64,000 nucleotides of DNA from a virus. Below the pieces are notes generated by a model that was given only the letters and a program-made list of their open reading frames with translations, did no database searches and had not been told where the DNA came from. The stretch lies in the IMG/VR virus record IMGVR_UViG_3300045988_180675, positions 1-64,000 of that record; one strand, written 5' to 3'. The first letter of the stretch is position 1; each line of letters begins with the position of its first letter. Below are positions 1 to 64,000 of this stretch, in pieces. Made by a program: the position numbers and the translations under genes.

Positions 1-98
1 TTCTTATAGGCGTGTCCACTTCGCCTCTACTGTATAGGATATTCATATCCACAACTCTACTTTTACGCATAATATTTAATGCTTCAGTAACAATGTGC

Positions 99-1562
99 TT
101 ATCGCTCTTCAGTATCTCTTTCAATTGCTTGATGCTTAGATGTTCTTGATGTAGTTGAATGTGTTCGGTCTGATATACTTTGTTGTAACACTTCTTTTGG
201 TTCGATTTCAAATACTCTGTTGTATCCATCATCAGATCTTCGGTAAACCTCAACAGGTTTCCTAAAAATTTCATCTCCATCTTTCGAATTACCAATTTCT
301 TGCAGCCATTCACCGCCATATTTTGTTTCTCCATTAATTAGAACACGACTATATTCTAACTTATTCAGTGACTCGTATAAGGAATCCTTGAATTCAAGTC
401 CGCTTTCTTCTTCTCGAACAGCAACTTTATGATCCTTCACAAAGTTTTCAACATCTCTCTTTGCCGCTTCAAGAGATCTTCTGTTCAAATTATAAGTGGC
501 AGATTCGATAGATCCGTCTTCAATCATGTCACTTTGTAATTCGAGGGTAAAGGTGTAATCATCATCTTGAAACTCGACAGAAACCCAAACGTCTTTGTCG
601 ACCTTTTCAATAAACTTTCCGAACTCTTCCACTTCTTTGGCATTTGGTATATCAAGTGCGTCTTCTACTTGTTCGGAAATTAGATTAATTAGACTGTCTG
701 CTTGCTTGTTTGTCGGCAGCTGGCGTTTAACTGCTTCATCTTGGTTTCTTGCGTCTACTATTATTTTTTCTCGTAATTTTTCAGGAAGAAGGTCTACCTC
801 TTTACCGTTGACTGATAAAACAGCTCTTGGTTTGGTGTAAAATATCTCGCTAGTCTTGGATTCTGTCCAATTTTGGTGGACAATTTTTCCATAAACTGCA
901 TTGCTTTGATCCCTTTGAGCTTTTTCTCCTTTACTTGTTCTAACCAAGTTTTCTTTGTAATAATCCACATCTGTCAAAAGGTGCCAATGCTTGTCATAGT
1001 AATCCCCTGCGTCTTCAATGCTTTTAAACTTATCTGCATTCTTTTCTACCCATCTATCTCTTGAACCTTTTTCTAAACTTTCTAATCTATAATCGAAATC
1101 TATCATTGTGTTATACTCATACTCGTTCTTACGATTATTCACTGGCTCAGTGGAAAATTCAATTCTTCCGAAATCAATATCTCCCAATCCTATTACACGA
1201 TGTGGAGGAACTATGTCTGCGATTTCAGTTTCTGGTCCCAATCCAGTTCTGTAAAGTTTTGATCCTGGCACAATTTTAAGTTTAACGTGCAGGTCTTCAT
1301 CCTTTTGATAGTCGTCACCATGTATTTCGTTGCTGTTAAACGTCTTTTCCATAAATGTTTCTTTTGGGATCGTGCATTCAAAATTTCCATGTAGGCTAGT
1401 TAAAACAAGATCACCTAGTCGTTCGTATTTTTCCATTAACTCAAGCTCTTTTATGTCGTCATCTCTTTCGGCGTCATTTTTAAAACCATCATTATGGTTG
1501 GAATTTGATTCCGTTCCTTCTGTTTTGTAGTCGTTCATTTCTTTTAAAGATATTTTTCCCAT
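99..1562 (-). CDS. hypothetical protein, paralog family A
   Basis: 487-aa ORF with a GGGGAG RBS before the ATG at 1562. Collinear blocks shared with the next gene: GNFECTIPKETF/GDFSFTIPEEKF, DYYDKHWHLLTDVDYYKENL/DYYADNWRFLTSVNYFKENM, NKQADSLINLI/NRQADSLLALI. Confidence 0.6.
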   Translation of the reverse strand: MGKISLKEMNDYKTEGTESNSNHNDGFKNDAERDDDIKELELMEKYERLGDLVLTSLHGNFECTIPKETFMEKTFNSNEIHGDDYQKDEDLHVKLKIVPGSKLYRTGLGPETEIADIVPPHRVIGLGDIDFGRIEFSTEPVNNRKNEYEYNTMIDFDYRLESLEKGSRDRWVEKNADKFKSIEDAGDYYDKHWHLLTDVDYYKENLVRTSKGEKAQRDQSNAVYGKIVHQNWTESKTSEIFYTKPRAVLSVNGKEVDLLPEKLREKIIVDARNQDEAVKRQLPTNKQADSLINLISEQVEDALDIPNAKEVEEFGKFIEKVDKDVWVSVEFQDDDYTFTLELQSDMIEDGSIESATYNLNRRSLEAAKRDVENFVKDHKVAVREEESGLEFKDSLYESLNKLEYSRVLINGETKYGGEWLQEIGNSKDGDEIFRKPVEVYRRSDDGYNRVFEIEPKEVLQQSISDRTHSTTSRTSKHQAIERDTEER

Positions 1563-1574
1563 TTTTTCTCCCCT

Positions 1575-2720
1575 TTACCGTCCGATCGGTCTATCAATTG
1601 TGCGTTGTGCTTGTTGGAATATTAGTGCGAGCAGGCTATCTGCCTGTCGGTTGTTGAATGGTGCCTCGACTGCCTTAGAGATTACTCTACGTTCGATCGT
1701 TTCTCTTTGATCTTTTGATAATTTCGTCATTTTTTGCTTCATCTTTTCTGGAACTTCAGCAGGCATCGTAATTTTACGATCTTCCCATGCAGCGATCTTT
1801 GCAACGACTTCTCTTCCTTCATCTGAGTCTATCGTAAATAGCTTGTCATTGATTTTGATAAGCACTTCTGGTTTCATGTAGCAAAAACGCTCATCATAAA
1901 GTTCATCCTTATCAATGGGTTCGTCTTTATCTGCACGTGCAAAACGCTCTTCTGTTTTCTTTTTTTTCTCTTCAGCCATTTCTAAGATTCCTTTACGTGG
2001 AGGTGAAATTTCGCTTTCTAACATGTTCTCTTTGAAATAGTTTACACTTGTTAAGAACCTCCAGTTATCCGCATAATAATCTATTGCTTGTTCTAAGTCA
2101 TTGAAAGATTCCTTATTCGATTCGTACCAATTTGCAAATGATTGGTTTTCAAGTCTATTGATATGGGCACAAATATCAAAAAGTCCATCACGTTCATACC
2201 GTGTGATTCTACCTAAATCTCCAAGTTCCACCTGAAGGCAAGGATCGACTTTTAAATTAGGGTCTATCGGATCTGACGGATCAAAACAGCGAGCATTTAT
2301 TCTAAAACTGTTCGATTCGCTACTTTTCATTGTTTCCATACCAAGAAATCCTGATGGGATAATCTGTACTTCGATCTTTACATCTTTTCCTGTTAAAAAG
2401 CTGAGTCGTTGTTTGTTGTTATATTCTCGTCCTGACTTTGTGAAAGAATTTAAAATCTTTTTTGCAAATTTTTCTTCTGGAATAGTAAATGAGAAGTCAC
2501 CGTTAAAATTCTTCAAGACCATATCTATTAATTGATCTCTACTCATGTTGTTTCCAACGTATCCACCTTCTTCATCTCTGACGATCTTGTTTTTGTACCC
2601 ATCTTTTTGCATGGCATCTTGAAACTTTTTGATCATCTTGACAGATTCTTCCCTGTTTTCTCGCTTCTCTTTTTGTTTTTCAAACATCGTTTCTAAATTG
2701 ATTCCGCCCATCTTCTTCAC
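1575..2720 (-). CDS. hypothetical protein, paralog family A
   Basis: 381-aa ORF with a GTG start at 2720 (alternative ATG at 2711) after an AAGGAC RBS. Tandem paralog of 99..1562. Confidence 0.6.
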   Translation of the reverse strand: MKKMGGINLETMFEKQKEKRENREESVKMIKKFQDAMQKDGYKNKIVRDEEGGYVGNNMSRDQLIDMVLKNFNGDFSFTIPEEKFAKKILNSFTKSGREYNNKQRLSFLTGKDVKIEVQIIPSGFLGMETMKSSESNSFRINARCFDPSDPIDPNLKVDPCLQVELGDLGRITRYERDGLFDICAHINRLENQSFANWYESNKESFNDLEQAIDYYADNWRFLTSVNYFKENMLESEISPPRKGILEMAEEKKKKTEERFARADKDEPIDKDELYDERFCYMKPEVLIKINDKLFTIDSDEGREVVAKIAAWEDRKITMPAEVPEKMKQKMTKLSKDQRETIERRVISKAVEAPFNNRQADSLLALIFQQAQRTIDRPIGR

Positions 2721-2729
2721 CCGTCCTTT

Positions 2730-3527
2730 CTAAGAATGTCTTCGTTTTCTTTTCTTGCTGCTATCTTGTAGTATAAAGTTTGCTTCTTTTAACATGCTTG
2801 GATCAAAGCCTTCTTTTTTCTCTACGACTTCCTTTTGTCCTAGGTTTTTATCTAGGTCTACTCTTTTAAAACTGCCATCTGAATTTAGCTTTGATTCACT
2901 TAATATCTTGCTATTTTCTTGAGAAGAAAAAAATGCAGTTCTTCCAGTTTTGATGTTCCTATAAATTTCTTGTTTCTTTAATTTAAAATCTACAAAATTG
3001 TTTGCAATATACATGGCAGCTTGGAAGAAGGGAATCGGTTCATCTTCGTTATGGCAAAGGTAAGTATATATCTTACCATTTTCTTTATCTGCCAATATTT
3101 TTATGTAGGATTCTTTATCATCGATCAAGACTGGAACGATTGCTGGCACGCCGTATGTGATCGTCATATCACCAAGTTTTGCAAGTTCTAGTATCGCTAA
3201 GCTCTCTTTATTTTCATCAAATTCTCTAATAGCATATAAAAATTCATATTCAAACTTTGTTTGGATCTGTTCTAATGTTTTAATCATCTTCGCACTGTTG
3301 ACACATATCTCATCTCGATTACCTACTTTTACGACAAAACGATTATGTTCTAGCGTGTATCTGACCATCATCTCTTCATCATTTGCATCAACAAGATCGA
3401 TTTCGAGTTGAATTGGCTGTCCAATTTCTCTTAGAATCACTCTAATGTATCGCCAATAACATATACAAGATTTTTTAAACATAGGCTCATTAGTCTTAAT
3501 GTCAGATGTTGGTTTATAAAACTGCAT
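2730..3527 (-). CDS. hypothetical protein
   Basis: 265-aa ORF, co-directional and tightly packed with its neighbours. Confidence 0.55.
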   Translation of the reverse strand: MQFYKPTSDIKTNEPMFKKSCICYWRYIRVILREIGQPIQLEIDLVDANDEEMMVRYTLEHNRFVVKVGNRDEICVNSAKMIKTLEQIQTKFEYEFLYAIREFDENKESLAILELAKLGDMTITYGVPAIVPVLIDDKESYIKILADKENGKIYTYLCHNEDEPIPFFQAAMYIANNFVDFKLKKQEIYRNIKTGRTAFFSSQENSKILSESKLNSDGSFKRVDLDKNLGQKEVVEKKEGFDPSMLKEANFILQDSSKKRKRRHS

Positions 3528-3566
3528 ATTTTTCCTCCTGTTCCTTATTTATTATGTCATTTTTGC

Positions 3567-3597
3567 AAAAGAAAAGAGGTTTCAGCCTCTTCTTTTA
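3567..3597 (-). terminator. intrinsic terminator (bidirectional hairpin)
   Basis: AAGAGG-tttcag-CCTCTT stem flanked by an A-run and a T-run, directly after the stop of 3595..4308. Confidence 0.6.
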
Positions 3598-4308
3598 TTG
3601 TTTTGCGGATTTCTTTACTAAGAGATATCCAGCCGTCAAGAGTGACGCAATCGTTGTTACAAATGATAGCAGCAAGTTTCCTCTTACTCCAGTCTCGATC
3701 TCGGCATGCTTTGTTGCCTTATTGTTGGATGCTGCTTCTGCATCTTTTGCGAAAACATAGAGAACGTTTCCATTTTCATCTACTTCTTTGTGATCGAATC
3801 GATATCCATCGAACTCACCTTGTGATCCAATCTGTTCTGCGATTGTGTATGGTTGCAGCATATTTCCATCAACGTCTTCCCATCTAGTAGAATGATATTT
3901 AACTAAATCTACTGGTTTTTCAGGTTCAGGTGTGGGAATTGCTTGGTCTACTGGATTTGCAGGTGTTACTGGAGTCGCTGGTTCAGGTGTAGGTGTAGGT
4001 TCAGATGGTGTCACAGGAGCCTCTGGCTCAGGTGTAGGCGTAGGTGCAACAGGTGTTTCTGGCTCTGGCGTAGGAGTAGGTACCGCTGGAGTAGGTTCTG
4101 CTGGTGTCTCTGGTACTACAGGATCAGTTGGTTGCTCAGGAGCTGCAATAAAGCCTTCTCCTTCTTCGATTTCTCCAGCTGTAAATTGTCCTGCCGTAGC
4201 CACGCCTTCGTCTGCCAGAACAAACGTTGGCTTTAGTGCCATTGTGGCTATCATTGTGAAAATAAGTGATGTAGTTGTAATGATTTGAAGCTTTCTATTA
4301 TTTTTCAT
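3595..4308 (-). CDS. cell-surface protein with Pro/Thr-rich linker and non-canonical IETG sorting signal
   Basis: I place the start at MKNNRKLQ (ATG 4308, GGGGAA RBS), not the track start at 4335. Signal peptide, PTPEPE-type repeats, a C-terminal GYRFDHKEVDENGNVLYVF module, then IETGVRGN + hydrophobic helix + KKSAKQ tail. Confidence 0.7.
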   Translation of the reverse strand: MKNNRKLQIITTTSLIFTMIATMALKPTFVLADEGVATAGQFTAGEIEEGEGFIAAPEQPTDPVVPETPAEPTPAVPTPTPEPETPVAPTPTPEPEAPVTPSEPTPTPEPATPVTPANPVDQAIPTPEPEKPVDLVKYHSTRWEDVDGNMLQPYTIAEQIGSQGEFDGYRFDHKEVDENGNVLYVFAKDAEAASNNKATKHAEIETGVRGNLLLSFVTTIASLLTAGYLLVKKSAKQ

Positions 4309-4403
4309 AAAAAATTCCCCTTCTTCTATTTCCATTATATTCTTTTTAGCAAATTCAGGTCAAGCAAAAAAGAAAAGATGGAACGTATCCACCAATTCTC
4401 CTT

Positions 4404-4787
4404 TTACTTCTCTAATAAGCCCAGTAACTCTTTGATTGGTCTTTCGCCGAATTTATCTACTGTTTGATTACATACGTATACTTTCTGAGTCTGATCCTGT
4501 GTTTTGCTCACCAAGATACAGTAGGCAATATCTGTATTTGTATTAAATTCAAGATGTAGCCTATCTAGCTCTTTTGCTTCGACCTCATAGATGTCATAGG
4601 ACAATTCCTTAACTCCGAGAAGATTAGCAGCAAACTCCAATGAGGGCTTGATCATTTCAAACTCTTTGTCTGTTAGTAAACCCGATAAAATCTCTTGATT
4701 GATGTTCTTTACAAATGGTTCATCTCTAGTTAGGTAAATTTCGACCATTTCCTTATTTCTTTTTTTGATCCAAAACATCCTTATCAC
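4404..4787 (-). CDS. hypothetical protein
   Basis: 127-aa ORF. The GTG start overlaps the stop of the upstream gene (GTGA). The exact start is ambiguous (ATG at 4778 or 4748 are also possible). Confidence 0.45.
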   Translation of the reverse strand: MIRMFWIKKRNKEMVEIYLTRDEPFVKNINQEILSGLLTDKEFEMIKPSLEFAANLLGVKELSYDIYEVEAKELDRLHLEFNTNTDIAYCILVSKTQDQTQKVYVCNQTVDKFGERPIKELLGLLEK

Positions 4788-5821
4788 CGACTTCCGTTCG
4801 CAGTTTCAGAAAGGATCGTTTTCCAAAGGGCATCATCTCCAGAAAGATTAAATGCCTGAGCATAATCTTTGCATAATTGTGAATCCACTGTAATGCCAAG
4901 TTTTTCTGATAATGCACGTAATACCATTTCTTTATCGATGTTCTTGAATACGTATTCGTACATCTGGTCATTATATTCTTCTTCTGTTAATTGGGACTTA
5001 TACTTTTCGATCGGACCAAACTTGCCTTCAATGTCTGCCTGGAACTTATTCTTTAAGTCATCAATTACAGCCTGTGGATAGTATTCGATCTTGGAACCAG
5101 AAACAATGGCATTCTTTAGAGATCTTTCGTTAGAAACGATTGCTGAATCCTTATCTTGATCTCTTAACATTTCCTTTGCTTTCGCAATATCTTCAGCAGA
5201 TGGTTCTTTTGTTTTGGCGATCTGTACAACTTTTACATGATAGTCTACCTTCAATCCCCTGACATCCTTATTCCAATAGTCTTCTGGATAAGTAATTGAG
5301 AAATCCTTTTCTTCGTTTTGATGCATGCCCACGATCTTTTCTTCTGCTTCTCTTGGTAGATTCGAACCATTTCCTAGTGCGACATTCTCGCCACCCTTTT
5401 TAAAGGACACGTTTGGTAGATCTTCTCCATTGAATTTCGCTGTTACCTGACACCATACCTGATCACCAAGCTCAGCATGGAAAGAATCGTCCTTAACTGG
5501 ATTTGCATGAATCGCATCATTTAACTTTACATAAACAATAGCCTCTTCATCCGTTGGCTCCTTTACCTTTCTTTTTTCATATTGAATATTTTTAAGATCT
5601 GGTAATGTTACGTAATCTGATTTAAAGTCTCCTTCCACAATCGCCGTTCCATTTGGAGCAATAGAGTCTCCTTCTTTATATTTCTTTTCTACTGCATCTT
5701 GTTTCTTTTCTTCAATTACATTCAAGTTTCCTTCTTCACTTGCTGTTTTATTTTTGCAGCCTGTAAATAATAGTACCGTTCCTAGTAAAGCAAATTTTCC
5801 ATATTTAATAATTTTGTTCAT
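4784..5821 (-). CDS. lipoprotein with trigger-factor-like FKBP-type PPIase domain
   Basis: Lipobox LLFTGC at the N-terminus and an AGGAAGGA RBS. The segment GDQVWCQVTAKFNGEDL..LGNGSNLPREAEEKIVGMHQNEEKDFSITYPEDYWNKDVRGLKVDYHVKVVQI aligns by eye with the trigger factor PPIase domain (GDxVxIDFxGxxDGExF..LGxGxxIPGFEExLxG..FPEDY..LxGKxAxFxVxV). Confidence 0.55.
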   Translation of the reverse strand: MNKIIKYGKFALLGTVLLFTGCKNKTASEEGNLNVIEEKKQDAVEKKYKEGDSIAPNGTAIVEGDFKSDYVTLPDLKNIQYEKRKVKEPTDEEAIVYVKLNDAIHANPVKDDSFHAELGDQVWCQVTAKFNGEDLPNVSFKKGGENVALGNGSNLPREAEEKIVGMHQNEEKDFSITYPEDYWNKDVRGLKVDYHVKVVQIAKTKEPSAEDIAKAKEMLRDQDKDSAIVSNERSLKNAIVSGSKIEYYPQAVIDDLKNKFQADIEGKFGPIEKYKSQLTEEEYNDQMYEYVFKNIDKEMVLRALSEKLGITVDSQLCKDYAQAFNLSGDDALWKTILSETANGSR

Positions 5822-5902
5822 ATTCTTATTCCTTCCTGTTTTATACTCACCTATATTATGTAATTTTTAATGTAAAACATTGTAAAAAGAAAAGAAAAAA
5901 GT

Positions 5903-5930
5903 AAAAAATAGGCTATAAGAAGCCTATTTT
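5903..5930 (-). terminator. intrinsic terminator
   Basis: ATAGGCT-ataaga-AGCCTAT stem plus U-run, overlapping the stop of 5929..6249. Confidence 0.6.
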
Positions 5931-6249
5931 ATCGCTCATCGTAGTCGTTTTGTTCGTAGATCCGCTTATATTCGTCAGCGTTTTCCTGTCTAATTTCTTC
6001 CTGCTCAAGCATATCGTTATTATCGATTTCAATCTGTAAGAAGTCGTTCTGATCATTTCTTTCTTCTTCATCTACAAAATCCTTGTGGTCAGAAACATCT
6101 TCAACGTCCCACTTATCATCAACTTTCTTTTCTTCCTTGCGGTACTGTCTTATTATGTTGTCATTTGTTAGTTTTGCATTTTGAGCTAATGTTCTCGCTC
6201 TTTGGATTTCGATATCTGCTAGTTCTTGGAGGTTGATTTTGTTTGTCAT
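5929..6249 (-). CDS. acidic hypothetical protein
   Basis: 106-aa ORF with an AAAGGA RBS. Very D/E-rich. Confidence 0.5.
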   Translation of the reverse strand: MTNKINLQELADIEIQRARTLAQNAKLTNDNIIRQYRKEEKKVDDKWDVEDVSDHKDFVDEEERNDQNDFLQIEIDNNDMLEQEEIRQENADEYKRIYEQNDYDER

Positions 6250-6295
6250 GTTAGAAAGGTCCTTTCTTTTCTATATTTTGCTATTTAGTACACAA

Positions 6296-6409
6296 AATAA
6301 AAATAACCTCCCGAATTTATCTGCCAACCAGAGGTTACTTTTACCTTAATAAGAATTTTTTAGAATAACTCAGTAAGAGGTATAGCCTTACAACCGACCT
6401 TACTAGGTC
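6296..6409 (-). ncRNA. candidate structured leader or small RNA upstream of 5929..6249
   Basis: Promoter TTGACA(6444-6439)-17 nt-TATATT(6421-6416). Transcript contains a GACCT-agta-AGGTC hairpin and ends in an AACCTC..GAGGTT stem plus U-run near 6300. No separate good promoter is seen for the downstream gene. Confidence 0.35.
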
Positions 6410-6444
6410 ATATATAATATAATATCAATCTTGAAATTTGTCAA

Positions 6445-6714
6445 TTAGTTGTTAGTGAAATATTCTTCTCTGAATTTCTTGATTGATGTGTTCATGAGTT
6501 CTTCTTTACTGTAAATACGCTTCTTTAGAAACTTATAAGCCAGTTCGTTCATGACTCCAATGCCAACAAATAGTGCCTTGGGGTTGTGCCCTTGAGCCTT
6601 TGTGATCTCTTCGCTAATCATATCGTTTGCCATTGTGAATTCAATCATCTCTTGTACGGAACCGTATAATACGATACGTTCTAATAATCTTCTTTCTATC
6701 TTTCTGTCCATCAT
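6445..6714 (-). CDS. hypothetical protein
   Basis: ORF immediately after secY. The GAGGTG RBS favours the ATG at 6714/6711 over the track start at 6720. Confidence 0.5.
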   Translation of the reverse strand: MMDRKIERRLLERIVLYGSVQEMIEFTMANDMISEEITKAQGHNPKALFVGIGVMNELAYKFLKKRIYSKEELMNTSIKKFREEYFTNN

Positions 6715-6725
6715 TTGCACCTCAT

Positions 6726-8015
6726 TTATCTAAAAAATGTAACCGTATCTGCGGCGTCAATGTAGGATTTCGCTTGATTTACAAGCTCCATCGCTACAGA
6801 AACGATAATGATGAGAGAAGTACCAAGGAAGGATACATTCACGTTAAATACACCTTCTAATGCGTAGGAAGCGATGCTTAATAAGATGAGCCCCACTGCT
6901 CCAATGAATACAACGTATTTCAATATATTTCTAAGATACTTTTCTGTAGGACTTCCTGCACGAATACCTGGAATCGTAGCTCCAGATTTCTTTAGGTTAT
7001 TTGAAACCTCTGCTGCATTAAAGGTAATCTCTGTATAGAAGTATGCAAAAGCAATCATTAGGATAATGAATGGAATCACACCTAATGTATACTTCATGTT
7101 CTGGATGTCAAACCACTTACTTGGCGTTAATACATGAACGATACGAGATAATGTTGTTGGTGCCTTTTCTCCTAATAGAGCAGATACAAATGAGAATCCA
7201 GAGAAAATTGTCGTTACGAAGATTACTGGCATGACACCACCCGTGTTGACCTTTAAAGGAATGTTAGATGATTCACCACCTACGAAGCGTCTTCCTTGCA
7301 TCTTTTGGGAATATTGGACAGGGATCGGACGTTCTGCATCATTTAATACGATCGTATAGGTAATAAATAACGATACGACAAGAATGATTGCAATAACAGC
7401 AATGACTGCCAATACAATAGGCTTATCTGTAACAAAACGCTTGTATAGTACAACCATATCTCTTGGTAGTCGGGATACAATGTTTAATAATAATACGACA
7501 GAAATACCATTGCCGATTCCCTTTTGTGTAATCTTGTTGCCCAAATAAATTAGGATATTTGAACCAGTTGCAAGCGACACGGAAGCCACTGCAATATTCA
7601 TCCATGTAGCAGGAATGACTCCTTGACGGCTAAAGCCAATTGACATAATGATAGCTTCAATAACGGCTAAGAATACTGCAATAAATTGAGTATACTTTTC
7701 TAACTTCTTTCGTCCAGTTTCTCCATCCTTTGCCAACTGCTCTAAACGAGGAATCGCAATCGTTAAAAGTTGGATTACGATAGATGCTGAGATATATGGA
7801 GCGATACTTAATGCAAATACTGACATTGTAGATAATCCACCACCCGTTAAAGTATTAAATAGCGATAGTGGTGAGTCGTCAGCAAACATCTTTTTTAAGA
7901 TTTCTGCATTAGCTCCTGGCACTGAAATCTGAGTGATGACACGAATGAATACTACCATCATCAATGTATATAAAATTCTATTTCTAAGTTCTTTGTTTTT
8001 GATTAAATTTTTCAT
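6726..8015 (-). CDS. secY: SecY-family preprotein translocase subunit (extra, non-ribosomal-operon copy)
   Basis: 429 aa and multi-TM. Hallmark SecY blocks: LSIAPYISASIVIQLLTIAIPRLEQLAKDGETGRKKLEKYTQ and PLKVNTGGVMPVIF. AAGGAG RBS. Flanked by element-specific genes, not rplO/adk. Confidence 0.85.
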   Translation of the reverse strand: MKNLIKNKELRNRILYTLMMVVFIRVITQISVPGANAEILKKMFADDSPLSLFNTLTGGGLSTMSVFALSIAPYISASIVIQLLTIAIPRLEQLAKDGETGRKKLEKYTQFIAVFLAVIEAIIMSIGFSRQGVIPATWMNIAVASVSLATGSNILIYLGNKITQKGIGNGISVVLLLNIVSRLPRDMVVLYKRFVTDKPIVLAVIAVIAIILVVSLFITYTIVLNDAERPIPVQYSQKMQGRRFVGGESSNIPLKVNTGGVMPVIFVTTIFSGFSFVSALLGEKAPTTLSRIVHVLTPSKWFDIQNMKYTLGVIPFIILMIAFAYFYTEITFNAAEVSNNLKKSGATIPGIRAGSPTEKYLRNILKYVVFIGAVGLILLSIASYALEGVFNVNVSFLGTSLIIIVSVAMELVNQAKSYIDAADTVTFFR

Positions 8016-8026
8016 AATTTTCTCCT

Positions 8027-8857
8027 TTACTTTTCTGCCTTTTCTGTAATTAAATCTGAGATGTTATAAAACTTATTTGGTTCTACTTCCGTACCAAGGT
8101 ATTCAATTTCCTTTTCATAAGCCTCGCCGCAGAAATCTTTTTTAAATAACTTATGATTTCCTGATTCATCCCAAAGCCGAATTGAGCCATTTTCTGATAC
8201 ATATTCGACTGCTACCATATTATATTTCAAAAGCATCTCCGCAAAGAATCTCTTCAGTTTACATGGAACGTCAACAATGTGGTCTGGAAGCACTCTTTCC
8301 TCTGTTGCTTTCTTTTTAATCTTTTCTTTTGTATCAGCAATAAATTCTCTTTGTACTGGAATATTTCTGATAGAGAATCCGATGAGCAAAAACAATCCGA
8401 GTGAGATAGGTGGAACAGGAAAAATAAACTGAATGAAAAATGCTCTGAATTCTTTTGTGGTTGTTCCTGCCCACTCTAGGAAAGCTTCTTCGTTTATAGC
8501 TGCTAAACATCCTATTGTTATAATTACCGAAAGAATAAATACCAAAATTAACAACGTCGCTATTATATATAAAGCATCTGGGACGCTATTTATATTTGCG
8601 AATAAAGCTCCTTTTGGTCCGTAGGTATACTTTCCGATAATCCGCTTTTGCTTTTTCAATGGCATGATCTTATCATCTATACATTGCTGTGTAAACGCCA
8701 TTTTGCCTACTGTTTTTAAATATTCGACTCTTGCTCGTTTATACTCTTCTACTTTTCTTTTCGTTTCTTTTTCTTCTTCAGAATCAATATATTCTGCAAT
8801 ATCGAACGGAAGTCTTGCTGACGTTGCTTCTTCTAAGCTCATTTTTTGTCCTGCCAT
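8027..8857 (-). CDS. membrane protein, paralog family B
   Basis: 276 aa: acidic N-terminus with LPFD motif, 2-3 TM helices, C-terminus FYNISDLITEKAEK. Resembles 44870..45613 and 52991..53809 (YKLSDIITDK / YKISDIITDK). GAGAGGG RBS. Lies 11 nt upstream of secY. Confidence 0.6.
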   Translation of the reverse strand: MAGQKMSLEEATSARLPFDIAEYIDSEEEKETKRKVEEYKRARVEYLKTVGKMAFTQQCIDDKIMPLKKQKRIIGKYTYGPKGALFANINSVPDALYIIATLLILVFILSVIITIGCLAAINEEAFLEWAGTTTKEFRAFFIQFIFPVPPISLGLFLLIGFSIRNIPVQREFIADTKEKIKKKATEERVLPDHIVDVPCKLKRFFAEMLLKYNMVAVEYVSENGSIRLWDESGNHKLFKKDFCGEAYEKEIEYLGTEVEPNKFYNISDLITEKAEK

Positions 8858-8973
8858 AATTTACCCTCTCTTCTACTCTCTCATTATATCATAACAGTAT
8901 TATTTTTTCAATTCTTTAAAGAAAATATATTCTAAAAAAGAAAAGAAGAGTTTTTGGCTCTTCTTTTTACTTG

Positions 8974-11478
8974 TTACTTTCTCTTTTTGAATACAAATAA
9001 ACTTGTTGCAAGTGCAGCGACAGCTGTGAGTGCATAACCGAATACATTAGTTCTAGCACCTGTTTCGATAGCGTTGCTCTTTCCAGATGCGTCCTTCTTT
9101 GTTTCGTTCTTTGTTTCTGTAGGATTTGTCTGATTCTTCTTATCTTCTGGCTTATTTGTATCTTCAGAAGGTTTGACATCTTCAGCTGTCAATCTTTCGT
9201 ATTTCGCATACAATGTTAGATCTTCAGATAAGATATATTCTGGATTGGCTGGTGTTTTCATTTCTGGATCAGAGTAAATTCCAACCAATTTGAATCCATC
9301 AATATTCAATAAGTATCCGCCTTCATCTACTTGGAAGCCATTGTTTACAACGATCTTTCTATTCTTCAAAAATGTCCATGTCCAATCATCGTGACCTTCC
9401 ACATTTGGTTTGATTGTAAACTTTCTAGCCTCAATCTTGCCATCAGAAGGTTTCGCTGGGTCTACAGGCTTAACAGGATCCACTGGGTTTGCTGGCTTCT
9501 CTGGCTCTGGAGTAGGTTTTGGATCCGCTGGTGTTACTGGTTTAGTTGGATCCGCTGGGTTTACTGGCTTCTCTGGTTCAGGTGTAGGAGTTGGCTTAGG
9601 TTCTGGAGTAGGAGTAGGCTTTGGATCAGCTGGATTTACAGGTTTAACTGGTTCCACTGGCTTAGGCTCTACTGGCTTTTCTCCTGGCTTAGAAGGTTCT
9701 ACTGGCTGAACTGGTTTTTCAGGTTCAGGTGTAGGTGTAGGTTTTGGCTCTGGCTTAGCAGGATCTACAGGTTTCACTGGATCTGCTGGATTTACAGGCT
9801 TCTCTGGCTCAGGTGTAGGTGTTGGTTTTGGTTCTGGAGTAGGTGTAGGCTTAACAGGTTCTGAAGGATTTGTCTCTTCAATCTTTTCGAATTTTGCATA
9901 CACGATCGTATTAGCCTTGATTGGCTTACTCCAGTCGTATTCCTTTGTCATTTCTTCATTTTCGAAATAGCCAATGAACTTGTATCCCTTTGGAGCTGAA
10001 GTGTCAGTTGGCTTCTTGACTGTAGAGCCACTATTTACTTCTAACTTATCAAACTCGACGTTTTCGATGTTTGCTCTAATCTCGAAGCTATATTTTGCAA
10101 CTTCTTGTTTTGTGAATTTCGCATATACAGTTGTATTTTCTGTAATTGGCTTGTTCCATCCTGTATATGGTTGTGTCATTGCTTCATCCTTGAAGAAACC
10201 ATCGAATGTAAAGCCTTCTGGTGCATTTACTGTTGGTTCCTTAACTGATGTACCACTAGCAACCTTTGCGGAAGAGAACTTTGCTTCTTCGACATTTGAC
10301 TTGATGATAAAGTCATATTGAGCCTTATCTTCTCCAGTTGATGGAATTTCTGTTTTTGAATATTTCGCATATACTACAGTATCCTTTTGGACTGGTTTGC
10401 TCCAGTCGTATGGCTGAGTCATCTCACGATCAGAGAAGAAACCATCAAATGTGTATCCTGCTGGTGTTTTGATTTCTGGTTGTCTGATTACTGTTCCGTA
10501 TGCTACAGTCTTTTGCGGTTCAGTCTTTACGGCGTCAATGTTAGCTGAGATATAGAATGTTACGTCATGCTTTGCATAATTTACGTATACAGTTGTATTT
10601 GCTGTAATTGGAGCATTCCAATCAAATGGTTGCGTCATTGCTCCATCTGTGTAGTAGCCTTCTACATTATAAGGACCATCTGTAATATGTGGTTGCTTTA
10701 ATGTTGAGCCATTCTTAACAATCACAGTATCTTCATTTGAGTTTCTACCAGAATCATCTCTTCTGACTCTTCCTTCTCTTGCTTCTACAAAAGTCACAGA
10801 ACTTGTATTTGTACGAGAAGCGCTTGTATCAAACTTCTTTAAGTATACTGTTCTATTTTCGTATAACGAAGCACCCCAATCCAAATATGGTGTTGTCATT
10901 TCTCTATCTTCGAAATAACCGCCTGCACCATCAGAAGACATCTTGACGCTCTGTCCTGGATCGAAATAATTTTTTTGACTCCTTGTCTTTTCTGGAATTT
11001 CGTTTCCATTAGCATCAACTGTAATATTTACAGTCTCAATGCAGACCTTCTTGGATGGGAAGACATTGTATCTAGCATAGAACGTCATATCCTTTGTTAC
11101 TGGTTGATCTAATTCATGCTTGTATGCTGGCGTCTTCATTTCAGGATCCTTATATAATCCTACATACTCGTACATACCATCTTCTAATGAGATCTTTGCT
11201 TCTGGTAACTTCAACTTACCATTTTCTTCAATCTCTACAGTGTCATACTTAACCTTATCGGTATTTGAAATAACTTTTACAGTATACTTCTTTACCTTTG
11301 GTTTTTCTGGTGTTGTAGGTGTTGTAGGACTTGTTGGAGTCGCTGGTGTTGCTGTTGTAGTATTTCCTCCCGTTGCTTCTTCAGCCATTACGACTGTTTG
11401 GGCAATAGGGGAAGCTACGGTTAATGCACTTGTTCCTAATAGGACTGTGCGAAAAATCTTCTTCTTAAAGTTTTTCAA
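8974..11478 (-). CDS. large wall-anchored surface protein with Listeria-Bacteroides-type (Flg_new-like) repeats
   Basis: TTG start with an AAGAGGAG RBS, and a signal peptide. At least 6 repeats of the type GYTFDGFFSDREMTQPYDWSKPVQKDTVVYAKY. Long PTPEPEKPV linker. C-terminal IETGARTN + TM + KKRK. Confidence 0.8.
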   Translation of the reverse strand: MKNFKKKIFRTVLLGTSALTVASPIAQTVVMAEEATGGNTTTATPATPTSPTTPTTPEKPKVKKYTVKVISNTDKVKYDTVEIEENGKLKLPEAKISLEDGMYEYVGLYKDPEMKTPAYKHELDQPVTKDMTFYARYNVFPSKKVCIETVNITVDANGNEIPEKTRSQKNYFDPGQSVKMSSDGAGGYFEDREMTTPYLDWGASLYENRTVYLKKFDTSASRTNTSSVTFVEAREGRVRRDDSGRNSNEDTVIVKNGSTLKQPHITDGPYNVEGYYTDGAMTQPFDWNAPITANTTVYVNYAKHDVTFYISANIDAVKTEPQKTVAYGTVIRQPEIKTPAGYTFDGFFSDREMTQPYDWSKPVQKDTVVYAKYSKTEIPSTGEDKAQYDFIIKSNVEEAKFSSAKVASGTSVKEPTVNAPEGFTFDGFFKDEAMTQPYTGWNKPITENTTVYAKFTKQEVAKYSFEIRANIENVEFDKLEVNSGSTVKKPTDTSAPKGYKFIGYFENEEMTKEYDWSKPIKANTIVYAKFEKIEETNPSEPVKPTPTPEPKPTPTPEPEKPVNPADPVKPVDPAKPEPKPTPTPEPEKPVQPVEPSKPGEKPVEPKPVEPVKPVNPADPKPTPTPEPKPTPTPEPEKPVNPADPTKPVTPADPKPTPEPEKPANPVDPVKPVDPAKPSDGKIEARKFTIKPNVEGHDDWTWTFLKNRKIVVNNGFQVDEGGYLLNIDGFKLVGIYSDPEMKTPANPEYILSEDLTLYAKYERLTAEDVKPSEDTNKPEDKKNQTNPTETKNETKKDASGKSNAIETGARTNVFGYALTAVAALATSLFVFKKRK
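9440..9870 (-). repeat. in-frame Pro-rich repeat region (coding)
   Basis: Near-duplicate blocks encoding PKPTPTPEPKPTPTPEPEKPVNPADP.KPV.PA.P. This region generates the long spurious antisense ORFs 9331..9864 and 9410..9709. Confidence 0.8.
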
Positions 11479-11546
11479 AATCGTTTTCTCCTCTTTTCGC
11501 TTCTGCGTTCACTATTTATTATGCTATTTTTTCGCTTAGTTTCAAC

Positions 11547-11576
11547 AAAAAAACTAGGATTTCCTAGTTCTTTTTA
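11547..11576 (-). terminator. intrinsic terminator
   Basis: AACTAGGA-tt-TCCTAGTT 8-bp stem plus U-run. It contains the stop codon of 11564..13405. Confidence 0.65.
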
Positions 11577-13405
11577 TTTTTTAATACAAACAATCCCGCA
11601 AAGAGTGCAATCACTGCCGTTGATAGTGACAAGAAGATGTTTGTTCTTGCCCCAGTTTCAATGATGTTCTTTTTGCTGTTCTTTGTTTCTTCTGTTGCAT
11701 TTTCATTACTATTTCGAGATGTATTCTCATTACTATTTTGTGTTTCTGTAGTTTGTTTTGATGCAGAATCTGTTGGTGTAGCTGACTCTTCAGGCTTAAC
11801 AGGTGCTTCAGGTGTTGGTTCTGCTGGAGTATTTGGCACCTCTGGTGTTGGGTCAGCAGGCACTACAGGTTGGTCTTCTGTTGGTGCTTCAGGAGTTGGA
11901 TCCGCTGGTGTTTCCTCTACTGGAGTAGTAGGTGTTCCTGGCTGTTCTGGACTAGGAGTCTCTGGTTGAACTGGTGTTTCAGGTGTTGGTGTTGGATCCA
12001 CTGGTGTTGGCTCTGCTGGAGTTTCAGGCGTTGGGTTTGTTGGGTTAGCAGGTGTTGGATCTTCATCGTTACCGCCATTTACATTACCAGAATCGCCTGG
12101 ATTTGCTGGATTTGCAGGAGTTTCAGGCTCTGGTGTAGGTGTTGGATCTGCTGGAGTTTCTGGTTGAGTAGGAGTTTCTGGCTGTGTAGGCGTTTCCTCA
12201 ACTGGGTTAGCAGGTGTTGCTGGTTGCTCTGGTTCAGGTGTTGGAGCAGGAGTAACAATCTTCTTGTATACATGTACTGTATCACCATTTTCTGCTGTAC
12301 GAGTTTCTACAAACTCATAACCATCAAACGTTTCCTTATCATGTACACCATATTCTTTTGGTTTTAACTCTGTTCCATCTTCTGTTACGTATTGCGTATA
12401 ATCAATACCTACATGAAGCACTCTATCTTTAGGATCTACTGTACCACCTTCAACAAATGTAGCTAGTCCCCAATCACGCACGAAGAACGCATCCTTCTGG
12501 ATTGATGAAGTGCTAAATAGGTCCTTTAAATCATTGTAAATCACATCCGCATCGTAATCTAAGTATCTACTGCCTAAATCATCCCCGATTGTGAGATTAA
12601 ATGTGCCAATCTTGTTACCGATTTCTCCCTGTGTGATTTCTACAACTTCACCCTGCTTTAAATTTTCATCAATTTCAACGATTGTATCGTAAGGAATCTC
12701 GTCATTTACAGTTGCAGTTATCTGCCAGTACCCAGTTCCGCCTGTGGCAGCCATATCACCTAGACCCATAATATCATGAGTAAAACGTGAATCCTTTTCT
12801 TCAATCGGATAGTCAAATACATATCTATTAGGGTATGCAGTCTTATCAAAACGTTCCCCGCCATCAAAATCAACTGGTAAAGTAACGTTACGCTCTATAA
12901 GCTCTGTACCATCATCTGTTACAAATGTTACTTGTTTTGCGAACATATACTTACCCATAGAATAGTCTGGTCCATAAGGTTCAGCAGTTGACAAATCAAA
13001 GACTTCTAAATCTTGCCAATTCTTGATATGTACTGTTTCTCCTGCATGGTCTCCTTCACCTAATACAAAGTCGTAGTCTTTATCTAACTTGGTCTTTGTT
13101 GAACGACTTTCAAATATAGATGTGAAGTTGTTTCTTCCTGGGAATGTATAGTTACTATGACTTACGTTGTTTGTGAGTCCTAAACTTGTTCTTGCACCAT
13201 TTGTTGGATTAGTTGCTAAGAACTCTGCAAGTTTCTGACTCTCTTCTGGCGTCAGATCCGCCTGTGCGTGTGCCTTAACTGTATTACCGCACAATAATAC
13301 AGACGACATTAGTAGCGACGCTCCAATGCCAGCTTTCTTTGGTAAATTTTTTTTTTGTTTCTCATCTTTTTCTCCTCTTTCTAAACAATGTCTACATTGT
13401 GACAT
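11564..13405 (-). CDS. wall-anchored surface protein; 5' end out of frame with its RBS-supported ATG because of an A10 tract
   Basis: Pro-rich ETPTQPETP linker, a GYEFVETRTAENGDTVHVYKK module, and C-terminal IETGARTN + TM + KNKKN. The track start at 13405 has no RBS. A strong AAAGAGGAG RBS serves the ATG at 13365, which is +1 out of frame across A10 (13347-13356). Confidence 0.7.
   Translation of the reverse strand: MSQCRHCLERGEKDEKQKKNLPKKAGIGASLLMSSVLLCGNTVKAHAQADLTPEESQKLAEFLATNPTNGARTSLGLTNNVSHSNYTFPGRNNFTSIFESRSTKTKLDKDYDFVLGEGDHAGETVHIKNWQDLEVFDLSTAEPYGPDYSMGKYMFAKQVTFVTDDGTELIERNVTLPVDFDGGERFDKTAYPNRYVFDYPIEEKDSRFTHDIMGLGDMAATGGTGYWQITATVNDEIPYDTIVEIDENLKQGEVVEITQGEIGNKIGTFNLTIGDDLGSRYLDYDADVIYNDLKDLFSTSSIQKDAFFVRDWGLATFVEGGTVDPKDRVLHVGIDYTQYVTEDGTELKPKEYGVHDKETFDGYEFVETRTAENGDTVHVYKKIVTPAPTPEPEQPATPANPVEETPTQPETPTQPETPADPTPTPEPETPANPANPGDSGNVNGGNDEDPTPANPTNPTPETPAEPTPVDPTPTPETPVQPETPSPEQPGTPTTPVEETPADPTPEAPTEDQPVVPADPTPEVPNTPAEPTPEAPVKPEESATPTDSASKQTTETQNSNENTSRNSNENATEETKNSKKNIIETGARTNIFLSLSTAVIALFAGLFVLKNKKN
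13385..13400. promoter_or_regulatory. perfect inverted repeat ACAATGT-N2-ACATTGT (candidate operator)
   Basis: Seen directly, just upstream of the RBS of the surface-protein gene. Confidence 0.3.
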
Positions 13406-13450
13406 TTTTCATTGAATTTCACAAGTAAAATGCACTTAGAATTTGATGTC

Positions 13451-15478
13451 CTAAATGTATTTCAGTTTTTTATTTTCGAAATCAGCTGGAAATGCATAAC
13501 TTTCGATATTTCCATCGACACGAAGTTGGATCGTGTTTCCCTTGTAACTTACCACGGTCCCGACTCTTCCATCTGCAAGTTGCACCTTTGTTCCTGCTAA
13601 CTTTCTGGTGATAGCTGGGGCAAATTTTTCTTTATAACGTTTTAAGGTCTGTAACATGAATTCAGATTCATTTCCGCAGCTCGTTATAAACAGATAATCC
13701 TTGGCTCTTGTCATTGCGACATAGAGAATTCTTCTTTCTTCTTCTTTTTCTGCCTTCTCTATCGCATTTTTACTTGGCAAAATTCCGTCGTTGACGCCGA
13801 TTAAGAACACAACTTTCCATTCACAACCTTTGGAACGATGCATTGTTGTAATACATACACCTTCGCTATCATTCTTATCATTTTCTTGACGGATCATGTA
13901 GGTGACTCTATTTGCGTAATCCAACCATTTCCCGACTGTTTCATACTTTAAAGCATCATTCTTTAGCTTTTCGTAATCTGCCATCGTTTCATCAACGTCA
14001 CCATTTTTAAATTCGGTAGAATCTTTTAGATACTTTCTGTATCTGAGTTTTTCCAAACCATTGAATACTTTTTCGCATGGTGTATCTCGATTGATTTCTC
14101 CTGGTCCAAACCAGTTTATTAAATCAAAAATAGATTTTTCTGCGGTTGCATATTTCCATGCATCTGGCTCATTTTTAATGTATTGAATCGCATTTAACAA
14201 TGCATCTGTATTGTATTCGACATCTAAGAATGGTTGTTGCTTTAAAAATCTGTTTGGTCTATTTAAGACGTGTAACAAGTTCTTATGCACGCTCTTGCCC
14301 ATAGACAAATCAATATACGCTTTGATATCTTCGAATATATAATCTTCATAGACTGATTTTATTTCTTCGGTAGAATCGTATGGGATACGAGCTTCAGATA
14401 ATGCTTGTACAGGACCGTCTGCTTGTCGGTTGTTTCGAACTAATACAGCCATATCCCTGAAGGCGATTCCTCTTTGATGCATCAACTTGATTCTTCCTAC
14501 AAGATCATGCATCTCTGCCCCACGGCTTTGATAGCTATTGTATTGGATATGACCTCGTTCCCCATTCTTTCCACGTTCAGAAATAAAGTCCTTTGGGAAT
14601 CGTTTAATATTCTGCGTGATTAAAGTTTCTGCAATATTAACAATGTTTTGTGCTGAACGGTAGTTTGTTGACATATAGATGGATGTAGCATTCTTAAAAT
14701 CCTTGTCGAAGTTCATCATAATGCTTGAGTTAGCACCTCTAAAGGAATAGATACACTGATCATCATCTCCTACGACACAAATATTTTTTGTTCGCTGAAT
14801 GAGTCCATACAAAATATCACGTTGGATCTCATTGGTATCCTGATACTCATCGACCATGATGTAATCAAATCTCTGCTGCCATTTCTTTAATATCTTTGGA
14901 TTTTCAACAAACATTCTTTGACATTGTGTCAACATGTCATCGAAGTCGATTCTATTTGTTATCTTCTTTTCATTTTCGTAAGCCTTATATACCTGTATAA
15001 AATAACTTGTTTCACAAGATTTTGCCTTGTATGTCTTTAGATTTACATAATTGTTTTTGATTAATGAAATCTCATTTAAGATATTTTTTGTTAGTTCCCA
15101 AGCATCTGCAACGGTCGGGTCATTTTTAATGTAATTCAAAATAAAATCACGTTTTTCATTTTCACTAATGATGTTCTCTTGTGTATAACCGTATTCTTCT
15201 TTTAAGATCAAAAGACATAATCCGTGAATGGTTGAAAAGTTGACACCACCCTGTTCGCCAAATTTCTTTTTGTATCTGGCTTCCATTTCGTCGGCAGCCT
15301 TCTTGGAGAAAGTTACCATTAAAACCTTTTCTGGATCGACACCTTTTGAGATGATATTGCCAATTCTATTGATCAATGTTGTCGTTTTTCCAGAACCTGG
15401 ACAGGAAATCAAAATCACAGGTCCTTCTGTTGTATTGATTGCTTTTTCTTGCGATGGATTTCTTTTTAGCTTCTCCAT
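13451..15478 (-). CDS. UvrD/Rep/PcrA-family (SF1) DNA helicase
   Basis: Walker A CPGSGKTTTL, motif II VDEYQDTN, TNYRS, TMHRSKGCEW, LYVAMTRAKD. 675 aa. Confidence 0.9.
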   Translation of the reverse strand: MEKLKRNPSQEKAINTTEGPVILISCPGSGKTTTLINRIGNIISKGVDPEKVLMVTFSKKAADEMEARYKKKFGEQGGVNFSTIHGLCLLILKEEYGYTQENIISENEKRDFILNYIKNDPTVADAWELTKNILNEISLIKNNYVNLKTYKAKSCETSYFIQVYKAYENEKKITNRIDFDDMLTQCQRMFVENPKILKKWQQRFDYIMVDEYQDTNEIQRDILYGLIQRTKNICVVGDDDQCIYSFRGANSSIMMNFDKDFKNATSIYMSTNYRSAQNIVNIAETLITQNIKRFPKDFISERGKNGERGHIQYNSYQSRGAEMHDLVGRIKLMHQRGIAFRDMAVLVRNNRQADGPVQALSEARIPYDSTEEIKSVYEDYIFEDIKAYIDLSMGKSVHKNLLHVLNRPNRFLKQQPFLDVEYNTDALLNAIQYIKNEPDAWKYATAEKSIFDLINWFGPGEINRDTPCEKVFNGLEKLRYRKYLKDSTEFKNGDVDETMADYEKLKNDALKYETVGKWLDYANRVTYMIRQENDKNDSEGVCITTMHRSKGCEWKVVFLIGVNDGILPSKNAIEKAEKEEERRILYVAMTRAKDYLFITSCGNESEFMLQTLKRYKEKFAPAITRKLAGTKVQLADGRVGTVVSYKGNTIQLRVDGNIESYAFPADFENKKLKYI

Positions 15479-15505
15479 TTTATAACATTCTCCTTTCTTA
15501 TTTTG

Positions 15506-16741
15506 TTATAGTGAGAACCATTTTGAGAAGAATGATTCTGACTTTTGCGATTCTGCCTGCTTCTTTTGTAAAGCAGCCTTTTCTTCGACTTCACGTCTTT
15601 CTTCTGCCTTACGCTTTTCTTCCTCAATTCTCTTCTTTTCTTCTTGTTTTTTCTTAAAATCTTCTACTATCTTTTCTTGTTCTTTTAATGTTTTACAACT
15701 AAAGAACTTGTTGTGCTTTTCTCTTTCTACTTTATGTTCTTCGAGTGAAGCACGACATGGGGCAAAGAAAGAGGTTTTATATTTTCCTCTTCCAACATGC
15801 ACTGGATGTTGCCAACCGTAGTATCTAGGATACGCATCCAATTCAGTCCCAACAATTTGCTCTAGTTCTCTATAACGAGCGAAACGTTCTGCCTTCGAAG
15901 AGAATTCATATTTCTTTTCATCGCCATATTCTAAAAACGAATCTGGGTTTTCTCTTCTGTATTTTTCAATTTCTTCTGGGGTTGACTTTAGTCCCTTGAA
16001 TAAAAACAATCTTGATAATCTGTTTTTTTGCTTCTTAAACAATAATTCTCTGAGGTAGCCTTTTGCATCATCCGTTAGTTCTTTTGAATTTGGTTTTATT
16101 TTTTCTATTTCCGCAAAGTATTCTTTTGATTCTGGTGTTGCGAACAAGCCTCTTTTCTTTATTGCGACATCAAGAATCTTTTCAAATCTATCTTCCAGCA
16201 TCAATTCAGAAACCATCATCCCCCGACACATTTTGTCAGAGTCTGTCGGATAAAACTTACCAGTTCTCGCATATAGTCCTAGTGTATATCTATACTCGTT
16301 TATATTGATATTATCCATAATAGATTGCATTGTGATCGGAGGAAAGGCTTCTTCGAGCGTGATCTTGCCAGAGAGAATGTCTTCATAGACTGGAGTCGGT
16401 TGTAGAACTCCGATTGTATTTCTTTCTATTCTCTTCTTTTCATACTCTTTGTTTTTTTCGTATTCTTCTCTTCTTCTTTCTTTTTCTTCCTGCTCTACCT
16501 GTTCATCTATTCTAGCTTTTGCATCCTTTCTTTCGCTACTTACTTTTTGGGAAATCTTATCACCTGTTACCATCGGGAATTCTTTTTCGATGTGTTCTTT
16601 TAGGTCGGAAAAAACATAAACATCTTCTACTGTATATGTTCTTCTTCTGTAGAAATCATCAACGAGTTCAAGAAGTTTTGTTTTCGATATATATTCTTCT
16701 TTTTCTGATGGAAGTAATACCTCCTTGCTTTTGTATTTCAT
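15506..16741 (-). CDS. hypothetical protein with K/E-rich coiled-coil segments
   Basis: 411-aa ORF behind a TTGCTAAAAAGAATAT-type promoter at about 16765-16795. Confidence 0.55.
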   Translation of the reverse strand: MKYKSKEVLLPSEKEEYISKTKLLELVDDFYRRRTYTVEDVYVFSDLKEHIEKEFPMVTGDKISQKVSSERKDAKARIDEQVEQEEKERRREEYEKNKEYEKKRIERNTIGVLQPTPVYEDILSGKITLEEAFPPITMQSIMDNININEYRYTLGLYARTGKFYPTDSDKMCRGMMVSELMLEDRFEKILDVAIKKRGLFATPESKEYFAEIEKIKPNSKELTDDAKGYLRELLFKKQKNRLSRLFLFKGLKSTPEEIEKYRRENPDSFLEYGDEKKYEFSSKAERFARYRELEQIVGTELDAYPRYYGWQHPVHVGRGKYKTSFFAPCRASLEEHKVEREKHNKFFSCKTLKEQEKIVEDFKKKQEEKKRIEEEKRKAEERREVEEKAALQKKQAESQKSESFFSKWFSL

Positions 16742-16795
16742 AAAAAATTTCCGACCTTTCTATACTTTATATTATATTCTTTTTAGCAAATAATG

Positions 16796-18037
16796 TCAAT
16801 CTAAGTCATCTCCATCATCAACGACTTTAGACTTATTCATCTTAGCAGTTAAAAGACTCGTTTCACCTTCGGAGTAGATTGCTGGATCATCATCGATCTC
16901 GGTGTTTTCTGGTGTTGGATCATCATATTTGATATCTGTATTTAGGCTTGGAACAGAAATATTGTCCACATTTAACTTTTCTGCTTCGCCTGAATCGAAG
17001 TCATTAAAGAAGTCATCATCATCTGAAGATTCTACCTCATCGACATATCCATATTCATCATCATCATCTTCTTCGACGGTTTGTGTCTTTTTGGTTGTTG
17101 ACTGGGCGTTATTTTTTCTTGAATTCCACTTTGTAAATCCAAAAATACCACCAAGCAATGCGACAAGCAATAATAATCCTCCCATTGGGATGCCTTCTTC
17201 TTCGGAATCATCCGTTGCAGGCTGTTCTTGCTTTTGATTATTTTCTTGTTTATTTTCCTGTTTCTGATCTTCTTGGGCTACGATTTCCTCTTTACTTCCA
17301 GCGTATGCCTTTTTTGTGAATGTAACTGGAATTGATGTCTGAATTGACCAGTTTCCCTCCATTGCCGTTGCAAAGTCGATTTGTAAGTAGTTATCTGTCC
17401 ATGTAAGAGAGGAATTTAGGCTTGTTCCCTTATCCTTCATCATGACAGCTGTTTTACTGATCGGTAAGGAATCTCCATTTGGAGCGATCAACACGATTCT
17501 GGATGGAATATCTGTTTTCCCATCTCCATCTTCATCTGTAACAAATCTGATGATTACAGATACAGGATTTTGAGGATCATACTCTAATGTATATTCAGTT
17601 GCCTTTGCCAACACAGCAGCATTGCTCTCTTTACTTTCTTGGGCTGTAGTAGAGGCGGTGTTGTTAGTTGTAGGCTCAGTCCCCTTTTCTTTTTCAGCTT
17701 TTTGATCTGCTAGTTGTTCGGCAATTGTTTTTTGACTAGAATCTGTGCCTTTTATATTCGCCAATTTTTCTAATTTACTATAGTTTTTGATCGATAATTT
17801 TTCAGCCATTTGCATATTTTGGTATTCAACCATTAGATTAGCGACCTTTTGTTTTTCTTCTGTTGTTAGTGTTTCTGGATCATCTGGTAATGAAGCCACT
17901 TCATTATCAAACTGCTCAGCCGTCATAGACGATGTTTCTTCTGCCATAACGATATTTGTATTCATCTGTATTGCGATTGGGGATAACATGGATAGATTCA
18001 AAGCAAATACTGATGCCTTCAATAATTTATTTTTCAT
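16796..18037 (-). CDS. secreted, membrane-anchored protein with acidic cytoplasmic tail
   Basis: Start moved to MKNKLLKAS (ATG 18037, GGAAGGAAG RBS). Signal peptide, one C-proximal TM (GGLLLLVALLGGIFGF), then a ~100-aa D/E-rich tail. Confidence 0.6.
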   Translation of the reverse strand: MKNKLLKASVFALNLSMLSPIAIQMNTNIVMAEETSSMTAEQFDNEVASLPDDPETLTTEEKQKVANLMVEYQNMQMAEKLSIKNYSKLEKLANIKGTDSSQKTIAEQLADQKAEKEKGTEPTTNNTASTTAQESKESNAAVLAKATEYTLEYDPQNPVSVIIRFVTDEDGDGKTDIPSRIVLIAPNGDSLPISKTAVMMKDKGTSLNSSLTWTDNYLQIDFATAMEGNWSIQTSIPVTFTKKAYAGSKEEIVAQEDQKQENKQENNQKQEQPATDDSEEEGIPMGGLLLLVALLGGIFGFTKWNSRKNNAQSTTKKTQTVEEDDDDEYGYVDEVESSDDDDFFNDFDSGEAEKLNVDNISVPSLNTDIKYDDPTPENTEIDDDPAIYSEGETSLLTAKMNKSKVVDDGDDLD

Positions 18038-18084
18038 AACAAAAACTTCCTTCCTCATTCTCATTCTATATTATGCTATTTTAT

Positions 18085-18120
18085 AAGAAAATAAGACCTA
18101 GTTTTTATTAGGTCTTACTG
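18085..18120 (-). terminator. intrinsic terminator
   Basis: TAAGACCTA-gtttttat-TAGGTCTTA 9-bp stem. Confidence 0.6.
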
Positions 18121-18144
18121 TTTTGCTAATATATTTCTTCTTTT

Positions 18145-18600
18145 CTAGTCAACTATACACTCAACTTCATCTGTAAGTGTAACATCTTTACTCTCATCTT
18201 CTCTATAATGCACTTTTACTTCGCCAACAACACGCAACTTATCGCCTTGCTTAACTTCAGTATCTAAGTTGATAGTCGCTACACCAAAAATCATGTCATA
18301 GTCATCTTCTTTTAGGAACCTATACACATCGTAAGCATTGACAATCTCATACCCAAGCATCTCATCATTTTCGTTGTATACTTTCAAAACTAAATGACCA
18401 ATACTTGGAAATTCTCCAACTCTTACATCAGTGTTCTGGAAGCGATAGCTGACTTCTAGTTTCTTATGATTTGTCGGACCGACATAAGGTAATCTCAACT
18501 CTGCGATATATTGTGAACTCTTCTTTGTTATGCCACAACCTGCAAGTGTTACTATACACATCAATGCACAAATCAATTTTCTTACTTTTTTAAACATCAT
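18145..18600 (-). CDS. lipoprotein
   Basis: Lipobox TLAGC, AGGGGGAT RBS. Confidence 0.6.
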   Translation of the reverse strand: MMFKKVRKLICALMCIVTLAGCGITKKSSQYIAELRLPYVGPTNHKKLEVSYRFQNTDVRVGEFPSIGHLVLKVYNENDEMLGYEIVNAYDVYRFLKEDDYDMIFGVATINLDTEVKQGDKLRVVGEVKVHYREDESKDVTLTDEVECIVD

Positions 18601-18606
18601 ATCCCC

Positions 18607-19422
18607 CTATTCAAACACAACTCTGTTTTCTTTAACCAAATCAGAGTTCTTGATATTCTCTGCTGTTACTGAACCTGTCTTCACATGCACCTTTAACTCA
18701 GGACTACATGATTTTTGCAAACAGAACAGGCTAGATAGTTTTGAGACGTTTTCAGGAAGATAAATATCCTTCAAATTTTCTCCGCTGAATACCCAAGCGT
18801 CAATCTTTTCCACAGACTCTGGTAATATAATCTTCTCCAATGAAGGCAATGAAAGCATTGAATCTTCACAAAGAACAGCCAAAGACTTGCCAAACTCAAT
18901 ATACTTTAACTTTGGGTTGTTGGACAAGGCAGATTCTCTAACAGATACTAGGCTGTCAGGAAGTACGATTGCCTCCACATTAGGTAGTTCAGATAAAGAA
19001 TGTGGATTGATCATCTTTACTGGTCTACCGTTAATCTTGGAAGGTACATGCACCACTCTTGATTCTGATGTACAGCCTGTAATGTTGTAACTATTTGTAT
19101 ATTCGTTCCACTCGTAAGTGAAATAGTTCTTACTTGTTTCTGGGAAGTTTCTAAAATTCCCCTCTGTAATTTCAACTCCAGTTAAATCTGGTTCAGGCTT
19201 TTTCTCTTCCAGCTCTTCTTTTGGTTCTATATAGAGTTTCGCACCAGTTTCGGTTGTTCTGTATTCGCCCTCTCCATCGTTTTGCACTCCATCCTTTTTG
19301 GAACTATTTTCTGTTTGTTGTGCTGTAGTATTTGACTCTGTTTGAGAGTCGTTCTTTTTGGAAGAACATCCAATAGTAAACATTATTAAAGATGCTAATC
19401 CAATCTTAATTAGCTTATTCAT
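18607..19422 (-). CDS. lipoprotein with BspA-type leucine-rich repeats
   Basis: Lipobox FTIGC. C-terminal repeats of the type LPDSLVSVRESALSNNPKLKYIEF / LPESVEKIDAWVFSGENLKDIYLP. ATGA overlap with the upstream gene. Confidence 0.65.
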   Translation of the reverse strand: MNKLIKIGLASLIMFTIGCSSKKNDSQTESNTTAQQTENSSKKDGVQNDGEGEYRTTETGAKLYIEPKEELEEKKPEPDLTGVEITEGNFRNFPETSKNYFTYEWNEYTNSYNITGCTSESRVVHVPSKINGRPVKMINPHSLSELPNVEAIVLPDSLVSVRESALSNNPKLKYIEFGKSLAVLCEDSMLSLPSLEKIILPESVEKIDAWVFSGENLKDIYLPENVSKLSSLFCLQKSCSPELKVHVKTGSVTAENIKNSDLVKENRVVFE

Positions 19423-19625
19423 TTCGTAAATCCTTCACGTTTATGATTCTTGTCGTAGAATCCTGCTAACTTTTCTGCAATTGAAAGCGTCATATTGTCT
19501 AGTGAATACTTGCTGTTACGATATTTTGACAAAGAGGAAATCTGGATTCCTGTCTCCTTTGCAATCTCGTAAGAGCTAATTCCGCTCTCTAACACTTTTA
19601 AAACTTTTTCTCTGATCTTTTCCAT
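19419..19625 (-). CDS. small helix-turn-helix protein
   Basis: 68 aa. SSYEIAKETGIQISSLSKYRN resembles an XRE-type HTH. Confidence 0.5.
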   Translation of the reverse strand: MEKIREKVLKVLESGISSYEIAKETGIQISSLSKYRNSKYSLDNMTLSIAEKLAGFYDKNHKREGFTK

Positions 19626-19649
19626 TGTTGTTTTTGTTTCCTTTCTTTT

Positions 19650-20090
19650 TTAGTTTGTTCCAGTTGAGCCAAATCCACCACGATCCTGGTTGCCTAGGTG
19701 CTTGACTTCAACAAGATGGATGTCTGGCTGATTCTTCACAATCCTAAACTGGCAAATGCGGTCGCCTTTCTTAATTGATGTCCCTTCTTTACGGAGGCAA
19801 AGCACTGGCATTCGCCAAATGTCTCCATCGCCACAATAGCTGCAGTCGATTACGCCCATGCTATTCGTTTGGACGATTCCCCACTTCTTGAATGTGGATG
19901 ATCGAGGAACCACGTGAGCTTCATATCCTTCTGGTAATTGAATTGACACTCCTAGGCTAATGAGTGCAGACTCCATGAATTCCAATGTCACATCCTCTGC
20001 TGCACGTAGATCGAACCAGTCACCACCTTTGATCTCTGCAATGTGTTCAATATCATCGTGATACTTTACTAAAATTGTTACTTCTTCCAT
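19650..20090 (-). CDS. dut: dUTP diphosphatase
   Basis: dUTPase motifs [16 protein letters not shown] and C-terminal GGFGSTG. 146 aa. Confidence 0.85.
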
Positions 20091-20150
20091 TTTTATATCC
20101 TTTCTTTAGTCCTTTGATATGATTACGATTTTTACCGTCTTTTGAAACTG

Positions 20151-20375
20151 CTAATGCCCAAGGTATCTCTTTTCAATAGCATCTCGAAATTCAGAATTTA
20201 CCCATTCTTCATCGTAGCCCAGGGCTATCAATGAAACTCTAACAGCTTTTATATAGCGAGGATACCCATTAGAATTATGGATTTCGTCATATAGTTCTAA
20301 TCTTCCAATATCATCAATAAATTTATTCATTTCATCTTTATTCATAATAGCTTTGCGATTTTTAATCTCTGTCAT
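20151..20375 (-). CDS. hypothetical protein
   Basis: 74-aa ORF with an AAAGGA RBS. Confidence 0.45.
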   Translation of the reverse strand: MTEIKNRKAIMNKDEMNKFIDDIGRLELYDEIHNSNGYPRYIKAVRVSLIALGYDEEWVNSEFRDAIEKRYLGH

Positions 20376-20407
20376 TTTTAGTCCTTTCTTCTAGTTGTTT
20401 AATGTAA

Positions 20408-20725
20408 TTACGATTTTATTCGTTTGAAGCCTATTTCTTGATCACCTTCTTCTTCTACAATGTACTCTGTACCTTTTACTTCCTTCTGTAGTAATTCTGC
20501 GTCGCTATCTCCTAGTTCCTTTTTGATTTCTGTTTCATCGAATCCCCTATGTGTATAGAGTGGTAATAATGACTGAAAAGATCCTCTTTCGTTATTATGG
20601 TTTACATCTTCTAATATTACCTTTCCGTCTATCACAACGAAAATCTTATTTTGTTTTACGCAGTTAATATTTTTAATTTTCTTTAGAAATCTTCCAATTT
20701 CTTCTAACTCCTTTTCTAATGTCAT
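20408..20725 (-). CDS. hypothetical protein
   Basis: Start moved to MTLEKELEE (ATG 20725). The track start at 20815 lies inside a terminator hairpin and upstream of a TTGCTT-17-TATAAT promoter. Confidence 0.5.
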   Translation of the reverse strand: MTLEKELEEIGRFLKKIKNINCVKQNKIFVVIDGKVILEDVNHNNERGSFQSLLPLYTHRGFDETEIKKELGDSDAELLQKEVKGTEYIVEEEGDQEIGFKRIKS

Positions 20726-20794
20726 ATTTTTTTCTCTCTTCCTACATTTATTATATTCTAAGAAGAAAATAAAAGCAAGTAGTTTGGAAAAATA

Positions 20795-20827
20795 AAAAAA
20801 GGCTGCATATTGCAACCTCTTTTTTTA
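20795..20827 (-). terminator. hairpin plus U-run terminator at the end of the TnpB-associated non-coding tail
   Basis: AGGTTGCA-ata-TGCAGCCT with flanking T/A runs. Confidence 0.5.
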
Positions 20828-21099
20828 TTCTTCACCAAATACTTCTTCCCACGATAGGAAGCCGCCTTCTTTACATCTTTCGGTCTCTACCGTAACTAGA
20901 AAATATAAAACTTTATTTCTGGATCAATTTTAGAGTTTTTCAACTCAAGGTCTTACGGTTAACCTATTCCACTTCAACTCACTCTATTTCGACTTGTGCC
21001 ACACAATAAAGATTGTCGCTGAAGCTTCTGGATAAACAACATCCTAAAGGGAAATGCCCAACTGTCTTGCGTTGATACATCTATATAGGATTGATTGTG
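20828..21099 (-). ncRNA. candidate omega/reRNA-like guide RNA scaffold downstream of the tnpB-like gene
   Basis: 272-nt ORF-free, GC-richer tail directly 3' of the TnpB-like ORF. Multiple hairpins: GAGTT-gaaa-AACTC, CGGT-agag-ACCG, GAAG-gcgg-CTTC, CTTCC-tatcgtg-GGAAG. The position matches where TnpB-family omega RNAs are encoded. Confidence 0.4.
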
Positions 21100-22440
21100 T
21101 TAAAGACTTTTAACGGTGTCTTTATAACCTTGTCCACGTCTAGCGATAACATACGAGGCTCCGACGTGAACATTAAGCTTCATAGTTGGACAATAGAGTT
21201 TTTCTGCTAACCAAGATGTCCAGGCTGGGTTAACTTTTATTAGTGTTACTTTGTTTTGGTAGGCAGCACCTTCAATAATGTTAGTGAATTGCCGATAGGC
21301 TAAAGAATGAAGCATTTCATTATGCCGTCTGCTTTGTTTGGCTTCAGTTTTAGACCTTTTCGTTCCGAAGTCGAGATCTTCAATACAGATGTCTTTGCCT
21401 TTTTGATATGCTAATGTTGTTACATGATTCGCAATTTTTTGTAGATCTGTTTTGGTTTTATTTCCAGATCTAAAACGATAGGGTAGAAGTTGCGTTCTCA
21501 CCAAATGTCCATACTGATTAGTTTCCGATAATGTGACAAACCCTTTATTAAAATCTAAGCCAATCGTCCCATAGTCGGAACAGGTAAAGAAGTTATTTGT
21601 ATCTGCTTGAATTTCAAAGGTACAATATAAGTGATATCGACCATTCTCTTTGATGATCCTATAAGATAATGGACTATTCTTGTTTTTTAGAATGGATATG
21701 ATTTTATCTTTGTGATGATTGAAATAGATCTCTCCATAAATAAATTTGTCTCTAGTATTAGCTGAGTATTTTTTGAAATCCTTACGTAATTTGATCGTAA
21801 ATTGGTTATTCTTCCGATTGTATGTCAGCTGCAAGTTTTGGTTGCAACAAACCTCTTCCTTAGCCCCGACAAATATTATTTGGCTGTCACGTTGTTCAAT
21901 GAATCTATCGTAATTTTGTTTTAATAATCGCTTCGTGCCAAAGCAAAGTTTTAATCTACCTGATTCTAGTTGATAATTCAAATTAACAAGCTTCTGTTTT
22001 AGACGATTTAATTTAGCCTTTTTGGAAACAATTTTTGACCTTAGATTTCGTTGTTTGATTGGTGAAACGAGCGTTCCATCTTGAAGTAACCTTGAATTAC
22101 TGTTTCTCTTCTCAACTAATTTAGGAATGAGTTGCTCTTCAAGATAACTAATCTTATGCCTTAATTGATTTACTTCATATCGCTTTAGTTCTTTTAGCGA
22201 ATTAAAGCGTCCTTGAGCATCTAAAATAATTGAGTTCGCAGTCCTTTTAGTGATATCATAAGAACATTGTAAGTAAGCATTAAAATTGGACTTATTAAAA
22301 TTTTCTGAAGTTCTGAGAGTATAGAAAGTTTCACGTACTGCCTTAGCGTATTCACTACGAGAAGCTTCTATGTATTTGATTAGTTCCAAGTTATTCTTTT
22401 CGTGTAGCTGTGTTACTACTGTAAACTTACGCTTCTGCAT
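21100..22440 (-). CDS. tnpB: TnpB-like (IS200/IS605 accessory, RuvC-fold) protein with a degenerate C-terminal nuclease/Zn-finger region
   Basis: 446 aa with an AAAGGAG RBS. RuvC-I TIGLDFNKG, RuvC-II ICIEDLDF, NPAWTS block, C-terminal ASYVIARRG (compare NAAxNIxRRG). Only one Cys where CxxC..CxxC is expected. A His sits where I align the third catalytic Asp. No TnpA nearby. Confidence 0.75.
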   Translation of the reverse strand: MQKRKFTVVTQLHEKNNLELIKYIEASRSEYAKAVRETFYTLRTSENFNKSNFNAYLQCSYDITKRTANSIILDAQGRFNSLKELKRYEVNQLRHKISYLEEQLIPKLVEKRNSNSRLLQDGTLVSPIKQRNLRSKIVSKKAKLNRLKQKLVNLNYQLESGRLKLCFGTKRLLKQNYDRFIEQRDSQIIFVGAKEEVCCNQNLQLTYNRKNNQFTIKLRKDFKKYSANTRDKFIYGEIYFNHHKDKIISILKNKNSPLSYRIIKENGRYHLYCTFEIQADTNNFFTCSDYGTIGLDFNKGFVTLSETNQYGHLVRTQLLPYRFRSGNKTKTDLQKIANHVTTLAYQKGKDICIEDLDFGTKRSKTEAKQSRRHNEMLHSLAYRQFTNIIEGAAYQNKVTLIKVNPAWTSWLAEKLYCPTMKLNVHVGASYVIARRGQGYKDTVKSL

Positions 22441-22514
22441 TACGGCTCCTTTCTATTTAACAGTATTATCTAATCAAATTTTATCAAATAAAGTATAAAA
22501 AAAGAAGAAATAAT

Positions 22515-23141
22515 TTATATTTCTTCTTTTTCTTCTAATGCATCTTCCCAAGAAAGGATATATCCATTCTTGTCTCTTCTCGTTTCCACCCACCATAATC
22601 TTTCGTATCGGGCGTAGTCGTCATCCAATTGCGAGCGGTACAGGCGTTTCCCATTTTTCTCCTTAATGAATTTCATAAGTGGATTTTCGTCTGTAAAAGA
22701 GAAACTTCCATCGTCGTAAACATTATCGAGAATGTCTTCTTCACATTCATTGATGTCTGTGAACTTTGCATTGTACACTTTACCGTCCAAATATTCCTGG
22801 AATACAGTTAGGTCTTCGTTTACCAAGTCGATAAATTCGTCTTCATCCATCTTTTCTGTAGTAAATGCAAAACCTAGAACTTCTCCTTCAGGTTTTTCTG
22901 TGGACTTCACTGCCTGCAACTTTCCTGAGATTTCTGTGAAAGAAACCATTTGGAAATTTTCTGCGTCTTTCGGTAGTTCACGGTCCATCATCTTAAAGTG
23001 ATCTGAGATGAAGAAGATGTTGCGATCTTCTCTACAGTTTAGCGGACAAAATTCAACAAAATTTGCAATTGGGTTGATTGGAGTTTCCTCCTTTTTAATG
23101 ATTAAAACTTGCCCTTCTTGATTAACATAAATCTTTTCCAT
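22515..23141 (-). CDS. hypothetical acidic protein
   Basis: 208-aa ORF with a strong AAGGAGG RBS. N-terminus resembles that of 23158..23916. Confidence 0.55.
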   Translation of the reverse strand: MEKIYVNQEGQVLIIKKEETPINPIANFVEFCPLNCREDRNIFFISDHFKMMDRELPKDAENFQMVSFTEISGKLQAVKSTEKPEGEVLGFAFTTEKMDEDEFIDLVNEDLTVFQEYLDGKVYNAKFTDINECEEDILDNVYDDGSFSFTDENPLMKFIKEKNGKRLYRSQLDDDYARYERLWWVETRRDKNGYILSWEDALEEKEEI

Positions 23142-23157
23142 TTTATTTTCCTCCTTC

Positions 23158-23916
23158 TTACTTGTAAATTTTCTCGAACTCTTCTACTGTTTCTTGAAAA
23201 GATAGGTACTTCTCGTGTGTACTGATAAATCTTTCAGATGAGATCACCCATTTGTTAGATGTGCATCCAAGTTCATCAAATACATCCTTTTGTAGTTCGT
23301 AATACTGGATGCCCTGCTTTCTTGGTAAATGCTTCATCAAATCGAAATACAAATGATCGTCGTCACTGTAGAGGTTCCCGATCGAATCGGAAGTTCCATC
23401 TGGGCGTTCCAATAGAGCGTAACATACAGAACCATTACAATATTCTGTATAATCTTCAAGATTCTTTTCTACGATATTGTAGAATTCTTCTTTGTTTTTG
23501 AGTGAGAAGTGTTCATCCTTTTTACTCAAGCAAGCAAATCCAGTCAAGGCTCCATTGATATGTGTTGAAAATCTTGATGTGCCATGTTGGAACACCAGTA
23601 TTGGAGCTACCCAAAACTTATCGCCATCATTGATACGATCGAATAATTTGTTAACGCCTAGGTTCTCACACTCATATTTTTCGATCAAATTTGGATAACC
23701 ATCAAGCTCTTCTTCATACCTTTCTTGTTCTTCTTTTGAAGTTTGAAGATTAGGATAAAGAAGTCCGTCTAGTCCTTCCCAATTGTCATTATCTGTCATT
23801 TTGTGATTACCACACGAAATGAATTTGATTGAATAACACTCTTCTTCTAATGGGTTTAGTGGTTCTGGGTCCTGTGATACCGTCAAAATCTCGTTGTTTT
23901 CGTTGATGTAAATCAT
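23158..23916 (-). CDS. hypothetical protein
   Basis: Start moved to MIYINENNEIL (ATG 23916, AGGAGG RBS). The track extension to 24081 would read through a terminator hairpin. Confidence 0.55.
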   Translation of the reverse strand: MIYINENNEILTVSQDPEPLNPLEEECYSIKFISCGNHKMTDNDNWEGLDGLLYPNLQTSKEEQERYEEELDGYPNLIEKYECENLGVNKLFDRINDGDKFWVAPILVFQHGTSRFSTHINGALTGFACLSKKDEHFSLKNKEEFYNIVEKNLEDYTEYCNGSVCYALLERPDGTSDSIGNLYSDDDHLYFDLMKHLPRKQGIQYYELQKDVFDELGCTSNKWVISSERFISTHEKYLSFQETVEEFEKIYK

Positions 23917-24029
23917 ATTTAATTTTCCTCCTATAGCCATTTTTGGCTCTATTATTTTCTGCCTTATTTGAATATTTTCTCCATGATCGTCAAATAAAGT
24001 CATATTTATTATGCGATACGAAAGAAAAT

Positions 24030-24829
24030 AAAAAAACCACCATACAGGTGGTAAAAGAGAGTGTTTGGAGATTTTAACCAAACTTATTCACCTTTGACAA
24101 CTCTAAACTACATAGCACAGAGGGCTTCCCCTTACTTACGACACCACTACAGATTGAGCCATACAGAATGATAACCTGAGCCTGAAGATGTACGGTCTTC
24201 GACTTTTATCACCAATCCCCGAAGGGATCCAAGCTGTAACAGGATTGATACCTGCCGTGTTCACTAACCATTCAGTCAAAAATAGTTTTTTCGCATTCTA
24301 CTTGTGCGGATCTTTCCAATTTGAACTGAACACGCTTTAGCTACTTACACCAACTTTCTGACGATTTATTTCGTATATATTTCTACATACGTTTTCTTGT
24401 GTTCTGCCACCTTGATTCGAATTTCCTACTAACTACATGGTTTTCGACGCCACTAGGTTTTAGGATTCTAGGGTAATGCTATTCACATTACCTTTCAATT
24501 ACGATTGGCACGTCTTTGTTGTGCTGTATCCTCATAGTATGTAGCACTAGATCCTTGATACTCCTACCTCTGTTTCGAGCGAAGAAGCTGTCCATACACT
24601 TCAATATATAGTATGGTCAATGGTTGGCTTAAAGTATCCTTTAAGTTGAGCCACATCATTCAGACCTATCCCAGAGCCATGGTCTTGGCTTTCGATTTCT
24701 CACACTGGGTTCAGTGCTACGCAGTTTAAAGTTGTCAAAGAACTTTAGCGACTGGCAATGATATGATAAAGTGAATCGCTAGATATCATTACCAAATTTC
24801 CGTCCACGTCATGTGGTATCGGTGCTACA
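24030..24829 (-). ncRNA. ~800-nt candidate giant structured ncRNA (GOLLD/ROOL size class or novel)
   Basis: No ORF of 60 aa or more in any frame. Promoter TTGACA(24864-24859)-17 nt-TAATAT(24841-24836). Terminator ACCACC-loop-GGTGGT plus U-run at 24052-24030. GC visibly above the flanks. C(UUCG)G tetraloop hairpin at 24214-24230. Perfect 7-bp hairpins at 24472-24492 and 24628-24645. 5'/3' closing helix 24812-24820 with 24110-24118. Confidence 0.6.
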
Positions 24830-24835
24830 TCTATG

Positions 24836-24864
24836 ATATTAACATAACATCATTTTACTGTCAA
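24836..24864 (-). promoter_or_regulatory. sigma-A type promoter of the large ncRNA
   Basis: TTGACA, 17-nt spacer, TAATAT. Confidence 0.6.
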
Positions 24865-24878
24865 TACATTTTTAGAAA

Positions 24879-25160
24879 TTATTTTAAATATTTTCTCTGA
24901 TGTTTAAATTCTGATGTTGGTGTGAAATTAGATGCCATGTCTCTAGCCTTCATGTCTTTTCTCATCTTCCCCTCTAATTGGGCTTCTTTTTGTGTTAAGG
25001 ATCTATCTAAGTGATCCACCAATTCTGATAGTCGAAAGCCCTGTCTTTCCAATATATTTTTCTGTAATTCATCTAAATATGGATGCAATTCTGTTGGACA
25101 TGTTTCTTTAATCACTTCGATTTCTCTACATACACCCATTTTGCTAAAATATTCTCTCAT
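24879..25160 (-). CDS. hypothetical protein
   Basis: 93-aa ORF with an AGGAAGGA RBS. Confidence 0.5.
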   Translation of the reverse strand: MREYFSKMGVCREIEVIKETCPTELHPYLDELQKNILERQGFRLSELVDHLDRSLTQKEAQLEGKMRKDMKARDMASNFTPTSEFKHQRKYLK

Positions 25161-25186
25161 CTTATTTCCTTCCTTTTTTGTATTCC

Positions 25187-25960
25187 TTAAAGAGAGTATG
25201 CATTTCTGACAATCTTACAAATTTCGTCAAATTGATCTGCTACTTTAAGTGCTTCTGTAATACTTTCTTTTGTAATTTCTTCGTAACGATTATTTAACAG
25301 TTTTACGGTGCGACCTTTGTAGATAATATCCACATATACAGTAGACCAATAATTGTTGAGGTTAACACAGATTGTTAAATCATCATTAGGTTTAAATTCA
25401 AAGTTTCTAGGATAATCAATTGTAAACCCGTTTTCTTTTGAAAATCTTACCGATGAACCGCTTTTAAGTTGTTCGTTAATCATAGGAGACAACAATTCTA
25501 AAAGTTTGTAAATATTTACATTTTTGATTGCGAGTCTATATCTACCAAGGTTGCCACCGCCATATAATTGTACTAATCTTTTTTCATATAGGTTTTCGCC
25601 CATATTGTTGATCTTGTGCTTGCTTGGCAAATTAGACATTCTTTTAACATCGTACTTAACTTTAAATGTGTAAAGCTTCTTTGTTGTCGGATTAAATGCA
25701 TGTATCACTGTTTCGTATACGCCTTCTCCAACACTCTTGTATACTCTGGATGTCTTGTTAATTGCATCTAAGGTGTCTGTAAGTAGTTTTCCTGTAAAAC
25801 TGTTATATTTAACAAGATCTTTTCTCAGTTGAGATATAACCTCATTCTTTGTGCCACAAAAGTTACCATATACTTCGCTACACAAATGATCGGTATTTGC
25901 TATTACATTTGTATTTTTGATAATTAGTTGAACATTGCAGTTCTTGCTTAATTTTTTCAT
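25187..25960 (-). CDS. hypothetical protein
   Basis: 257-aa ORF with an AAAGGAG RBS and a TTGACA-17-TATAAT promoter at about 26000-26030. Confidence 0.55.
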   Translation of the reverse strand: MKKLSKNCNVQLIIKNTNVIANTDHLCSEVYGNFCGTKNEVISQLRKDLVKYNSFTGKLLTDTLDAINKTSRVYKSVGEGVYETVIHAFNPTTKKLYTFKVKYDVKRMSNLPSKHKINNMGENLYEKRLVQLYGGGNLGRYRLAIKNVNIYKLLELLSPMINEQLKSGSSVRFSKENGFTIDYPRNFEFKPNDDLTICVNLNNYWSTVYVDIIYKGRTVKLLNNRYEEITKESITEALKVADQFDEICKIVRNAYSL

Positions 25961-26046
25961 TTTTGTTTTCTCCTTTTGTATATCTATATTATATTCTATA
26001 AAGAAAGTAATGTCAAATAAAAAAAGCCAGTTATGAAACTGACCTT

Positions 26047-27057
26047 TTAGTGGTTAAGTGACAAATTTTCAATATCCTTAACATTCCAAAGAACTATATA
26101 ATTTAATTTGTTTTTCTTTGCTGTTTCTCGTTTTTCTATATCACCAATACTCCATACTTTAACTGCTTTTTTATAATTCTCGCTAGTTTTAGCATGTTCT
26201 ATCCAAAGTGACAATTTTTCAACGTCTTCTACAGAATTCTTATCAAACCAGTGTTCTCCATGGTGCCAAAATCCATTATATTCAATAAAGGTATCAATTG
26301 ATTTTATATAGAAATCGCACTTATATGGATATCTTTCGCAAAAATACTCTCTAAAAACATCTTCTGCTCCAAATTCTAAAACCAATTTTTTATACAATAA
26401 TTCTTCAGGAATAGAAAAACTAAACGAATTATTTTTGTGCATTGTTAATGATTTTCTTTTTATCATTGCATCTGAACTAGCTATTTTTCGTATTTTTGCT
26501 CTTCCCCAATTAGTCTTTGTCCATGATGTTTCTCCGTAATTAGCAAGAGATGTGGTTGCTTTTTTCTGATTCACCTCATCAATATTCTCGCTGATTGCAT
26601 TCATAGCTTTTTCTCTAACTTCTGGCAACTGAAACAAAGATCTAACGCCATATTTATCCAAAAGTGTAGTTTCTATCTTCTCTTTTACCGACTCAGATTG
26701 AAACCCCCAAGGAACGCCATACTTCTCCATAAAAACCTCAGAAGTCTTCTCTTTTATCTGTTCAGATTTTGCTGGATAATTTACACCAAATAATTTTTGG
26801 TTCGTTTCTTCTCTTTTTCTTTTTGTCTTTTCGTCAATTGCGGAACATTTACAACTGCAATGTTTTGAGTATCCGTAATTGGTTCCCAGAAAAATAGTTT
26901 GGTTTCCACAAAAGCAAATCCCCTCATTGGGGGATTTTTTTAGATATTTATCATAATATTCTTTTACTGTGATATGGTGAGAGTTTCTAATGTGTCCCGA
27001 TAGACTTCTTTGGCTTTTGAATTCTTTCCCACATTCCTTACAAAGAAAATTACTCAT
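26047..27057 (-). CDS. C2H2 zinc-finger protein with a C-terminal Vsr/PD-(D/E)xK-like nuclease signature (homing-endonuclease-like)
   Basis: Start moved to MSNFLCKECGKEFKSQRSLSGHIRNSH (ATG 27057). Internal ~30-aa KYGV.. repeats. C-terminal CDFYIKSIDTFIEYNGFWHHGEHWF resembles the D..(I/V)E.nG..WH nuclease core. Confidence 0.45.
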   Translation of the reverse strand: MSNFLCKECGKEFKSQRSLSGHIRNSHHITVKEYYDKYLKKSPNEGICFCGNQTIFLGTNYGYSKHCSCKCSAIDEKTKRKREETNQKLFGVNYPAKSEQIKEKTSEVFMEKYGVPWGFQSESVKEKIETTLLDKYGVRSLFQLPEVREKAMNAISENIDEVNQKKATTSLANYGETSWTKTNWGRAKIRKIASSDAMIKRKSLTMHKNNSFSFSIPEELLYKKLVLEFGAEDVFREYFCERYPYKCDFYIKSIDTFIEYNGFWHHGEHWFDKNSVEDVEKLSLWIEHAKTSENYKKAVKVWSIGDIEKRETAKKNKLNYIVLWNVKDIENLSLNH

Positions 27058-27059
27058 AC

Positions 27060-27782
27060 TTAATATGTCCAATACGACAGGTATACTTCGGTACCAGTTG
27101 TTGAAGTACAAGTATACATAGCAATCGGACCTGCTGGATTGCTAGAATAGTATTCTCCGTTAGATTTTGTAACGGTGCCATAGTTGTGTGCATTCCAGTC
27201 TTCTGAAACTTTGTATAGTGTAACTACGGATCCATCTGGCTTATACCATGTTGCTGTTGAGGCATACTCGATTGCTGTGAAACCGAGATTCCAGTGGGCT
27301 CCAAAGATCGTCGGGTATCCTTCGCCAACCCAACAATCACCTCTATCTACAATATCTTGAAAGCCTCTGCTTTCCAACACCCATGATGTGCCACCGACAT
27401 ACAATCTTCCATAGTTGCCCATTGTCATTGCTGGAGGACTGTAAGTGTAGTCTGAAACGGTGTATCCTGAGTAGTTATTTGAGTAGTTATAGTTGCTATA
27501 GTTATTGTAAGAACTTTGTGCCGCTAGTGCTGCTTGACGTGCAGCTTCTTCGGCTTCCGCTTGTTCTTGAGCGATACGCTCTTGCTCAATACGTTCTTCT
27601 CCTGCCTTCACATCACTCTCAATGTCCTTGCAGGCGTTTTTCATTTCCGTACTATTGTTTAATGAAACGATAGTCGGTACTTCTGTAATAAAGCTTGTTG
27701 TATTTGATGCTGCTTTGATTGCGTCTAAACGCATATTTGGGTTAAAAAACAGTAGAATGGAAACTAATAATTTTGCAAACAT
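27060..27782 (-). CDS. secreted hypothetical protein
   Basis: N-terminal hydrophobic signal, Q/A/E coiled segment, Y/N/S-rich spacer, globular C-terminal domain. Confidence 0.5.
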   Translation of the reverse strand: MFAKLLVSILLFFNPNMRLDAIKAASNTTSFITEVPTIVSLNNSTEMKNACKDIESDVKAGEERIEQERIAQEQAEAEEAARQAALAAQSSYNNYSNYNYSNNYSGYTVSDYTYSPPAMTMGNYGRLYVGGTSWVLESRGFQDIVDRGDCWVGEGYPTIFGAHWNLGFTAIEYASTATWYKPDGSVVTLYKVSEDWNAHNYGTVTKSNGEYYSSNPAGPIAMYTCTSTTGTEVYLSYWTY

Positions 27783-27792
27783 ATCTTCTTAA

Positions 27793-28377
27793 TCACTTTG
27801 CAAACAAATATGTTGTATTTCCTTCTACAAGGCTCAATACTTCTCCTTCAACCTTGAATTTTAATCTTGCTGTCTCATCTTCCCATGTGTCATCTTTTTC
27901 GTTGTAGTGGTATCCAGTAGTTCCTTTATCTGCACCATCTACAGTCATCGAAACTTCCTTCTCCGTGAATGTAAAGCCTAACAAGTTTTTCTTGTATGCT
28001 TCTTCCTGGAGAATTGTCTTTAACTCTTCTAAGGTATATGTCTTGTCATTCACCTTAACAGAGTTTAACTTCCATTCTCCGATCAACACCTTCTTTTGTT
28101 GATCTTGGGCGTTCTCCTCTTTCTTTTCTTCGGATTTCTCTTCAGACTTATCTTCAGATTTTTCGTCCTTCTTTTCTGCTACATCCTCTTTCTTTTCTTT
28201 GTCCGCTGATTCGGTTGTAGTCTTTTCTAAGCTGGTATCAGTTTTCTTCTGCACATCTTCTTTTGTAGAAGGCTGTGTTGAAGTTTGATTTGTTGCTGAG
28301 CACCCAACTAATGCAACAGCAACAGCACTCCCTAAGAGTAGTTTTTTGAGATTCATCATTGTTTTCTTTCTATACAT
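27793..28377 (-). CDS. lipoprotein
   Basis: Lipobox VALVGC, K/E-rich linker. The start may be the ATG at 28359. Confidence 0.6.
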   Translation of the reverse strand: MYRKKTMMNLKKLLLGSAVAVALVGCSATNQTSTQPSTKEDVQKKTDTSLEKTTTESADKEKKEDVAEKKDEKSEDKSEEKSEEKKEENAQDQQKKVLIGEWKLNSVKVNDKTYTLEELKTILQEEAYKKNLLGFTFTEKEVSMTVDGADKGTTGYHYNEKDDTWEDETARLKFKVEGEVLSLVEGNTTYLFAK

Positions 28378-28448
28378 CCTTTCTCATATATATATTATGT
28401 TATTTTTTACAGGAATTAGCATGAAAAAATCCCTGTTTTTTACAAATT

Positions 28449-28967
28449 TTACAGGGAATTTTCTTTTGATGTCTTTTTTAACATCAATATGCCTAATATA
28501 AACACAATCATGCTTCCGAATAGATATGCATGCATGCTTGAATGAATACCTGTTCCAATCTCATTCTTTTTGCTTGGAACGTTGTTTTGTGGCTCTGATG
28601 GATTTTTTTTATCCTTCTTAAATTCAATCTTTGTATACTTCTGGGCGTCATCATTTTTAGATAGGACGGCTTCTGCAACCATTTCTCCAGAATCGTTATT
28701 CATAACCATTACCTGTAGATGATATTTGTTTTCAGCATCATCCTTGCGGTAGATCTCGTATTTATAGTTTCCTAATTGCGTATATGATAGCTCGATTTCA
28801 TTTTTAATTTCCAGATTTAATCCTTCGCCTTCCAAGATTACGTCATCATAATCGGACTCAACAGGAATTTTAATGGTAACTTCCTGATCACTTGCTAACA
28901 CTGGAGTAGCAACTGAAAATAGAATTCCAAGTGCGATTAAGATCTTACTTAATGTTTGTTTCATCAT
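28449..28967 (-). CDS. small sortase-substrate protein, candidate basal/minor pilin
   Basis: Start at MMKQTLSK overlaps the sortase stop (ATGATGA). Signal peptide, ~120-aa domain, C-terminal EIGTG + TM + KKTSKENSL. Confidence 0.55.
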   Translation of the reverse strand: MMKQTLSKILIALGILFSVATPVLASDQEVTIKIPVESDYDDVILEGEGLNLEIKNEIELSYTQLGNYKYEIYRKDDAENKYHLQVMVMNNDSGEMVAEAVLSKNDDAQKYTKIEFKKDKKNPSEPQNNVPSKKNEIGTGIHSSMHAYLFGSMIVFILGILMLKKTSKENSL

Positions 28968-29668
28968 TTTTCTACCTCTTTTTTGTATTGTTCTTTCGTG
29001 ATTTCTTGTATTTTCCCTAGCAGTACACATCTATACAATGTGTTAGGTGTTTTACAGGTTGTTAATGCGATCAATTTATCTTCTTCTGTATATCCTCTTG
29101 TCTGGTTTGTCGTGTCCAGGGAGAATATTGTTTCGTCAGTTGCTTCTGTAGTGTCATACTTTGTAAACTCTATCTTATAAATATGTTCTTTACTTAATAT
29201 ATATCCAGTTTTATGTTTATCGAAGTATTCTTTATTCTCGTACTTGTCCAGAGCCCCAAACATATAGCCACGATCCATGTGGTGTCCGTAGAGAATGTTA
29301 TAGTTATCTGTGAAATCTTTTTTATTTTTAAAATCCAAGAAGATTGAGCCTGCAAGAGAATACTTCCCGTTGTAATCCTTGTTGATGTACTCTAAGTTAT
29401 CTTCGCCTTGCATAATCGGATAGTTCATGTTTGTATCTGGCACGTATAACCAAGCAGTTGCAAGTGGAGCATCTTCAAATGTAATTTCTTTTTCAGATAC
29501 TTTTGGAAGATACCCCACCTTTTGTTGTGCCTCTACTTGATGATAGATATTGTAGTTATCAAGCATAGAATATCCACCAATAAGCATGCATACGATACAA
29601 ACGAGAAGAATAGCATTATCATAGGCGTTATTTAGGTGTCTAAATATCTTATTGATGGAACTTCTCAT
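28964..29668 (-). CDS. srtB: class B sortase
   Basis: Collinear with S. aureus SrtB: NYPIMQGEDN..GSIFLDFKNK..NILYGHHM..MFGAL..YFDKHK, catalytic LTTC and a downstream R (YRCVLLG). Confidence 0.85.
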   Translation of the reverse strand: MRSSINKIFRHLNNAYDNAILLVCIVCMLIGGYSMLDNYNIYHQVEAQQKVGYLPKVSEKEITFEDAPLATAWLYVPDTNMNYPIMQGEDNLEYINKDYNGKYSLAGSIFLDFKNKKDFTDNYNILYGHHMDRGYMFGALDKYENKEYFDKHKTGYILSKEHIYKIEFTKYDTTEATDETIFSLDTTNQTRGYTEEDKLIALTTCKTPNTLYRCVLLGKIQEITKEQYKKEVEK

Positions 29669-29670
29669 AG

Positions 29671-30693
29671 TTATTCTGCTTCTACTTCTCTCTTCTTTTT
29701 GATGATCACGAATGCTACTACGCCACCAGCTAGAACTGTGGCTACAGCAGCCTTATTGTTGATCAAGATACCTGTAGGGATAACGCCTGACTTATCATTT
29801 GTATAACCAGTCTTGATCTTGTCTGAAGCACCTAATGTACCAGCTGTTTCGCCTTCTGCTACACCAGCAATCTTTGCTGTTGACTTATAACCATCGGCAT
29901 CTTCAGTAACAGTGTATTCAGCACCGTTGATCAATGATACCATCTTAACAGACTCGCCATCTGCTAGCTTAAATGTTGCAGTACCATTACCGTCACCGTC
30001 TGTAACAAGTGTTGTGTCGCCTAGTGTGTATGTAAAATTAGGGATTGCCTTCTTGATTTCGAGTGTAAACGTAAACTTCTTACTCTTATCACCTTGGTTT
30101 CCTGTAACCTTCTTCATGATTGTAATTTCGTCATCTGCTGATAACTTACCAGAGAATCCGTCCACCTTGTCATCAAGAGCATATTGTCCATCACCAGTTG
30201 CTTCTAATGCTGGGGCGTCTGTGCCTGTGTGTAGTAATGTTGCTGCAACCTTTAATGTACCACCGTCATCTACTACATATACGTCTAATGTACGTGTGTT
30301 ACCACTATCTACGACAGCGACGTTATCTTTTCCGCCTACTGTGTAACCGCCAGTGATAATGTAACGATAAATGCCTGGCTCTGTATAAGTACATGGGCTA
30401 AGATCGATTGTTCCTTCTGTGCCTTGAGTTAAATCTACATCAGCAATAGTAGGTGTTCCTACGCCAGCCTTGATGCCTTGTGTTGTTGCTGTTGCTGCAA
30501 CTGCAGTGCCTGGAGCGACTGTAGCTTTAAATACCTTTGCTCCTGCTGTACCACCTTCTGTAGTTAAAGTTGTGTTGAATGTTACATCACCACCTGTAAT
30601 TGGTGTGTAAGATGCAGCAAATGCTGTTGCTGTCGTTGCTCCAATTGCTAGAGCTGAAGCCGCTACGCTTCCGAGTAATTTCTTAATCTTCAT
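29671..30693 (-). CDS. major pilin, Spy0128/FctA (T-antigen) type
   Basis: Signal peptide, EPGIYRYIITG block, ITIMKKVTGNQGDKSKKFTFTLEI block. C-terminal sorting signal VIPTG + TM + KKKREVEAE (compare EVPTG of S. pyogenes pilins). Confidence 0.7.
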   Translation of the reverse strand: MKIKKLLGSVAASALAIGATTATAFAASYTPITGGDVTFNTTLTTEGGTAGAKVFKATVAPGTAVAATATTQGIKAGVGTPTIADVDLTQGTEGTIDLSPCTYTEPGIYRYIITGGYTVGGKDNVAVVDSGNTRTLDVYVVDDGGTLKVAATLLHTGTDAPALEATGDGQYALDDKVDGFSGKLSADDEITIMKKVTGNQGDKSKKFTFTLEIKKAIPNFTYTLGDTTLVTDGDGNGTATFKLADGESVKMVSLINGAEYTVTEDADGYKSTAKIAGVAEGETAGTLGASDKIKTGYTNDKSGVIPTGILINNKAAVATVLAGGVVAFVIIKKKREVEAE

Positions 30694-30735
30694 TTTCTTC
30701 TCCTGTTGCTTACTTTTTATGCGTGGAAGCTAAGC

Positions 30736-31221
30736 TTAGAAACCACGTCTTCGTGTCACGAAGAATACTTTCCCTTCGATATCGCTTTCTTTGATTGTTC
30801 CAAATTCTCTGCTATCACTTTCATCTTCTCTATAGTCATTTAGAACAAAGATTTCTCCTTCTGGAACCTTGATCGGATATTCTTTTTCACCTTTATTGGT
30901 GAGCGAATTTGTACTTTCGGCAGGTTGCATCCCATTTACCGTCAGTATTCCTTCTTTTGAGATATCCACTTCCTGTCCAGCCTTAGCGATCACTCGGTAG
31001 AGTCTGCCGTTATATATTACCACATCGCTTAACTGTACTTCCTTATCAAATTTTTCGATGACAACTAGGTCCCCGTCTTTAATGGACGGGAACATGTTGT
31101 TGTCGTAATAGATTGTGGCTGTTACCACAAATTTATTTAAAAGTACCAGAGCGATGCATGTAACCAAAATTCGTTGGACGAATCCCCATATTTGCCTGTT
31201 TTTTCTCTCTTTTTTTACCAT
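30736..31221 (-). CDS. SipA/LepA-like signal peptidase I homolog lacking the Ser/Lys dyad (pilus assembly chaperone type)
   Basis: SPase I fold blocks are present (NDYREDESDSRE compare GDNRxxSxDSR). The box B catalytic Ser is Asn (DNNMFPS versus GDSMxPT). The box D Lys is Tyr (LYRVIA versus VKRIIG). Confidence 0.75.
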   Translation of the reverse strand: MVKKERKNRQIWGFVQRILVTCIALVLLNKFVVTATIYYDNNMFPSIKDGDLVVIEKFDKEVQLSDVVIYNGRLYRVIAKAGQEVDISKEGILTVNGMQPAESTNSLTNKGEKEYPIKVPEGEIFVLNDYREDESDSREFGTIKESDIEGKVFFVTRRRGF

Positions 31222-34200
31222 TTATTCTTCTTCCGTCTTTTTCTTTTTCTTGATCAACAAGAGTATGATGCCACCAATCACAATCAGTGCAATTCCAATT
31301 TGTGATAGTTCAACATTTGTTGGCACTACCATTCCCTTAGTGTTTACGAACTTGATTTCAGTGGAAGCGTCTTCTTCAGCAATTTCAGCGGTAATTTCTT
31401 TTCCTTCTTGCTTGCTATCTTGCTTGCCGATCACTTCTGCAGTTGTTGCGTAATCATTTTCATCTTCTACAACATTAGCTTCCTTGATCCATGTGCCTTG
31501 AGCAAATCCTGATAATGTAGCCTTTTCACCATCTGCAAGCTTGAAGTTATAGTATCCTTCAGCATCTGCTGTTAATTCACTATGATTTCCAGCCGTATCA
31601 ATCAGTGTTAGGCTACCAGTATATGGATTACTATTGTTATCCGTTAATTTAGCCTTGAAGTTAAACTTATCGTTCTTATTTCCTGCATTTCCTCTTACAT
31701 CTTTCGATACGCTAATAACTTGTGCTTTTTCGTTATTGCATGTCATATAAATGTAATCTTCTTGCTTAGGATTCATCCATGCTGTTGAATAAGCAATTCC
31801 AACTTCTCTATTTTCAGTCACTTCACCTGTCATATCATTGTTCCAGTTTGGAATGTAGCCGTCAGATTCTTCCTCTGTGACCATGATGTCAGCGTATTTT
31901 GGAATACCTGCAACTTCTACGTTTTCACCATTTTTTAGAGTAAATGAGAATGCAGTGACATCTCCTTGATACTTAACTGTTTTTCTTGTTTGCTCTCCAT
32001 CTTCATCCGTATGAATGAGTGTTACAACATCTTGTGAGCGTAAGCCTCGAATACTTCCTGTGAACTGGAAATCTTCGCTAGAGGATGAATTAGTAAGGTT
32101 CTTTGCGTATGTTGCTGAGTATACATCTGAAATATCATTTGTTAATACAGCTCTATTTGTTTTACCTGTTTTCGCTGTGTAAACCTTTGAAGTGAAATCT
32201 TGGTTTGTCTTGCCGCCTTCATTGTTGATGAGGTTGTCATCTTCGAAGATCTTAATTGATGGCGTACAAACAATCTTATATCCATCCACCAATGACTTAA
32301 CATCTGTTTCTTTTACCTTGTATTTAACCTGATCAACACCTTCAAAGACAAACTTTACTGCAATTGTTTTTGAAATGTTTGTCGATACAGAGGCTAGTCC
32401 GTTTTCGTCAGATGTGAAAGTTTCTTCGTATTGGGTTGCTTGGTTTACATATTTGTATGTTGTATTAGGTGTTAATCCGCTAAATTCTACAGTGATATTA
32501 AAGTATGTATCTTCGTGTGTTCCAGTGTATGTTTCTGGCAAATGCTTTTCAACCACAATCTCTGTCGTGTTTGCTGTTGTTGGTGGAACATCCTTTTTAT
32601 TTGTGAATACAACTTCTTTATCAGTATCTAATACTCCTGATGTATTTTCTGCACCTGTTTGTGTCCAACCAGTCTGTGGTTGTTCTTGGATTGTGTAGTT
32701 TACGTTTACTGGTAATTCAATTTCCGTTGACGAATTTCCATTGATTCTTACAACTGCTTCGCCATTATTGAAGATTACGTTATTAAACTTTTGAACACCA
32801 GAAACACCTTCGCCTGTTAATTTAATGTTGAAGGCAAATGATGTTCCATCCTCGATATCAACATTCTTTGTAATTTTCAGCTTTCTTGTCGTTGTAACGA
32901 CATTGTTGTATTCATTTATAACTGTTGTCTCAAACTTACCTGTCTTATCGTCATAATTTATGATTGAAACCTTTTTGCCATTGATTTCTTTCGTTGCATC
33001 TACACGTCTGTAGTTCGGATTGTCATCTTCAACCAAATAGTGTTCTTGTGTCTTGTCAATGATTGGCATGACGTATGTCATTGAGCCATCTGAATTCTTG
33101 ATCCACTTGCTATCATCTGTTTCGTAATAGCGTCCACCATTTGCGGTTAAATCGAATCCCTTTGCCTTGGTTTCTCGAACCCAATACCCAGCGATATTAT
33201 TCATATCCGTAGGTTTTGTCGCATACTTTTCTTCTGCTACTGGTGAACCGTTTGTGTTGTATTTCAGGATCCATCTTCCAGTGTATTTATCTGATTCTTC
33301 AAACAGGTTAAAAGCTGATGTTAATCCATAACCAATGTTGTTGAATACAGTATTTTCTGATGTCTTAACGATTTGGAGTCCCTTTTTTCTTACAACTACA
33401 TTGTCACTTGGAAGAAGATTTGGATCTGAATAATTTGAGAAGTCAAAACTTGTTTGTGATCCAAGACCATAGATATAATCTACAACCATATTAGCTAGAT
33501 ATGGTTTTCTTCCGTTTGCATCCACATGATTCGGTTGTGGCATTTTAGATGTATCCAGATTTGCATATAAAGAGAATGCTCCAGAGAATCTTCCTGTAAA
33601 TTGAGAAAAATCAAATTTAGCACCAAGAATCTCGGCGTTTTGCATGAATCCTCCGTAGTCAGGATATGATGAAGGATTTATATTTTCTTGTGTAATTCCT
33701 GTTAAATCAATTACATGCTTCGTATTTTTATATACTTGGAATGCAAAGTTTGCATTCTCTATTTTTGATATTCTCTGTCTTGAAAATAGATCTTTAAAGT
33801 CAACTGAGGAGCCACTAAACATGGAATCAATGCGAGTTACTTCTGTAAGATCTAATGAGGAAAGATTTACTGTTAAGCTTTCGTCACCTGCATTTGGATC
33901 CCAAGCTGACATAAACATCTCTCTAGCATTTCTTGGTTGCATCTTTAGATTTTCCAAGCCTTCAATTTCTTTTACGGAGGCTCTTGCAAACATTGCCTCA
34001 GTGTTACCAAACTTCAACTTGGACCAATTCTCTCCAAATTTAATCTTTCTTGCACGTGCTCCTCTAAACAAGAAATTTAGACCTACATAATCAGAGAAGT
34101 TGGCTCCATCTGGAGTTTCTGTTCTTCCTTTTGCGTCCAATACTGTTACATGAGATAAATCAATCATGGCAGCAGATCCAGCGAATCTCGAAACTTCTTT

Positions 34201-34650
34201 TATATTGTCGTTCATTAGTTCGCTGAAGAATATCCAAGCCCAACCATTTAAAGTGCGATGTGGAATATAATCGCTTGGACAGATTCCTATTGTTTTATCA
34301 AAATCTAAGGTTGAAATTCCATTGAACCATGGATACTTTGTTTCTCTATCCTGCCTAATTTGTTCCATAGCACCAAAAGCCCAAGCTGGCTTTATTGCTT
34401 CTAAGCTTCCACTTCCTGCTACAAATCTTGTGTAGCCGTCTTCATAAACTTCAATTTTAGCTGTTGTTGCTACGCCGTCTGAAAACTGGTCCAGAGGCAA
34501 TGATATCTTCAACTCTCCATGTGCAGCTAGTGGTAATTCAGAAGAAAGAATAGGACTACTACCACTTCCTTCTTCTGCGTGTACCGAACTAGGCAATAGA
34601 GTAATGATAAATAATGTTGCTATAAACAGTTTCAATATTTTTTTTATCAT
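31222..34650 (-). CDS. giant pilus-locus adhesin: BspA/DUF285-like repeat head plus Cna-B/pilin-like stalk domains
   Basis: Start moved to MIKKILKLF (ATG 34650, AGGAAAGGAAA RBS) with a signal peptide. The N-terminal third has MF..a......LdLs..d.s.vt.m..MF type repeats. C-terminal VVPTN + TM + KKKKKTEEE. Confidence 0.75.
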   Translation of the reverse strand: MIKKILKLFIATLFIITLLPSSVHAEEGSGSSPILSSELPLAAHGELKISLPLDQFSDGVATTAKIEVYEDGYTRFVAGSGSLEAIKPAWAFGAMEQIRQDRETKYPWFNGISTLDFDKTIGICPSDYIPHRTLNGWAWIFFSELMNDNIKEVSRFAGSAAMIDLSHVTVLDAKGRTETPDGANFSDYVGLNFLFRGARARKIKFGENWSKLKFGNTEAMFARASVKEIEGLENLKMQPRNAREMFMSAWDPNAGDESLTVNLSSLDLTEVTRIDSMFSGSSVDFKDLFSRQRISKIENANFAFQVYKNTKHVIDLTGITQENINPSSYPDYGGFMQNAEILGAKFDFSQFTGRFSGAFSLYANLDTSKMPQPNHVDANGRKPYLANMVVDYIYGLGSQTSFDFSNYSDPNLLPSDNVVVRKKGLQIVKTSENTVFNNIGYGLTSAFNLFEESDKYTGRWILKYNTNGSPVAEEKYATKPTDMNNIAGYWVRETKAKGFDLTANGGRYYETDDSKWIKNSDGSMTYVMPIIDKTQEHYLVEDDNPNYRRVDATKEINGKKVSIINYDDKTGKFETTVINEYNNVVTTTRKLKITKNVDIEDGTSFAFNIKLTGEGVSGVQKFNNVIFNNGEAVVRINGNSSTEIELPVNVNYTIQEQPQTGWTQTGAENTSGVLDTDKEVVFTNKKDVPPTTANTTEIVVEKHLPETYTGTHEDTYFNITVEFSGLTPNTTYKYVNQATQYEETFTSDENGLASVSTNISKTIAVKFVFEGVDQVKYKVKETDVKSLVDGYKIVCTPSIKIFEDDNLINNEGGKTNQDFTSKVYTAKTGKTNRAVLTNDISDVYSATYAKNLTNSSSSEDFQFTGSIRGLRSQDVVTLIHTDEDGEQTRKTVKYQGDVTAFSFTLKNGENVEVAGIPKYADIMVTEEESDGYIPNWNNDMTGEVTENREVGIAYSTAWMNPKQEDYIYMTCNNEKAQVISVSKDVRGNAGNKNDKFNFKAKLTDNNSNPYTGSLTLIDTAGNHSELTADAEGYYNFKLADGEKATLSGFAQGTWIKEANVVEDENDYATTAEVIGKQDSKQEGKEITAEIAEEDASTEIKFVNTKGMVVPTNVELSQIGIALIVIGGIILLLIKKKKKTEEE

Positions 34651-34663
34651 TTCATTTCCTTTC

Positions 34664-37600
34664 CTATAGTCCCTCGTCTGGTTCTGCGATCTCTGGGACT
34701 TCTTCATTATTACTTGTGTTATTTTCCGCCTGTTGTTTTGAAGCAGAACTCGTTGCGTCATCAAGATTTGTGTAGACTCTAATCTTTGGAATGTAGTTAT
34801 CTGGGTTTCCGTTTGTCCACTTCTTTGTGATGACGAGTGAATCTGTTGCGGCTGGCATGTTTTTAACAACATATTTGCCATCAACCTGTTCCATATCTAG
34901 GATGTACGTTCCATCGTTATTTACTACTAAAGTGTATTCCTTTGGATCCTGTACAAACTTCTTTTTATCGCTTGATACAGGGTCTTGGTTTTCTCTAATT
35001 GTATAAGTTCCTACTGGAATATTTACACTTACTTTACCCGTTCCATAATCTGGAGAAACCTTTGTGTTTACTGGTACGCCTTCATAGTCTGTACCTGTAA
35101 TTTGGAAGCTGATATTTCCCCATATAGGTTGGTTTGTTTCTCCATTTAGCTTATACCACTCTACACGAGCGAGTCTATTGTAGTTGAATACAGTGTCAAT
35201 CTTTGTGTTTGTTGTCTTGTTTGTGATCGTTACAACACCATAATCATCAATCTTAACTTCTAACTCGTCTTTTAGCTTCATAAATTCTCTAGGTGTATTT
35301 GTTTCTTTGAGCTTATAAGTTCCCTTTTCGATATTCTTGAAGATAACCTTGCCATTTTTATCTGATGTTACTTTTTCGATTAAATCATTTCCATAATCGG
35401 ATGTACCAGATAGCGTGAATTCCACACCTTCGATTGGAGCAGAGATTCCTTCTTTATTAGGGAAGGTCTTCTTCTCAAATACAATATTTGCATGAACACG
35501 AGGAGTATTGAAGATTGTGATCTCTGAAACTTCTTTATTGTCGATTAACACTCTTCCATTTTCTGTGATCTCGATAACGTGCTTTTCTTCGTTTAGGAAG
35601 TAATCTGGAGTCGTTTCGTATTCTGTCAAAGTATACTTTCCAACTGGAATCTTCTTAAATTTGATGACTCCCTTGCTATCCGTTAGTTTGATCTCATCTA
35701 CATACTCGCCATAAGCACTTCTTCCACTTAGTTTAAATTGGATTCCAGGGATAGGTCGTCTTGTTGTGGCATCTTGCTTATTTAGCTGGAAGTTGCCCAT
35801 GATCTTATAAGTTGTTGTTGTATAACCGTTGAAGATATAGTTCGATGATTCTGCACCAGCTTCTCCAATAGCGGTTGCATTAGCATAAACGACGTTATAG
35901 TTCTTATATACTGTTTCGATCACTGGGAGATTTTCTGGGGCTCTCATATTCAGTATTGCGACAAGTGATTGTGACTTTCCGAGATATCCGATGGAATTAT
36001 CACTCTTTCTTCTGCAGTCAATCGCAATCGTTTTAATTGTTGAAAGATCTGAATTTGCATCTAATCTTGTAAAATTTTCTAATTTTTCTTCTGGTGTTAG
36101 ACCTCTTAGTGTTTCTAAGTCAATATCTTCTGTTGAACCGTATAATACTGGGGCAAATCCTAGTCGCTCCATTTGTGTCGTATCAACGGATTGAAGTATT
36201 CCTCTCCAATTTGGTTTCGCACCATCTGGAGTTGTGTATTTTTCAATATTATCAAACAAGATAATATCCTTTGTGTTTGATGTTGCTGAGTTTGCAAATG
36301 TCAGTTTATAGGAATAATCCTCATTTGGAGCCACGATTGTATCTGCTGTGAACTTTCCATCTGTAGAATTCTTAACAAGCTTCTTTAGACCAGATGAGAA
36401 GTATACCAGTGTAGACAAGTTATATGTTGTATCTGCATAGATAAATCTATTTCCTTTATCTGTTGTTAAGTTACTCATTTCCTTTTTGTATGATCTAAGA
36501 ATAGAGGCATCGTCAGCTGTTCCGTCAGTAATAGCACTATTGCCTGTTTCAAAAGCAACTGGGTTATACACGTTTCCACCATAATCTCTTATGTTGTCAT
36601 AAGGGAATAATGTCTTGAATTTTAGAATTGGATGTTCCATCTGATCGGAGGTTTCGAAGATAACAAGTGTACGTCCTGTATTCTTGTAATTTTGCTTTGT
36701 TGTTACTGTGACGTTGTATGTCTTGCTGCCATCTTTTTCTTCTAGTGTAACGTTGTTTTCGTCGACAATTAAACCTGCTGGCATCAAATCAAACCACTTA
36801 CCACCATCTTGTGGGATTGACGATACGTCCGTGCTTGATGTTCTTGCCGTTTCTTCAGTATCAATGACCCATGTTAATTCATATTGCTTCTTAATACGGT
36901 TATTTAATACTTCTGCAACGTTCTTACGAATTCTTTCATCGGTCTGTGTCTTTCTTGCGAAATCGTATTCTAATGGTGCTGTATAGTTGAAGATCTCTTC
37001 GCCATTTGCCTTTCGCATGTAACCATGAACTTCAGATTGGACAATAATGTCTTCCTTGTTGGCAACAAAAGCGTCAACCTTTGGCGAATGTTTTAGTTCA
37101 TAGTTTGAACCTGCTAAAATCTCAGTAAAGTAATATGGGTTTTTGGATACCAACTTATAGGCAATTACATTGTTATCAAACTTCAGGTTGTTACCAGAAG
37201 AAGTTAATCCTTCTTTTATGATATTGTATTGATTCTTTGCTACATCATAGTCTGCAACATGCACATATTCTGAGCTTTGATTATCGTATTTCGCATATAC
37301 TTCTACAAACGCATTTTCTGGTGTAAAAAATGGATTCGGTTTGAATTTGTTGTATGTAGAATCATATTTTGCTTCTATAAATCTTGGGTTTAATGCAACG
37401 TTTTGAATCTGATAGTCTTCAGAAGTTAAGTTGTCAATAATACTTCCTGTTTCTTTGAGCTTGATTCCGTCTACAAACTGCTCATAGATGACGTTTTGCT
37501 TAAAGTAGTTTTCTGGGAGTCTTTCTTTTCCATCTTCTACTGTGAAATACTCTGGCATTCCGTAAATGTAGTATCCAAAATCAAGATTGTTATATGTATT

Positions 37601-38782
37601 TAATTTTCCGCTTTGGAAATCTTGTAGATCGTATCTTGAATACTCACTTAGCTTTACTCCTACTGAACTCCAGTTTTGTTGGATACTGTCTTTATCTACA
37701 CGGAAGATGTTATCTCCGTATTGAAGAGAAATAAAGTTTCCTTCTTTTACCGACCATGGATCCTTGAAATAATTGATGTCTACAGTTGTGGTTTGCTCCA
37801 TTGGCTCATCCTGGTGATCAATACCTTCTACGATAAACTTGTTAGTTGTTCTAATCGAAACTGTTTGGTCATCTTTATATTCAGATTTTGGAAATCTATA
37901 GAGAATAGAATCAATTCTGTCGATAAATTGATAACTGTTTGTTTCACTGTTATTATCGACCCAGCCGTTTGTTCCAATGTTGTATTTGTATGGAACATAC
38001 GTCTTTGAACTATCATTTGCATCTACGGCAGTAGATTCGATTGTAAACTTGTATGGTTGGTTACCTCTTGTTACTGATTTAAACTGCAGTTCAGAATAGA
38101 AGTATGCATCTGCATCAGCTGGCTTTTCTCCCCAAGTATCATCCCATTCCTTGAATACATCTCCTACAATGGCTCCCCTTACGCCTTCAATGTTTGCGTA
38201 GGTGTTGATTGTGATCTGTTGTAACTCATTTGAGGATGTTAGCTGTCCTCCTGCTGTATCAAGCTCTACTTTTGCGTTTACATGTTCTGCTGACATTGAC
38301 ATATCTGTATATTCGCTAGCCTTATCCGTTAATTGGTAGGCGTATTCGAAGTTATATGTCTTACCAGATGGGACTGGGCGTCTATTTGAAATAACGACTT
38401 CTCCATCAATAATTTCATACATCCATAGTGATGTTACCTCTTCGCCCTGGGCAGTTGCATCTTCGACTTCCTTTTTGGACGGGATAGAAATCTTGAACGT
38501 ATCACCAATAGAACCATCACGCTTAGTGAAGATCGTTGCTGGCAGTTTTAGTCTTGCTGTAGGAATTTTCTCTGTTCCACTGATTGAAAACTCCGTCGTG
38601 TATTTGAAAGAACGTTTTGCCTCGTTTTGTGTTGGGGCGTAAGTAACTTCATCTGCTGTTGTTTGAAATGATTCTATTGCATTCGTAGAGTTAGATGTAA
38701 CGTCTTCTGCATTTACTATGCGTGGTGTTACGAGTGTTGCAATGCAACTTAATGCTAAGAGTTTTTTGATTAAATTCTGCAT
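34664..38782 (-). CDS. giant secreted adhesin with Cna-B/SpaA-type domains and no C-terminal sorting signal
   Basis: 1372 aa with a signal peptide. Several prealbumin-like repeats (GIQFKLSGRSAYGEY..TDSKGVIKFKKIPVGKYTLTEYETTPDYF; GVEFTLSGTSDYGN..SDKNGKVIFKNIEKGTYKLKETNTPREF). Ends ..EEVPEIAEPDEGL with no LPxTG-like motif or TM. Confidence 0.75.
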   Translation of the reverse strand: MQNLIKKLLALSCIATLVTPRIVNAEDVTSNSTNAIESFQTTADEVTYAPTQNEAKRSFKYTTEFSISGTEKIPTARLKLPATIFTKRDGSIGDTFKISIPSKKEVEDATAQGEEVTSLWMYEIIDGEVVISNRRPVPSGKTYNFEYAYQLTDKASEYTDMSMSAEHVNAKVELDTAGGQLTSSNELQQITINTYANIEGVRGAIVGDVFKEWDDTWGEKPADADAYFYSELQFKSVTRGNQPYKFTIESTAVDANDSSKTYVPYKYNIGTNGWVDNNSETNSYQFIDRIDSILYRFPKSEYKDDQTVSIRTTNKFIVEGIDHQDEPMEQTTTVDINYFKDPWSVKEGNFISLQYGDNIFRVDKDSIQQNWSSVGVKLSEYSRYDLQDFQSGKLNTYNNLDFGYYIYGMPEYFTVEDGKERLPENYFKQNVIYEQFVDGIKLKETGSIIDNLTSEDYQIQNVALNPRFIEAKYDSTYNKFKPNPFFTPENAFVEVYAKYDNQSSEYVHVADYDVAKNQYNIIKEGLTSSGNNLKFDNNVIAYKLVSKNPYYFTEILAGSNYELKHSPKVDAFVANKEDIIVQSEVHGYMRKANGEEIFNYTAPLEYDFARKTQTDERIRKNVAEVLNNRIKKQYELTWVIDTEETARTSSTDVSSIPQDGGKWFDLMPAGLIVDENNVTLEEKDGSKTYNVTVTTKQNYKNTGRTLVIFETSDQMEHPILKFKTLFPYDNIRDYGGNVYNPVAFETGNSAITDGTADDASILRSYKKEMSNLTTDKGNRFIYADTTYNLSTLVYFSSGLKKLVKNSTDGKFTADTIVAPNEDYSYKLTFANSATSNTKDIILFDNIEKYTTPDGAKPNWRGILQSVDTTQMERLGFAPVLYGSTEDIDLETLRGLTPEEKLENFTRLDANSDLSTIKTIAIDCRRKSDNSIGYLGKSQSLVAILNMRAPENLPVIETVYKNYNVVYANATAIGEAGAESSNYIFNGYTTTTYKIMGNFQLNKQDATTRRPIPGIQFKLSGRSAYGEYVDEIKLTDSKGVIKFKKIPVGKYTLTEYETTPDYFLNEEKHVIEITENGRVLIDNKEVSEITIFNTPRVHANIVFEKKTFPNKEGISAPIEGVEFTLSGTSDYGNDLIEKVTSDKNGKVIFKNIEKGTYKLKETNTPREFMKLKDELEVKIDDYGVVTITNKTTNTKIDTVFNYNRLARVEWYKLNGETNQPIWGNISFQITGTDYEGVPVNTKVSPDYGTGKVSVNIPVGTYTIRENQDPVSSDKKKFVQDPKEYTLVVNNDGTYILDMEQVDGKYVVKNMPAATDSLVITKKWTNGNPDNYIPKIRVYTNLDDATSSASKQQAENNTSNNEEVPEIAEPDEGL

Positions 38783-38797
38783 TTTTATTCCTTTCTG

Positions 38798-39205
38798 TTA
38801 TTTGAATCCATTTTCTTTTAGGTGCGACATAAATTCTTGGTAAGATGGGTAGCTTGACTGGATTCCAAACTCAGTCAGATCCTTAACTTTTTCAAGGTCG
38901 ATTTTCGCCACTATTGTTACTATGCCATTTTTTACAGACATATCAACATTTAAAACCGAACCTTTGCCGTAATCCTCTTCTAAATTCTTCTTATATTCTT
39001 CTGATACATATTTGATGTTGTCGTTGTTGTAGACACTTTCGTCTGTTGGGTAGTCAGTAGAAAAAACAACAGTTTTAATGTTGTCATCTTCGTGGCTAAT
39101 TGTAATTGTTTCTTTATTATTCTTTAAGGTTGTTGTCTTACTATTAGTGCATCCGATACTTGTACACAAGCAAAGGACGAATAAAACGCCTAAAAATTTC
39201 TTCAT
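38798..39205 (-). CDS. lipoprotein
   Basis: Lipobox TSIGC, AAGAGGAAA RBS, TTGTAA-17-TATAAT promoter. Confidence 0.6.
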   Translation of the reverse strand: MKKFLGVLFVLCLCTSIGCTNSKTTTLKNNKETITISHEDDNIKTVVFSTDYPTDESVYNNDNIKYVSEEYKKNLEEDYGKGSVLNVDMSVKNGIVTIVAKIDLEKVKDLTEFGIQSSYPSYQEFMSHLKENGFK

Positions 39206-39300
39206 AATTTTCCTCTTCTTTCTAAACTAAATTATACTATATATCATTGTATTTTACAATCAGCAATTTGCTTAAAAGAAAATAAGTAGTTGTTTTCTAC

Positions 39301-39596
39301 TTATTCTTCTTCATCATCTTCATTCTCTTCTTCAGTCCAGTCGATTGCTTGCCCGCAATACGGACAGAAGTCATGTTGCTCATAATCTAATTCAAATTCG
39401 TGGTGACAATTCGGACAATTCCAGTGATCGAAGATGATCTGTCCGTCTTTTCTGGTTTTGTTTTTGTTGCTTTATTTACCAGATCCCGAAGTTGGTGGTC
39501 GATGACTCTGTTCGCTGCCAAGTGATTCATCACATTAGGTTCTCTAGCGTTTAATACTTCTTGTACGAAGTCCAACGCCTCTTGATATGTTTCCAT
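39301..39596 (-). pseudogene. small gene split over two frames; the C-terminal half is a zinc ribbon
   Basis: ORF 39387..39596 (METYQEAL..). The -1 frame, open from 39471 to the stop at 39301-39303, has no start codon but encodes DHWNCPNCHHEFELDYEQHDFCPYCGQAIDW plus an acidic tail. A 9-bp-stem terminator directly follows that second stop. The frames meet in an A-rich stretch at 39441-39471. Confidence 0.4.
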
Positions 39597-39608
39597 TTGT
39601 TTTTCTCC

Positions 39609-39989
39609 TTATTTGCTCATCTTGAGTTCCTGATCAATTTCTTGGTGTCTGATCGTAAACATCCTTGATATCGTGTCGTACACTTGTTTTGCCCTAGCCA
39701 TTTCTGCCTCAAACACTGTTTCTCGCATTAGCATGTCTTCGATAATATCCTTGTCGACTTCTTTTCTTTTTAGGACTCGTTTTAATAGGTTTGCGTGCGT
39801 CTTGATTGTGATTAGGTAAGTGTAATAGGCTGATGCCTTTGCCATCATCTTAGCTGCGTTCCCATTGCCTTCTTCTACTGATAAAGGTACTTCTAATTGA
39901 TAATTTCTGCTGAGATACATTAGCAGCATTTCTGGATCCATTTTTAATAGGTCCATCTCTGTAAGCTTGTTTTCTTGTTCTTTGCTCAT
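39609..39989 (-). CDS. hypothetical protein
   Basis: 126-aa ORF, overlapping-stop organisation with its neighbours. Confidence 0.5.
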   Translation of the reverse strand: MSKEQENKLTEMDLLKMDPEMLLMYLSRNYQLEVPLSVEEGNGNAAKMMAKASAYYTYLITIKTHANLLKRVLKRKEVDKDIIEDMLMRETVFEAEMARAKQVYDTISRMFTIRHQEIDQELKMSK

Positions 39990-40240
39990 TTGTCGTCCTT
40001 TGTCATTATCTTTTGTACCCTATATAGGCAACACCAGATGAATATCAGGTAGAATGCGTGTGCAAAGATAATCAACTGCAGAATATTCTTGAAAATTCCA
40101 TATAAACGTTCCTCTACAAGCATACAGATAAGCAGAGTTAATGTAGTTTGTTGAGATATCTTGGCTAGCCTTTCAATATACTGCTCTGGCGTGTCGCCTT
40201 TTTTTACCATTGTCATCTTCTCGATTACTTCTTTAACCAT
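39986..40240 (-). CDS. small membrane protein
   Basis: Start at MVKEVIEK (ATG 40240) after a GGAGG RBS. Hydrophobic C-terminal half. Confidence 0.45.
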   Translation of the reverse strand: MVKEVIEKMTMVKKGDTPEQYIERLAKISQQTTLTLLICMLVEERLYGIFKNILQLIIFAHAFYLIFIWCCLYRVQKIMTKDDK

Positions 40241-40871
40241 TCTTACCTCCATTTTCTAACAGGTTGTTTCTAATATTTATAATTTCTGTAAATGTCTCTT
40301 GATGCATTAGCTTTTTCACCTCATCTTCTGTAATTACTTCTTTTTTGATGAGTAATTTACCGTCTTTCACTTCTCTGTTTAGCAATATCCAGGGTTCGTT
40401 TGGATCCACTGGATTGTCCACTAGAATCAGTTTCGTTTTCTCAGAGAGCTTTAATACGATATTGGGATTTGGCTTCTCGCTGAGTGCAAAGAATGTCACC
40501 AAACAGATCTCTAAGCCGTCAACGTCTGTTACGACGGTTGTTTTGTTTGTCTCTTCAATATTTAGATCTTCCATAGCCTTTTTTACCGCCTTTAAATGCT
40601 CTAGTAATTTGTCCTTAATCTTTCTATTTAAGATTTCGTGCAAGGCTAGAGATAGTATTGCTATTGTTAAAGCAATGTAAGACAGTTCCAATACGCCTTC
40701 AACCTTAATGATGTTCGCAGCAAAACTGAAAATAATAGCTAGCGTTGAGAAAATATAAATGGAAAACAACGAAAGCCGTCTAATAAGAAATAGCTTTGGA
40801 GCTGTCTTCGCCTGTAGCTCATTGATTATTTTATCCATTTTCTGGTTTTTCGTTTCTTTATTTTTGCTCAT
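40233..40871 (-). CDS. membrane protein
   Basis: 212 aa with two N-proximal TM helices, an AGAGGAAA RBS and a TTGCTAAAAAGAATAT promoter. Confidence 0.55.
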   Translation of the reverse strand: MSKNKETKNQKMDKIINELQAKTAPKLFLIRRLSLFSIYIFSTLAIIFSFAANIIKVEGVLELSYIALTIAILSLALHEILNRKIKDKLLEHLKAVKKAMEDLNIEETNKTTVVTDVDGLEICLVTFFALSEKPNPNIVLKLSEKTKLILVDNPVDPNEPWILLNREVKDGKLLIKKEVITEDEVKKLMHQETFTEIINIRNNLLENGGKNG

Positions 40872-40964
40872 AAGTTTCCTCTCTTTTCTTTACATTATTA
40901 TTTTATCACATTATATTCTTTTTAGCAAACAAAAAGTGCCTATATTATATGGCACTTCTTTAGT

Positions 40965-41327
40965 TTATTCTTGCGATATTCTTTCTATCAGTTGTCCCAC
41001 CTTCTTTGTGATTGGTTCTATTAACAGTTTTCTGCCAGTTGATGTTAATCTGATTCTTCTTCTGTATCCACCAGCTGTCTTGTCTGTTTCTATCATTCCG
41101 TTTCTTTCTAATTCTCTAATCAGGTGAGAAGCTCCTTCTTGACGAATTTTGAGTGCTTCTGCTACATCTGCGATCTCATTTTCTTCTTTTAGAATGAACG
41201 CTGCTCTTACAACGTCTGGTTGCAGCTTTAGAACCTTTGCCCTTGCCTTAATAATCTTGTCAATTAAAACAGTTAACTTTGCAAGTTCTCTATAATCTTT
41301 TACTTTTATAACAATGTTGTTTTCCAT
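40965..41327 (-). CDS. MarR-like winged-helix transcriptional regulator
   Basis: GASHLIRELERNGMIETDKTAGGYRRRIRLTSTGRKLL matches the MarR recognition helix plus wing pattern. Confidence 0.55.
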   Translation of the reverse strand: MENNIVIKVKDYRELAKLTVLIDKIIKARAKVLKLQPDVVRAAFILKEENEIADVAEALKIRQEGASHLIRELERNGMIETDKTAGGYRRRIRLTSTGRKLLIEPITKKVGQLIERISQE

Positions 41328-41332
41328 GTTGT

Positions 41333-41632
41333 TTATATTACTAGGACTGCTACTACTCCTAATTTCTCCTTTCCATTTTTATTTATCTTTTCAATATAAG
41401 ACGTTTCATTTATTACGATTGCTTGGGCAATCTCGCCCAGCTTCTTCTTTATTTCTTTCTTTGTTATCTTCTGGTTTTGGAATGACAACTTGCAATTTAC
41501 GGGAATCATTCCAATAACCTCTTCTTGTCGAGATAATCTTCGCTTGATTCTGATTGAAGATACTAGCATCAAGTCTAGTGAGTCGATGTGTTCCGCTACA
41601 GAATAATTTCGTTTTCCTTTCTTTATGTACAT
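41333..41632 (-). CDS. hypothetical protein
   Basis: 99-aa ORF with a purine-rich RBS. Confidence 0.45.
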   Translation of the reverse strand: MYIKKGKRNYSVAEHIDSLDLMLVSSIRIKRRLSRQEEVIGMIPVNCKLSFQNQKITKKEIKKKLGEIAQAIVINETSYIEKINKNGKEKLGVVAVLVI

Positions 41633-41723
41633 ACTTTCTCTCTCTTTCTATACCAATATTATAACATAGTAATTTCTATAAAGCAAATAAAAAAGGAGTA
41701 TTTTTGGCACTCCTTCTTTCGTT

Positions 41724-41990
41724 TTATTTCTTCTTCAGGTTTTTGTTTAAGAGGATTAGCTGTCCCAGAATTATGAGTAATACACTTCCCACGATTCTTA
41801 ATTCAAACAGAATTGATAACTCTGTAGTTACGAAAGTTGTTAGTGAGTAAAATAAACTAGGCACAAGTGAGCCAACTCCTGCACAGATTAACCAATATGC
41901 AATAATTTCGATCCATGTTAATTTGCCGCACTCTTCTAAGCATTTACCTACAAGTTCCTTTACTCTTGCTGCTGTTTTCTTTAAGATCAT
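41724..41990 (-). CDS. small membrane protein
   Basis: Start moved to MILKK (ATG 41990, AAGGAGAAG RBS), because the track ATG at 42017 overlaps the -10 box of its own promoter. Confidence 0.5.
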   Translation of the reverse strand: MILKKTAARVKELVGKCLEECGKLTWIEIIAYWLICAGVGSLVPSLFYSLTTFVTTELSILFELRIVGSVLLIILGQLILLNKNLKKK

Positions 41991-42046
41991 ATCTTCTTCT
42001 CCTTTTTCTTGTTTCATTCTAGCATATTATCTTCTTTTTAGCAAGT

Positions 42047-42233
42047 AAAAAAAGTGCCGATTATAGTATGTGGCACTTTCTGGGACTTACCCTTTTGTAA
42101 AGTTGTTTAATTTGATGTCATGGAGTTAATGTTCACTTCCATCGGAGGTGGATCCAGATTTTTTGGGAGGATTTCTACTGGATCACGTAGAAGTGAACGA
42201 CCAAGGAAAGTTGTTTTGTTCTTCCTTCCTTGT
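42047..42233 (-). ncRNA. candidate ~190-nt structured small RNA
   Basis: Promoter TTGACT(42268-42263)-17-TAATAT(42245-42240). Terminator AAGTGCC..GGCACTT plus U-run. Nested perfect helices: 9 bp (42131-42139/42190-42198), 7 bp (42151-42157/42178-42184), 7 bp (42202-42208/42226-42232). CCUCC-containing loops. Confidence 0.45.
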
Positions 42234-42302
42234 AACCATATATTATCATAACAGTATATATAAGTCAATAGTCAAAAAGAAAATAGTTGGAAATCCAACT
42301 AT

Positions 42303-42827
42303 TTATTTCTTCAATTCCATCTCTTTTATCAATGCCTCTTCTGATTTGTTAGAGAGGAAATCTGGAGCGGAAAGGTAATCTGCTTTGTTGGAAACTGTTT
42401 CCCAGCCAAGCCAAATCTCTGTAAAATTTGTAAGTTCGACTGCTCGTATTGTGAATCCCTCTTCTGACCATGGCAGCTTCTTCTCTGGACCGATTGTAAC
42501 ATATTCTAGTCCACCAACCTTCCCTCTTCTTAGCGTTTGATCATCTATATAGGCGTCTGCCTGGAAAATAAGACATTCGTCATTCTTCATCGCTTCGCAA
42601 TCCTTGTGAACTAACAGCTGCACCCATGTCGATGGGTCGGTTTTGTTTTTATCTATGGACATTATGGCGTACAGTTCATCTGTAATGTAAACCTTTTCTT
42701 GCTTTCTTTTTGTTTTGTAATTGCAGTTTTCTTTAGCAAAGAGTATCTTCAGTCCCATTTTTCTTGCATCGAAATTTTCAAAAAATTCTTTTAAGTGTTC
42801 CTTTCTTACTTTGATCTTGTATAACAT
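42303..42827 (-). CDS. hypothetical protein
   Basis: 174-aa ORF with an RBS, followed by a 9-bp-stem terminator. Confidence 0.55.
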   Translation of the reverse strand: MLYKIKVRKEHLKEFFENFDARKMGLKILFAKENCNYKTKRKQEKVYITDELYAIMSIDKNKTDPSTWVQLLVHKDCEAMKNDECLIFQADAYIDDQTLRRGKVGGLEYVTIGPEKKLPWSEEGFTIRAVELTNFTEIWLGWETVSNKADYLSAPDFLSNKSEEALIKEMELKK

Positions 42828-42830
42828 TAC

Positions 42831-43499
42831 TTATTTTTCTCCTTCTTTGGTTGTTAGCTCTCTTAACTTCTCTTCTGATTCTCGTAATAAGTTCTTATAG
42901 TTTTCGATATCGGATTCTATCTTCCGTCTTTCTTTTTCTAGTTGAGATTTCTCTTTGTTTTTTAAAATATCAGCATACTTTTCTTTTGCTTCTTCTACAG
43001 GTAGCGACAATAGTTCAAGTGGTACAAAATATTCTTTGCCAGAATACATATCTGTGAAGTAAATGTTATTGTTATCAATACTGATCGTTTCGATATAACG
43101 ATAATAACCTGTTATGTCTCTGTAAAAAAGCGTTGTTTGATATTTGAAATAGTCAAGCCATTCTCCCTGAACCTTTTTTAGTTTTAGTAGATCCGATAGA
43201 AGTGGAGTTGCTTTTCTTGTAACCAAGTCATTTCTTACGAGTCTAACAACGTGATTGATAGCACTTGTGTATACTTCTTTTTCGTATTTTTCGATCTCAT
43301 CGTATTTAACACCCAGATCCTTCAGTTCAATTTCCATAGTTTTGATATAGCCATTTTCACCTGGCTTGTAAGAAAACTTTGCACTATCCCAATCAAATGC
43401 AATATCGTCAATATCTTCTAATTCGATATTCTTGTTTAGTACGTTGTTTGCATAGTTTACTACAAATTCTTCAATTGGTGTTAATTCTTCTTTTTTCAT
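42831..43499 (-). CDS. hypothetical protein with C-terminal coiled coil
   Basis: 222-aa ORF with an AGGAGAAAA RBS. Confidence 0.55.
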   Translation of the reverse strand: MKKEELTPIEEFVVNYANNVLNKNIELEDIDDIAFDWDSAKFSYKPGENGYIKTMEIELKDLGVKYDEIEKYEKEVYTSAINHVVRLVRNDLVTRKATPLLSDLLKLKKVQGEWLDYFKYQTTLFYRDITGYYRYIETISIDNNNIYFTDMYSGKEYFVPLELLSLPVEEAKEKYADILKNKEKSQLEKERRKIESDIENYKNLLRESEEKLRELTTKEGEK

Positions 43500-43522
43500 T
43501 TTTATTTTTCTCCTAATTCTTC

Positions 43523-43969
43523 TTATATTTCCCTTCTTAGTCCGACAGCCTGTTTCGCTAGTCGGTCCGCTTTATTATTTAACTCTATACCGCTGTGGCT
43601 CTTTACTTTGCAAAAGTCGATTTTTATATATTTGTTTATTTCCGTGAAGAAATCACGGTAGGCAAGCAAAAATCTGTTTTTCTGCTTCACTTTTACTTTA
43701 CCTAATGCAATATCTTCAATGCCGTTAAAATCAAAATACAATTTCATTCTTTTTAGCTTTAGCTTCCTAGCTGCCTTCATAATGGTGATCGCACCGAAAA
43801 TTTCTCCAGCAACGTTCTTGAGTTTTATGGCATCTTTTTCATTTCCTGATTTCCTAATAATGTATTCTTTCCCGTTAACGATTAAGATGCCACCACATCC
43901 GTATCTGTTTGTGTTGTAGTTGTAGGATCCATCTATATATGCGTATGCAGTATTCTTCGCCTTTCCCAT
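43523..43969 (-). CDS. RNase H (type 1) family protein
   Basis: Start moved to MGKAKN (ATG 43969). D/E/D/H/D pattern: YIDGS, AGEIFG, YFDFNG, VKSHSG..NNKADRLAKQ. Confidence 0.7.
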   Translation of the reverse strand: MGKAKNTAYAYIDGSYNYNTNRYGCGGILIVNGKEYIIRKSGNEKDAIKLKNVAGEIFGAITIMKAARKLKLKRMKLYFDFNGIEDIALGKVKVKQKNRFLLAYRDFFTEINKYIKIDFCKVKSHSGIELNNKADRLAKQAVGLRREI

Positions 43970-44021
43970 ATTTCTTCCATCCCTTTTTTCTATAGTAAGC
44001 CTACAAGTGAGTGATAATGTA

Positions 44022-44516
44022 TTATTGTTCGATACCTTCTTTTGAACAAATAGAGTTAGACCCAAATAATTTCTCTTCAAGCTCCTTCTTCTTTTTCTTA
44101 TCTATCTCTAGGCTGCGTTCCTTCATTTCAATTTCTTTTGCCAGTTCTTCATATTGTTCACGTGTCTTCAGCATGTCTTGCAATTTCTTTTTCTGATCGG
44201 CTTCTTTTGCTAGTGCTTCTATCTCTGTATCTCTTAATAAGAAGATGTCTAAGTCGATTGTTGCGTAGGAGTAGATAGAATCGAAAACACCATAGGAATC
44301 TTCAATCGCTGCTGAATAATAGATACCAAGGCTCTTCTTCCCTGTGATGTCATTTCCTGTGATTTCAAAGCTGACAATCTCTATATCTCTATACCCGACA
44401 GGAAAAACTCTCTCCAGATTTAATTCTTTGTCAATTTTTTTGATCTTCTTCAAAATCTCTTTCTTGTTTTTGTTGTTTTGATGCTGAATTTCTAACATCC
44501 GTTTTAGGTTTAACAT
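44022..44516 (-). CDS. hypothetical protein with coiled-coil C-terminus (family E-like architecture)
   Basis: 164-aa ORF behind a TTGCTTAAAAGAAAGT..TATAAT promoter. Confidence 0.5.
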   Translation of the reverse strand: MLNLKRMLEIQHQNNKNKKEILKKIKKIDKELNLERVFPVGYRDIEIVSFEITGNDITGKKSLGIYYSAAIEDSYGVFDSIYSYATIDLDIFLLRDTEIEALAKEADQKKKLQDMLKTREQYEELAKEIEMKERSLEIDKKKKKELEEKLFGSNSICSKEGIEQ

Positions 44517-44616
44517 AAGTTTTCTCTCTTTCTTTCTATACTTATTATAGCATAATACTTTCTTTTAAGCAACTAAAAAAGAGAGCTTTTATACTCTCTC
44601 TTTTTTGATTCTTAAT

Positions 44617-44868
44617 TTAGTATCGCTTATCTTCTGGAATTTTCGCAACCTTGTTATGGCACTTCTTGCAGAAATAATAAGCATTTTTGAGTTTATATTT
44701 AGAACCCTGGTACATATCGGAGTTGTCACAGGTGTCGTCACACTCACCGTGGTTATTCACTTGAAACTCCCACATACCAAAATAATACATTTTCTGGTAA
44801 AAGTGTTTTTTGTTACCGCAATGTGGACATACAAGATTCAATTCTTCATGTTTGTTCTCTGTTGTCAT
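44617..44868 (-). CDS. small zinc-ribbon protein
   Basis: CPHCGN..(40 aa)..CKKCHN. The start is either ATG 44868 or GTG 44877. Confidence 0.5.
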   Translation of the reverse strand: MTTENKHEELNLVCPHCGNKKHFYQKMYYFGMWEFQVNNHGECDDTCDNSDMYQGSKYKLKNAYYFCKKCHNKVAKIPEDKRY

Positions 44869-44869
44869 T

Positions 44870-45613
44870 TCACTCACTCACTTTCTTCTTAACTTTGTCG
44901 GTGATGATGTCGGAAAGCTTGTACATCTTTCCAGCTTCTAATTGATCCGCAAGATACTTTAACTGGTAATCAAAGCCATTTTTATCTCTTGATCCTTGAA
45001 AAGTCCAACACAGACAACGTTCACCGTCATTATTTAGCCATTCAAAGCAATTCTTTTTTGCGTTTACCCTACCATATAATTCATCAATTTTCACATGGTA
45101 AAGAAACCTATTTTTTATGGCGATCGGACAATCGACAACATTTTCTTTGATCATGTAGTCTTTTTCGTTCATTTTTGTGGGGATAAAGTTGTATCCTACA
45201 TCAGCAATCGAAGCTAAAACACAAAGTCCAATCGCCAGTGACACACCAAGTAAAATGGTGTTAAGGTCATTTTGTGATGGGTTCCAGAGCCAAATTGTAG
45301 TGCCGACTGAAATTGCGAACGCTATTGCTGGGGAATAAATTGTCTTAAATATCGCTTTAATGATGGTGTCAGTCCCTAACCACTCTTTTATTTCTTTTTC
45401 GCTTTGTTCCTTTGTTGCTTTAGCCGTTCCTAGTTGACTATATAATTTTCTCTTCTTTTCTTCTTCGTCAGCCTGTGTATCAGCCTTCAAGCACTTGTCA
45501 AACGGAAGTGCGTCATTTATGTAGCCGTCGTTTACATCTGGTTCTTCTTCTAAGGCAGCCTCTAATGTGAAAGGGCTACTTTTTCTTTGTTCTTCCTGCG
45601 TTAATCCTGTCAT
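44870..45613 (-). CDS. membrane protein, paralog family B
   Basis: MTGLTQEEQ.., LPFDKC, TM helices, C-terminus YKLSDIITDKVKKK. Close paralog of 52991..53809. Confidence 0.6.
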   Translation of the reverse strand: MTGLTQEEQRKSSPFTLEAALEEEPDVNDGYINDALPFDKCLKADTQADEEEKKRKLYSQLGTAKATKEQSEKEIKEWLGTDTIIKAIFKTIYSPAIAFAISVGTTIWLWNPSQNDLNTILLGVSLAIGLCVLASIADVGYNFIPTKMNEKDYMIKENVVDCPIAIKNRFLYHVKIDELYGRVNAKKNCFEWLNNDGERCLCWTFQGSRDKNGFDYQLKYLADQLEAGKMYKLSDIITDKVKKKVSE

Positions 45614-45630
45614 ATTTTTACCTACCTTCT

Positions 45631-46173
45631 TTAGTAATCTCTTTCCGAAAAAGTAATACCAGAATCCTTATCTAGCCGTGTATCTGGAATTTCTCTTGCA
45701 TATTCTTCAAATTTATTTAATGGAATTTTATGGATGTTGCAGACTGCCTCCTTGAACGGTGTTTTTACCCCAAGTTTCTCTCCGTTCCAATCTCCTTCTT
45801 GATCAGAAAAATATAGCCCACTAATATCGCAAATACTCTGCTCAAAATCAATTCCTGATTCCTCCTTGTTTTCTAGGCACCAACTAATTTTTACTATACA
45901 ATCAGCTTCTGTTTCGTCTTTTTCGTTCGGTAGAAAGACTTTTACAATAAGTTCATCATTTTCTTCTTTTTTGCTAACATCAAATAATGCTGTAAGCAAT
46001 TTAATGGTTTTCCCTGTACCTCTTGTTTTGGAATCGGTTGATTTGATTATGCTAATCAGTTCAGCGATCTTTTCTTTCGCTTCGGAAATGTCTTTAATCG
46101 AATATGTTAACGTGGCGTACAATTTTTCTCCGTTTGAACCCTTGATATAGTTTTTGATTACAAATCTCATCAT
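45631..46173 (-). CDS. hypothetical protein, paralog family C
   Basis: MMRFVIKNYIKG..EAKEKIAELISIIKS parallels MKFLIKNYSKD..EAQEKMAEFITKIKD of 56249..56887. TTGACT-17-TATAAT promoter. Confidence 0.6.
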   Translation of the reverse strand: MMRFVIKNYIKGSNGEKLYATLTYSIKDISEAKEKIAELISIIKSTDSKTRGTGKTIKLLTALFDVSKKEENDELIVKVFLPNEKDETEADCIVKISWCLENKEESGIDFEQSICDISGLYFSDQEGDWNGEKLGVKTPFKEAVCNIHKIPLNKFEEYAREIPDTRLDKDSGITFSERDY

Positions 46174-46228
46174 TCACTTTCCTCTTTTCTACGTCTTTAT
46201 TATATGTTATAAAGAAAGTAAAGTCAAG

Positions 46229-46359
46229 AAAAAAAAGAAGGTCTATCAAGCCTTCTTTTCTTTTTCTAATTCTTTGGAGAGAGTTAGAACAGGGAATTGA
46301 ATAACAAACTTTTCATAATTTTTGGAGAAAAAATGCAAAATCATTTAATTGTTCCCTGT
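46229..46359 (-). ncRNA. candidate small RNA, family member B
   Basis: Promoter TTGCAT(46394-46389)-17-TAGTAT(46371-46366). ACAGGGAA..TTCCCTGT stem, CCAAAGAATTAGAAAAAG tail, AGAAGG..CCTTCT terminator plus U8. Collinear with 57802..57914. Confidence 0.45.
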
Positions 46360-46397
46360 ATCTATATACTAGCATATCCTAGCGGTATATGCAAGCA

Positions 46398-47261
46398 CTA
46401 ATTTCTGTTATATCCGAAGGTTCTTGTCTTGAAAACATCTTTCCAATAATTTTCTCGTGCATAGATACGTGCTGGTTGGGTATTCTTTGGGAAGATCTCA
46501 AGAAGCGTGTAAGTAAAATTTTCAATGAAGTAGTCTTCGCCTTCATTTTCTAATAGTTCTTTTAATCCTTTGTTTCCGCCTGTAAACGAGGTTTTGTAAT
46601 CGTTCCATCTTTGTAAGATGCCGTCCTTGCCACTTGCAGATCCGATATATAACTTTCCGTTTCGTGTATCAGTGATGCAGTAAATTCCTTTAACACCAGA
46701 TAGTGCTGCTCTGTAGTCTGCATATCGAACGCCATCAATCATGGATTTTAATGTTTTGAATGGTAGATGCACATTTTCGAAGCCGTTAAACTTAATTGGT
46801 TCGTAGATGTTAGGCAGAATTTCTGCCACTTCGATATTTTTAATCATATTTTCTGCACTAAAAATATATCTGGAGTAGGTATTCCCTTTGTGATAGTGGA
46901 TGATTAGTCGCCCGATTAGGCTACTATATTCAGGTAATTCGTCGTGTCCACACGTCCCAATGTTGTCGGCATCTGGAATTGATGTTATCTTACCAGCTGA
47001 TACTAATAACCACTTATCATCACTTTCCTGTAATCTTACAAAACCGAAGCATAGCTGCCCGTTCGCAGTGAAGTTTCGACTCTTTCCCTGGTGAGAATGA
47101 TATGTGAAATCTGTATTTCTATCATTTGGATCACTCTCATACCAATCTAAAAAGTGCGTTCTTCCTTGCCAACCCATGTTTAAGCCGATCTTGGTGTTTG
47201 CAATTTGATTCTTTGTTAAGTGTAAAATATCGTTTAGTTTTAATTTCTTGTCATCGTTCAT
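46398..47261 (-). CDS. GIY-YIG nuclease-domain protein (homing-endonuclease-like)
   Basis: C-terminal GIYCITDTRNGKLYIGSA..ILQRWNDY..RENYWK..GYNRN. Start moved to MNDDKK (ATG 47261). Confidence 0.7.
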   Translation of the reverse strand: MNDDKKLKLNDILHLTKNQIANTKIGLNMGWQGRTHFLDWYESDPNDRNTDFTYHSHQGKSRNFTANGQLCFGFVRLQESDDKWLLVSAGKITSIPDADNIGTCGHDELPEYSSLIGRLIIHYHKGNTYSRYIFSAENMIKNIEVAEILPNIYEPIKFNGFENVHLPFKTLKSMIDGVRYADYRAALSGVKGIYCITDTRNGKLYIGSASGKDGILQRWNDYKTSFTGGNKGLKELLENEGEDYFIENFTYTLLEIFPKNTQPARIYARENYWKDVFKTRTFGYNRN

Positions 47262-47319
47262 ATTTGTTTTCTCTTTCTTTATCATATAACAGTATATCAT
47301 ATTTTTACAAAAAAATCAA

Positions 47320-47419
47320 AAAAATAAAAGAAGGTTTACTAGACCTTCTTTTAGTAATATATGCTTAACAAATAAGCAAGTAAGAGAGATAAGGGCTATG
47401 CAACCCTGGACCTATGTCC
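47320..47419 (-). ncRNA. candidate small RNA, family member C (divergent body)
   Basis: Promoter TTGCAT(47454-47449)-17-TAATAT(47431-47426), followed by the same ATAGG start as members A and B. Hairpins GGAC-atag-GTCC and AGGG-ttgcatag-CCCT. AGAAGGT..ACCTTCT terminator. Confidence 0.4.
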
Positions 47420-47463
47420 ACCTATATATTATTACAAGCAAATACAGAATGCAAGAAGAAAAT

Positions 47464-47645
47464 AAAAAAAGAGAACGCCATTTTCTTTGACGCCCTCGCA
47501 TCTCTTTCTGCATACGCAGTAGAGTGTTGTAAGTTTTACCTTACGATTAACTTGTGTTTTTAGAGTCTACTTTTTAGTATGTATCGTTCGCTCAAGCAAA
47601 AGAGCTGAGTGGGATGGTGTACTTTGTTCGCTTGATTTACGATAC
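47464..47645 (-). ncRNA. candidate ~180-nt small RNA
   Basis: Promoter TTGACA(47680-47675)-17-TAAGAT(47657-47652). Helices GTATCGT/ACGATAC (47581-47587/47639-47645) and GTAAG/CTTAC (47529-47544). CCAUCCCA loop. Terminator at 47471-47497 plus U7. Confidence 0.4.
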
Positions 47646-47712
47646 TTTTTTATCTTACATGCTAACATCTAAAATGTCAATAAATATTTTTGCAAAAATA
47701 TCTAATTAGTAT

Positions 47713-47741
47713 TTGTTAAAAAGAAACTATTGTGTTATACT
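47713..47741 (+). promoter_or_regulatory. element-consensus promoter
   Basis: TTGTTA-AAAAGAAACTATTGTGT-TATACT (17-nt spacer). Confidence 0.55.
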
Positions 47742-47770
47742 ATAAGTATAGAAAGAAAGAGAGAAGAAAT

Positions 47771-48112
47771 ATGGGCAAACTTATTTTAAAAAAGGATTGG
47801 AAATATTTAACAATCATGGAATGGGAAGGAATATTGGAAGATGTTTCTGAAGCTAGCACGAAGTTTAAATATCAGACATTTACGGTAAAAGGAGAAAGAG
47901 TTTACGAACTTGTTATGAAGAACGAAGGGAAGATATGCGGACGATGGGTTGGAAACAAAATAACCTTTTTAAGAGGATGCTCTGCTTGCCACAAGGAAAT
48001 TATTGAAGCATATTTAACTGGCTATAGTGCAGGAGTTATTTCAAATAGATTATCGCTGATCCAAAAAGTAAGTGACTGCGAGATGTGGATTGGCATGGAA
48101 GTTAATAAATAA
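47771..48112 (+). CDS. hypothetical protein
   Basis: Start at MGKLILKK after an AGAAAGAGAGAAG RBS, downstream of the promoter at 47713. Confidence 0.5.
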   Translation: MGKLILKKDWKYLTIMEWEGILEDVSEASTKFKYQTFTVKGERVYELVMKNEGKICGRWVGNKITFLRGCSACHKEIIEAYLTGYSAGVISNRLSLIQKVSDCEMWIGMEVNK

Positions 48113-48131
48113 AAGAAAGAGAGGGAAATCA

Positions 48132-48491
48132 ATGCTAAGAGGAAAATCAATGTTATTTACAGAAGAAAACAAGAAAGGTGTTGCAAGCGTGTGCGACTCT
48201 ATTATGAGTGGGAAAGAATTGAGCGTAAAACAGATAGAAGATGCTTATTTGTTTATGGTGGAAGCTGGATGCGAAATAGAGAGAAAAATTAAGATGGTTT
48301 TAGAAATCGTCTATCCGTCTGTATGGAAGTGCTTTTATGGGTTGGATAACTTTAATATTTTTTGTAAAACACTTTATTTCAGGTATATCAATAACGATAA
48401 CGAGCTTGTTTCGTTCAAATTTCCGCTTAAACTATTGGGATTATCAAGAAAAGAATTGGAAGCAGAAGCCGAAAACATACAAAAGGACTAA
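48132..48491 (+). CDS. hypothetical protein, paralog family E
   Basis: Start ATG 48132 (or 48150), each with an AGAGG RBS. Architecture and blocks are like 59795.., 60250.. and 62553... Confidence 0.5.
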   Translation: MLRGKSMLFTEENKKGVASVCDSIMSGKELSVKQIEDAYLFMVEAGCEIERKIKMVLEIVYPSVWKCFYGLDNFNIFCKTLYFRYINNDNELVSFKFPLKLLGLSRKELEAEAENIQKD

Positions 48492-48508
48492 AGAAAGTCC
48501 TTTTTTAG

Positions 48509-48537
48509 TTGCTAAAAAGAATATGTTGTAGTATAAT
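48509..48537 (+). promoter_or_regulatory. element-consensus promoter
   Basis: TTGCTA-AAAAGAATATGTTGTAG-TATAAT. Confidence 0.6.
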
Positions 48538-48566
48538 AAGTATATAAGAAGAAAGGGATAAAAGAG

Positions 48567-49241
48567 ATGTTAAATAAAGAACAAAGTAAAGAATATGAAA
48601 AGCACCTTATGAAGAAGAAGGCTGAACTATTGAAATATTTAAGAAGACAGGCAGTTAATCTTGGGAAGTTTACTTCCATGGATGAGTATCTGGATAAACT
48701 AAAGAAAGAAGAAAAACTTTGTTATGAAGGAGATGCAACCAGATTGTACCAGAGTGTTTATGCGGCACTTGCTAGATACTTCGATCGATATCGACAAGGT
48801 GATGATTTTTTATATGATAGTCTTAGTATTCACGATACAAATGATGCGATTGCATATCTATTTGGGAAGAAACTTGAACGCAACAAGGTTGATATTGTAG
48901 AGCTGATTGGACAGTTAAGGGATGGGGTTGCGGAGATTGGTGATGGCGAACATTATATGTTGCTAGAACTTCACAGGACTTATCTTGAGTTTTTGGAAGC
49001 AAGAATCCTTCACATTCAACTGCTCACTGGACACAAGTTAATTGCGAGTGAAGATCAGTTTTGTGTTAAAAATGCAATAATAAATGCTGCTGGTATAATG
49101 ATAATCAACTACCAATGTGAGCTTGAAGGCAAGATTGTCGATAAAGTATTATGGCTCGGAGCAAGATATCTATCCATGAGCGATGTATTACTAAAGAAAA
49201 AATCTAAACAAAAACAAAATTGTAACACTTGGAAATATTAA
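48567..49241 (+). CDS. hypothetical protein
   Basis: 224-aa ORF with an AAAGGGA RBS. Confidence 0.55.
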   Translation: MLNKEQSKEYEKHLMKKKAELLKYLRRQAVNLGKFTSMDEYLDKLKKEEKLCYEGDATRLYQSVYAALARYFDRYRQGDDFLYDSLSIHDTNDAIAYLFGKKLERNKVDIVELIGQLRDGVAEIGDGEHYMLLELHRTYLEFLEARILHIQLLTGHKLIASEDQFCVKNAIINAAGIMIINYQCELEGKIVDKVLWLGARYLSMSDVLLKKKSKQKQNCNTWKY

Positions 49242-49258
49242 AAGGAGAAAATAAAAAT

Positions 49259-49960
49259 ATGGAAAGAAAATACAACATTATCATTTGTCCAGAGTATGAC
49301 GTACCTTTAGATAAATTAAAGGAAAATGGAGTTCAGTTTTGCAAAGAAGAACTATCTGATTTTGGAACAGTTGGTGTTCCGTTGTATCTGTTTGATGTTG
49401 ACATGATTATGCGAAGTATTCCTGTGGATATCACTACTTGGTTATGGCACAGAGAACGTAACGGAATGAGTTCTACAGAATGGGCAAAGCAAGCACGGAA
49501 AGGAAATTACGTAGAAAAAGCTCTTGAAAAGAACTTTGGTCCATTATGTGAGATTGCAAAAGAAAACATTAAATTCGTCCACGAACTCTTTGGTGACATC
49601 TATGTGAACATTAAGGAAGAGGGAGAAGAAGAGTTTGTTAAAGTGCTAAATAAGGTTAATAAAGAGGCATTAGAAAATATGGGCGATCTAATCCGATGTT
49701 TCGTTGAACATGGATACATCAGTCAACAAGATTACCTTGAGCGAAAATATCCTATGGCATTCAGAGTTGTTGATGATCCGCAGCTTGGCAAGACAAGGTT
49801 GGCTGATCTAATATTCTTCTATAAAGAAGGAGAATACGAAGAAGCAAGAGCGGATATGGATGTCAAGATGTTTTGCAAGCTGAATGATGTTTCAGCGAGA
49901 ATGTTGTTTTGCCATAAGCGAGATGAGGATGATGATGTTCCACATGGGCAACTATCGTAA
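49259..49960 (+). CDS. hypothetical protein, paralog family D
   Basis: MERKYNIIICPEYDVPLDKLKENGVQFCKEEL parallels MKRKYNIVVCPRWELPLKQLNIETGVKFCGREL (59050) and MKRRYNVAVCPRWDLPVEHLNTEAGMQFCEREL (61824). AAAGGAG RBS. Confidence 0.6.
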   Translation: MERKYNIIICPEYDVPLDKLKENGVQFCKEELSDFGTVGVPLYLFDVDMIMRSIPVDITTWLWHRERNGMSSTEWAKQARKGNYVEKALEKNFGPLCEIAKENIKFVHELFGDIYVNIKEEGEEEFVKVLNKVNKEALENMGDLIRCFVEHGYISQQDYLERKYPMAFRVVDDPQLGKTRLADLIFFYKEGEYEEARADMDVKMFCKLNDVSARMLFCHKRDEDDDVPHGQLS

Positions 49961-49964
49961 AAAA

Positions 49965-49997
49965 TAAAAAAGTGCTGTTTAAGCACTTTCTTTTTTT
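49965..49997. terminator. bidirectional terminator between convergent genes
   Basis: AAGTGCT-gttta-AGCACTT with an A-run and a T-run. Confidence 0.6.
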
Positions 49998-49999
49998 AA

Positions 50000-51100
50000 T
50001 TACTTTGGTAAAAAGATTTCTGCATCGTAATCCTCGTCCACATCTGGAGCAAAGTACATTTTTGTTTTACGATCGAGAGTTTCTTTTGGTAGGTTGGCTA
50101 AAAAATTCCAACCCTTGTCTTTCTTACCGTTTAGTAGGAATGTGTAATCTGGTCGATGACGCAAAATTGACTCCACAGTTCCCTCTACAAAGAAGACGTT
50201 TCTTCCTACAATGGTAACCATGTCTTCTTTTAAGAAATCTTGGTATTTGTCTAACAAAATTTCTTTTTCTTTTAGAATAAGATCTGCTAGTTCTTTCTTA
50301 CTCAAGAATGTAACTGTTTTGTTCTTGTTGGAAACTAAAACAAATGGTTTAGCACACTGCTTATTTGAAGATTCAGTGGCTTTAAATGGGCTATAGTATC
50401 CATCAGTACAACCTTCCTTCTTTATATAAGCAGCGATCTCATTTTCAACTTGTTTTTTAAAGTGTTTGAGTCCGAAGCTGTCCATATAACCATCAGAAAT
50501 GTATGTGCCCTGTATATCCCCAATAAACCAGTCTTGTTCGATGTTAAATATCTCCGAAATTAAGATCATCCATTCTTCAATGGACATCTTATTACAATTT
50601 CTTTGGTATCTTACACCAGCTTTTCTTGATAGGAAATTCTCTAAGATTTCTGATGTAGTATCAATGACCGCAAGATCTGGAACGTCATCTACGTTTTCAC
50701 CTTCGATAAAGACTATTACTCCAGATGTTTTGTCGTAGCGATAGCAATCTTGTCCATTGATTCTCAGGAATATCTTTGCAATATCCAAACTGTCATCATC
50801 ATAGAAATCAGCTCCATCAATCACTTCGCCGTTGTGATACACAGCTTCTCCTACGCCATCAACGACCGTTTGACCAGCGTGTTCGATGTAGAAATCAAAA
50901 TCTACTGCCTTGCTAATAGCTCTGATCTCATTGAATGGGACATCCCACTTTGAACAGAAAGATATAGAACAAGTTTCCATATCTAATGCTTCCATTGTTA
51001 CTTTTTGGGATAATACTCCATATTGAATTAGTAGTATCAATAATTCGTTGAAATCCTCTTTGTTTCTGCAAAATAAATTCGTTTTAACCAAGTTTGCCAT
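50000..51100 (-). CDS. hypothetical protein
   Basis: 366-aa ORF with a strong AAGGAGG RBS. Confidence 0.6.
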   Translation of the reverse strand: MANLVKTNLFCRNKEDFNELLILLIQYGVLSQKVTMEALDMETCSISFCSKWDVPFNEIRAISKAVDFDFYIEHAGQTVVDGVGEAVYHNGEVIDGADFYDDDSLDIAKIFLRINGQDCYRYDKTSGVIVFIEGENVDDVPDLAVIDTTSEILENFLSRKAGVRYQRNCNKMSIEEWMILISEIFNIEQDWFIGDIQGTYISDGYMDSFGLKHFKKQVENEIAAYIKKEGCTDGYYSPFKATESSNKQCAKPFVLVSNKNKTVTFLSKKELADLILKEKEILLDKYQDFLKEDMVTIVGRNVFFVEGTVESILRHRPDYTFLLNGKKDKGWNFLANLPKETLDRKTKMYFAPDVDEDYDAEIFLPK

Positions 51101-51102
51101 AT

Positions 51103-51456
51103 TTAATTTTCCTCCTTGTTCCCTAGAAAAGTGTTTTCAAAATATTTTTCTAAATCTTTATTCATTTCTTCCTTTGCATTGTCGAGATCTTTGATATCTA
51201 GTTTATCTAATTTTTCAAGATATTGCACTAATTCTTCTTCAGTATCAAAATCTCTTTCTGTTTGATAACGCAGATTTTTAGTGAGTTCTACTTCGGTAAT
51301 CACATAGAACCTATTTCCTTTTGGTGCAATATGGACTAAAAATTTTCCTACTTCACTATCTTTGTATACAGCATGTACAAAACACAAGTAAAGATCGTCC
51401 AGTTCCCAGTTCTGCATCGTTTCTTTTACTAATTTGCGAATTTGTTCTAATTCCAT
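51103..51456 (-). CDS. hypothetical protein
   Basis: 117-aa ORF with a GGAGG RBS. Confidence 0.5.
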   Translation of the reverse strand: MELEQIRKLVKETMQNWELDDLYLCFVHAVYKDSEVGKFLVHIAPKGNRFYVITEVELTKNLRYQTERDFDTEEELVQYLEKLDKLDIKDLDNAKEEMNKDLEKYFENTFLGNKEEN

Positions 51457-51698
51457 TTTTTATTTTCCTCCGTTTTTTTAATACCATGCATCTCCATGAT
51501 TTGATCAAATATTTCTGAAGTGATCTGGAGAGTGTTTTGGTTTTCAATGATACCACCGTCAAGCTCTTCACCATTTTGGTAGATTGTGTAGTCGCAATCA
51601 TCATCTGAGTTGATCTGTACTGCGATTATGTAGTCGCCAACTTGCTTGACTATATCGTAGATTTCTAGTAATTCTTCAATCAATTCTTGATTATCCAT
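51447..51698 (-). CDS. hypothetical acidic protein
   Basis: 83-aa ORF that overlaps its neighbours. Confidence 0.5.
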   Translation of the reverse strand: MDNQELIEELLEIYDIVKQVGDYIIAVQINSDDDCDYTIYQNGEELDGGIIENQNTLQITSEIFDQIMEMHGIKKTEENKKWN

Positions 51699-51699
51699 A

Positions 51700-51951
51700 C
51701 TACTTGCCTACTGGCATCTTTGTAAATGCCTTCTTGTCCAACCCACAGAAAGCCTTGATATGCTTTCCAGTTGTCATTGTGTAGCTGTCATACAAACGTA
51801 CTAGCGTGTCATCTGGTAAGCGTTTGATGATTGGTGTGTCGTAGCTATAAAGAGTTTCTGTTCCATCTTCCTCTACTACGACTTTAGCCTTTCCGCCAAA
51901 ACTTGCTTGGTTCTGATTCTCTGTTGGTGTTAATTCGTAAATCTTTTCCAT
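51700..51951 (-). CDS. hypothetical protein
   Basis: Start at MEKIYELT (ATG 51951) after AAGGAGG. The track start at 51972 lacks an RBS. Confidence 0.5.
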   Translation of the reverse strand: MEKIYELTPTENQNQASFGGKAKVVVEEDGTETLYSYDTPIIKRLPDDTLVRLYDSYTMTTGKHIKAFCGLDKKAFTKMPVGK

Positions 51952-52030
51952 GTTATTTTCCTCCTTAGCCATTTTGGCTCATACATGATTTTCACCTTAT
52001 TTACGTTAATTTTCTCCATAACATCAAATA

Positions 52031-52042
52031 AGATACGTATCT
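52031..52042. promoter_or_regulatory. perfect 12-bp palindrome AGATACGTATCT in a divergent promoter region (candidate operator)
   Basis: Seen directly between the 51951 operon and the 52165 gene. Confidence 0.3.
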
Positions 52043-52164
52043 ATTATGCAAGAATATAAGAAAGAAAAAAGGTTATGAAGACCAGGCTCTCACTTAATGT
52101 TGGTTTACAAGGCAAAATGGTGTATAATTTAGTTAGTACAAAGAAAGGAAAAGTGATTAGATTT

Positions 52165-52371
52165 ATGTTAGAAGAAACTCCGAGGTTCAGAGCAAAACGA
52201 ATGACTGATGGTGAATATGTTGAAGGCTGCTTAATCATGCATGAAGGTAGCCCTTTTACCTACATACTTACAGATGATGGGTATAATTACATGATTACAG
52301 ATGACTTGACTGGTGATTGTAAGTGCAAGCTTGTAAGAGTTCTTGGGCATTCCGTAGAGCAAATTTGTTAA
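52165..52371 (+). CDS. small hypothetical protein
   Basis: Start at MLEETPRF downstream of a TTACAA..TATAAT promoter. The track start at 52075 precedes the promoter. Confidence 0.4.
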   Translation: MLEETPRFRAKRMTDGEYVEGCLIMHEGSPFTYILTDDGYNYMITDDLTGDCKCKLVRVLGHSVEQIC

Positions 52372-52374
52372 TAT

Positions 52375-52408
52375 TAAAAGACATCCATTTGAGATGTCTT
52401 TATTTTTT
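52375..52408. terminator. bidirectional terminator
   Basis: AAGACATC-catttga-GATGTCTT plus T-run. Confidence 0.6.
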
Positions 52409-52779
52409 TACAGAGCCTCGAAGTCCTTAATAATAGATTCAATTTCTGCTTTGATTCCACTCAGAATGCGACAATAACATATTGAACGTTTGAGCGTTGA
52501 AATTATCTCATATTGCTTGGCGTCGAGTATTGTTACAAATCCCTTTGTCACGTTCACGATCGGCTTTGTAAGCAGCTGAATCTCAACTACCACCTTCCCG
52601 TCTTCACCTGGCTGATGGATATGCACGTTGACGGCATGTTTTTTTCCATCTATTTCTCTTGTTAGCCGTATACCTTCCTGATCTGTTGAGATCTCCACAA
52701 AACCAGTAATCTGAGCCATTATTTCATTCTTTATATTTTCGATTCCTGAAACTGACTGTTCGATTGTTTTCTTTGCCAC
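52408..52779 (-). CDS. hypothetical protein
   Basis: 123 aa with a GTG start after a GAGGAAG RBS. Confidence 0.5.
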   Translation of the reverse strand: MAKKTIEQSVSGIENIKNEIMAQITGFVEISTDQEGIRLTREIDGKKHAVNVHIHQPGEDGKVVVEIQLLTKPIVNVTKGFVTILDAKQYEIISTLKRSICYCRILSGIKAEIESIIKDFEAL

Positions 52780-52784
52780 TTAAT

Positions 52785-52967
52785 TCACTTCCTCGTTGCT
52801 TCTATAAAGAGTTCAATTAGACGTTTCGCTGAAATTAGAACCAAGAAAACAGCCAGAGCTTTAGCTGTGATCGTATTCCATGTAAACAGCGTCCATGTGG
52901 ATAGCGTGAAAGCTATGGTGTAAAAAATTAGTACCAATACTAATGTCGGGATGCTTTTCTTATTCAT
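52785..52967 (-). CDS. small two-TM membrane protein
   Basis: 60 aa, hydrophobic, GAGGAAG RBS. Confidence 0.45.
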   Translation of the reverse strand: MNKKSIPTLVLVLIFYTIAFTLSTWTLFTWNTITAKALAVFLVLISAKRLIELFIEATRK

Positions 52968-52990
52968 TTTTTATTCTTCCTCATTTCTTT

Positions 52991-53809
52991 CTAATTTTTA
53001 TATGCCTTATCAGTGATAATATCTGAGATTTTGTATATTTTACCATCTTCCAATTGGTCTGCAAAATATTTCATCTGATACTCAATATCATGTTTACCTT
53101 TTGGCTTTTCAAATTTCCATGAACTACTGAAATCAGATTTTTCATCTAATGCGTCGATACGATTTTTCTTCTTGTTGAGTCTAATATACAATTCATCGTC
53201 ATCTTTAATGCATGATAAAAGCTCTTCTTTTACAGCGATAGGACAATCAATAATGCTTTCGTCGATCATGTATTTCTTATCTCTCATCTTTTCTTCGATG
53301 AAGTTGTAATCATCCATGGCAATCCATGCCAACGCCCCAATGGCTGTGGCAACAAGCATTATTATCATTACGATAGAACCAAATATCAGAGTTGCTCCGA
53401 GAAAATAATTTCTCATATTTAAAGAATACATGCAGAATTTTGCGAAAGCAATTATTCCAGCAATGGAAATTGCAAAGGCTAGTATCGGCTTAAATGTTAC
53501 TTTTAATATTGTTTTGGTGATCGTGCCAATTCCTAGCCACTTTCCGATTTCTCTTTTGCTTTCCTTTTTCGTTGTCGGTTTATTACCCAATTGCTTGCAC
53601 AACGCTTTCTTTTGCTCTAGCTCATCAACTTCACTATCTGCTTCGATGCACTTATCGAATGGAAGGGATTTACTTATTTCGTTATTCTTGTATATCTCTT
53701 TTCTTGGAACGGCTTTTTCTACAGCTTCTTCTTGAGCATCATCTTCTTCTAAGATGCTTTCTAGTGTGAAGTGATTATTAGACTGCTGTTCTTGTGTTAG
53801 TCCTGCCAT
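52991..53809 (-). CDS. membrane protein, paralog family B
   Basis: MAGLTQEQQ.., LPFDKC, TM helices, YKISDIITDKAYKN. AAGGAG RBS. Confidence 0.6.
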   Translation of the reverse strand: MAGLTQEQQSNNHFTLESILEEDDAQEEAVEKAVPRKEIYKNNEISKSLPFDKCIEADSEVDELEQKKALCKQLGNKPTTKKESKREIGKWLGIGTITKTILKVTFKPILAFAISIAGIIAFAKFCMYSLNMRNYFLGATLIFGSIVMIIMLVATAIGALAWIAMDDYNFIEEKMRDKKYMIDESIIDCPIAVKEELLSCIKDDDELYIRLNKKKNRIDALDEKSDFSSSWKFEKPKGKHDIEYQMKYFADQLEDGKIYKISDIITDKAYKN

Positions 53810-53886
53810 CTTTGTTCTCCTTACCTTTCTAGTAAACTACACACCGCCTTTCGACGGTGTGCTTTACACTGTTCTTTATTACATAG

Positions 53887-56211
53887 TTATCTAATCTTTT
53901 CCTTACAAACGAATGCTAAGCACATTCCTAACATAGATAATGTGAAGAGCTTTAATGTGTCGTTCATATTGTCACCAGTAGGGGCTGTATGCTCACTGAT
54001 AACAGTTTCAGATTGTGGCTCGTTATTTGTTGGCGTAGTTGTTTCTTCAATAGGCTTCTTTGTGTAGACGTGAGTTCTAATGCCGTCTGCCTCTTTTGTT
54101 TCAACAAAGTTATAGCCATCAATATCTTGTTTTTCTACAAAGCCTTCTGCCAATTCTCTTAACTCGTTACCATTTGTATCAATGAATCTTGTGATCTTTA
54201 ATTCGGGATTCTCTACAACTGGACTATCATTTGGAACTTCTGTTTCAACCTTTGTGTAAACATGTGTTCTAATATCTGCCGTTTCAGTTGTTTCCTTGAA
54301 GATATAACCAGAAATCTCCTTCTTTTCTACAAAATTTTCTTCTAGTTCATGGATATCATTGCCCTGTTCATCTACAAATCTAGTCACCTTTAATTCAGGT
54401 AATGTCACTTCTGGTGCATCACTTGGCACTTCCTCATGTAATTCTTCATATACATAAGTTCTGATGCCGTCTTGGTCTGGCAACTTTTCTTTAAACACAT
54501 ACTTCGTGTTATTGAATGTGATTTCAGCTTTCTTATCTGTAAAACCATTCTCAAACTCTGCAATTTGTTCATTGTCGGTATTCACAAATGTTGTAATTTT
54601 AAACTCTGGGATTTCTACAGTTGGTGCATCACCTGGAATCTCATGTTGCTCATTCCATGTGTTTGTCACGTTAAATCCGTTATCCATATCTCCTGCAACA
54701 GAAGTCATGTAGAAATTCATTTCATCCTCTTTAATAGAATACTGAATCTCTTGATTCCCATTATACTTACGTAAGCCCGTAAAAGTGTATTCCCAGTTGT
54801 TTGATGGATCTAATACGATGGACTTACCTGTATCAACATTATCAGCATATAAATGCATTACTGCTTGAGTACCTGTATTACCTACCCAAGTCTTAGATAC
54901 TTTAATATCTCTTGTGATAGGCTCATCCTTTACAGTAACAATATTGTCCTTTGCAATTGACGTTTGAATAGTAAATACTGTGCTATTAAGTTTGTAGCCG
55001 AATGGTGCTTCAATTTCTTTTACTTCATAATTTGCTTCAAACACCATATTCGGAGTAATTGCTACACCATTTTCATCTGTTACAAGTGTTTGAGTAGTGC
55101 CGTTATCTACATTCTTGATTTCAAACTTAGCACCAGCAAGTTTTGTTCCTGTTTCTGAATCCTGCTTAACAATTTGTAGCTTACCTGTTGTTGTTACACC
55201 AGTAATGCCACCTACATCAGCAAGTTTGTATTGTGCTGTAACATCCTTTGTTACTTCATCACTTGAAAGTGCAACTTTATTCTTTTGAATTGTGCCATCT
55301 GTCATAGAGGTTTTCATGAACAACATGTAACCCTGTGTACCAATGTCACCTAGATCCAATGTCCACGACTTAAAGTCTGGAGAGAATTGAATCTTATCTG
55401 TAACATCTACAATCTCTCCCCAATGAGAGATAGTTGCATTTTCATTGTATGTTACCTTCTGCAACTTAAATCTTTCTTTCGTAACATCTACTGGATTTAA
55501 GAACCAGCCATTATCAGTTACAAGACTATCGGACAATACTACATGATGTAAGTCCATAGCACTCTTGTTGATTCTAATGATCCACTTTACTGTGTTAGGT
55601 TCTGCTGGTAAGCCTTCACCCCACTTAGCAATTACTTCACCACTTGTACTTGGTCGTGTAATTGTTGTTTCACATGAGGCTTGGTAGCCATCATATACGC
55701 CATTACCCTTGATGGTTAATGTAATAGTGTTAGTCTTATTTAGTTCAATGTGGTTCTTATTAAATGGCACCCACATGAAAATATTACCACTTAGGTTAGA
55801 ACGGTTATTAGCCTGCTCATTGAATACTACGTTAATCTTGCCACCTTCTGTGCCGTTAGGTAATAGTGTACCTTCGCCAATGACATCTTGAGTTACAGTG
55901 TCAATGATAGGGAATGTTTTGTCCAACTTATCAGAACTCATGTCAATTTGTTCTGGCACGATAATATCAAAATAATCTCCTGTATGGACTGTTTCTGTTG
56001 CGTTCCATGTCATGTTTAAAAAGAAACTTGATCCATCGTAAAGGTTGCTTTGATGCACTGCGTTGCCACTATCTCTTAGTGATACCTGGACGAGCTGTAC
56101 ATCCAACCTACGTGGTGATGGGGGGGTAATCTCGGCTTCTTCTGCGTGTGCAGGCATTGCCATACAAATCAAAGTGAATATCATTGTTACGAATGTTAAT
56201 ATCTTTTTCAT
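53887..56211 (-). CDS. Cna-like (collagen-adhesin/MSCRAMM-type) wall-anchored adhesin
   Basis: Start moved to MKKILTFV (ATG 56211, AAGAGGAAAAG RBS). N-terminal A-region-like domain, two Cna-B type domains (GKLQIVKQDSETGTKLAGAKFEI..; ITRDIKVSKTWVGN..), three ~55-aa repeats ending GIRTHVYTK. C-terminal APTGD + TM + KEKIR. Confidence 0.75.
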   Translation of the reverse strand: MKKILTFVTMIFTLICMAMPAHAEEAEITPPSPRRLDVQLVQVSLRDSGNAVHQSNLYDGSSFFLNMTWNATETVHTGDYFDIIVPEQIDMSSDKLDKTFPIIDTVTQDVIGEGTLLPNGTEGGKINVVFNEQANNRSNLSGNIFMWVPFNKNHIELNKTNTITLTIKGNGVYDGYQASCETTITRPSTSGEVIAKWGEGLPAEPNTVKWIIRINKSAMDLHHVVLSDSLVTDNGWFLNPVDVTKERFKLQKVTYNENATISHWGEIVDVTDKIQFSPDFKSWTLDLGDIGTQGYMLFMKTSMTDGTIQKNKVALSSDEVTKDVTAQYKLADVGGITGVTTTGKLQIVKQDSETGTKLAGAKFEIKNVDNGTTQTLVTDENGVAITPNMVFEANYEVKEIEAPFGYKLNSTVFTIQTSIAKDNIVTVKDEPITRDIKVSKTWVGNTGTQAVMHLYADNVDTGKSIVLDPSNNWEYTFTGLRKYNGNQEIQYSIKEDEMNFYMTSVAGDMDNGFNVTNTWNEQHEIPGDAPTVEIPEFKITTFVNTDNEQIAEFENGFTDKKAEITFNNTKYVFKEKLPDQDGIRTYVYEELHEEVPSDAPEVTLPELKVTRFVDEQGNDIHELEENFVEKKEISGYIFKETTETADIRTHVYTKVETEVPNDSPVVENPELKITRFIDTNGNELRELAEGFVEKQDIDGYNFVETKEADGIRTHVYTKKPIEETTTPTNNEPQSETVISEHTAPTGDNMNDTLKLFTLSMLGMCLAFVCKEKIR

Positions 56212-56248
56212 TTTACTTTTCCTCTTTTCTTTCTTTTGAATATTGTGT

Positions 56249-56887
56249 TTAATAGTTCTTTGCTGAAAATACGATACCGATACTGTCATCCAACCATGTG
56301 TCTGGAATCTTCTTTGTACATTCTTTAAATCTGGTTAATGGGATATCCCAGATATTGTAAGTTGCCTTCTCAAATGACATCTTTATTCCAGATGTTTCTT
56401 CATCGAAGTCCTCTTCCTGATCATGGAAGTACATGCCACTAATATCACACTTACCTTTTTCAAAGATGATTTTTGGTGAAGTTTCGTCAGTACAGTCAAA
56501 ATGCCAATCAATCTCTGCTGTGCAATCTGCTTCGCTTTCTTGTTTTAACATTAAATCGCTTAGGTAAGCGACAATAGGTTTATCCGTAGGATCTAGGACA
56601 TTTCTTGTGTAATAATCAAATTTACTTACAATTTCTCCGTAGTTTTCGTTTCTGTAGTTTTCAATATCCATGCCATCAAGAATGTGATACAGATTGACAA
56701 TCATGGCAGCTGCTATGGACTTATTATTTTTGTTCAATTCTGTTTTCCAGTTATCCTTTATTTTCGTGATAAATTCTGCCATCTTTTCTTGTGCTTCTTT
56801 GATTGTTTCTACTTCAAATAAGACCGTTGCAAGCATTTCTCTGTTGTTGTCTGTATCTTTGCTATAATTTTTGATTAAAAATTTCAT
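56249..56887 (-). CDS. hypothetical protein, paralog family C
   Basis: Paralog of 45631..46173. First gene of the C-adhesin-B operon. Confidence 0.6.
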   Translation of the reverse strand: MKFLIKNYSKDTDNNREMLATVLFEVETIKEAQEKMAEFITKIKDNWKTELNKNNKSIAAAMIVNLYHILDGMDIENYRNENYGEIVSKFDYYTRNVLDPTDKPIVAYLSDLMLKQESEADCTAEIDWHFDCTDETSPKIIFEKGKCDISGMYFHDQEEDFDEETSGIKMSFEKATYNIWDIPLTRFKECTKKIPDTWLDDSIGIVFSAKNY

Positions 56888-56911
56888 AATTTTTCTCCCT
56901 TTTATATACTC

Positions 56912-56940
56912 ATTATATCATACTATTTTTTTTTTAGCAA
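56912..56940 (-). promoter_or_regulatory. element-consensus promoter with an A10 homopolymer in the -35/spacer
   Basis: TTGCTA(56940-56935)-AAAAAAAAATAGTATGA (17 nt)-TATAAT(56917-56912). The A-run occupies 56926-56935. Confidence 0.55.
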
Positions 56941-57077
56941 ATAAAAAAGAGGCTTTCGCCTCATATAAGATAAGGGTTTGCTTTTTTAGCAAACTATTCA
57001 AGGATATGGGGTATGACATCCCCCAGAGCTTTTGCTCGTCTTTATATTACTATGACCTTGAACAAACTGCAACTGTT

Positions 57078-57344
57078 TTATAAACAATTTTCAAAATAGA
57101 AATCTACTGCATGTGTACTGGAGAATATCCCTAGTTCCACAAATAATTCGCCAGCATCTTCATTGTCATAATAATAGTCTGCCATTGCGTTGCTGATGTA
57201 GTCGTAGAATTTGTTAGCTGGTCCATTTTCGTTTCCTTCTTTGTCCAGTAATTTCCAAAATTCGTCGGCATCCTTGGTGATCTCTAGGTGTTTACATTTG
57301 TTTTTTAAGTGAGTTATAAATCGTGATTTTTCTTTTGTTTCCAT
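57078..57344 (-). CDS. hypothetical protein
   Basis: 88-aa ORF followed by a GAGGC-gaaa-GCCTC terminator. Confidence 0.5.
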   Translation of the reverse strand: METKEKSRFITHLKNKCKHLEITKDADEFWKLLDKEGNENGPANKFYDYISNAMADYYYDNEDAGELFVELGIFSSTHAVDFYFENCL

Positions 57345-57348
57345 ATCT

Positions 57349-57639
57349 TTACAATAGTGGTAAGTAACGGTAAATTTGCGACACTACAAAAGAATCTTTA
57401 CTTGAAAAGTGCATGTGCTTACGGATATTTTCTTTTCCTATTCTTTCGTATACTGGTAAACAAAATCCTTGTATAAACGAAAGAGAAATCCATTTTACGC
57501 TTTCTGGGATTATGATTTCATTTGTTGAATCCCAATCGAATTTCTCGTAAACCTGTTCTTGAAAAACTTCTGTACCGTTGTGTTGTCCAACTAATATTCC
57601 ACGTTCCTTTTTGTTTATTTGTAGTGTTATTCTGCTCAT
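57349..57639 (-). CDS. hypothetical protein
   Basis: 96-aa ORF with a GAAAGGAAG RBS and a consensus promoter upstream. Confidence 0.5.
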   Translation of the reverse strand: MSRITLQINKKERGILVGQHNGTEVFQEQVYEKFDWDSTNEIIIPESVKWISLSFIQGFCLPVYERIGKENIRKHMHFSSKDSFVVSQIYRYLPLL

Positions 57640-57801
57640 TACTTATCTTCCTTTCCATACTCTTATTATACTACTATATTTTCTTTTTAGCAAGTATTGT
57701 TAAGACTTTAACTTTGATTGGATCTAAAAAAAATAATATATTTTTATCAAATTTCTAAATAATTTCTTGCATATACTGTTATGGCATGCTAATATATAGG
57801 A

Positions 57802-57914
57802 GCAGGGGGACATACATCAGCCATCCCTATATTGATAAACATTACCCCCTGTATTTCCAACTTTCCCCAAAGAGTTAGAAAAAAGAAGAAGGTTATAGTC
57901 GCCTTCTTTTTTTT
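57802..57914 (+). ncRNA. candidate small RNA, family member A
   Basis: Promoter TTGCAT(57767-57772)-17-TAATAT(57790-57795). CAGGGGG..CCCCCTG 7-bp stem with a CCAUCCC loop, CCAAAGAGTTAGAAAAAAG tail, GAAGG..CCTTC terminator plus U8. Confidence 0.45.
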
Positions 57915-57972
57915 ATTTGCTTTGTAGAAAATATTGTGATATAATACAATACAGATAAGAAGGGAAGGAAAT

Positions 57973-58143
57973 ATGGAAGAAAATAAGATATTAGTAACAG
58001 AACTACCGTTGCCGTTTGACGAGAAAGATTTGGGAGAATTAAAGAGTGCAAAGTGTATTATTGACTATCGTGGAGATGGAAAGCTTGTTGTGAAAGATGG
58101 ACAGCTCGCATTGTCTTATGATGGTTGTTGGTGGAAGAAGTAA
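57973..58143 (+). CDS. small hypothetical protein (56 aa, below the track cutoff)
   Basis: MEENKILVTELPLPFDEKDLGELKSAKCIIDYRGDGKLVVKDGQLALSYDGCWWKK. TTGCTT-17-TATAAT promoter, AGAAGGGAAGG RBS, terminator at 58173-58200. Confidence 0.45.
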   Translation: MEENKILVTELPLPFDEKDLGELKSAKCIIDYRGDGKLVVKDGQLALSYDGCWWKK

Positions 58144-58172
58144 GGGATGATAGATAACAATATTTACAAAAC

Positions 58173-58200
58173 AAAAAAGAGTCGAAAGACTCTCTTTTTT
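58173..58200. terminator. bidirectional terminator
   Basis: AGAGTC-gaaa-GACTCT with an A-run and a T-run. Confidence 0.6.
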
Positions 58201-58916
58201 TACGACAACATTTGTCGCTTGTTAGATCTGATTATATTACGTGATTTTACTTCTACACTATATACATTGGAAGATTTATCTTCTTGATTTGTTCTTTCGC
58301 AGAACGAGGTTAACATATCTCTTAATTCTGCTTCATCGTAATATTCATCGTCTAGCACAAACATTGCTTTCACGTGGCAAACCTTTTCGTTGCCCTCAAC
58401 TGTATCCTTGCAGGCTTCTGGACACACGTCTAACAGAAAATCCTGTTGTGTAAGGTAGCCATATTTGGCGAATAACTCTGTTGTTTTCTCGAAAGCGATG
58501 TATTGTGGATCGCAAACCTCTTCACTACGGATCTTCATGTTGAAACTTTCAAAGTCTGGATTTTCAGCTATCAACTTTTGCATGAATTTGATCTCTTCGA
58601 CAATTTCATTCATTCTCTTTTCTGCTTTTTCACAAAGCTTTCCAAAACGTTTTTCTAGGACGTTAATCATGTACTGTTTATCTTTTTTACTAATTTCTTC
58701 CATCCACTCGATATGCGTCTTTCCGATTCCGTCTTGCCCAGACATCCAAAGGATCACTTCAATCTTCGTATCTCGGTAAAGCTTGTCAATGTTAAATAAT
58801 TGAGATAGATCGCTTCCATCTTTTGCTAAGTGGTGGAGCGTTCTCGTTACAATGTCATCAAACGATTCTGTCTGTGAATTTTTGTTGCAGATGATAATAT
58901 CGTATATTTTCTTCAT
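58200..58916 (-). CDS. hypothetical protein, paralog family D (divergent copy)
   Basis: MKKIYDIIIC.. Size and C-terminal blocks (KYGYLTQQDFL) match family D (HGYISQQDYL, TGYNYQHKYI). Confidence 0.55.
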   Translation of the reverse strand: MKKIYDIIICNKNSQTESFDDIVTRTLHHLAKDGSDLSQLFNIDKLYRDTKIEVILWMSGQDGIGKTHIEWMEEISKKDKQYMINVLEKRFGKLCEKAEKRMNEIVEEIKFMQKLIAENPDFESFNMKIRSEEVCDPQYIAFEKTTELFAKYGYLTQQDFLLDVCPEACKDTVEGNEKVCHVKAMFVLDDEYYDEAELRDMLTSFCERTNQEDKSSNVYSVEVKSRNIIRSNKRQMLS

Positions 58917-58941
58917 TTTTATTCTCCTTTGTTATACCTAT

Positions 58942-58970
58942 ATTATACTATACTATTTTCTAAAAAGCAA
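58942..58970 (-). promoter_or_regulatory. element-consensus promoter
   Basis: TTGCTT-17-TATAAT, back-to-back with the plus-strand promoter at 58993. Confidence 0.55.
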
Positions 58971-58992
58971 ATATAGAAAGAGAAACTTACAT

Positions 58993-59021
58993 TTGCTAAA
59001 AAGAATATAGTATGCTATAAT
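58993..59021 (+). promoter_or_regulatory. element-consensus promoter
   Basis: TTGCTA-AAAAGAATATAGTATGC-TATAAT (TGn extended -10). Confidence 0.6.
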
Positions 59022-59049
59022 AAGTATATAAGGAAAAGGAGAAGGTTAT

Positions 59050-59766
59050 ATGAAAAGAAAGTATAACATTGTAGTATGTCCTAGATGGGAATTACCACTT
59101 AAACAATTGAATATTGAAACAGGGGTAAAATTTTGTGGAAGAGAATTAGCTGATATGTCTGATGGGAAATTTCCACTTTCCTTATTAGATGTTGATAACG
59201 TCATCTCACACATTCGTCTTGATATTTTGACATATTTGTTTTTCATAAAACCAGAATATGATAGCTTTTTTCAGCTGGTAAAAGATGTTGCAAACAAAAA
59301 ACAAGATATTGAGAAAATTCTTCAAAATGTTTTTGGAGAATTATGTGACCTTGCAAAGAAGAGGATCTTAGTTATCCAAAAAGAGGTTCGTGAGATGTAT
59401 GAGGAATTTAAAAATGACGATGGAAAAACTATTGATGAAGAATTTGGCGATGATGTTCGTCCAGCTTTAGTTCCAGTCATTCACAAGATCGAAGAATCGC
59501 TTGAAAACTTTGTAAAAACTGGATATAACTACCAACACAAATATATTGAGGACAAGTACCCTGAAGCCATCAGAATTGAAGAAGAGCCAGATGGAGAAGA
59601 AATTGAGGTTATGGACCTATTATTCTTCTTTGATCCAAAGTGCTTAAATGTGGATCTACTCGAAAGACGAGTCGAGTCGTTTATTGAAGATATGCAATGT
59701 GATGCACGTATATTGCTGATTAAAAAGAATAGCATATTCCAACCAAGCAAGATGAAGATAAGTTAA
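59050..59766 (+). CDS. hypothetical protein, paralog family D
   Basis: 238 aa with an AAGGAGAAGG RBS. Confidence 0.6.
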   Translation: MKRKYNIVVCPRWELPLKQLNIETGVKFCGRELADMSDGKFPLSLLDVDNVISHIRLDILTYLFFIKPEYDSFFQLVKDVANKKQDIEKILQNVFGELCDLAKKRILVIQKEVREMYEEFKNDDGKTIDEEFGDDVRPALVPVIHKIEESLENFVKTGYNYQHKYIEDKYPEAIRIEEEPDGEEIEVMDLLFFFDPKCLNVDLLERRVESFIEDMQCDARILLIKKNSIFQPSKMKIS

Positions 59767-59794
59767 GTTAAAAACGAAAAGAGAGGAAAAATAC

Positions 59795-60250
59795 ATGGCA
59801 AAAGAAATTAACAAAGAAAAAGTATTAGAAGCCTACAAGCAGGCAACAAAAAAAGGAACATTAACGGAAGGACAGCTATTTGCATTTAGTCAGTTTGCGA
59901 GTCAGTTTATAGACGAATTTGGATATATGCTCAAGAAAGTTATGAGAGAGTTTTGTCCAGATGTTGCAAAGGATATTTATAAGCTACATCATTTTAAAAT
60001 TATGGATGATGTGATTTATCTCAATTATGACGCTGGAGAACTTGGAGAAAGAGAAGACTCTTTCTATATGCCACTCAATTGGATCGGATCCGATCTTACG
60101 AGAAAGGAAAAGAAAATTGAGGGAGAAATTGTTGAGCTTGAAAATCGAAAAAGACGTTTGCAGAAGATGATTGAAAGAAAGAGTGAAACACTTAAATATC
60201 TGGAAGAAGAATATGAGCGATTTGGAACGGAAGAAAGAGAGGCGAAGTAA
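59795..60250 (+). CDS. hypothetical protein, paralog family E (coiled-coil C-terminus)
   Basis: 151 aa with an AGAGAGGAAA RBS. Confidence 0.55.
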   Translation: MAKEINKEKVLEAYKQATKKGTLTEGQLFAFSQFASQFIDEFGYMLKKVMREFCPDVAKDIYKLHHFKIMDDVIYLNYDAGELGEREDSFYMPLNWIGSDLTRKEKKIEGEIVELENRKRRLQKMIERKSETLKYLEEEYERFGTEEREAK

Positions 60251-60726
60251 TGAAAGCGGGTATCGAAAATGCTAAGACAACATTAGAAATCTACGAAAAG
60301 CTAGAAGCTGGCAAAACAATTTCTGTTGAAGAAGTTGAAACTTGCTGGGGTTTTATTGCTGATGTTTACAGTGGGATGGAGAAAAAGGTGGAGAAGATAT
60401 TATCACTTTTTAGATATGGTGATAGAAATCTGTTCAAGAAGATATCGTGGATTAAGGTTGAAAAAAATACTGACGCTGTATATGTTGGATATGAAACAAC
60501 AAGGGGAAATGAAACCCAGGCTTCTTTGAAAAGAAAGTTTTTGTCAATGAGTGATAAAGAACTGAATGAGTGGCACCAAAAATCAAAGAAGAAAAATCTT
60601 GCTTCCTTGATCTTAGATATTGAAAGAACAAGACTTGAACTTACAGCATGCAAGCAATCAATTAGAAACAGTGACAAAGAAATAGAAGAATTAAAAAACA
60701 AATTAAAGAAAATGAAAAAGAGATAG
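60250..60726 (+). CDS. hypothetical protein, paralog family E
   Basis: 158 aa. TAATG stop/start overlap with the previous gene. Confidence 0.55.
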   Translation: MKAGIENAKTTLEIYEKLEAGKTISVEEVETCWGFIADVYSGMEKKVEKILSLFRYGDRNLFKKISWIKVEKNTDAVYVGYETTRGNETQASLKRKFLSMSDKELNEWHQKSKKKNLASLILDIERTRLELTACKQSIRNSDKEIEELKNKLKKMKKR

Positions 60727-60741
60727 GAGAAGGTAAAAAGT

Positions 60742-60978
60742 ATGAGAAAAATTTTGGCAAGCGAAAAAGCATACAACATCATTACCGATAATTTGAAAGG
60801 TGTAGCGAAAGAGCTACATGCCTACAAGTTGGGAGATCTTGGTAGTTGTGAACAATTAGAAGAATTTATTGACGATAATTGCGATAGAAGTTACATCGCA
60901 AAAGGCGAAAATATTGAGGATGTTGAAGAATATATCGAAATTGCATCCTTTGACGACAATGGGGAAGTGATAAAATGA
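60742..60978 (+). CDS. hypothetical acidic protein
   Basis: 78 aa with a TAGGAGAAGG RBS. Confidence 0.5.
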   Translation: MRKILASEKAYNIITDNLKGVAKELHAYKLGDLGSCEQLEEFIDDNCDRSYIAKGENIEDVEEYIEIASFDDNGEVIK

Positions 60979-61343
60979 AGAAAATAGGGAAATTATTTCT
61001 GGTGATTACTTTGGTATCGACTTTACTTGGATGTTTTGACACAAGAAGAGGTGGCGATAGAAGTCTAATGAGGGACGTTAAGCCTACTACTTACGAGTTA
61101 TCGGAACAAACAAAGAAAGAAATAGAAGAAGGAACAGACAAAATCATTATTGCCGAGTTCTTCTATCGTGAAAGGTCCACGAGTATGACAGAAGATTCCG
61201 TAACAGCTTCTATTGTGGCAACGGTAAATGCTATCAGCGAGAAGATGGAAGAAAATGGATATACGATTATCTCTTTGGATACGACAACACAGGGAGAAGA
61301 GTCGAGAGCAATTTCGTTTATAGCGATCTTCAGTAAAAAATAA
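60975..61343 (+). CDS. lipoprotein
   Basis: Lipobox TLLGC. ATGA overlap with the previous gene. Confidence 0.55.
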   Translation: MKKIGKLFLVITLVSTLLGCFDTRRGGDRSLMRDVKPTTYELSEQTKKEIEEGTDKIIIAEFFYRERSTSMTEDSVTASIVATVNAISEKMEENGYTIISLDTTTQGEESRAISFIAIFSKK

Positions 61344-61537
61344 GAGAAGAAAGAGCTGGAATTTCCACTCTTTTTTTATCTGTGATTGGTTAGTGAACTA
61401 CTCGACAATAAATTGCCAAGTTTCCTGCTTCAACTACCATTGCGTCTAGCCTACATGGTTTATGTTGGGGCTATTCCATCTCCACTTAATATATTCTTTT
61501 TATAATAATTATTTCCTTCTAAATATCAAACTAATGC

Positions 61538-61566
61538 TTGCTAAAAAGAAATTACTGTGCTATACT
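61538..61566 (+). promoter_or_regulatory. element-consensus promoter
   Basis: TTGCTA-AAAAGAAATTACTGTGC-TATACT. Confidence 0.6.
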
Positions 61567-61597
61567 ATAGGTATAGAAAGAAAGAGAGAAAAATATT

Positions 61598-61822
61598 ATG
61601 AAAAAGATAAATCAAAAGACAGAACAAGTATCGGCACCAGAACAGGTATCAAAGCTACAACCATTTCCATTTATTGAAAATGAGGATTATTTATTAAAGT
61701 TAAAGAGTGGAGATTATGCTGTCGCATATTGGAACCAAGGGCAGTTTTATTCAGGATTTGGCGACCTATACATTGAAGAAGAGATTGTGGGTATTGTAGC
61801 ATTGAAGGATCTGGGGCTGTAA
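61598..61822 (+). CDS. hypothetical protein
   Basis: 74 aa with a purine-rich RBS. Confidence 0.5.
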   Translation: MKKINQKTEQVSAPEQVSKLQPFPFIENEDYLLKLKSGDYAVAYWNQGQFYSGFGDLYIEEEIVGIVALKDLGL

Positions 61823-61823
61823 C

Positions 61824-62534
61824 ATGAAGAGAAGATACAACGTTGCAGTTTGTCCTAGATGGGATCTTCCAGTCGAGCATTTAAACACTGAAGCAGGAAT
61901 GCAATTTTGCGAAAGAGAGTTACAGGATATGTACGATGGAGAGTTTCCACTCGTCTTGTTGGATACTCGTGAGATTGCAAAAAACATCTGCTACGATCTT
62001 CTGTTTTATTTGTTTCTTATTTACCCTAGTTATTACGAGAGTTTCTTTTCGTTGATAAAGGAGATTAGTGAAAAGAGAAATGTCGAGCAAATTCTTGGAG
62101 ATTGTTTTGGTGAGCCATGTGAACTTGCCAAAAAGAAGATCCCTGCAATCGAGAAGGATATCGTTGGGATGTATGAAGAATTTAAGTTTGATAACGGAGG
62201 ATTTGTTAATAAAAAATTCGACAAAAACTACCGTTTATCCAGTCAGCACATTCTTTGTAGGTACGAACATTCACTTGAAAGCTTTGTGAAAACTGGCTAC
62301 TTACATCAATATGAATATATTGAAGATAAGTATCCAGAAGCCATTAGGGTTGAAAAAGAGGAAGATGGATCAGAAGTTGAAGTGATGGATCTATTATTCT
62401 TCTACGATCGTAAGAAATTGGATGAAGATGCCATTCGACAGCGTATCAATTTTTTTGCTAGTGAAACCAAATGCGAGGTTCGAGTTATAGTTGTTAAATT
62501 TGATGATGTGTCACAACAAGAAGAAAATGGATAA
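61824..62534 (+). CDS. hypothetical protein, paralog family D
   Basis: 236 aa. Close paralog of 59050..59766. Confidence 0.6.
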   Translation: MKRRYNVAVCPRWDLPVEHLNTEAGMQFCERELQDMYDGEFPLVLLDTREIAKNICYDLLFYLFLIYPSYYESFFSLIKEISEKRNVEQILGDCFGEPCELAKKKIPAIEKDIVGMYEEFKFDNGGFVNKKFDKNYRLSSQHILCRYEHSLESFVKTGYLHQYEYIEDKYPEAIRVEKEEDGSEVEVMDLLFFYDRKKLDEDAIRQRINFFASETKCEVRVIVVKFDDVSQQEENG

Positions 62535-62552
62535 GAAAAGGGAGAACAAAAG

Positions 62553-63002
62553 ATGTTATTTGAAAGAAAAGACATAAAGAAGATTATCGAGATTAGCGAA
62601 AGAATTGCCGACGGGAATAAGTCGTTATCAGCTCAAGATGTCGTAGCGTTTGACTCATTTTATTCAAGCGTTAAGCTTGGTGTTGAGGTGAAGGTTGCAG
62701 AAATTGCCAACGCTTTCTATCCGATCACAAAGCATAAGTTTTTTGAACTAAGAGATTTCTGCATTGTTGACGATATGGTTAATGTTGCTTGTTATGACCT
62801 GGATGTGAATGTGTTTACATTCTCATTTCCAATCAGGATGTTTAACATGAGCAAGAAGGAAATCGAAAGTCACACATTCGACTTATGTCGTCGTCAACTC
62901 AGAAACAAGAAGAAGGAATTAGAAGAAAAAGAAAAAGAAGTAGAAATGCTAAAACAGAAGATTTCTGATTTGGAACAGGTTTGCCAATCTAAAGAATATT
63001 AG
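62553..63002 (+). CDS. hypothetical protein, paralog family E
   Basis: 149 aa with an AAGGGAGAA RBS. Confidence 0.55.
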   Translation: MLFERKDIKKIIEISERIADGNKSLSAQDVVAFDSFYSSVKLGVEVKVAEIANAFYPITKHKFFELRDFCIVDDMVNVACYDLDVNVFTFSFPIRMFNMSKKEIESHTFDLCRRQLRNKKKELEEKEKEVEMLKQKISDLEQVCQSKEY

Positions 63003-63056
63003 AAGAAGAAAAGTGGGCAGCACTTAATAAGGTGTGGTCCACTTTTTGTATAACTT

Positions 63057-63083
63057 GTTTCGAGTAGTTTCGACCTGTTTCAA
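63057..63083 (+). repeat. three direct GTTTCRA repeats at 10-bp spacing upstream of a promoter
   Basis: GTTTCGA at 63057, GTTTCGA at 63067, GTTTCAA at 63077. Confidence 0.5.
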
Positions 63084-63130
63084 GCAAACTATTATTTGCG
63101 TTATACTGTTATATATGCTATAATTTAGTT

Positions 63131-63225
63131 AGTCGATCTACCGAGGGTAGAAACGATCTCGAAAGACGAGCTAAACTAATTTCTGTAGGACGCAGCAGAC
63201 ACGGTAACTCGTCTTTTGCCTTTTT
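63131..63225 (+). ncRNA. candidate ~95-nt structured RNA or leader preceding the repeat array
   Basis: Promoter TTGCGT(63096-63101)-17-TATAAT(63119-63124). CTACC-gag-GGTAG hairpin. Mutually exclusive CTCG/CGAG versus AAGACGAG/CTCGTCTT pairings, followed by a U-rich tract. Confidence 0.35.
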
Positions 63226-63242
63226 AAGTAACAAATTTGGTT

Positions 63243-63414
63243 GGACTAAAATTAGACCAAATTCAGACCAATAGTAGACTAAGCTTAGACTAGGACCAGT
63301 CTAAAATCGGACTAGAATTAGGGCTATTTCAGACCAAGACTAGACCGATACCAAACTAAATCCAGACTGTGATTAGGATGTATTCAGACTACAACTAGAC
63401 CGAAATCAGGACTT
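63243..63414 (+). repeat. phased array of 14 RGACYA-like hexamers (iteron or centromere-like)
   Basis: Hexamer starts at 63243, 63254, 63265, 63276, 63287, 63293, 63309, 63331, 63337, 63342, 63364, 63386, 63397 and 63409. Most spacings are 11 or 22 bp and all copies share one orientation. Confidence 0.7.
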
Positions 63415-63571
63415 ATCATCATCTTGATCGTGAATCATTGTGGATCAACGTAAGAAAACAAAAGAAGCTGATCCAGGAGGAAACAAGAGAGAACAAAAAG
63501 GACCAATGATAAGAAATCAAATAGGAAGCAATAAACGATCACAGGAACAATACAAAGTAGAGATATAAAAG

Positions 63572-63606
63572 AAAAAAGGTGGAAGAACAATGCAGCCACC
63601 TTTTTA
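63572..63606. terminator. hairpin terminator
   Basis: AAGGTGG-13 nt-CCACCTT with an A-run and a T-run. Confidence 0.5.
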
Positions 63607-63701
63607 TATTTTATGTGTGTGCGTTAAGAGATGCTCGCCCAGCCAGAATACAACCATGAAGGCATCCGTAATACAAAAATATACAATATAGCAAAACAAC
63701 C

Positions 63702-63989
63702 CTATAAGGAACTAATATAAGCCACAACCCCATTACGCAACATGGGAACATTATCGCTCATACCAAATAGACAATGATCGCAATTCTCTATAAGACCTTC
63801 TAAAGACAACATATACTTCAATCGTAAAGAGGTAAACAATATAGAACTTGTAAAAATATCCTTAGCAACCACAGAAGGACTTCTTAATGGACCTATATCT
63901 GCCAATACACTCTCTTTAGGTTTTCTATACATCGTAAACTTATCCCCAGGCTTAACAATATAGTTAGTTAGATTCATAATTGGATTCAA
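63702..63989 (-). CDS. hypothetical ORF near the window edge
   Basis: 95-aa ORF with a TTG start (ATG at 63977). No motif recognised. Confidence 0.3.
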   Translation of the reverse strand: MNPIMNLTNYIVKPGDKFTMYRKPKESVLADIGPLRSPSVVAKDIFTSSILFTSLRLKYMLSLEGLIENCDHCLFGMSDNVPMLRNGVVAYISSL

Positions 63990-64000
63990 GTATATATTGG

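Follow-up and report, generated by a model that had tools for sequence, protein, structure and literature searches.

The window (the whole stretch of 64,000 nucleotides that was analysed) carries on its minus strand an ordinary-looking mobile element, inserted in a ~200-kb human oral element. The locus consists of a tnpB-like gene, a structured RNA downstream of it and a short left end. On one side it is bordered by a host gene of 208 aa, and on the other side by the remnant 3' end of a second allele of this gene, followed by a terminator (Table 1).

Table 1. Features of the locus, in the coordinates of the window.
Feature	Position	Strand	Basis
Intrinsic terminator	20794..20824	-	Terminator scan; unoccupied relatives have this hairpin behind the gene
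B-allele 3' end left over from the 208-aa gene; encodes (V)ETERCKEGGFLSWEEVFGEE*	20825..20888	-	Likeness to L083; class B C-termini
Predicted guide, first 20 nt: AGAGACCGAAAGATGTAAAG	20869..20888	-	Similarity among copies stops after the scaffold; unoccupied B alleles
omega-RNA scaffold, Rfam IS605-orfB-I (RF03065)	20889..21091	-	Rfam match; covariation
tnpB-like gene, 446 aa	21100..22440	-	ORF; TIGR01766; AlphaFold2 and Foldseek; conserved columns
Left end of the element	22441..22545	-	Conservation in copies from different sites (alignment A4)
Host gene, 208 aa; 3' end is the insertion target	22515..23141	-	ORF
TGGGA motif (second target-adjacent motif, 'TAM2'), directly 5' of the left end	22546..22550	-	L085 junctions
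Genome's own A allele of the targeted stretch	22546..22592	-	Identical to the element-free natural A alleles L107 and L108

The 446-aa protein contains all three motifs (TIGLDFN, IEDLDF and NPAWTS) that had been read from the letters before any search was made, and its TnpB-like identity was borne out by profile and structure comparisons. The TIGR01766 profile matched above its cut-off (38 bits, cut-off 32, E 1.8e-9), and the full-length Foldseek matches of the AlphaFold2 model (pLDDT 93.3) were AsCas12f (2e-9), CnCas12f1, Cas12m2, the ISFba1 TnpB and Fanzor2. The matches to NF040570 guided_TnpB (37 bits, cut-off 100) and to Pfam Cas12f1-like_TNB (14 bits, cut-off 26) were below the respective cut-offs. 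The model shows the bilobed WED/REC plus RuvC (RNase H-like) architecture with the C-terminal helix kept, and a long helical hairpin in its N-terminal part (about aa 65-160). A phmmer search with the protein against the PDB gave chance matches only, the sole PDB match of the family profile was UnCas12m4a (E 1.4e-3), and megablast against GenBank phage records returned no match. The protein family is large (1484 clusters at 50% identity). The identical protein was found on 12 contigs, and homologues that are 71-94% identical to it keep every motif.

The absence of a CxxC..CxxC zinc finger, noted by the sequence-only reading, is correct: NPAWTS and His425 are separated by only about 16 residues, with a single Cys. 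The Cas12f1-like_TNB match covers profile positions 1-28 of 60 only (aa 382-409), and the zinc-finger part is thus absent. A CxxC pair in the segment from RuvC-II to RuvC-III was likewise found neither in this protein nor in any of 150 family representatives. The claimed replacement of the third RuvC Asp by His was also confirmed, as sister copies from thermophilic Clostridia read ..ISKDVAAAYVIARRG where the 446-aa protein reads ..LNVHVGASYVIARRG. The Asp and His variants share one motif, and both are multi-copy. An hhalign comparison of the family profile with the zinc-finger-bearing TnpB encoded next door in L099 aligned RuvC-I alone (probability 2.5%), so the equivalence of His and Asp rests on four other points, i.e. 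the motif, the Asp-bearing sisters, the position in the model (His425 is at the start of the helix following strand 5) and the published clade description quoted below.

Across 64 diverse relatives (alignment A1), few residues are as well conserved as Asp296, Glu354 and His425 of the RuvC site. A His occupies the RuvC-III position in at least 90% of these 64 sequences and in 124 of 125 motif-bearing representatives, and among the close homologues His425 is kept in 118 of 120 (P0003 has Arg, P0105 has Tyr). In other words, of an intact D-E-D triad with zinc finger, the zinc finger is indeed missing, but what stands in place of the triad is a conserved Asp-Glu-His and not an eroded site. The 'loss' described earlier is therefore not the decay of this copy: judged by their conservation throughout the family, the missing zinc finger and the His are family traits. 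The same two traits, i.e. no C4 zinc finger and a conserved His for the RuvC-III Asp, define the TnpB major clade RIIIr-4 (Altae-Tran et al. 2023, PMC10691335). By these traits, taken from the published description, the 446-aa protein matches RIIIr-4, which does not support the distinct new variant proposed earlier. Altae-Tran et al. (PMC10691335) read the conservation within RIIIr-4 as a prediction of retained activity.

The structured 3' tail proposed from the letters corresponds to a known RNA. Rfam RF03065 (IS605-orfB-I) matches over its full length (model positions 1-214) with 192.4 bits, the gathering score being 94.2, and the RNA begins 8 nt past the stop codon of the tnpB-like gene. 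Compensatory changes were seen in 25 of the 57 predicted scaffold pairs (16 loci), and the last base of the scaffold (20889) closes the terminal helix ACCGUAA/UUACGGU and covaries with its partner. In more distant family members the RNA falls below the RF03065 gathering score. The tail is not notably GC-richer, as had been stated, since its GC content is 0.36 compared to 0.32-0.40 across the window. The intrinsic terminator expected beyond the tail was located by the terminator scan. By its likeness to the hairpin of unoccupied relatives it is inherited from the host gene, and it is likely the 3' limit of the guide-carrying primary transcript.

As the scaffold ends at 20889, the guide is predicted to start at 20888, about 45 nt upstream of the terminator stem, and not to be the final ~20 nt before the terminator (20828-20850) as the sequence-only reading had it. 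Among copies at different sites the sequence similarity ends directly after the scaffold, and the guides vary between insertion sites. In the window the predicted guide is flanking DNA, namely the first part of what remains there of the neighbouring gene's 3' end (208-aa gene, B allele). The unoccupied B alleles of L083, L105 and L106 read tggtgggt followed by AGAGAC.., with 2-3 mismatches in 20 relative to the guide. Guide matches beside a conserved motif, which had been suggested as a check, are therefore present in unoccupied relatives, after TGGGT; a second target in the window is not. No other guide match with 3 or fewer mismatches was found there, and a self-target of the guide within the window was rejected on this ground. 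The target-adjacent motifs at six independent sites (TGGGT, TGGAA, TGAAT, TGAGC, TGGCT and TGGGT) have the consensus 5'-TGRNN.

No IS607-type TnpA was detected in the window (tblastn best E 8.7), in agreement with the earlier remark that a TnpA partner is missing. An IS607-type serine recombinase TnpA lies directly upstream of the gene in at least 14 related loci, among them L095, where it consists of a MerR HTH and a Resolvase domain (E 8.9e-22). As TnpA is found in the relatives but not in the window, the window copy is a non-autonomous derivative. Close relatives occupy about 15 different sites with different flanks, i.e. sites and neighbour genes vary among the copies. The sites at which L086, L087, L094 and L096 carry a copy are unoccupied in the window, and the site of the window's own copy is in turn unoccupied in L083, L105 and L106. 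In several genomes the distant relatives are multi-copy, and sharp element ends are seen in the copies of Ectobacillus, Dielma and Breznakia. In its varied sites, in the TnpA next to it in relatives and in the copy number of distant relatives, the gene behaves like the passenger of a transposon.

The host gene has no Pfam match. Its 72 homologues split into two C-terminal allele classes, A and B. The remnant 3' end belongs to no intact gene; it is 87.5% identical to the gene end and terminator of the unoccupied relative L083, and 32 protein clusters have class B C-termini that match the peptide it encodes. The left end of the element contains an A/T-rich hairpin (GAAGAAATATAAATTATTTCTTC) and a ribosome-binding site (AAAGGAG), and no sigma-70-type promoter was found in it. 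The upstream 208-aa gene takes its final codons and its stop (..LEEKEEI*) from this left end, and the fused ending is common to six protein clusters. The sequences of the window and of the natural A alleles (L107, L108) begin to diverge between 22545 and 22540, and in alignment A4 the left end has no sharp outer boundary.

L085 shares its left junction with the window, and its right junction follows immediately on the same motif of the gene; L085 is therefore a simple insertion without duplication. Reading L085 as a 46-nt deletion was rejected because the natural A alleles show a simple insertion. The genome's own A allele in the window has TGGGT at 22588-22592, followed by GGAAACGAG...; in register it differs from the guide at about 10 positions in 20, and this allele is predicted on that account to escape targeting. 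A shuffle-controlled duplication test gave z = 5.5 for the window and z = 7.0 for L084. Flank duplication was rejected as a general feature (Campbell-type integration or an obligatory 'rescue' copy), as it is present at only 3 of the ~15 sites (window and L084; L003; L086). Given the simple insertion in L085, recombination between copies inserted at either of two neighbouring motifs accounts better for the duplication. For IS607 a fixed 'GG' dinucleotide at the crossover has been reported; the junctions are inconsistent with it, the right ends being ..ACGG, ..ACAG or ..GCGA.

In our judgement the locus is probably an IS607-family element of the non-autonomous kind, and its complex of TnpB and guide RNA would recognise unoccupied sites and probably cut them. 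The parts would be the short left end, the RIIIr-4 gene for a zinc-finger-less Asp-Glu-His TnpB and the omega-RNA scaffold of this clade. Transcription through gene and scaffold into the flank would give an RNA whose last ~20 nt (20888 downward) serve as guide. The protein-RNA complex would recognise 5'-TGRNN followed by the guide sequence, as the sequence match suggests. The DNA recognised would be the unoccupied site in related ~200-kb elements, i.e. the B allele of the 208-aa gene, and this site is most likely cut. With the TnpBs of IS605 and IS607 elements, the cut site is repaired from the element-bearing copy, whereby the element is kept or spread, and the same would hold for this clade. 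Movement to new sites would need an IS607-type serine recombinase in trans, such as the relatives carry. The window copy itself appears to be a recombinant of two junctions, an origin suggested by three site families. Its left junction is at the TGGGA motif, with 20 nt left to the stop codon of the A allele gene, and its right junction is at the TGGGT motif 42 nt further upstream, in the B allele. As the junctions are at two different motifs, the intervening stretch is present twice. The host gene remains whole in this way, with its own copy of the targeted stretch mismatched to the guide.

The sequence-only reading had favoured a nuclease-dead, guide-dependent regulator. In a TldR-like binder of this kind the guide would bring about binding instead of a cut, and a gene of the element or of the host would thereby be regulated. 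The missing zinc-finger/TNB domain, the His in place of the third Asp and the lack of TnpA in the window would fit such a binder. We also found no report of DNA cleavage by any RIIIr-4 protein in the literature searched, and the closest PDB sequence match (E 1.4e-3) is a Cas12m, a type that silences DNA without cutting (PMC10691335). Nevertheless we regard a dead binder as improbable: Asp, Glu and His are near-invariant in the family (His in 118 of 120 close homologues), and TldRs lose these residues progressively. The mobile context points the same way, as the copies occupy ~15 different sites, each with different guides, TnpA adjoins the gene in relatives, and the family is multi-copy in several genomes. 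Moreover, the guide is the flank; what it matches is no promoter but, in other genomes, the coding 3' end of an allele, and it has no further match in the window. The intact ORF, the confident structure model (pLDDT 93), the full-length RF03065 match, the 12 contigs with the identical protein and the homologues with all motifs retained make it very unlikely that the locus is a decaying, functionless insertion-sequence relic; to such a relic one could ascribe the missing TnpA, the recombinant junctions and the loss of the His in 2 of 120 close homologues (P0003 and P0105).

It is also conceivable, if rather unlikely, that the Asp-Glu-His site has an activity other than double-strand DNA cleavage, and that the element is kept by another route. 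The site may then act in processing of its own RNA only, in DNA nicking, or in cutting of ssDNA or RNA. Nety (2023) tested 59 orthologues with RIIIr-4 sampled, and the only active member named belongs to RII-r5; orthologues in that study process omega-RNA without double-strand DNA activity, and other substrates were suggested. Loss of the TNB domain could alter substrate loading, and Altae-Tran et al. (2023, PMC10691335) suggested an altered substrate specificity for rearranged clades. On the other hand, 5'-TGRNN recurs consistently beside the target at six sites, double-strand homing requires precisely such a layout with the guide equal to the flank, and within this one clade both the Asp and the His variants are multi-copy. 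What speaks against the nuclease-based IS607 reading itself is the missing TNB/zinc-finger domain, which other TnpB and Cas12 proteins use around the RuvC site, and the left end without a sigma-70-type promoter.

A more specific role within the IS607 reading is doubtful but may be put forward, namely that in these ~200-kb oral elements the TnpB copy is an RNA-guided allele-exclusion or 'cleave-and-rescue' device against the B allele of the 208-aa gene in rival relatives. If so, its own genome would be spared and would keep a whole gene as the naturally mismatched A allele, and a co-resident B allele would be cut and converted, with the element and the linked A allele dragged along.

The traits described here are already published as a clade signature and the RNA is already in Rfam, therefore the locus itself is not a discovery. 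An Asp-Glu-His RuvC site without zinc finger may stand for a chemistry or a substrate not yet seen in TnpB or Cas12. For a clade without a cleavage test in the literature searched, the locus is a complete natural test set, comprising the protein, a scaffold with an exact guide boundary, the TGRNN motif from six sites, and matching as well as non-matching natural alleles. It also appears to show how two nearby insertions can recombine so that an element sits inside a gene without destroying it.

Compared to the published description of RIIIr-4 (PMC10691335), the protein has the same lack of a C4 zinc finger and the same conserved His; the clade is likewise reported to be virus-enriched, and serine-recombinase partners occur. 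In contrast, the relatives collected here include Asp-bearing sister copies, and the present subfamily has its own RNA scaffold and the long N-terminal helical hairpin. The RNA agrees with RF03065 in its full-length match directly 3' of an orfB/tnpB gene and in its covarying helices, without structural difference; Rfam files it as an sRNA motif, whereas here its 3' edge can be read as the scaffold-guide boundary. With the IS607 family, including its tnpB-only derivatives, the locus shares a TnpA upstream in relatives, the absence of inverted repeats and, in L085, simple insertion without target duplication. It differs in that the window copy has no TnpA and that its junctions come from two neighbouring sites, so that 42 nt of the host gene are present twice. 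The layout of ISDra2 and other IS605/IS607 TnpBs (Karvelis 2021; Meers 2023) is the same, i.e. gene, 3' scaffold and a guide equal to the right flank, with a short motif 5' of the target as insertion site and a guide that matches the unoccupied site. Those proteins, however, have Asp-Glu-Asp where the zinc-finger-less protein described here has Asp-Glu-His, and their motifs are mostly AT-rich whereas TGRNN is G-rich.

TldRs (Wiegand et al. 2023/2024) resemble the present protein in being TnpB-derived and located on a mobile element, without zinc finger and with an altered RuvC-III. They are, however, immobile within their locus, with TnpA and transposon ends lost, their RuvC is deteriorated and truncated, and their conserved guides are directed against promoters, e.g. 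of fliC or oppA; neither immobility, nor RuvC deterioration, nor a conserved promoter guide holds for the window locus. Finally, there is a likeness to the free-standing homing endonuclease genes of phages (intronless homing, marker exclusion), in which the element also lies beside or within a gene, the predicted target is the allele of element-free relatives and the own allele is naturally mismatched. The difference is that recognition is by the protein in those systems, and predicted to be by an RNA guide here.

The intact tnpB-like gene codes for a protein of 446 aa. In the curated-model search aa 327-409 matched TIGR01766 (TnpB-related domain) above the cut-off, and the protein scored far under the cut-offs of both NCBIfam 'guided_TnpB' and Pfam Cas12f1-like_TNB; only positions 1-28 of the 60 in the latter profile are aligned, i.e. 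the portion preceding the zinc finger. AlphaFold2, run with 64 diverse relatives, gave a confident model (pLDDT 93.3, pTM 0.84), which Foldseek aligns over its full length with Cas12f, Cas12m, CasX, ISFba1 TnpB and Fanzor2. The helical hairpin is enlarged (about aa 65-160) and the zinc-finger insert is missing. Taken together, the partial curated-model matches, the confident model and the full-length structural matches identify the protein, at the level of the predicted fold, as a TnpB/Cas12f-like effector with an enlarged hairpin and no zinc-finger insert.

Features of the window and their coordinates
Feature	Position	Strand	Remarks
tnpB-like ORF	21100..22440	minus	446 aa, intact; motifs TIGLDFN, IEDLDF, NPAWTS
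IS605-orfB-I RNA (Rfam RF03065)	20886..21091	minus	end-to-end match, 192 bits vs gathering score 94
Terminator	20794..20824		terminator scan; part of interrupted host gene
Host gene	22515..23141	minus	208 aa, upstream of tnpB-like gene; two natural C-terminal allele classes
ROOL RNA (Rfam RF03087)	24102-24733	minus	full length, 187 bits vs gathering score 99
SecY homologue	6726..8015		
Sortase-dependent pilus/adhesin set	29671..38782, 53887..56289		SpaA, Cna_B, Collagen_bind, DUF7601, Sortase, Peptidase_S26
Dispersed promoter-like repeat	47679-47768, 48509-48558, 57917-57966, 58993-59042, 61504-61593	plus	families D4, D7, D10
Same, other copies	25967-26026, 46178-46237, and others		
Degenerate 9-nt and 27-nt periodic repeats	3942-4085, 9443-9852, 11953-12255		families D1-D3, D5, CTGG.TT.GC-type

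The sequence-only reading had treated the missing zinc finger and the His in place of the third RuvC Asp as losses. The observation largely holds, but both are conserved traits of the family and not peculiar to the window copy, which was not recognised. An exhaustive homologue search gave 1484 clusters at 50% identity, mostly full length. A CxxC..CxxC pair is present in 0 of the 150 representatives listed, and H-x-[AG]-A-[AS]-x-V-I-A-R-R-G in 124 of the 125 listed representatives that have the C-terminal motif. Asp296, Glu354 and His425 are among the near-invariant residues of the 64-sequence alignment, and the His is kept in 118 of the 120 closest homologues (71-100% identity). The remaining two have Arg (P0003, L096 4001-5344) and Tyr (P0105); the rest of both proteins is intact, and they might provide naturally inactive variants for comparison. 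Sister copies in thermophilic Clostridia share this zinc-finger-less segment but have Asp exactly at the His position (..ISKDVAAAYVIARRG). In the model His425 sits at the beginning of the helix that follows strand five, the position at which RNase H-fold enzymes have their last acidic residue. In the literature searched, the RIIIr-4 clade, which has these two traits, is named only by Altae-Tran et al. 2023 (PMC10691335) and by Nety et al. (PMC10278001); the former took the conservation as pointing to retained activity, and the latter included the clade among 59 orthologues assayed and reported activity only for a RII-r5 member. TnpBs with and without the zinc finger coexist in one element, since the 198-kb relative L099 carries a canonical copy (1327-2640, 437 aa, Pfam OrfB_IS605 and Cas12f1-like_TNB) 1.4 kb upstream of a zinc-finger-less one.

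The RF03065 RNA likewise lies 3' of the gene in L003, L004, L006 and L082, and compensatory changes across 16 loci support 25 of the 57 predicted pairs. The terminal helix ACCGUAA/UUACGGU takes in window base 20889, which covaries with its partner; L086 and L098 have A there. Copies inserted at different sites are similar only as far as this closing base, which places the guide start at 20888 (AGAGACCGAAAGATGTAAAG). The guide had earlier been erroneously placed about 40 nt downstream of this start. The scaffold ends at 20889, and the terminator is that of the host gene.

Three related elements without the insertion (L083, which is 178 kb long, and also L105 and L106) read tggtgggt followed by AGAGAC... 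at the matching place, with 2-3 mismatches to the first 20 guide bases. The window itself contains unoccupied sites for the copies of L086, L087, L094 and L096. The five bases preceding the guide-like sequence are TGGGT, TGGAA, TGAAT, TGAGC and TGGCT; a sixth motif, TGGGT (L003), was deduced from a tRNA T-stem, and the six combined give 5'-TGRNN. According to Nety et al., a small share of the target-adjacent motifs of TnpBs is G-rich (PMC10278001). The genome's own copy of the target differs from the guide at about 10 of 20 positions, and a second match with up to 3 mismatches was not found in the window.

Some relatives have unusual flanks. In L003 (1-201 and 1759-1860), a Carnobacterium MAG, the element lies within a tRNA array. 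Upstream of it are an intact tRNA and spacer; behind the scaffold comes a second, diverged copy of this tRNA's T-arm and acceptor end together with the spacer (alignment of about 100 nt, z = 14.7), so the guide is a tRNA 3' end. In L086 (6564-6591, compared with window ~46400-46640) the scaffold is followed by exactly 27 nt of retained host sequence from the guide side, beyond which a deletion has removed the next ~190 nt of the duplicated gene end; this may reflect selection keeping the guide, or chance. In L094 (6530-6602) a tandem duplication of the final ~35 nt of the scaffold precedes a new flank. Although L087 and L094 have the left flank in common, their guides derive from two different TGA-flanked positions of a 272-aa gene (window 52991..53809), which suggests that right-end rearrangements swap the guide.

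The protein had been proposed to be a nuclease-dead, TldR-like regulator, but it lacks each defining TldR feature tested. Nor does the family look domesticated: distant members are multi-copy and sharp-ended in Ectobacillus funiculus (14 loci), Caldanaerobacter subterraneus (6), Dielma fastidiosa (5), Thermovorax (5) and Breznakia (3). Close relatives (60-94% aa identity) occur at about 15 places with different post-scaffold sequence at each, e.g. within a C5 DNA methyltransferase gene, in a tRNA T-arm, after an N6/N4 methyltransferase gene and beside a GIY-YIG gene. Directly upstream in L095 is a 212-aa ORF with MerR-type HTH and Resolvase domains (E 8.9e-22), by its domains an IS607-type TnpA; tblastn located such a TnpA at the same position in 13 more loci, with both His and Asp variants, and not in the window (best E 8.7). 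The tnpB-like gene thus behaves as a transposon passenger, and multi-copy insertions with intact ends had been named in the sequence-only reading as evidence against its proposal.

The 208-aa host gene is left whole despite the insertion. Its natural alleles end as A (..RRDKNGYILSW..VFEN*, 27 clusters) or B (..RCKEGGFLSWEEVF.., 32 clusters), and six additional clusters have an A-type C-terminus fused to ..LEEKEEI*. The window is identical to the element-free A alleles L107 and L108 to about 22541, and then runs into the left end of the element; the last codons and the stop come from that end. L085 shares this left junction and, since its right junction also lies just behind the TGGGA motif, is a plain insertion without duplication. 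The window and L084 differ in that their right junction lies behind the TGGGT motif 42 nt upstream of that one, next to a B-type flank. The duplicated part is most simply explained if copies inserted at two neighbouring motifs, in different alleles, recombined with each other inside the element; alternatively, a one-ended move could account for it. In a shuffle-controlled test host-gene duplications were found at only 3 of about 15 sites, so duplication is an occasional outcome and not a family property.

Human oral metagenomes contain contigs of up to 199.8 kb that are identical to the window. The ~200-kb host element (window 1-64000; L001, L002, L083, L096-L104) stems from human oral metagenomes, and one relative is viral according to IMG/VR. 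The ROOL RNA is two genes upstream of the insertion and at the same place in L083 (4407-5043). UvrD helicase and dUTPase are also encoded in the window, and DNA pol III alpha, RtcB, GmrSD and a T2SSE ATPase in relatives; by gene content the host seems to resemble a giant plasmid-like element more than it does a classical phage. The promoter-like repeat, TTGCTAAAAAGAA-N-TGnTATAAT...AGAAAGAAAGAGA, lies upstream of many genes; it precedes tnpB in L096 and L099, not in the window. The degenerate repeats form long runs within large minus-strand ORFs and probably encode Pro/Thr/Glu-rich repetitive surface-protein linkers.

We are confident in classifying the locus as a non-autonomous IS607-family element with a RIIIr-4-type TnpB and an IS605-orfB-I guide RNA. 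The best overall explanation, which we favour with some reserve, is that this TnpB and its guide RNA would act on, and presumably cut, unoccupied TGRNN-flanked sites. The locus remains of interest chiefly because it provides a ready natural test set for the predicted activity of the RIIIr-4 clade. It is another member of an already described clade and RNA family, not a new kind of system.

Follow-up and report, generated by a model that had tools for sequence, protein, structure and literature searches.

ROOL is a family of large, ornate bacterial RNAs that self-assemble into RNA-only cages, and few other natural RNAs are known to build cages without protein that exceed the ribosome in size. 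In the solved cases, ROOL folds into a flat monomer and assembles without protein into closed cages: the env-120 and Enterococcus faecalis RNAs form octamers and that of Ligilactobacillus salivarius a hexamer, and the variable linker is disordered, inside the solved cage (PMC12286853, PMC12990946). The usual context of ROOL, tRNA arrays and prophages, is frequent but not obligatory, and ROOL also occurs outside prophages (Weinberg 2017, PMC5737381). The L. salivarius RNA is a megaplasmid-borne, highly expressed and stable lncRNA, about as abundant as 16S rRNA; it is non-essential, and its deletion lowers the copy number of the megaplasmid (Cousin 2017, PMC5643018). The locus described here, which does not have the usual tRNA or prophage context, resembles the L. 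salivarius lncRNA in that a ROOL appears to be carried by a very large extrachromosomal replicon, and not by a phage tRNA island. It differs from it in that no DNA similarity could be detected in the plasmid collection (BLASTN of the locus and of the surrounding 20-kb stretch against phage and plasmid collections gave no match). GOLLD is likewise a large and ornate RNA; it is found in phages and mobile elements, builds RNA-only cages, and has a length near that of the primary transcript predicted here. Its fold and motifs differ, however, and its model gave no match to the locus even at E ≤ 1. That a large mobile element of a Gram-positive carries a ROOL would not surprise a specialist. The family is known, and what is new is a divergent lineage in an unusual context.

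The carrier also has a described counterpart. Inocles are giant extrachromosomal elements of oral Streptococcus, for which the study PRJEB6997 was mined; they are circular, of ~245-395 kb, with a G+C content of ~32% (24% in the delta group), and the paper that describes them mentions no non-coding RNA (PMC12340149). The window (the whole stretch of DNA that was analysed, 64 kb in length) comes from human oral (saliva) metagenomes of the same study, and the contigs, of 180-206 kb, break in short-read assemblies. As in Inocles, IS elements, a sortase, a signal peptidase (Peptidase_S26) and LPXTG-type adhesins are present and phage structural genes are not: no capsid, portal, terminase or tail family was found among the 55 scanned window ORFs. 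About 16 of these ORFs have a Pfam family and most are without any family; scans of isolate genomes with two proteins, the 252-aa product of the neighbouring gene and the TnpB, also gave no relative. In contrast to Inocles, the G+C content of the window is 36% (versus ~32%), and the contig of a relative is filed as viral in IMG/VR. The identification of the carrier as an Inocle-type element, drawn from the published description, is circumstantial.

In the window, 962 bp separate the stop of a 93-aa ORF (24879-25160, minus strand) from an RBS-supported ATG at 23916, in agreement with the ~960-bp gap of the preliminary description. The absence of any ORF of at least 60 aa from 24082-24878 was confirmed as well, the largest there being of 50 and 47 aa, and the ORF list and the coordinates bear out that ORF 23158-24081, which begins with TTG, would run through a terminator. 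The G+C content of the RNA (0.41) is above that of the flanking genes (0.35), as had been noticed, and that of the whole window is 0.36. The features of the locus, in the direction of transcription, are:

24836-24864, minus strand: sigma-70-type promoter, with -35 TTGACA, a 17-nt spacer and a TG-extended -10 TAATAT
24746-24827, minus strand: lineage-specific 5′ accessory domain of ~85 nt, outside the Rfam model (RNAalifold and pair counts)
24711-24741, minus strand: P1, 5′ strand (MFE fold and covariation)
24102-24733, minus strand: ROOL RNA core, positions 1-574 of model RF03087
24472-24492, minus strand: hairpin mapped to P7, of 7-8 bp versus 4 bp in the Rfam consensus
24417-24447, minus strand: L8 loop UCGAA (24447-24443) and junction UUCGA (24421-24417), complementary to each other
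24276-24335, minus strand: variable linker, with a 13-nt insertion relative to the model
24167-24213, minus strand: long 3′ hairpin, mapped to P16-P18 (helices 34 and 35)
24091-24121, minus strand: P1, 3′ strand (MFE fold and covariation)
24064-24082, minus strand: trailer hairpin UUUGG...CCAAA, between P1 and the terminator
24026-24052, minus strand: intrinsic terminator, ACCACC-loop-GGUGGU (24052-24036), then a U-run

The promoter, read on the minus strand from 24864 to 24836, matches at 10 of 12 positions and places the predicted transcription start at ~24832-24829. Promoter-like sites are not enriched at the locus (five found versus 5.3 expected in shuffles). Among the 15 members of the lineage to which the window belongs, the -35 hexamer and the TG do not vary, unlike the spacer, and the -10 is intact in 14, the remaining one (L095) having TAACAT. 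The terminator is conserved in 12 members, and in three it is swapped for a different GC hairpin with a T-run. Both signals had been located in the preliminary description, and both are kept or functionally replaced in the relatives. Together they predict a minus-strand transcript of ~800 nt, roughly from 24831 to 24028, so that the earlier proposal of an RNA with its own promoter and terminator finds support in conserved signals. The predicted 795-nt RNA folds with -235.9 kcal/mol (z -6.3 versus shuffles), and the complementary plus strand with -206.2 kcal/mol (z -3.7).

The search with Rfam covariance models that had been proposed as a check was performed with cmscan. ROOL (RF03087) matched 24733-24102 on the minus strand over all 574 model positions, with 187.1 bits and an E value of 1.8e-40; the threshold for membership was the curated gathering score of 99.1 bits together with full model length. 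GOLLD, OLE, HEARO, raiA and the group I/II introns gave no match at the gathering score in the window, and a permissive search (E ≤ 1) of 23900-25000 yielded, besides ROOL, just a chance mir-2 match at E = 1. GOLLD, OLE, HEARO, raiA and the introns were therefore rejected, as far as the models can see. Thus, of the guess that the RNA belongs to the GOLLD or ROOL class, the second half stood, with a full-length match at nearly twice the gathering score, and the first did not; nor was the fallback of a possible new class borne out. The match supports the assignment of the locus to ROOL, an already known family.

All consensus ROOL helices are visible in the covariance-model alignment, and the family motifs are found in order: AACCCAGUG, the GGAUAC loop, GUGC and AAGUAGC, followed by CUGAAUG..GUGAA, UCAAUCC, GCUCAG, UGGCU and GGGGAAGCCC. 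As aligned, 121 of the 153 model pairs are canonical and 32 are non-canonical, and part of the latter are 1-nt register slips (several, in the 3′ hairpin and P6); GGUGAUAA/UUAUCAUU in the 3′ hairpin, for example, form a perfect 8-bp stem. Because the imposed alignment shifts several helices by 1 nt, the helices were re-derived with RNAalifold. For those mapped to P4 and P5, pairing in the register of the model is poor (41-56%), and these two helices may be truly different.

From 5′ to 3′ the RNA would consist of the lineage-specific hairpin domain, a 30-bp P1, the ROOL core, the trailer hairpin and the terminator. Nearly all 15 members share the same first ~20 nt of the transcript. The 5′ domain has three helices in all: it is closed by UAGC (24827-24824) with GCUA (24749-24746), and contains a short hairpin (24822-24800) and a long 12-bp hairpin (24795-24752), in which 5 of 12 pairs are changed on both sides with pairing kept. 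The closing helix P1 is ~14 bp longer than in the Rfam model, and shows five double-changed pairs and 98% pairing (helix 6, alignment columns 145-175 with 774-804). The P7 hairpin carries four inserted nt per side relative to the model and is paired in 100% of cases (helix 20). The linker, of ~60-75 nt, is poorly conserved and takes up most of the indels among relatives; after it comes the conserved flank CUGAAUG (24275-24269). In the long 3′ hairpin, four pairs of helices 34 and 35 are changed on both sides; the hairpin includes the internal-loop motif GCUCAG (24181-24176) and an apical loop, CCGUACA (24195-24189), which holds the self-complementary GUAC (24193-24190). The trailer position keeps a hairpin even in three relatives with a different trailer.

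Most structural elements of the preliminary description were found again: the description holds for the UUCG hairpin (24230-24214) and for the 7-bp hairpins (24492-24472 and 24645-24628), and the heptamer GUAGCAC or its complement occurs three times in the 64-kb window, always within the locus. The place given for the third copy was 10 nt off, since it lies at 24822-24828 and not at 24812-24819, and consequently the 9-bp closing helix drawn with 24812-24820 uses 24822-24830 instead. The helix was rejected as drawn; its true position is 24830-24822 with 24118-24110, and the helix that matches the model and covaries is P1, 24741-24711 with 24121-24091. Given G.U tolerance, the invariant 5′ end AUGUAGCAC (24830-24822) could pair with the 3′ strand of P1 in all relatives, and the pairing is sterically possible, so that an alternative conformer is possible; since this helix uses the invariant 5′ end, it shows no compensatory evidence.

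Scanning IMG/VR for ROOL motifs returned 72 loci (L003-L074). Fourteen distinct relatives of the window locus were recovered from oral and other metagenomes, on contigs of up to 206 kb, and the carrier elements appear in many human oral metagenome assemblies. L006, on a 178-kb contig of IMG/VR, is 90% identical over promoter, leader, core and terminator, and another 12 distinct close relatives came from a metagenome scan. The relatives also preserve synteny with the 93-aa and 252-aa genes. No other segment of the neighbourhood is as well conserved as the ROOL core, with 91-96% nucleotide identity: for the four flanking genes the nucleotide identity is 65-89%, and the downstream 252-aa protein shows 50-53% amino acid identity in 14 relatives and 78% in one. 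The neighbours thus evolve several times faster than the RNA, which argues that the RNA itself is what selection preserves. The 252-aa protein, at ~51% identity beside an RNA of 91-96%, is an unusually fast-evolving neighbour, and a scan of IMG/VR with it returned nothing because it is too divergent.

Covariation was analyzed on an alignment (A4) of 15 sequences, the window and its relatives, from which the Rfam-derived structure is independent. With this structure 80.2% of the cells pair, and 12 pairs (43 cells) are changed on both sides, versus 6.8 and 13.0 in shuffles; the observed number of pairs was reached by 1 of 500 shuffles and that of cells by 0 of 500, and slid controls gave 0-4 pairs. 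With the RNAalifold structure, 24 pairs (87 cells) are double-changed, versus 14.9 and 29.2 in shuffles, and 99.2% of the cells pair, a percentage that is inflated because this structure was drawn from the same sequences. The window and L006 alone differ by seven double changes, versus ~0.9 expected. Three findings had been named beforehand as speaking against a structured RNA, namely the lack of a discrete transcript, homologues with a conserved ORF, and homologues without covariation. Within the reach of sequence data, none of the three refutes it: double changes exceed shuffles for the Rfam-derived structure, and there is no conserved ORF. In the 15-sequence alignment the variable columns are distributed over the codon phases as 59/50/39 (p = 0.13), i.e., without codon periodicity, and the indels measure 1, 2, 4, 5 and 6 nt, those of 1, 2, 4 and 5 nt being common and frameshifting. 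A coding region was rejected on these grounds. The comparison of relatives shows, within the reach of an alignment, that the RNA fold is under selection.

The 15 members of the lineage, the window included, score 181-200 bits against RF03087, whereas 20 other ROOLs tested score 248-352 bits, and no intermediates were found between the two. No tRNA is present in the 64-kb window or in 143 kb around 13 relatives; in contrast, all 20 of the other ROOL loci tested have tRNAs, sometimes with tmRNA, within flanks of 1.7-13.8 kb. Judged by score and gene context, the lineage is a discrete, divergent and tRNA-independent branch of ROOL. It shares with the rest of the family the full-length model match, the order of helices and motifs, the L8-junction pairing, the variable internal linker, and its residence on a mobile element of a low-GC Gram-positive. 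It departs from other ROOLs not only in its lower score and the lack of nearby tRNAs, but also in having its own promoter and terminator, an extra ~85-nt 5′ domain, a 30-bp P1, a longer P7, and an L18 loop of 7-9 nt with GUAC in place of UCGCU, UAGCU or GACG. ROOL is therewith found also as a discrete and strongly conserved lineage beyond phage tRNA islands, on very large mobile elements.

The contacts by which ROOL cages assemble were then compared; we infer the mapping of the cryo-EM names P7, L8, L18, B4 and B6 onto the Rfam model. The pairing of L8 with the junction was a 'pseudoknot' in the annotation of 2017, and by cryo-EM it is the intermolecular bridge B4. In the window, this site has UCGAA/UUCGA in place of the consensus UGGCA/UGCCA, and other ROOLs have UGGUA/UACCA, UAGCA/UGCUA, UGACA/UGUCA, UUGAC/GUCAA and others (a regular expression caught 12 of 73, and the rest of the alignment was read by eye). 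Within the lineage the pairing is kept in all 15 members, being either invariant or retained at 4 of 5 bp (helix 16). As read from these alignments, the complementarity of B4 is retained through compensatory changes.

L18, as mapped, forms the symmetric bridge B6. Its GUAC is found in every one of the 15 members, with changes in the loop flanks and in the stem, and the loop measures 7-9 nt in the lineage versus 4-5 nt in 70 other ROOLs; a 4-nt palindrome arises by chance in ~1 in 5 loops of 7 nt. In the 72-locus IMG/VR scan, the L18 classes of other ROOLs are UCGCU (32 loci, five of them scored as GUCGCUA), GACG (23) and UAGCU (10), counts in which a few loci folded differently. These classes have in common a self-complementary centre, GC, AGCU or CG (ACGU in three loci), and the switching between them resembles that reported, between GC and CG, for a kissing loop of GOLLD. 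The L18 classes might supply the covariation said to be lacking for the ROOL bridge B6. The lineage is thus a source of natural variation for quaternary contacts, with B4 compensated and L18 switched to another self-complementary sequence.

By analogy with the solved ROOLs, a flat monomer is the probable fold of the RNA, and copies of it would self-assemble, protein-free, into a closed hexamer or octamer. The contacts would be the L8-junction kissing pair UCGAA/UUCGA and possibly the self-complementary L18 loop (GUAC), and the variable linker would lie inside the cage. The longer P7 and the different L18 could alter the stoichiometry of the cage, if the solved structures are a guide. On present evidence, we consider it very probable that the locus is a free-standing ROOL gene, in which cage assembly is deduced from the solved members and a role for the replicon is speculative. 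What the sequence comparisons establish is that the RNA is a member of the family, that its fold is under selection and that its transcription signals are conserved.

The competing explanation that deserves most weight, although it is improbable, accepts a genuine ROOL but has it act as a monomer or as a protein-bound RNP, for example one that binds the product of a neighbouring gene, instead of as an RNA-only cage. The 5′ domain, the longer P7 and the enlarged L18 would then be signs of lost or changed quaternary contacts, and the discreteness of a branch scoring 181-200 bits, the extra 5′ domain itself, an L18 of 7-9 nt where 70 other ROOLs have 4-5 nt, and the conserved synteny with the 93-aa and 252-aa genes can all be read in this way. 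However, B4 complementarity is kept by compensatory change and GUAC is invariant; moreover, all three solved ROOLs assemble without protein (PMC12286853, PMC12990946), and a 252-aa protein with ~51% amino acid identity is unlike a tightly co-evolving RNP partner. That the locus is instead a new class of giant RNA, unrelated or superficially similar to ROOL, we regard as the least credible of all: its score is below that of other ROOLs and several model helices are mis-registered, but the model is matched over its full length (E 1.8e-40) with a score nearly double the curated cut-off, the conserved motifs all follow in order, and the covariation follows the ROOL-derived structure.

The position of the RNA on the same strand as the 252-aa gene and directly upstream of it would suit a long structured 5′ leader that regulates in cis the gene starting at 23916. 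Against this stand the conserved intrinsic terminator (24052-24026) that intervenes, the divergence of the downstream protein (~51% identity versus 91-96% for the RNA), and the fact that ROOL elsewhere is not tied to the 252-aa gene; a leader was rejected and has a very small probability. Equally slight is the chance that the locus is a decaying, non-functional relic of ROOL or a region coding for small proteins, for which the low covariance-model score and the ORFs of 47-50 aa could be invoked, since it is the best-conserved segment of its neighbourhood, with many compensatory changes, and has no codon periodicity and frameshifting indels.

As for the function of the free-standing ROOL, the RNA probably serves its giant plasmid-like carrier, e.g., in maintenance or copy number, a speculation modelled on the L. 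salivarius megaplasmid; the locus would be the second link of ROOL to a megaplasmid-like replicon, after L. salivarius. A tRNA-linked role, suggested by the phage contexts of ROOL, is probably not played here, which is likewise speculative. A more specific reading would make the lineage a distinct, tRNA-independent ROOL subclass that is a conserved part of the core of the Inocle-type elements of oral streptococci and acts in replicon maintenance or copy number. The extra 5′ domain, together with altered contacts at the apical P7 and at the equatorial L18 with GUAC, would lead to a cage of different stoichiometry or to a different partner. We offer this reading tentatively and with more doubt than belief; if true, it would provide a tractable system, abundant in humans, for assigning ROOL a function.

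Some relatives differ around the RNA. Five of 15 (L080, L085, L086, L091 and L092) carry an insertion of 170-190 nt between the P1 3′ strand and the trailer hairpin (alignment A4 columns 807-1001; e.g., L085 6408-6600), which by this position would be co-transcribed with ROOL. The insertion has no Rfam match, its covariation among the five relatives is weak and not convincing, and its 3′ end AGTTGCCAATG resembles the flank AGTTGTCAAAG. In L092, the 5′ part of ROOL that corresponds to window 24636-24720 is present in an extra 85-nt copy (2326-2410, 91% identical), located ~70 nt upstream of the promoter of ROOL. A RAGATH-18 RNA (71.5 bits) is present in the flank of L095, at 227-292.

The 252-aa protein downstream of ROOL (23158-23916, minus strand) is without a family match. 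Further along the minus strand lies a TnpB-like ORF of 446 aa (21100-22440) with an IS605-orfB-I omega RNA directly 3′ to it (20886-21091, 192 bits). The TnpB and omega RNA unit, of ~1.6 kb (roughly 20891-22530), is missing from the otherwise syntenic L006 and is found elsewhere in L080 and L090, so that the IS seems active in this element family. Two homing-endonuclease-like genes are located at 26047-27111 and 46398-47300 (both minus strand); one is of the zf-C2H2 and DUF7487 type (PHROG 3339) and the other of the GIY-YIG type, and the zf-C2H2/DUF7487 gene is present in some relatives and not in others, as expected of a mobile gene. The window also encodes a UvrD-type helicase, a dUTPase and an RNase H. 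Finally, genes for a SecY paralogue, a sortase, a signal peptidase and very large adhesins with SpaA, Cna_B, DUF7601 and SSSPR-51 domains occupy 6726-8015, 28964-31221, 31222-38782 and 53887-56289 (all minus strand). They look like a self-contained module for the export and anchoring of surface proteins, in which ORFs 31222-34884 and 34664-38782 overlap by ~220 nt.
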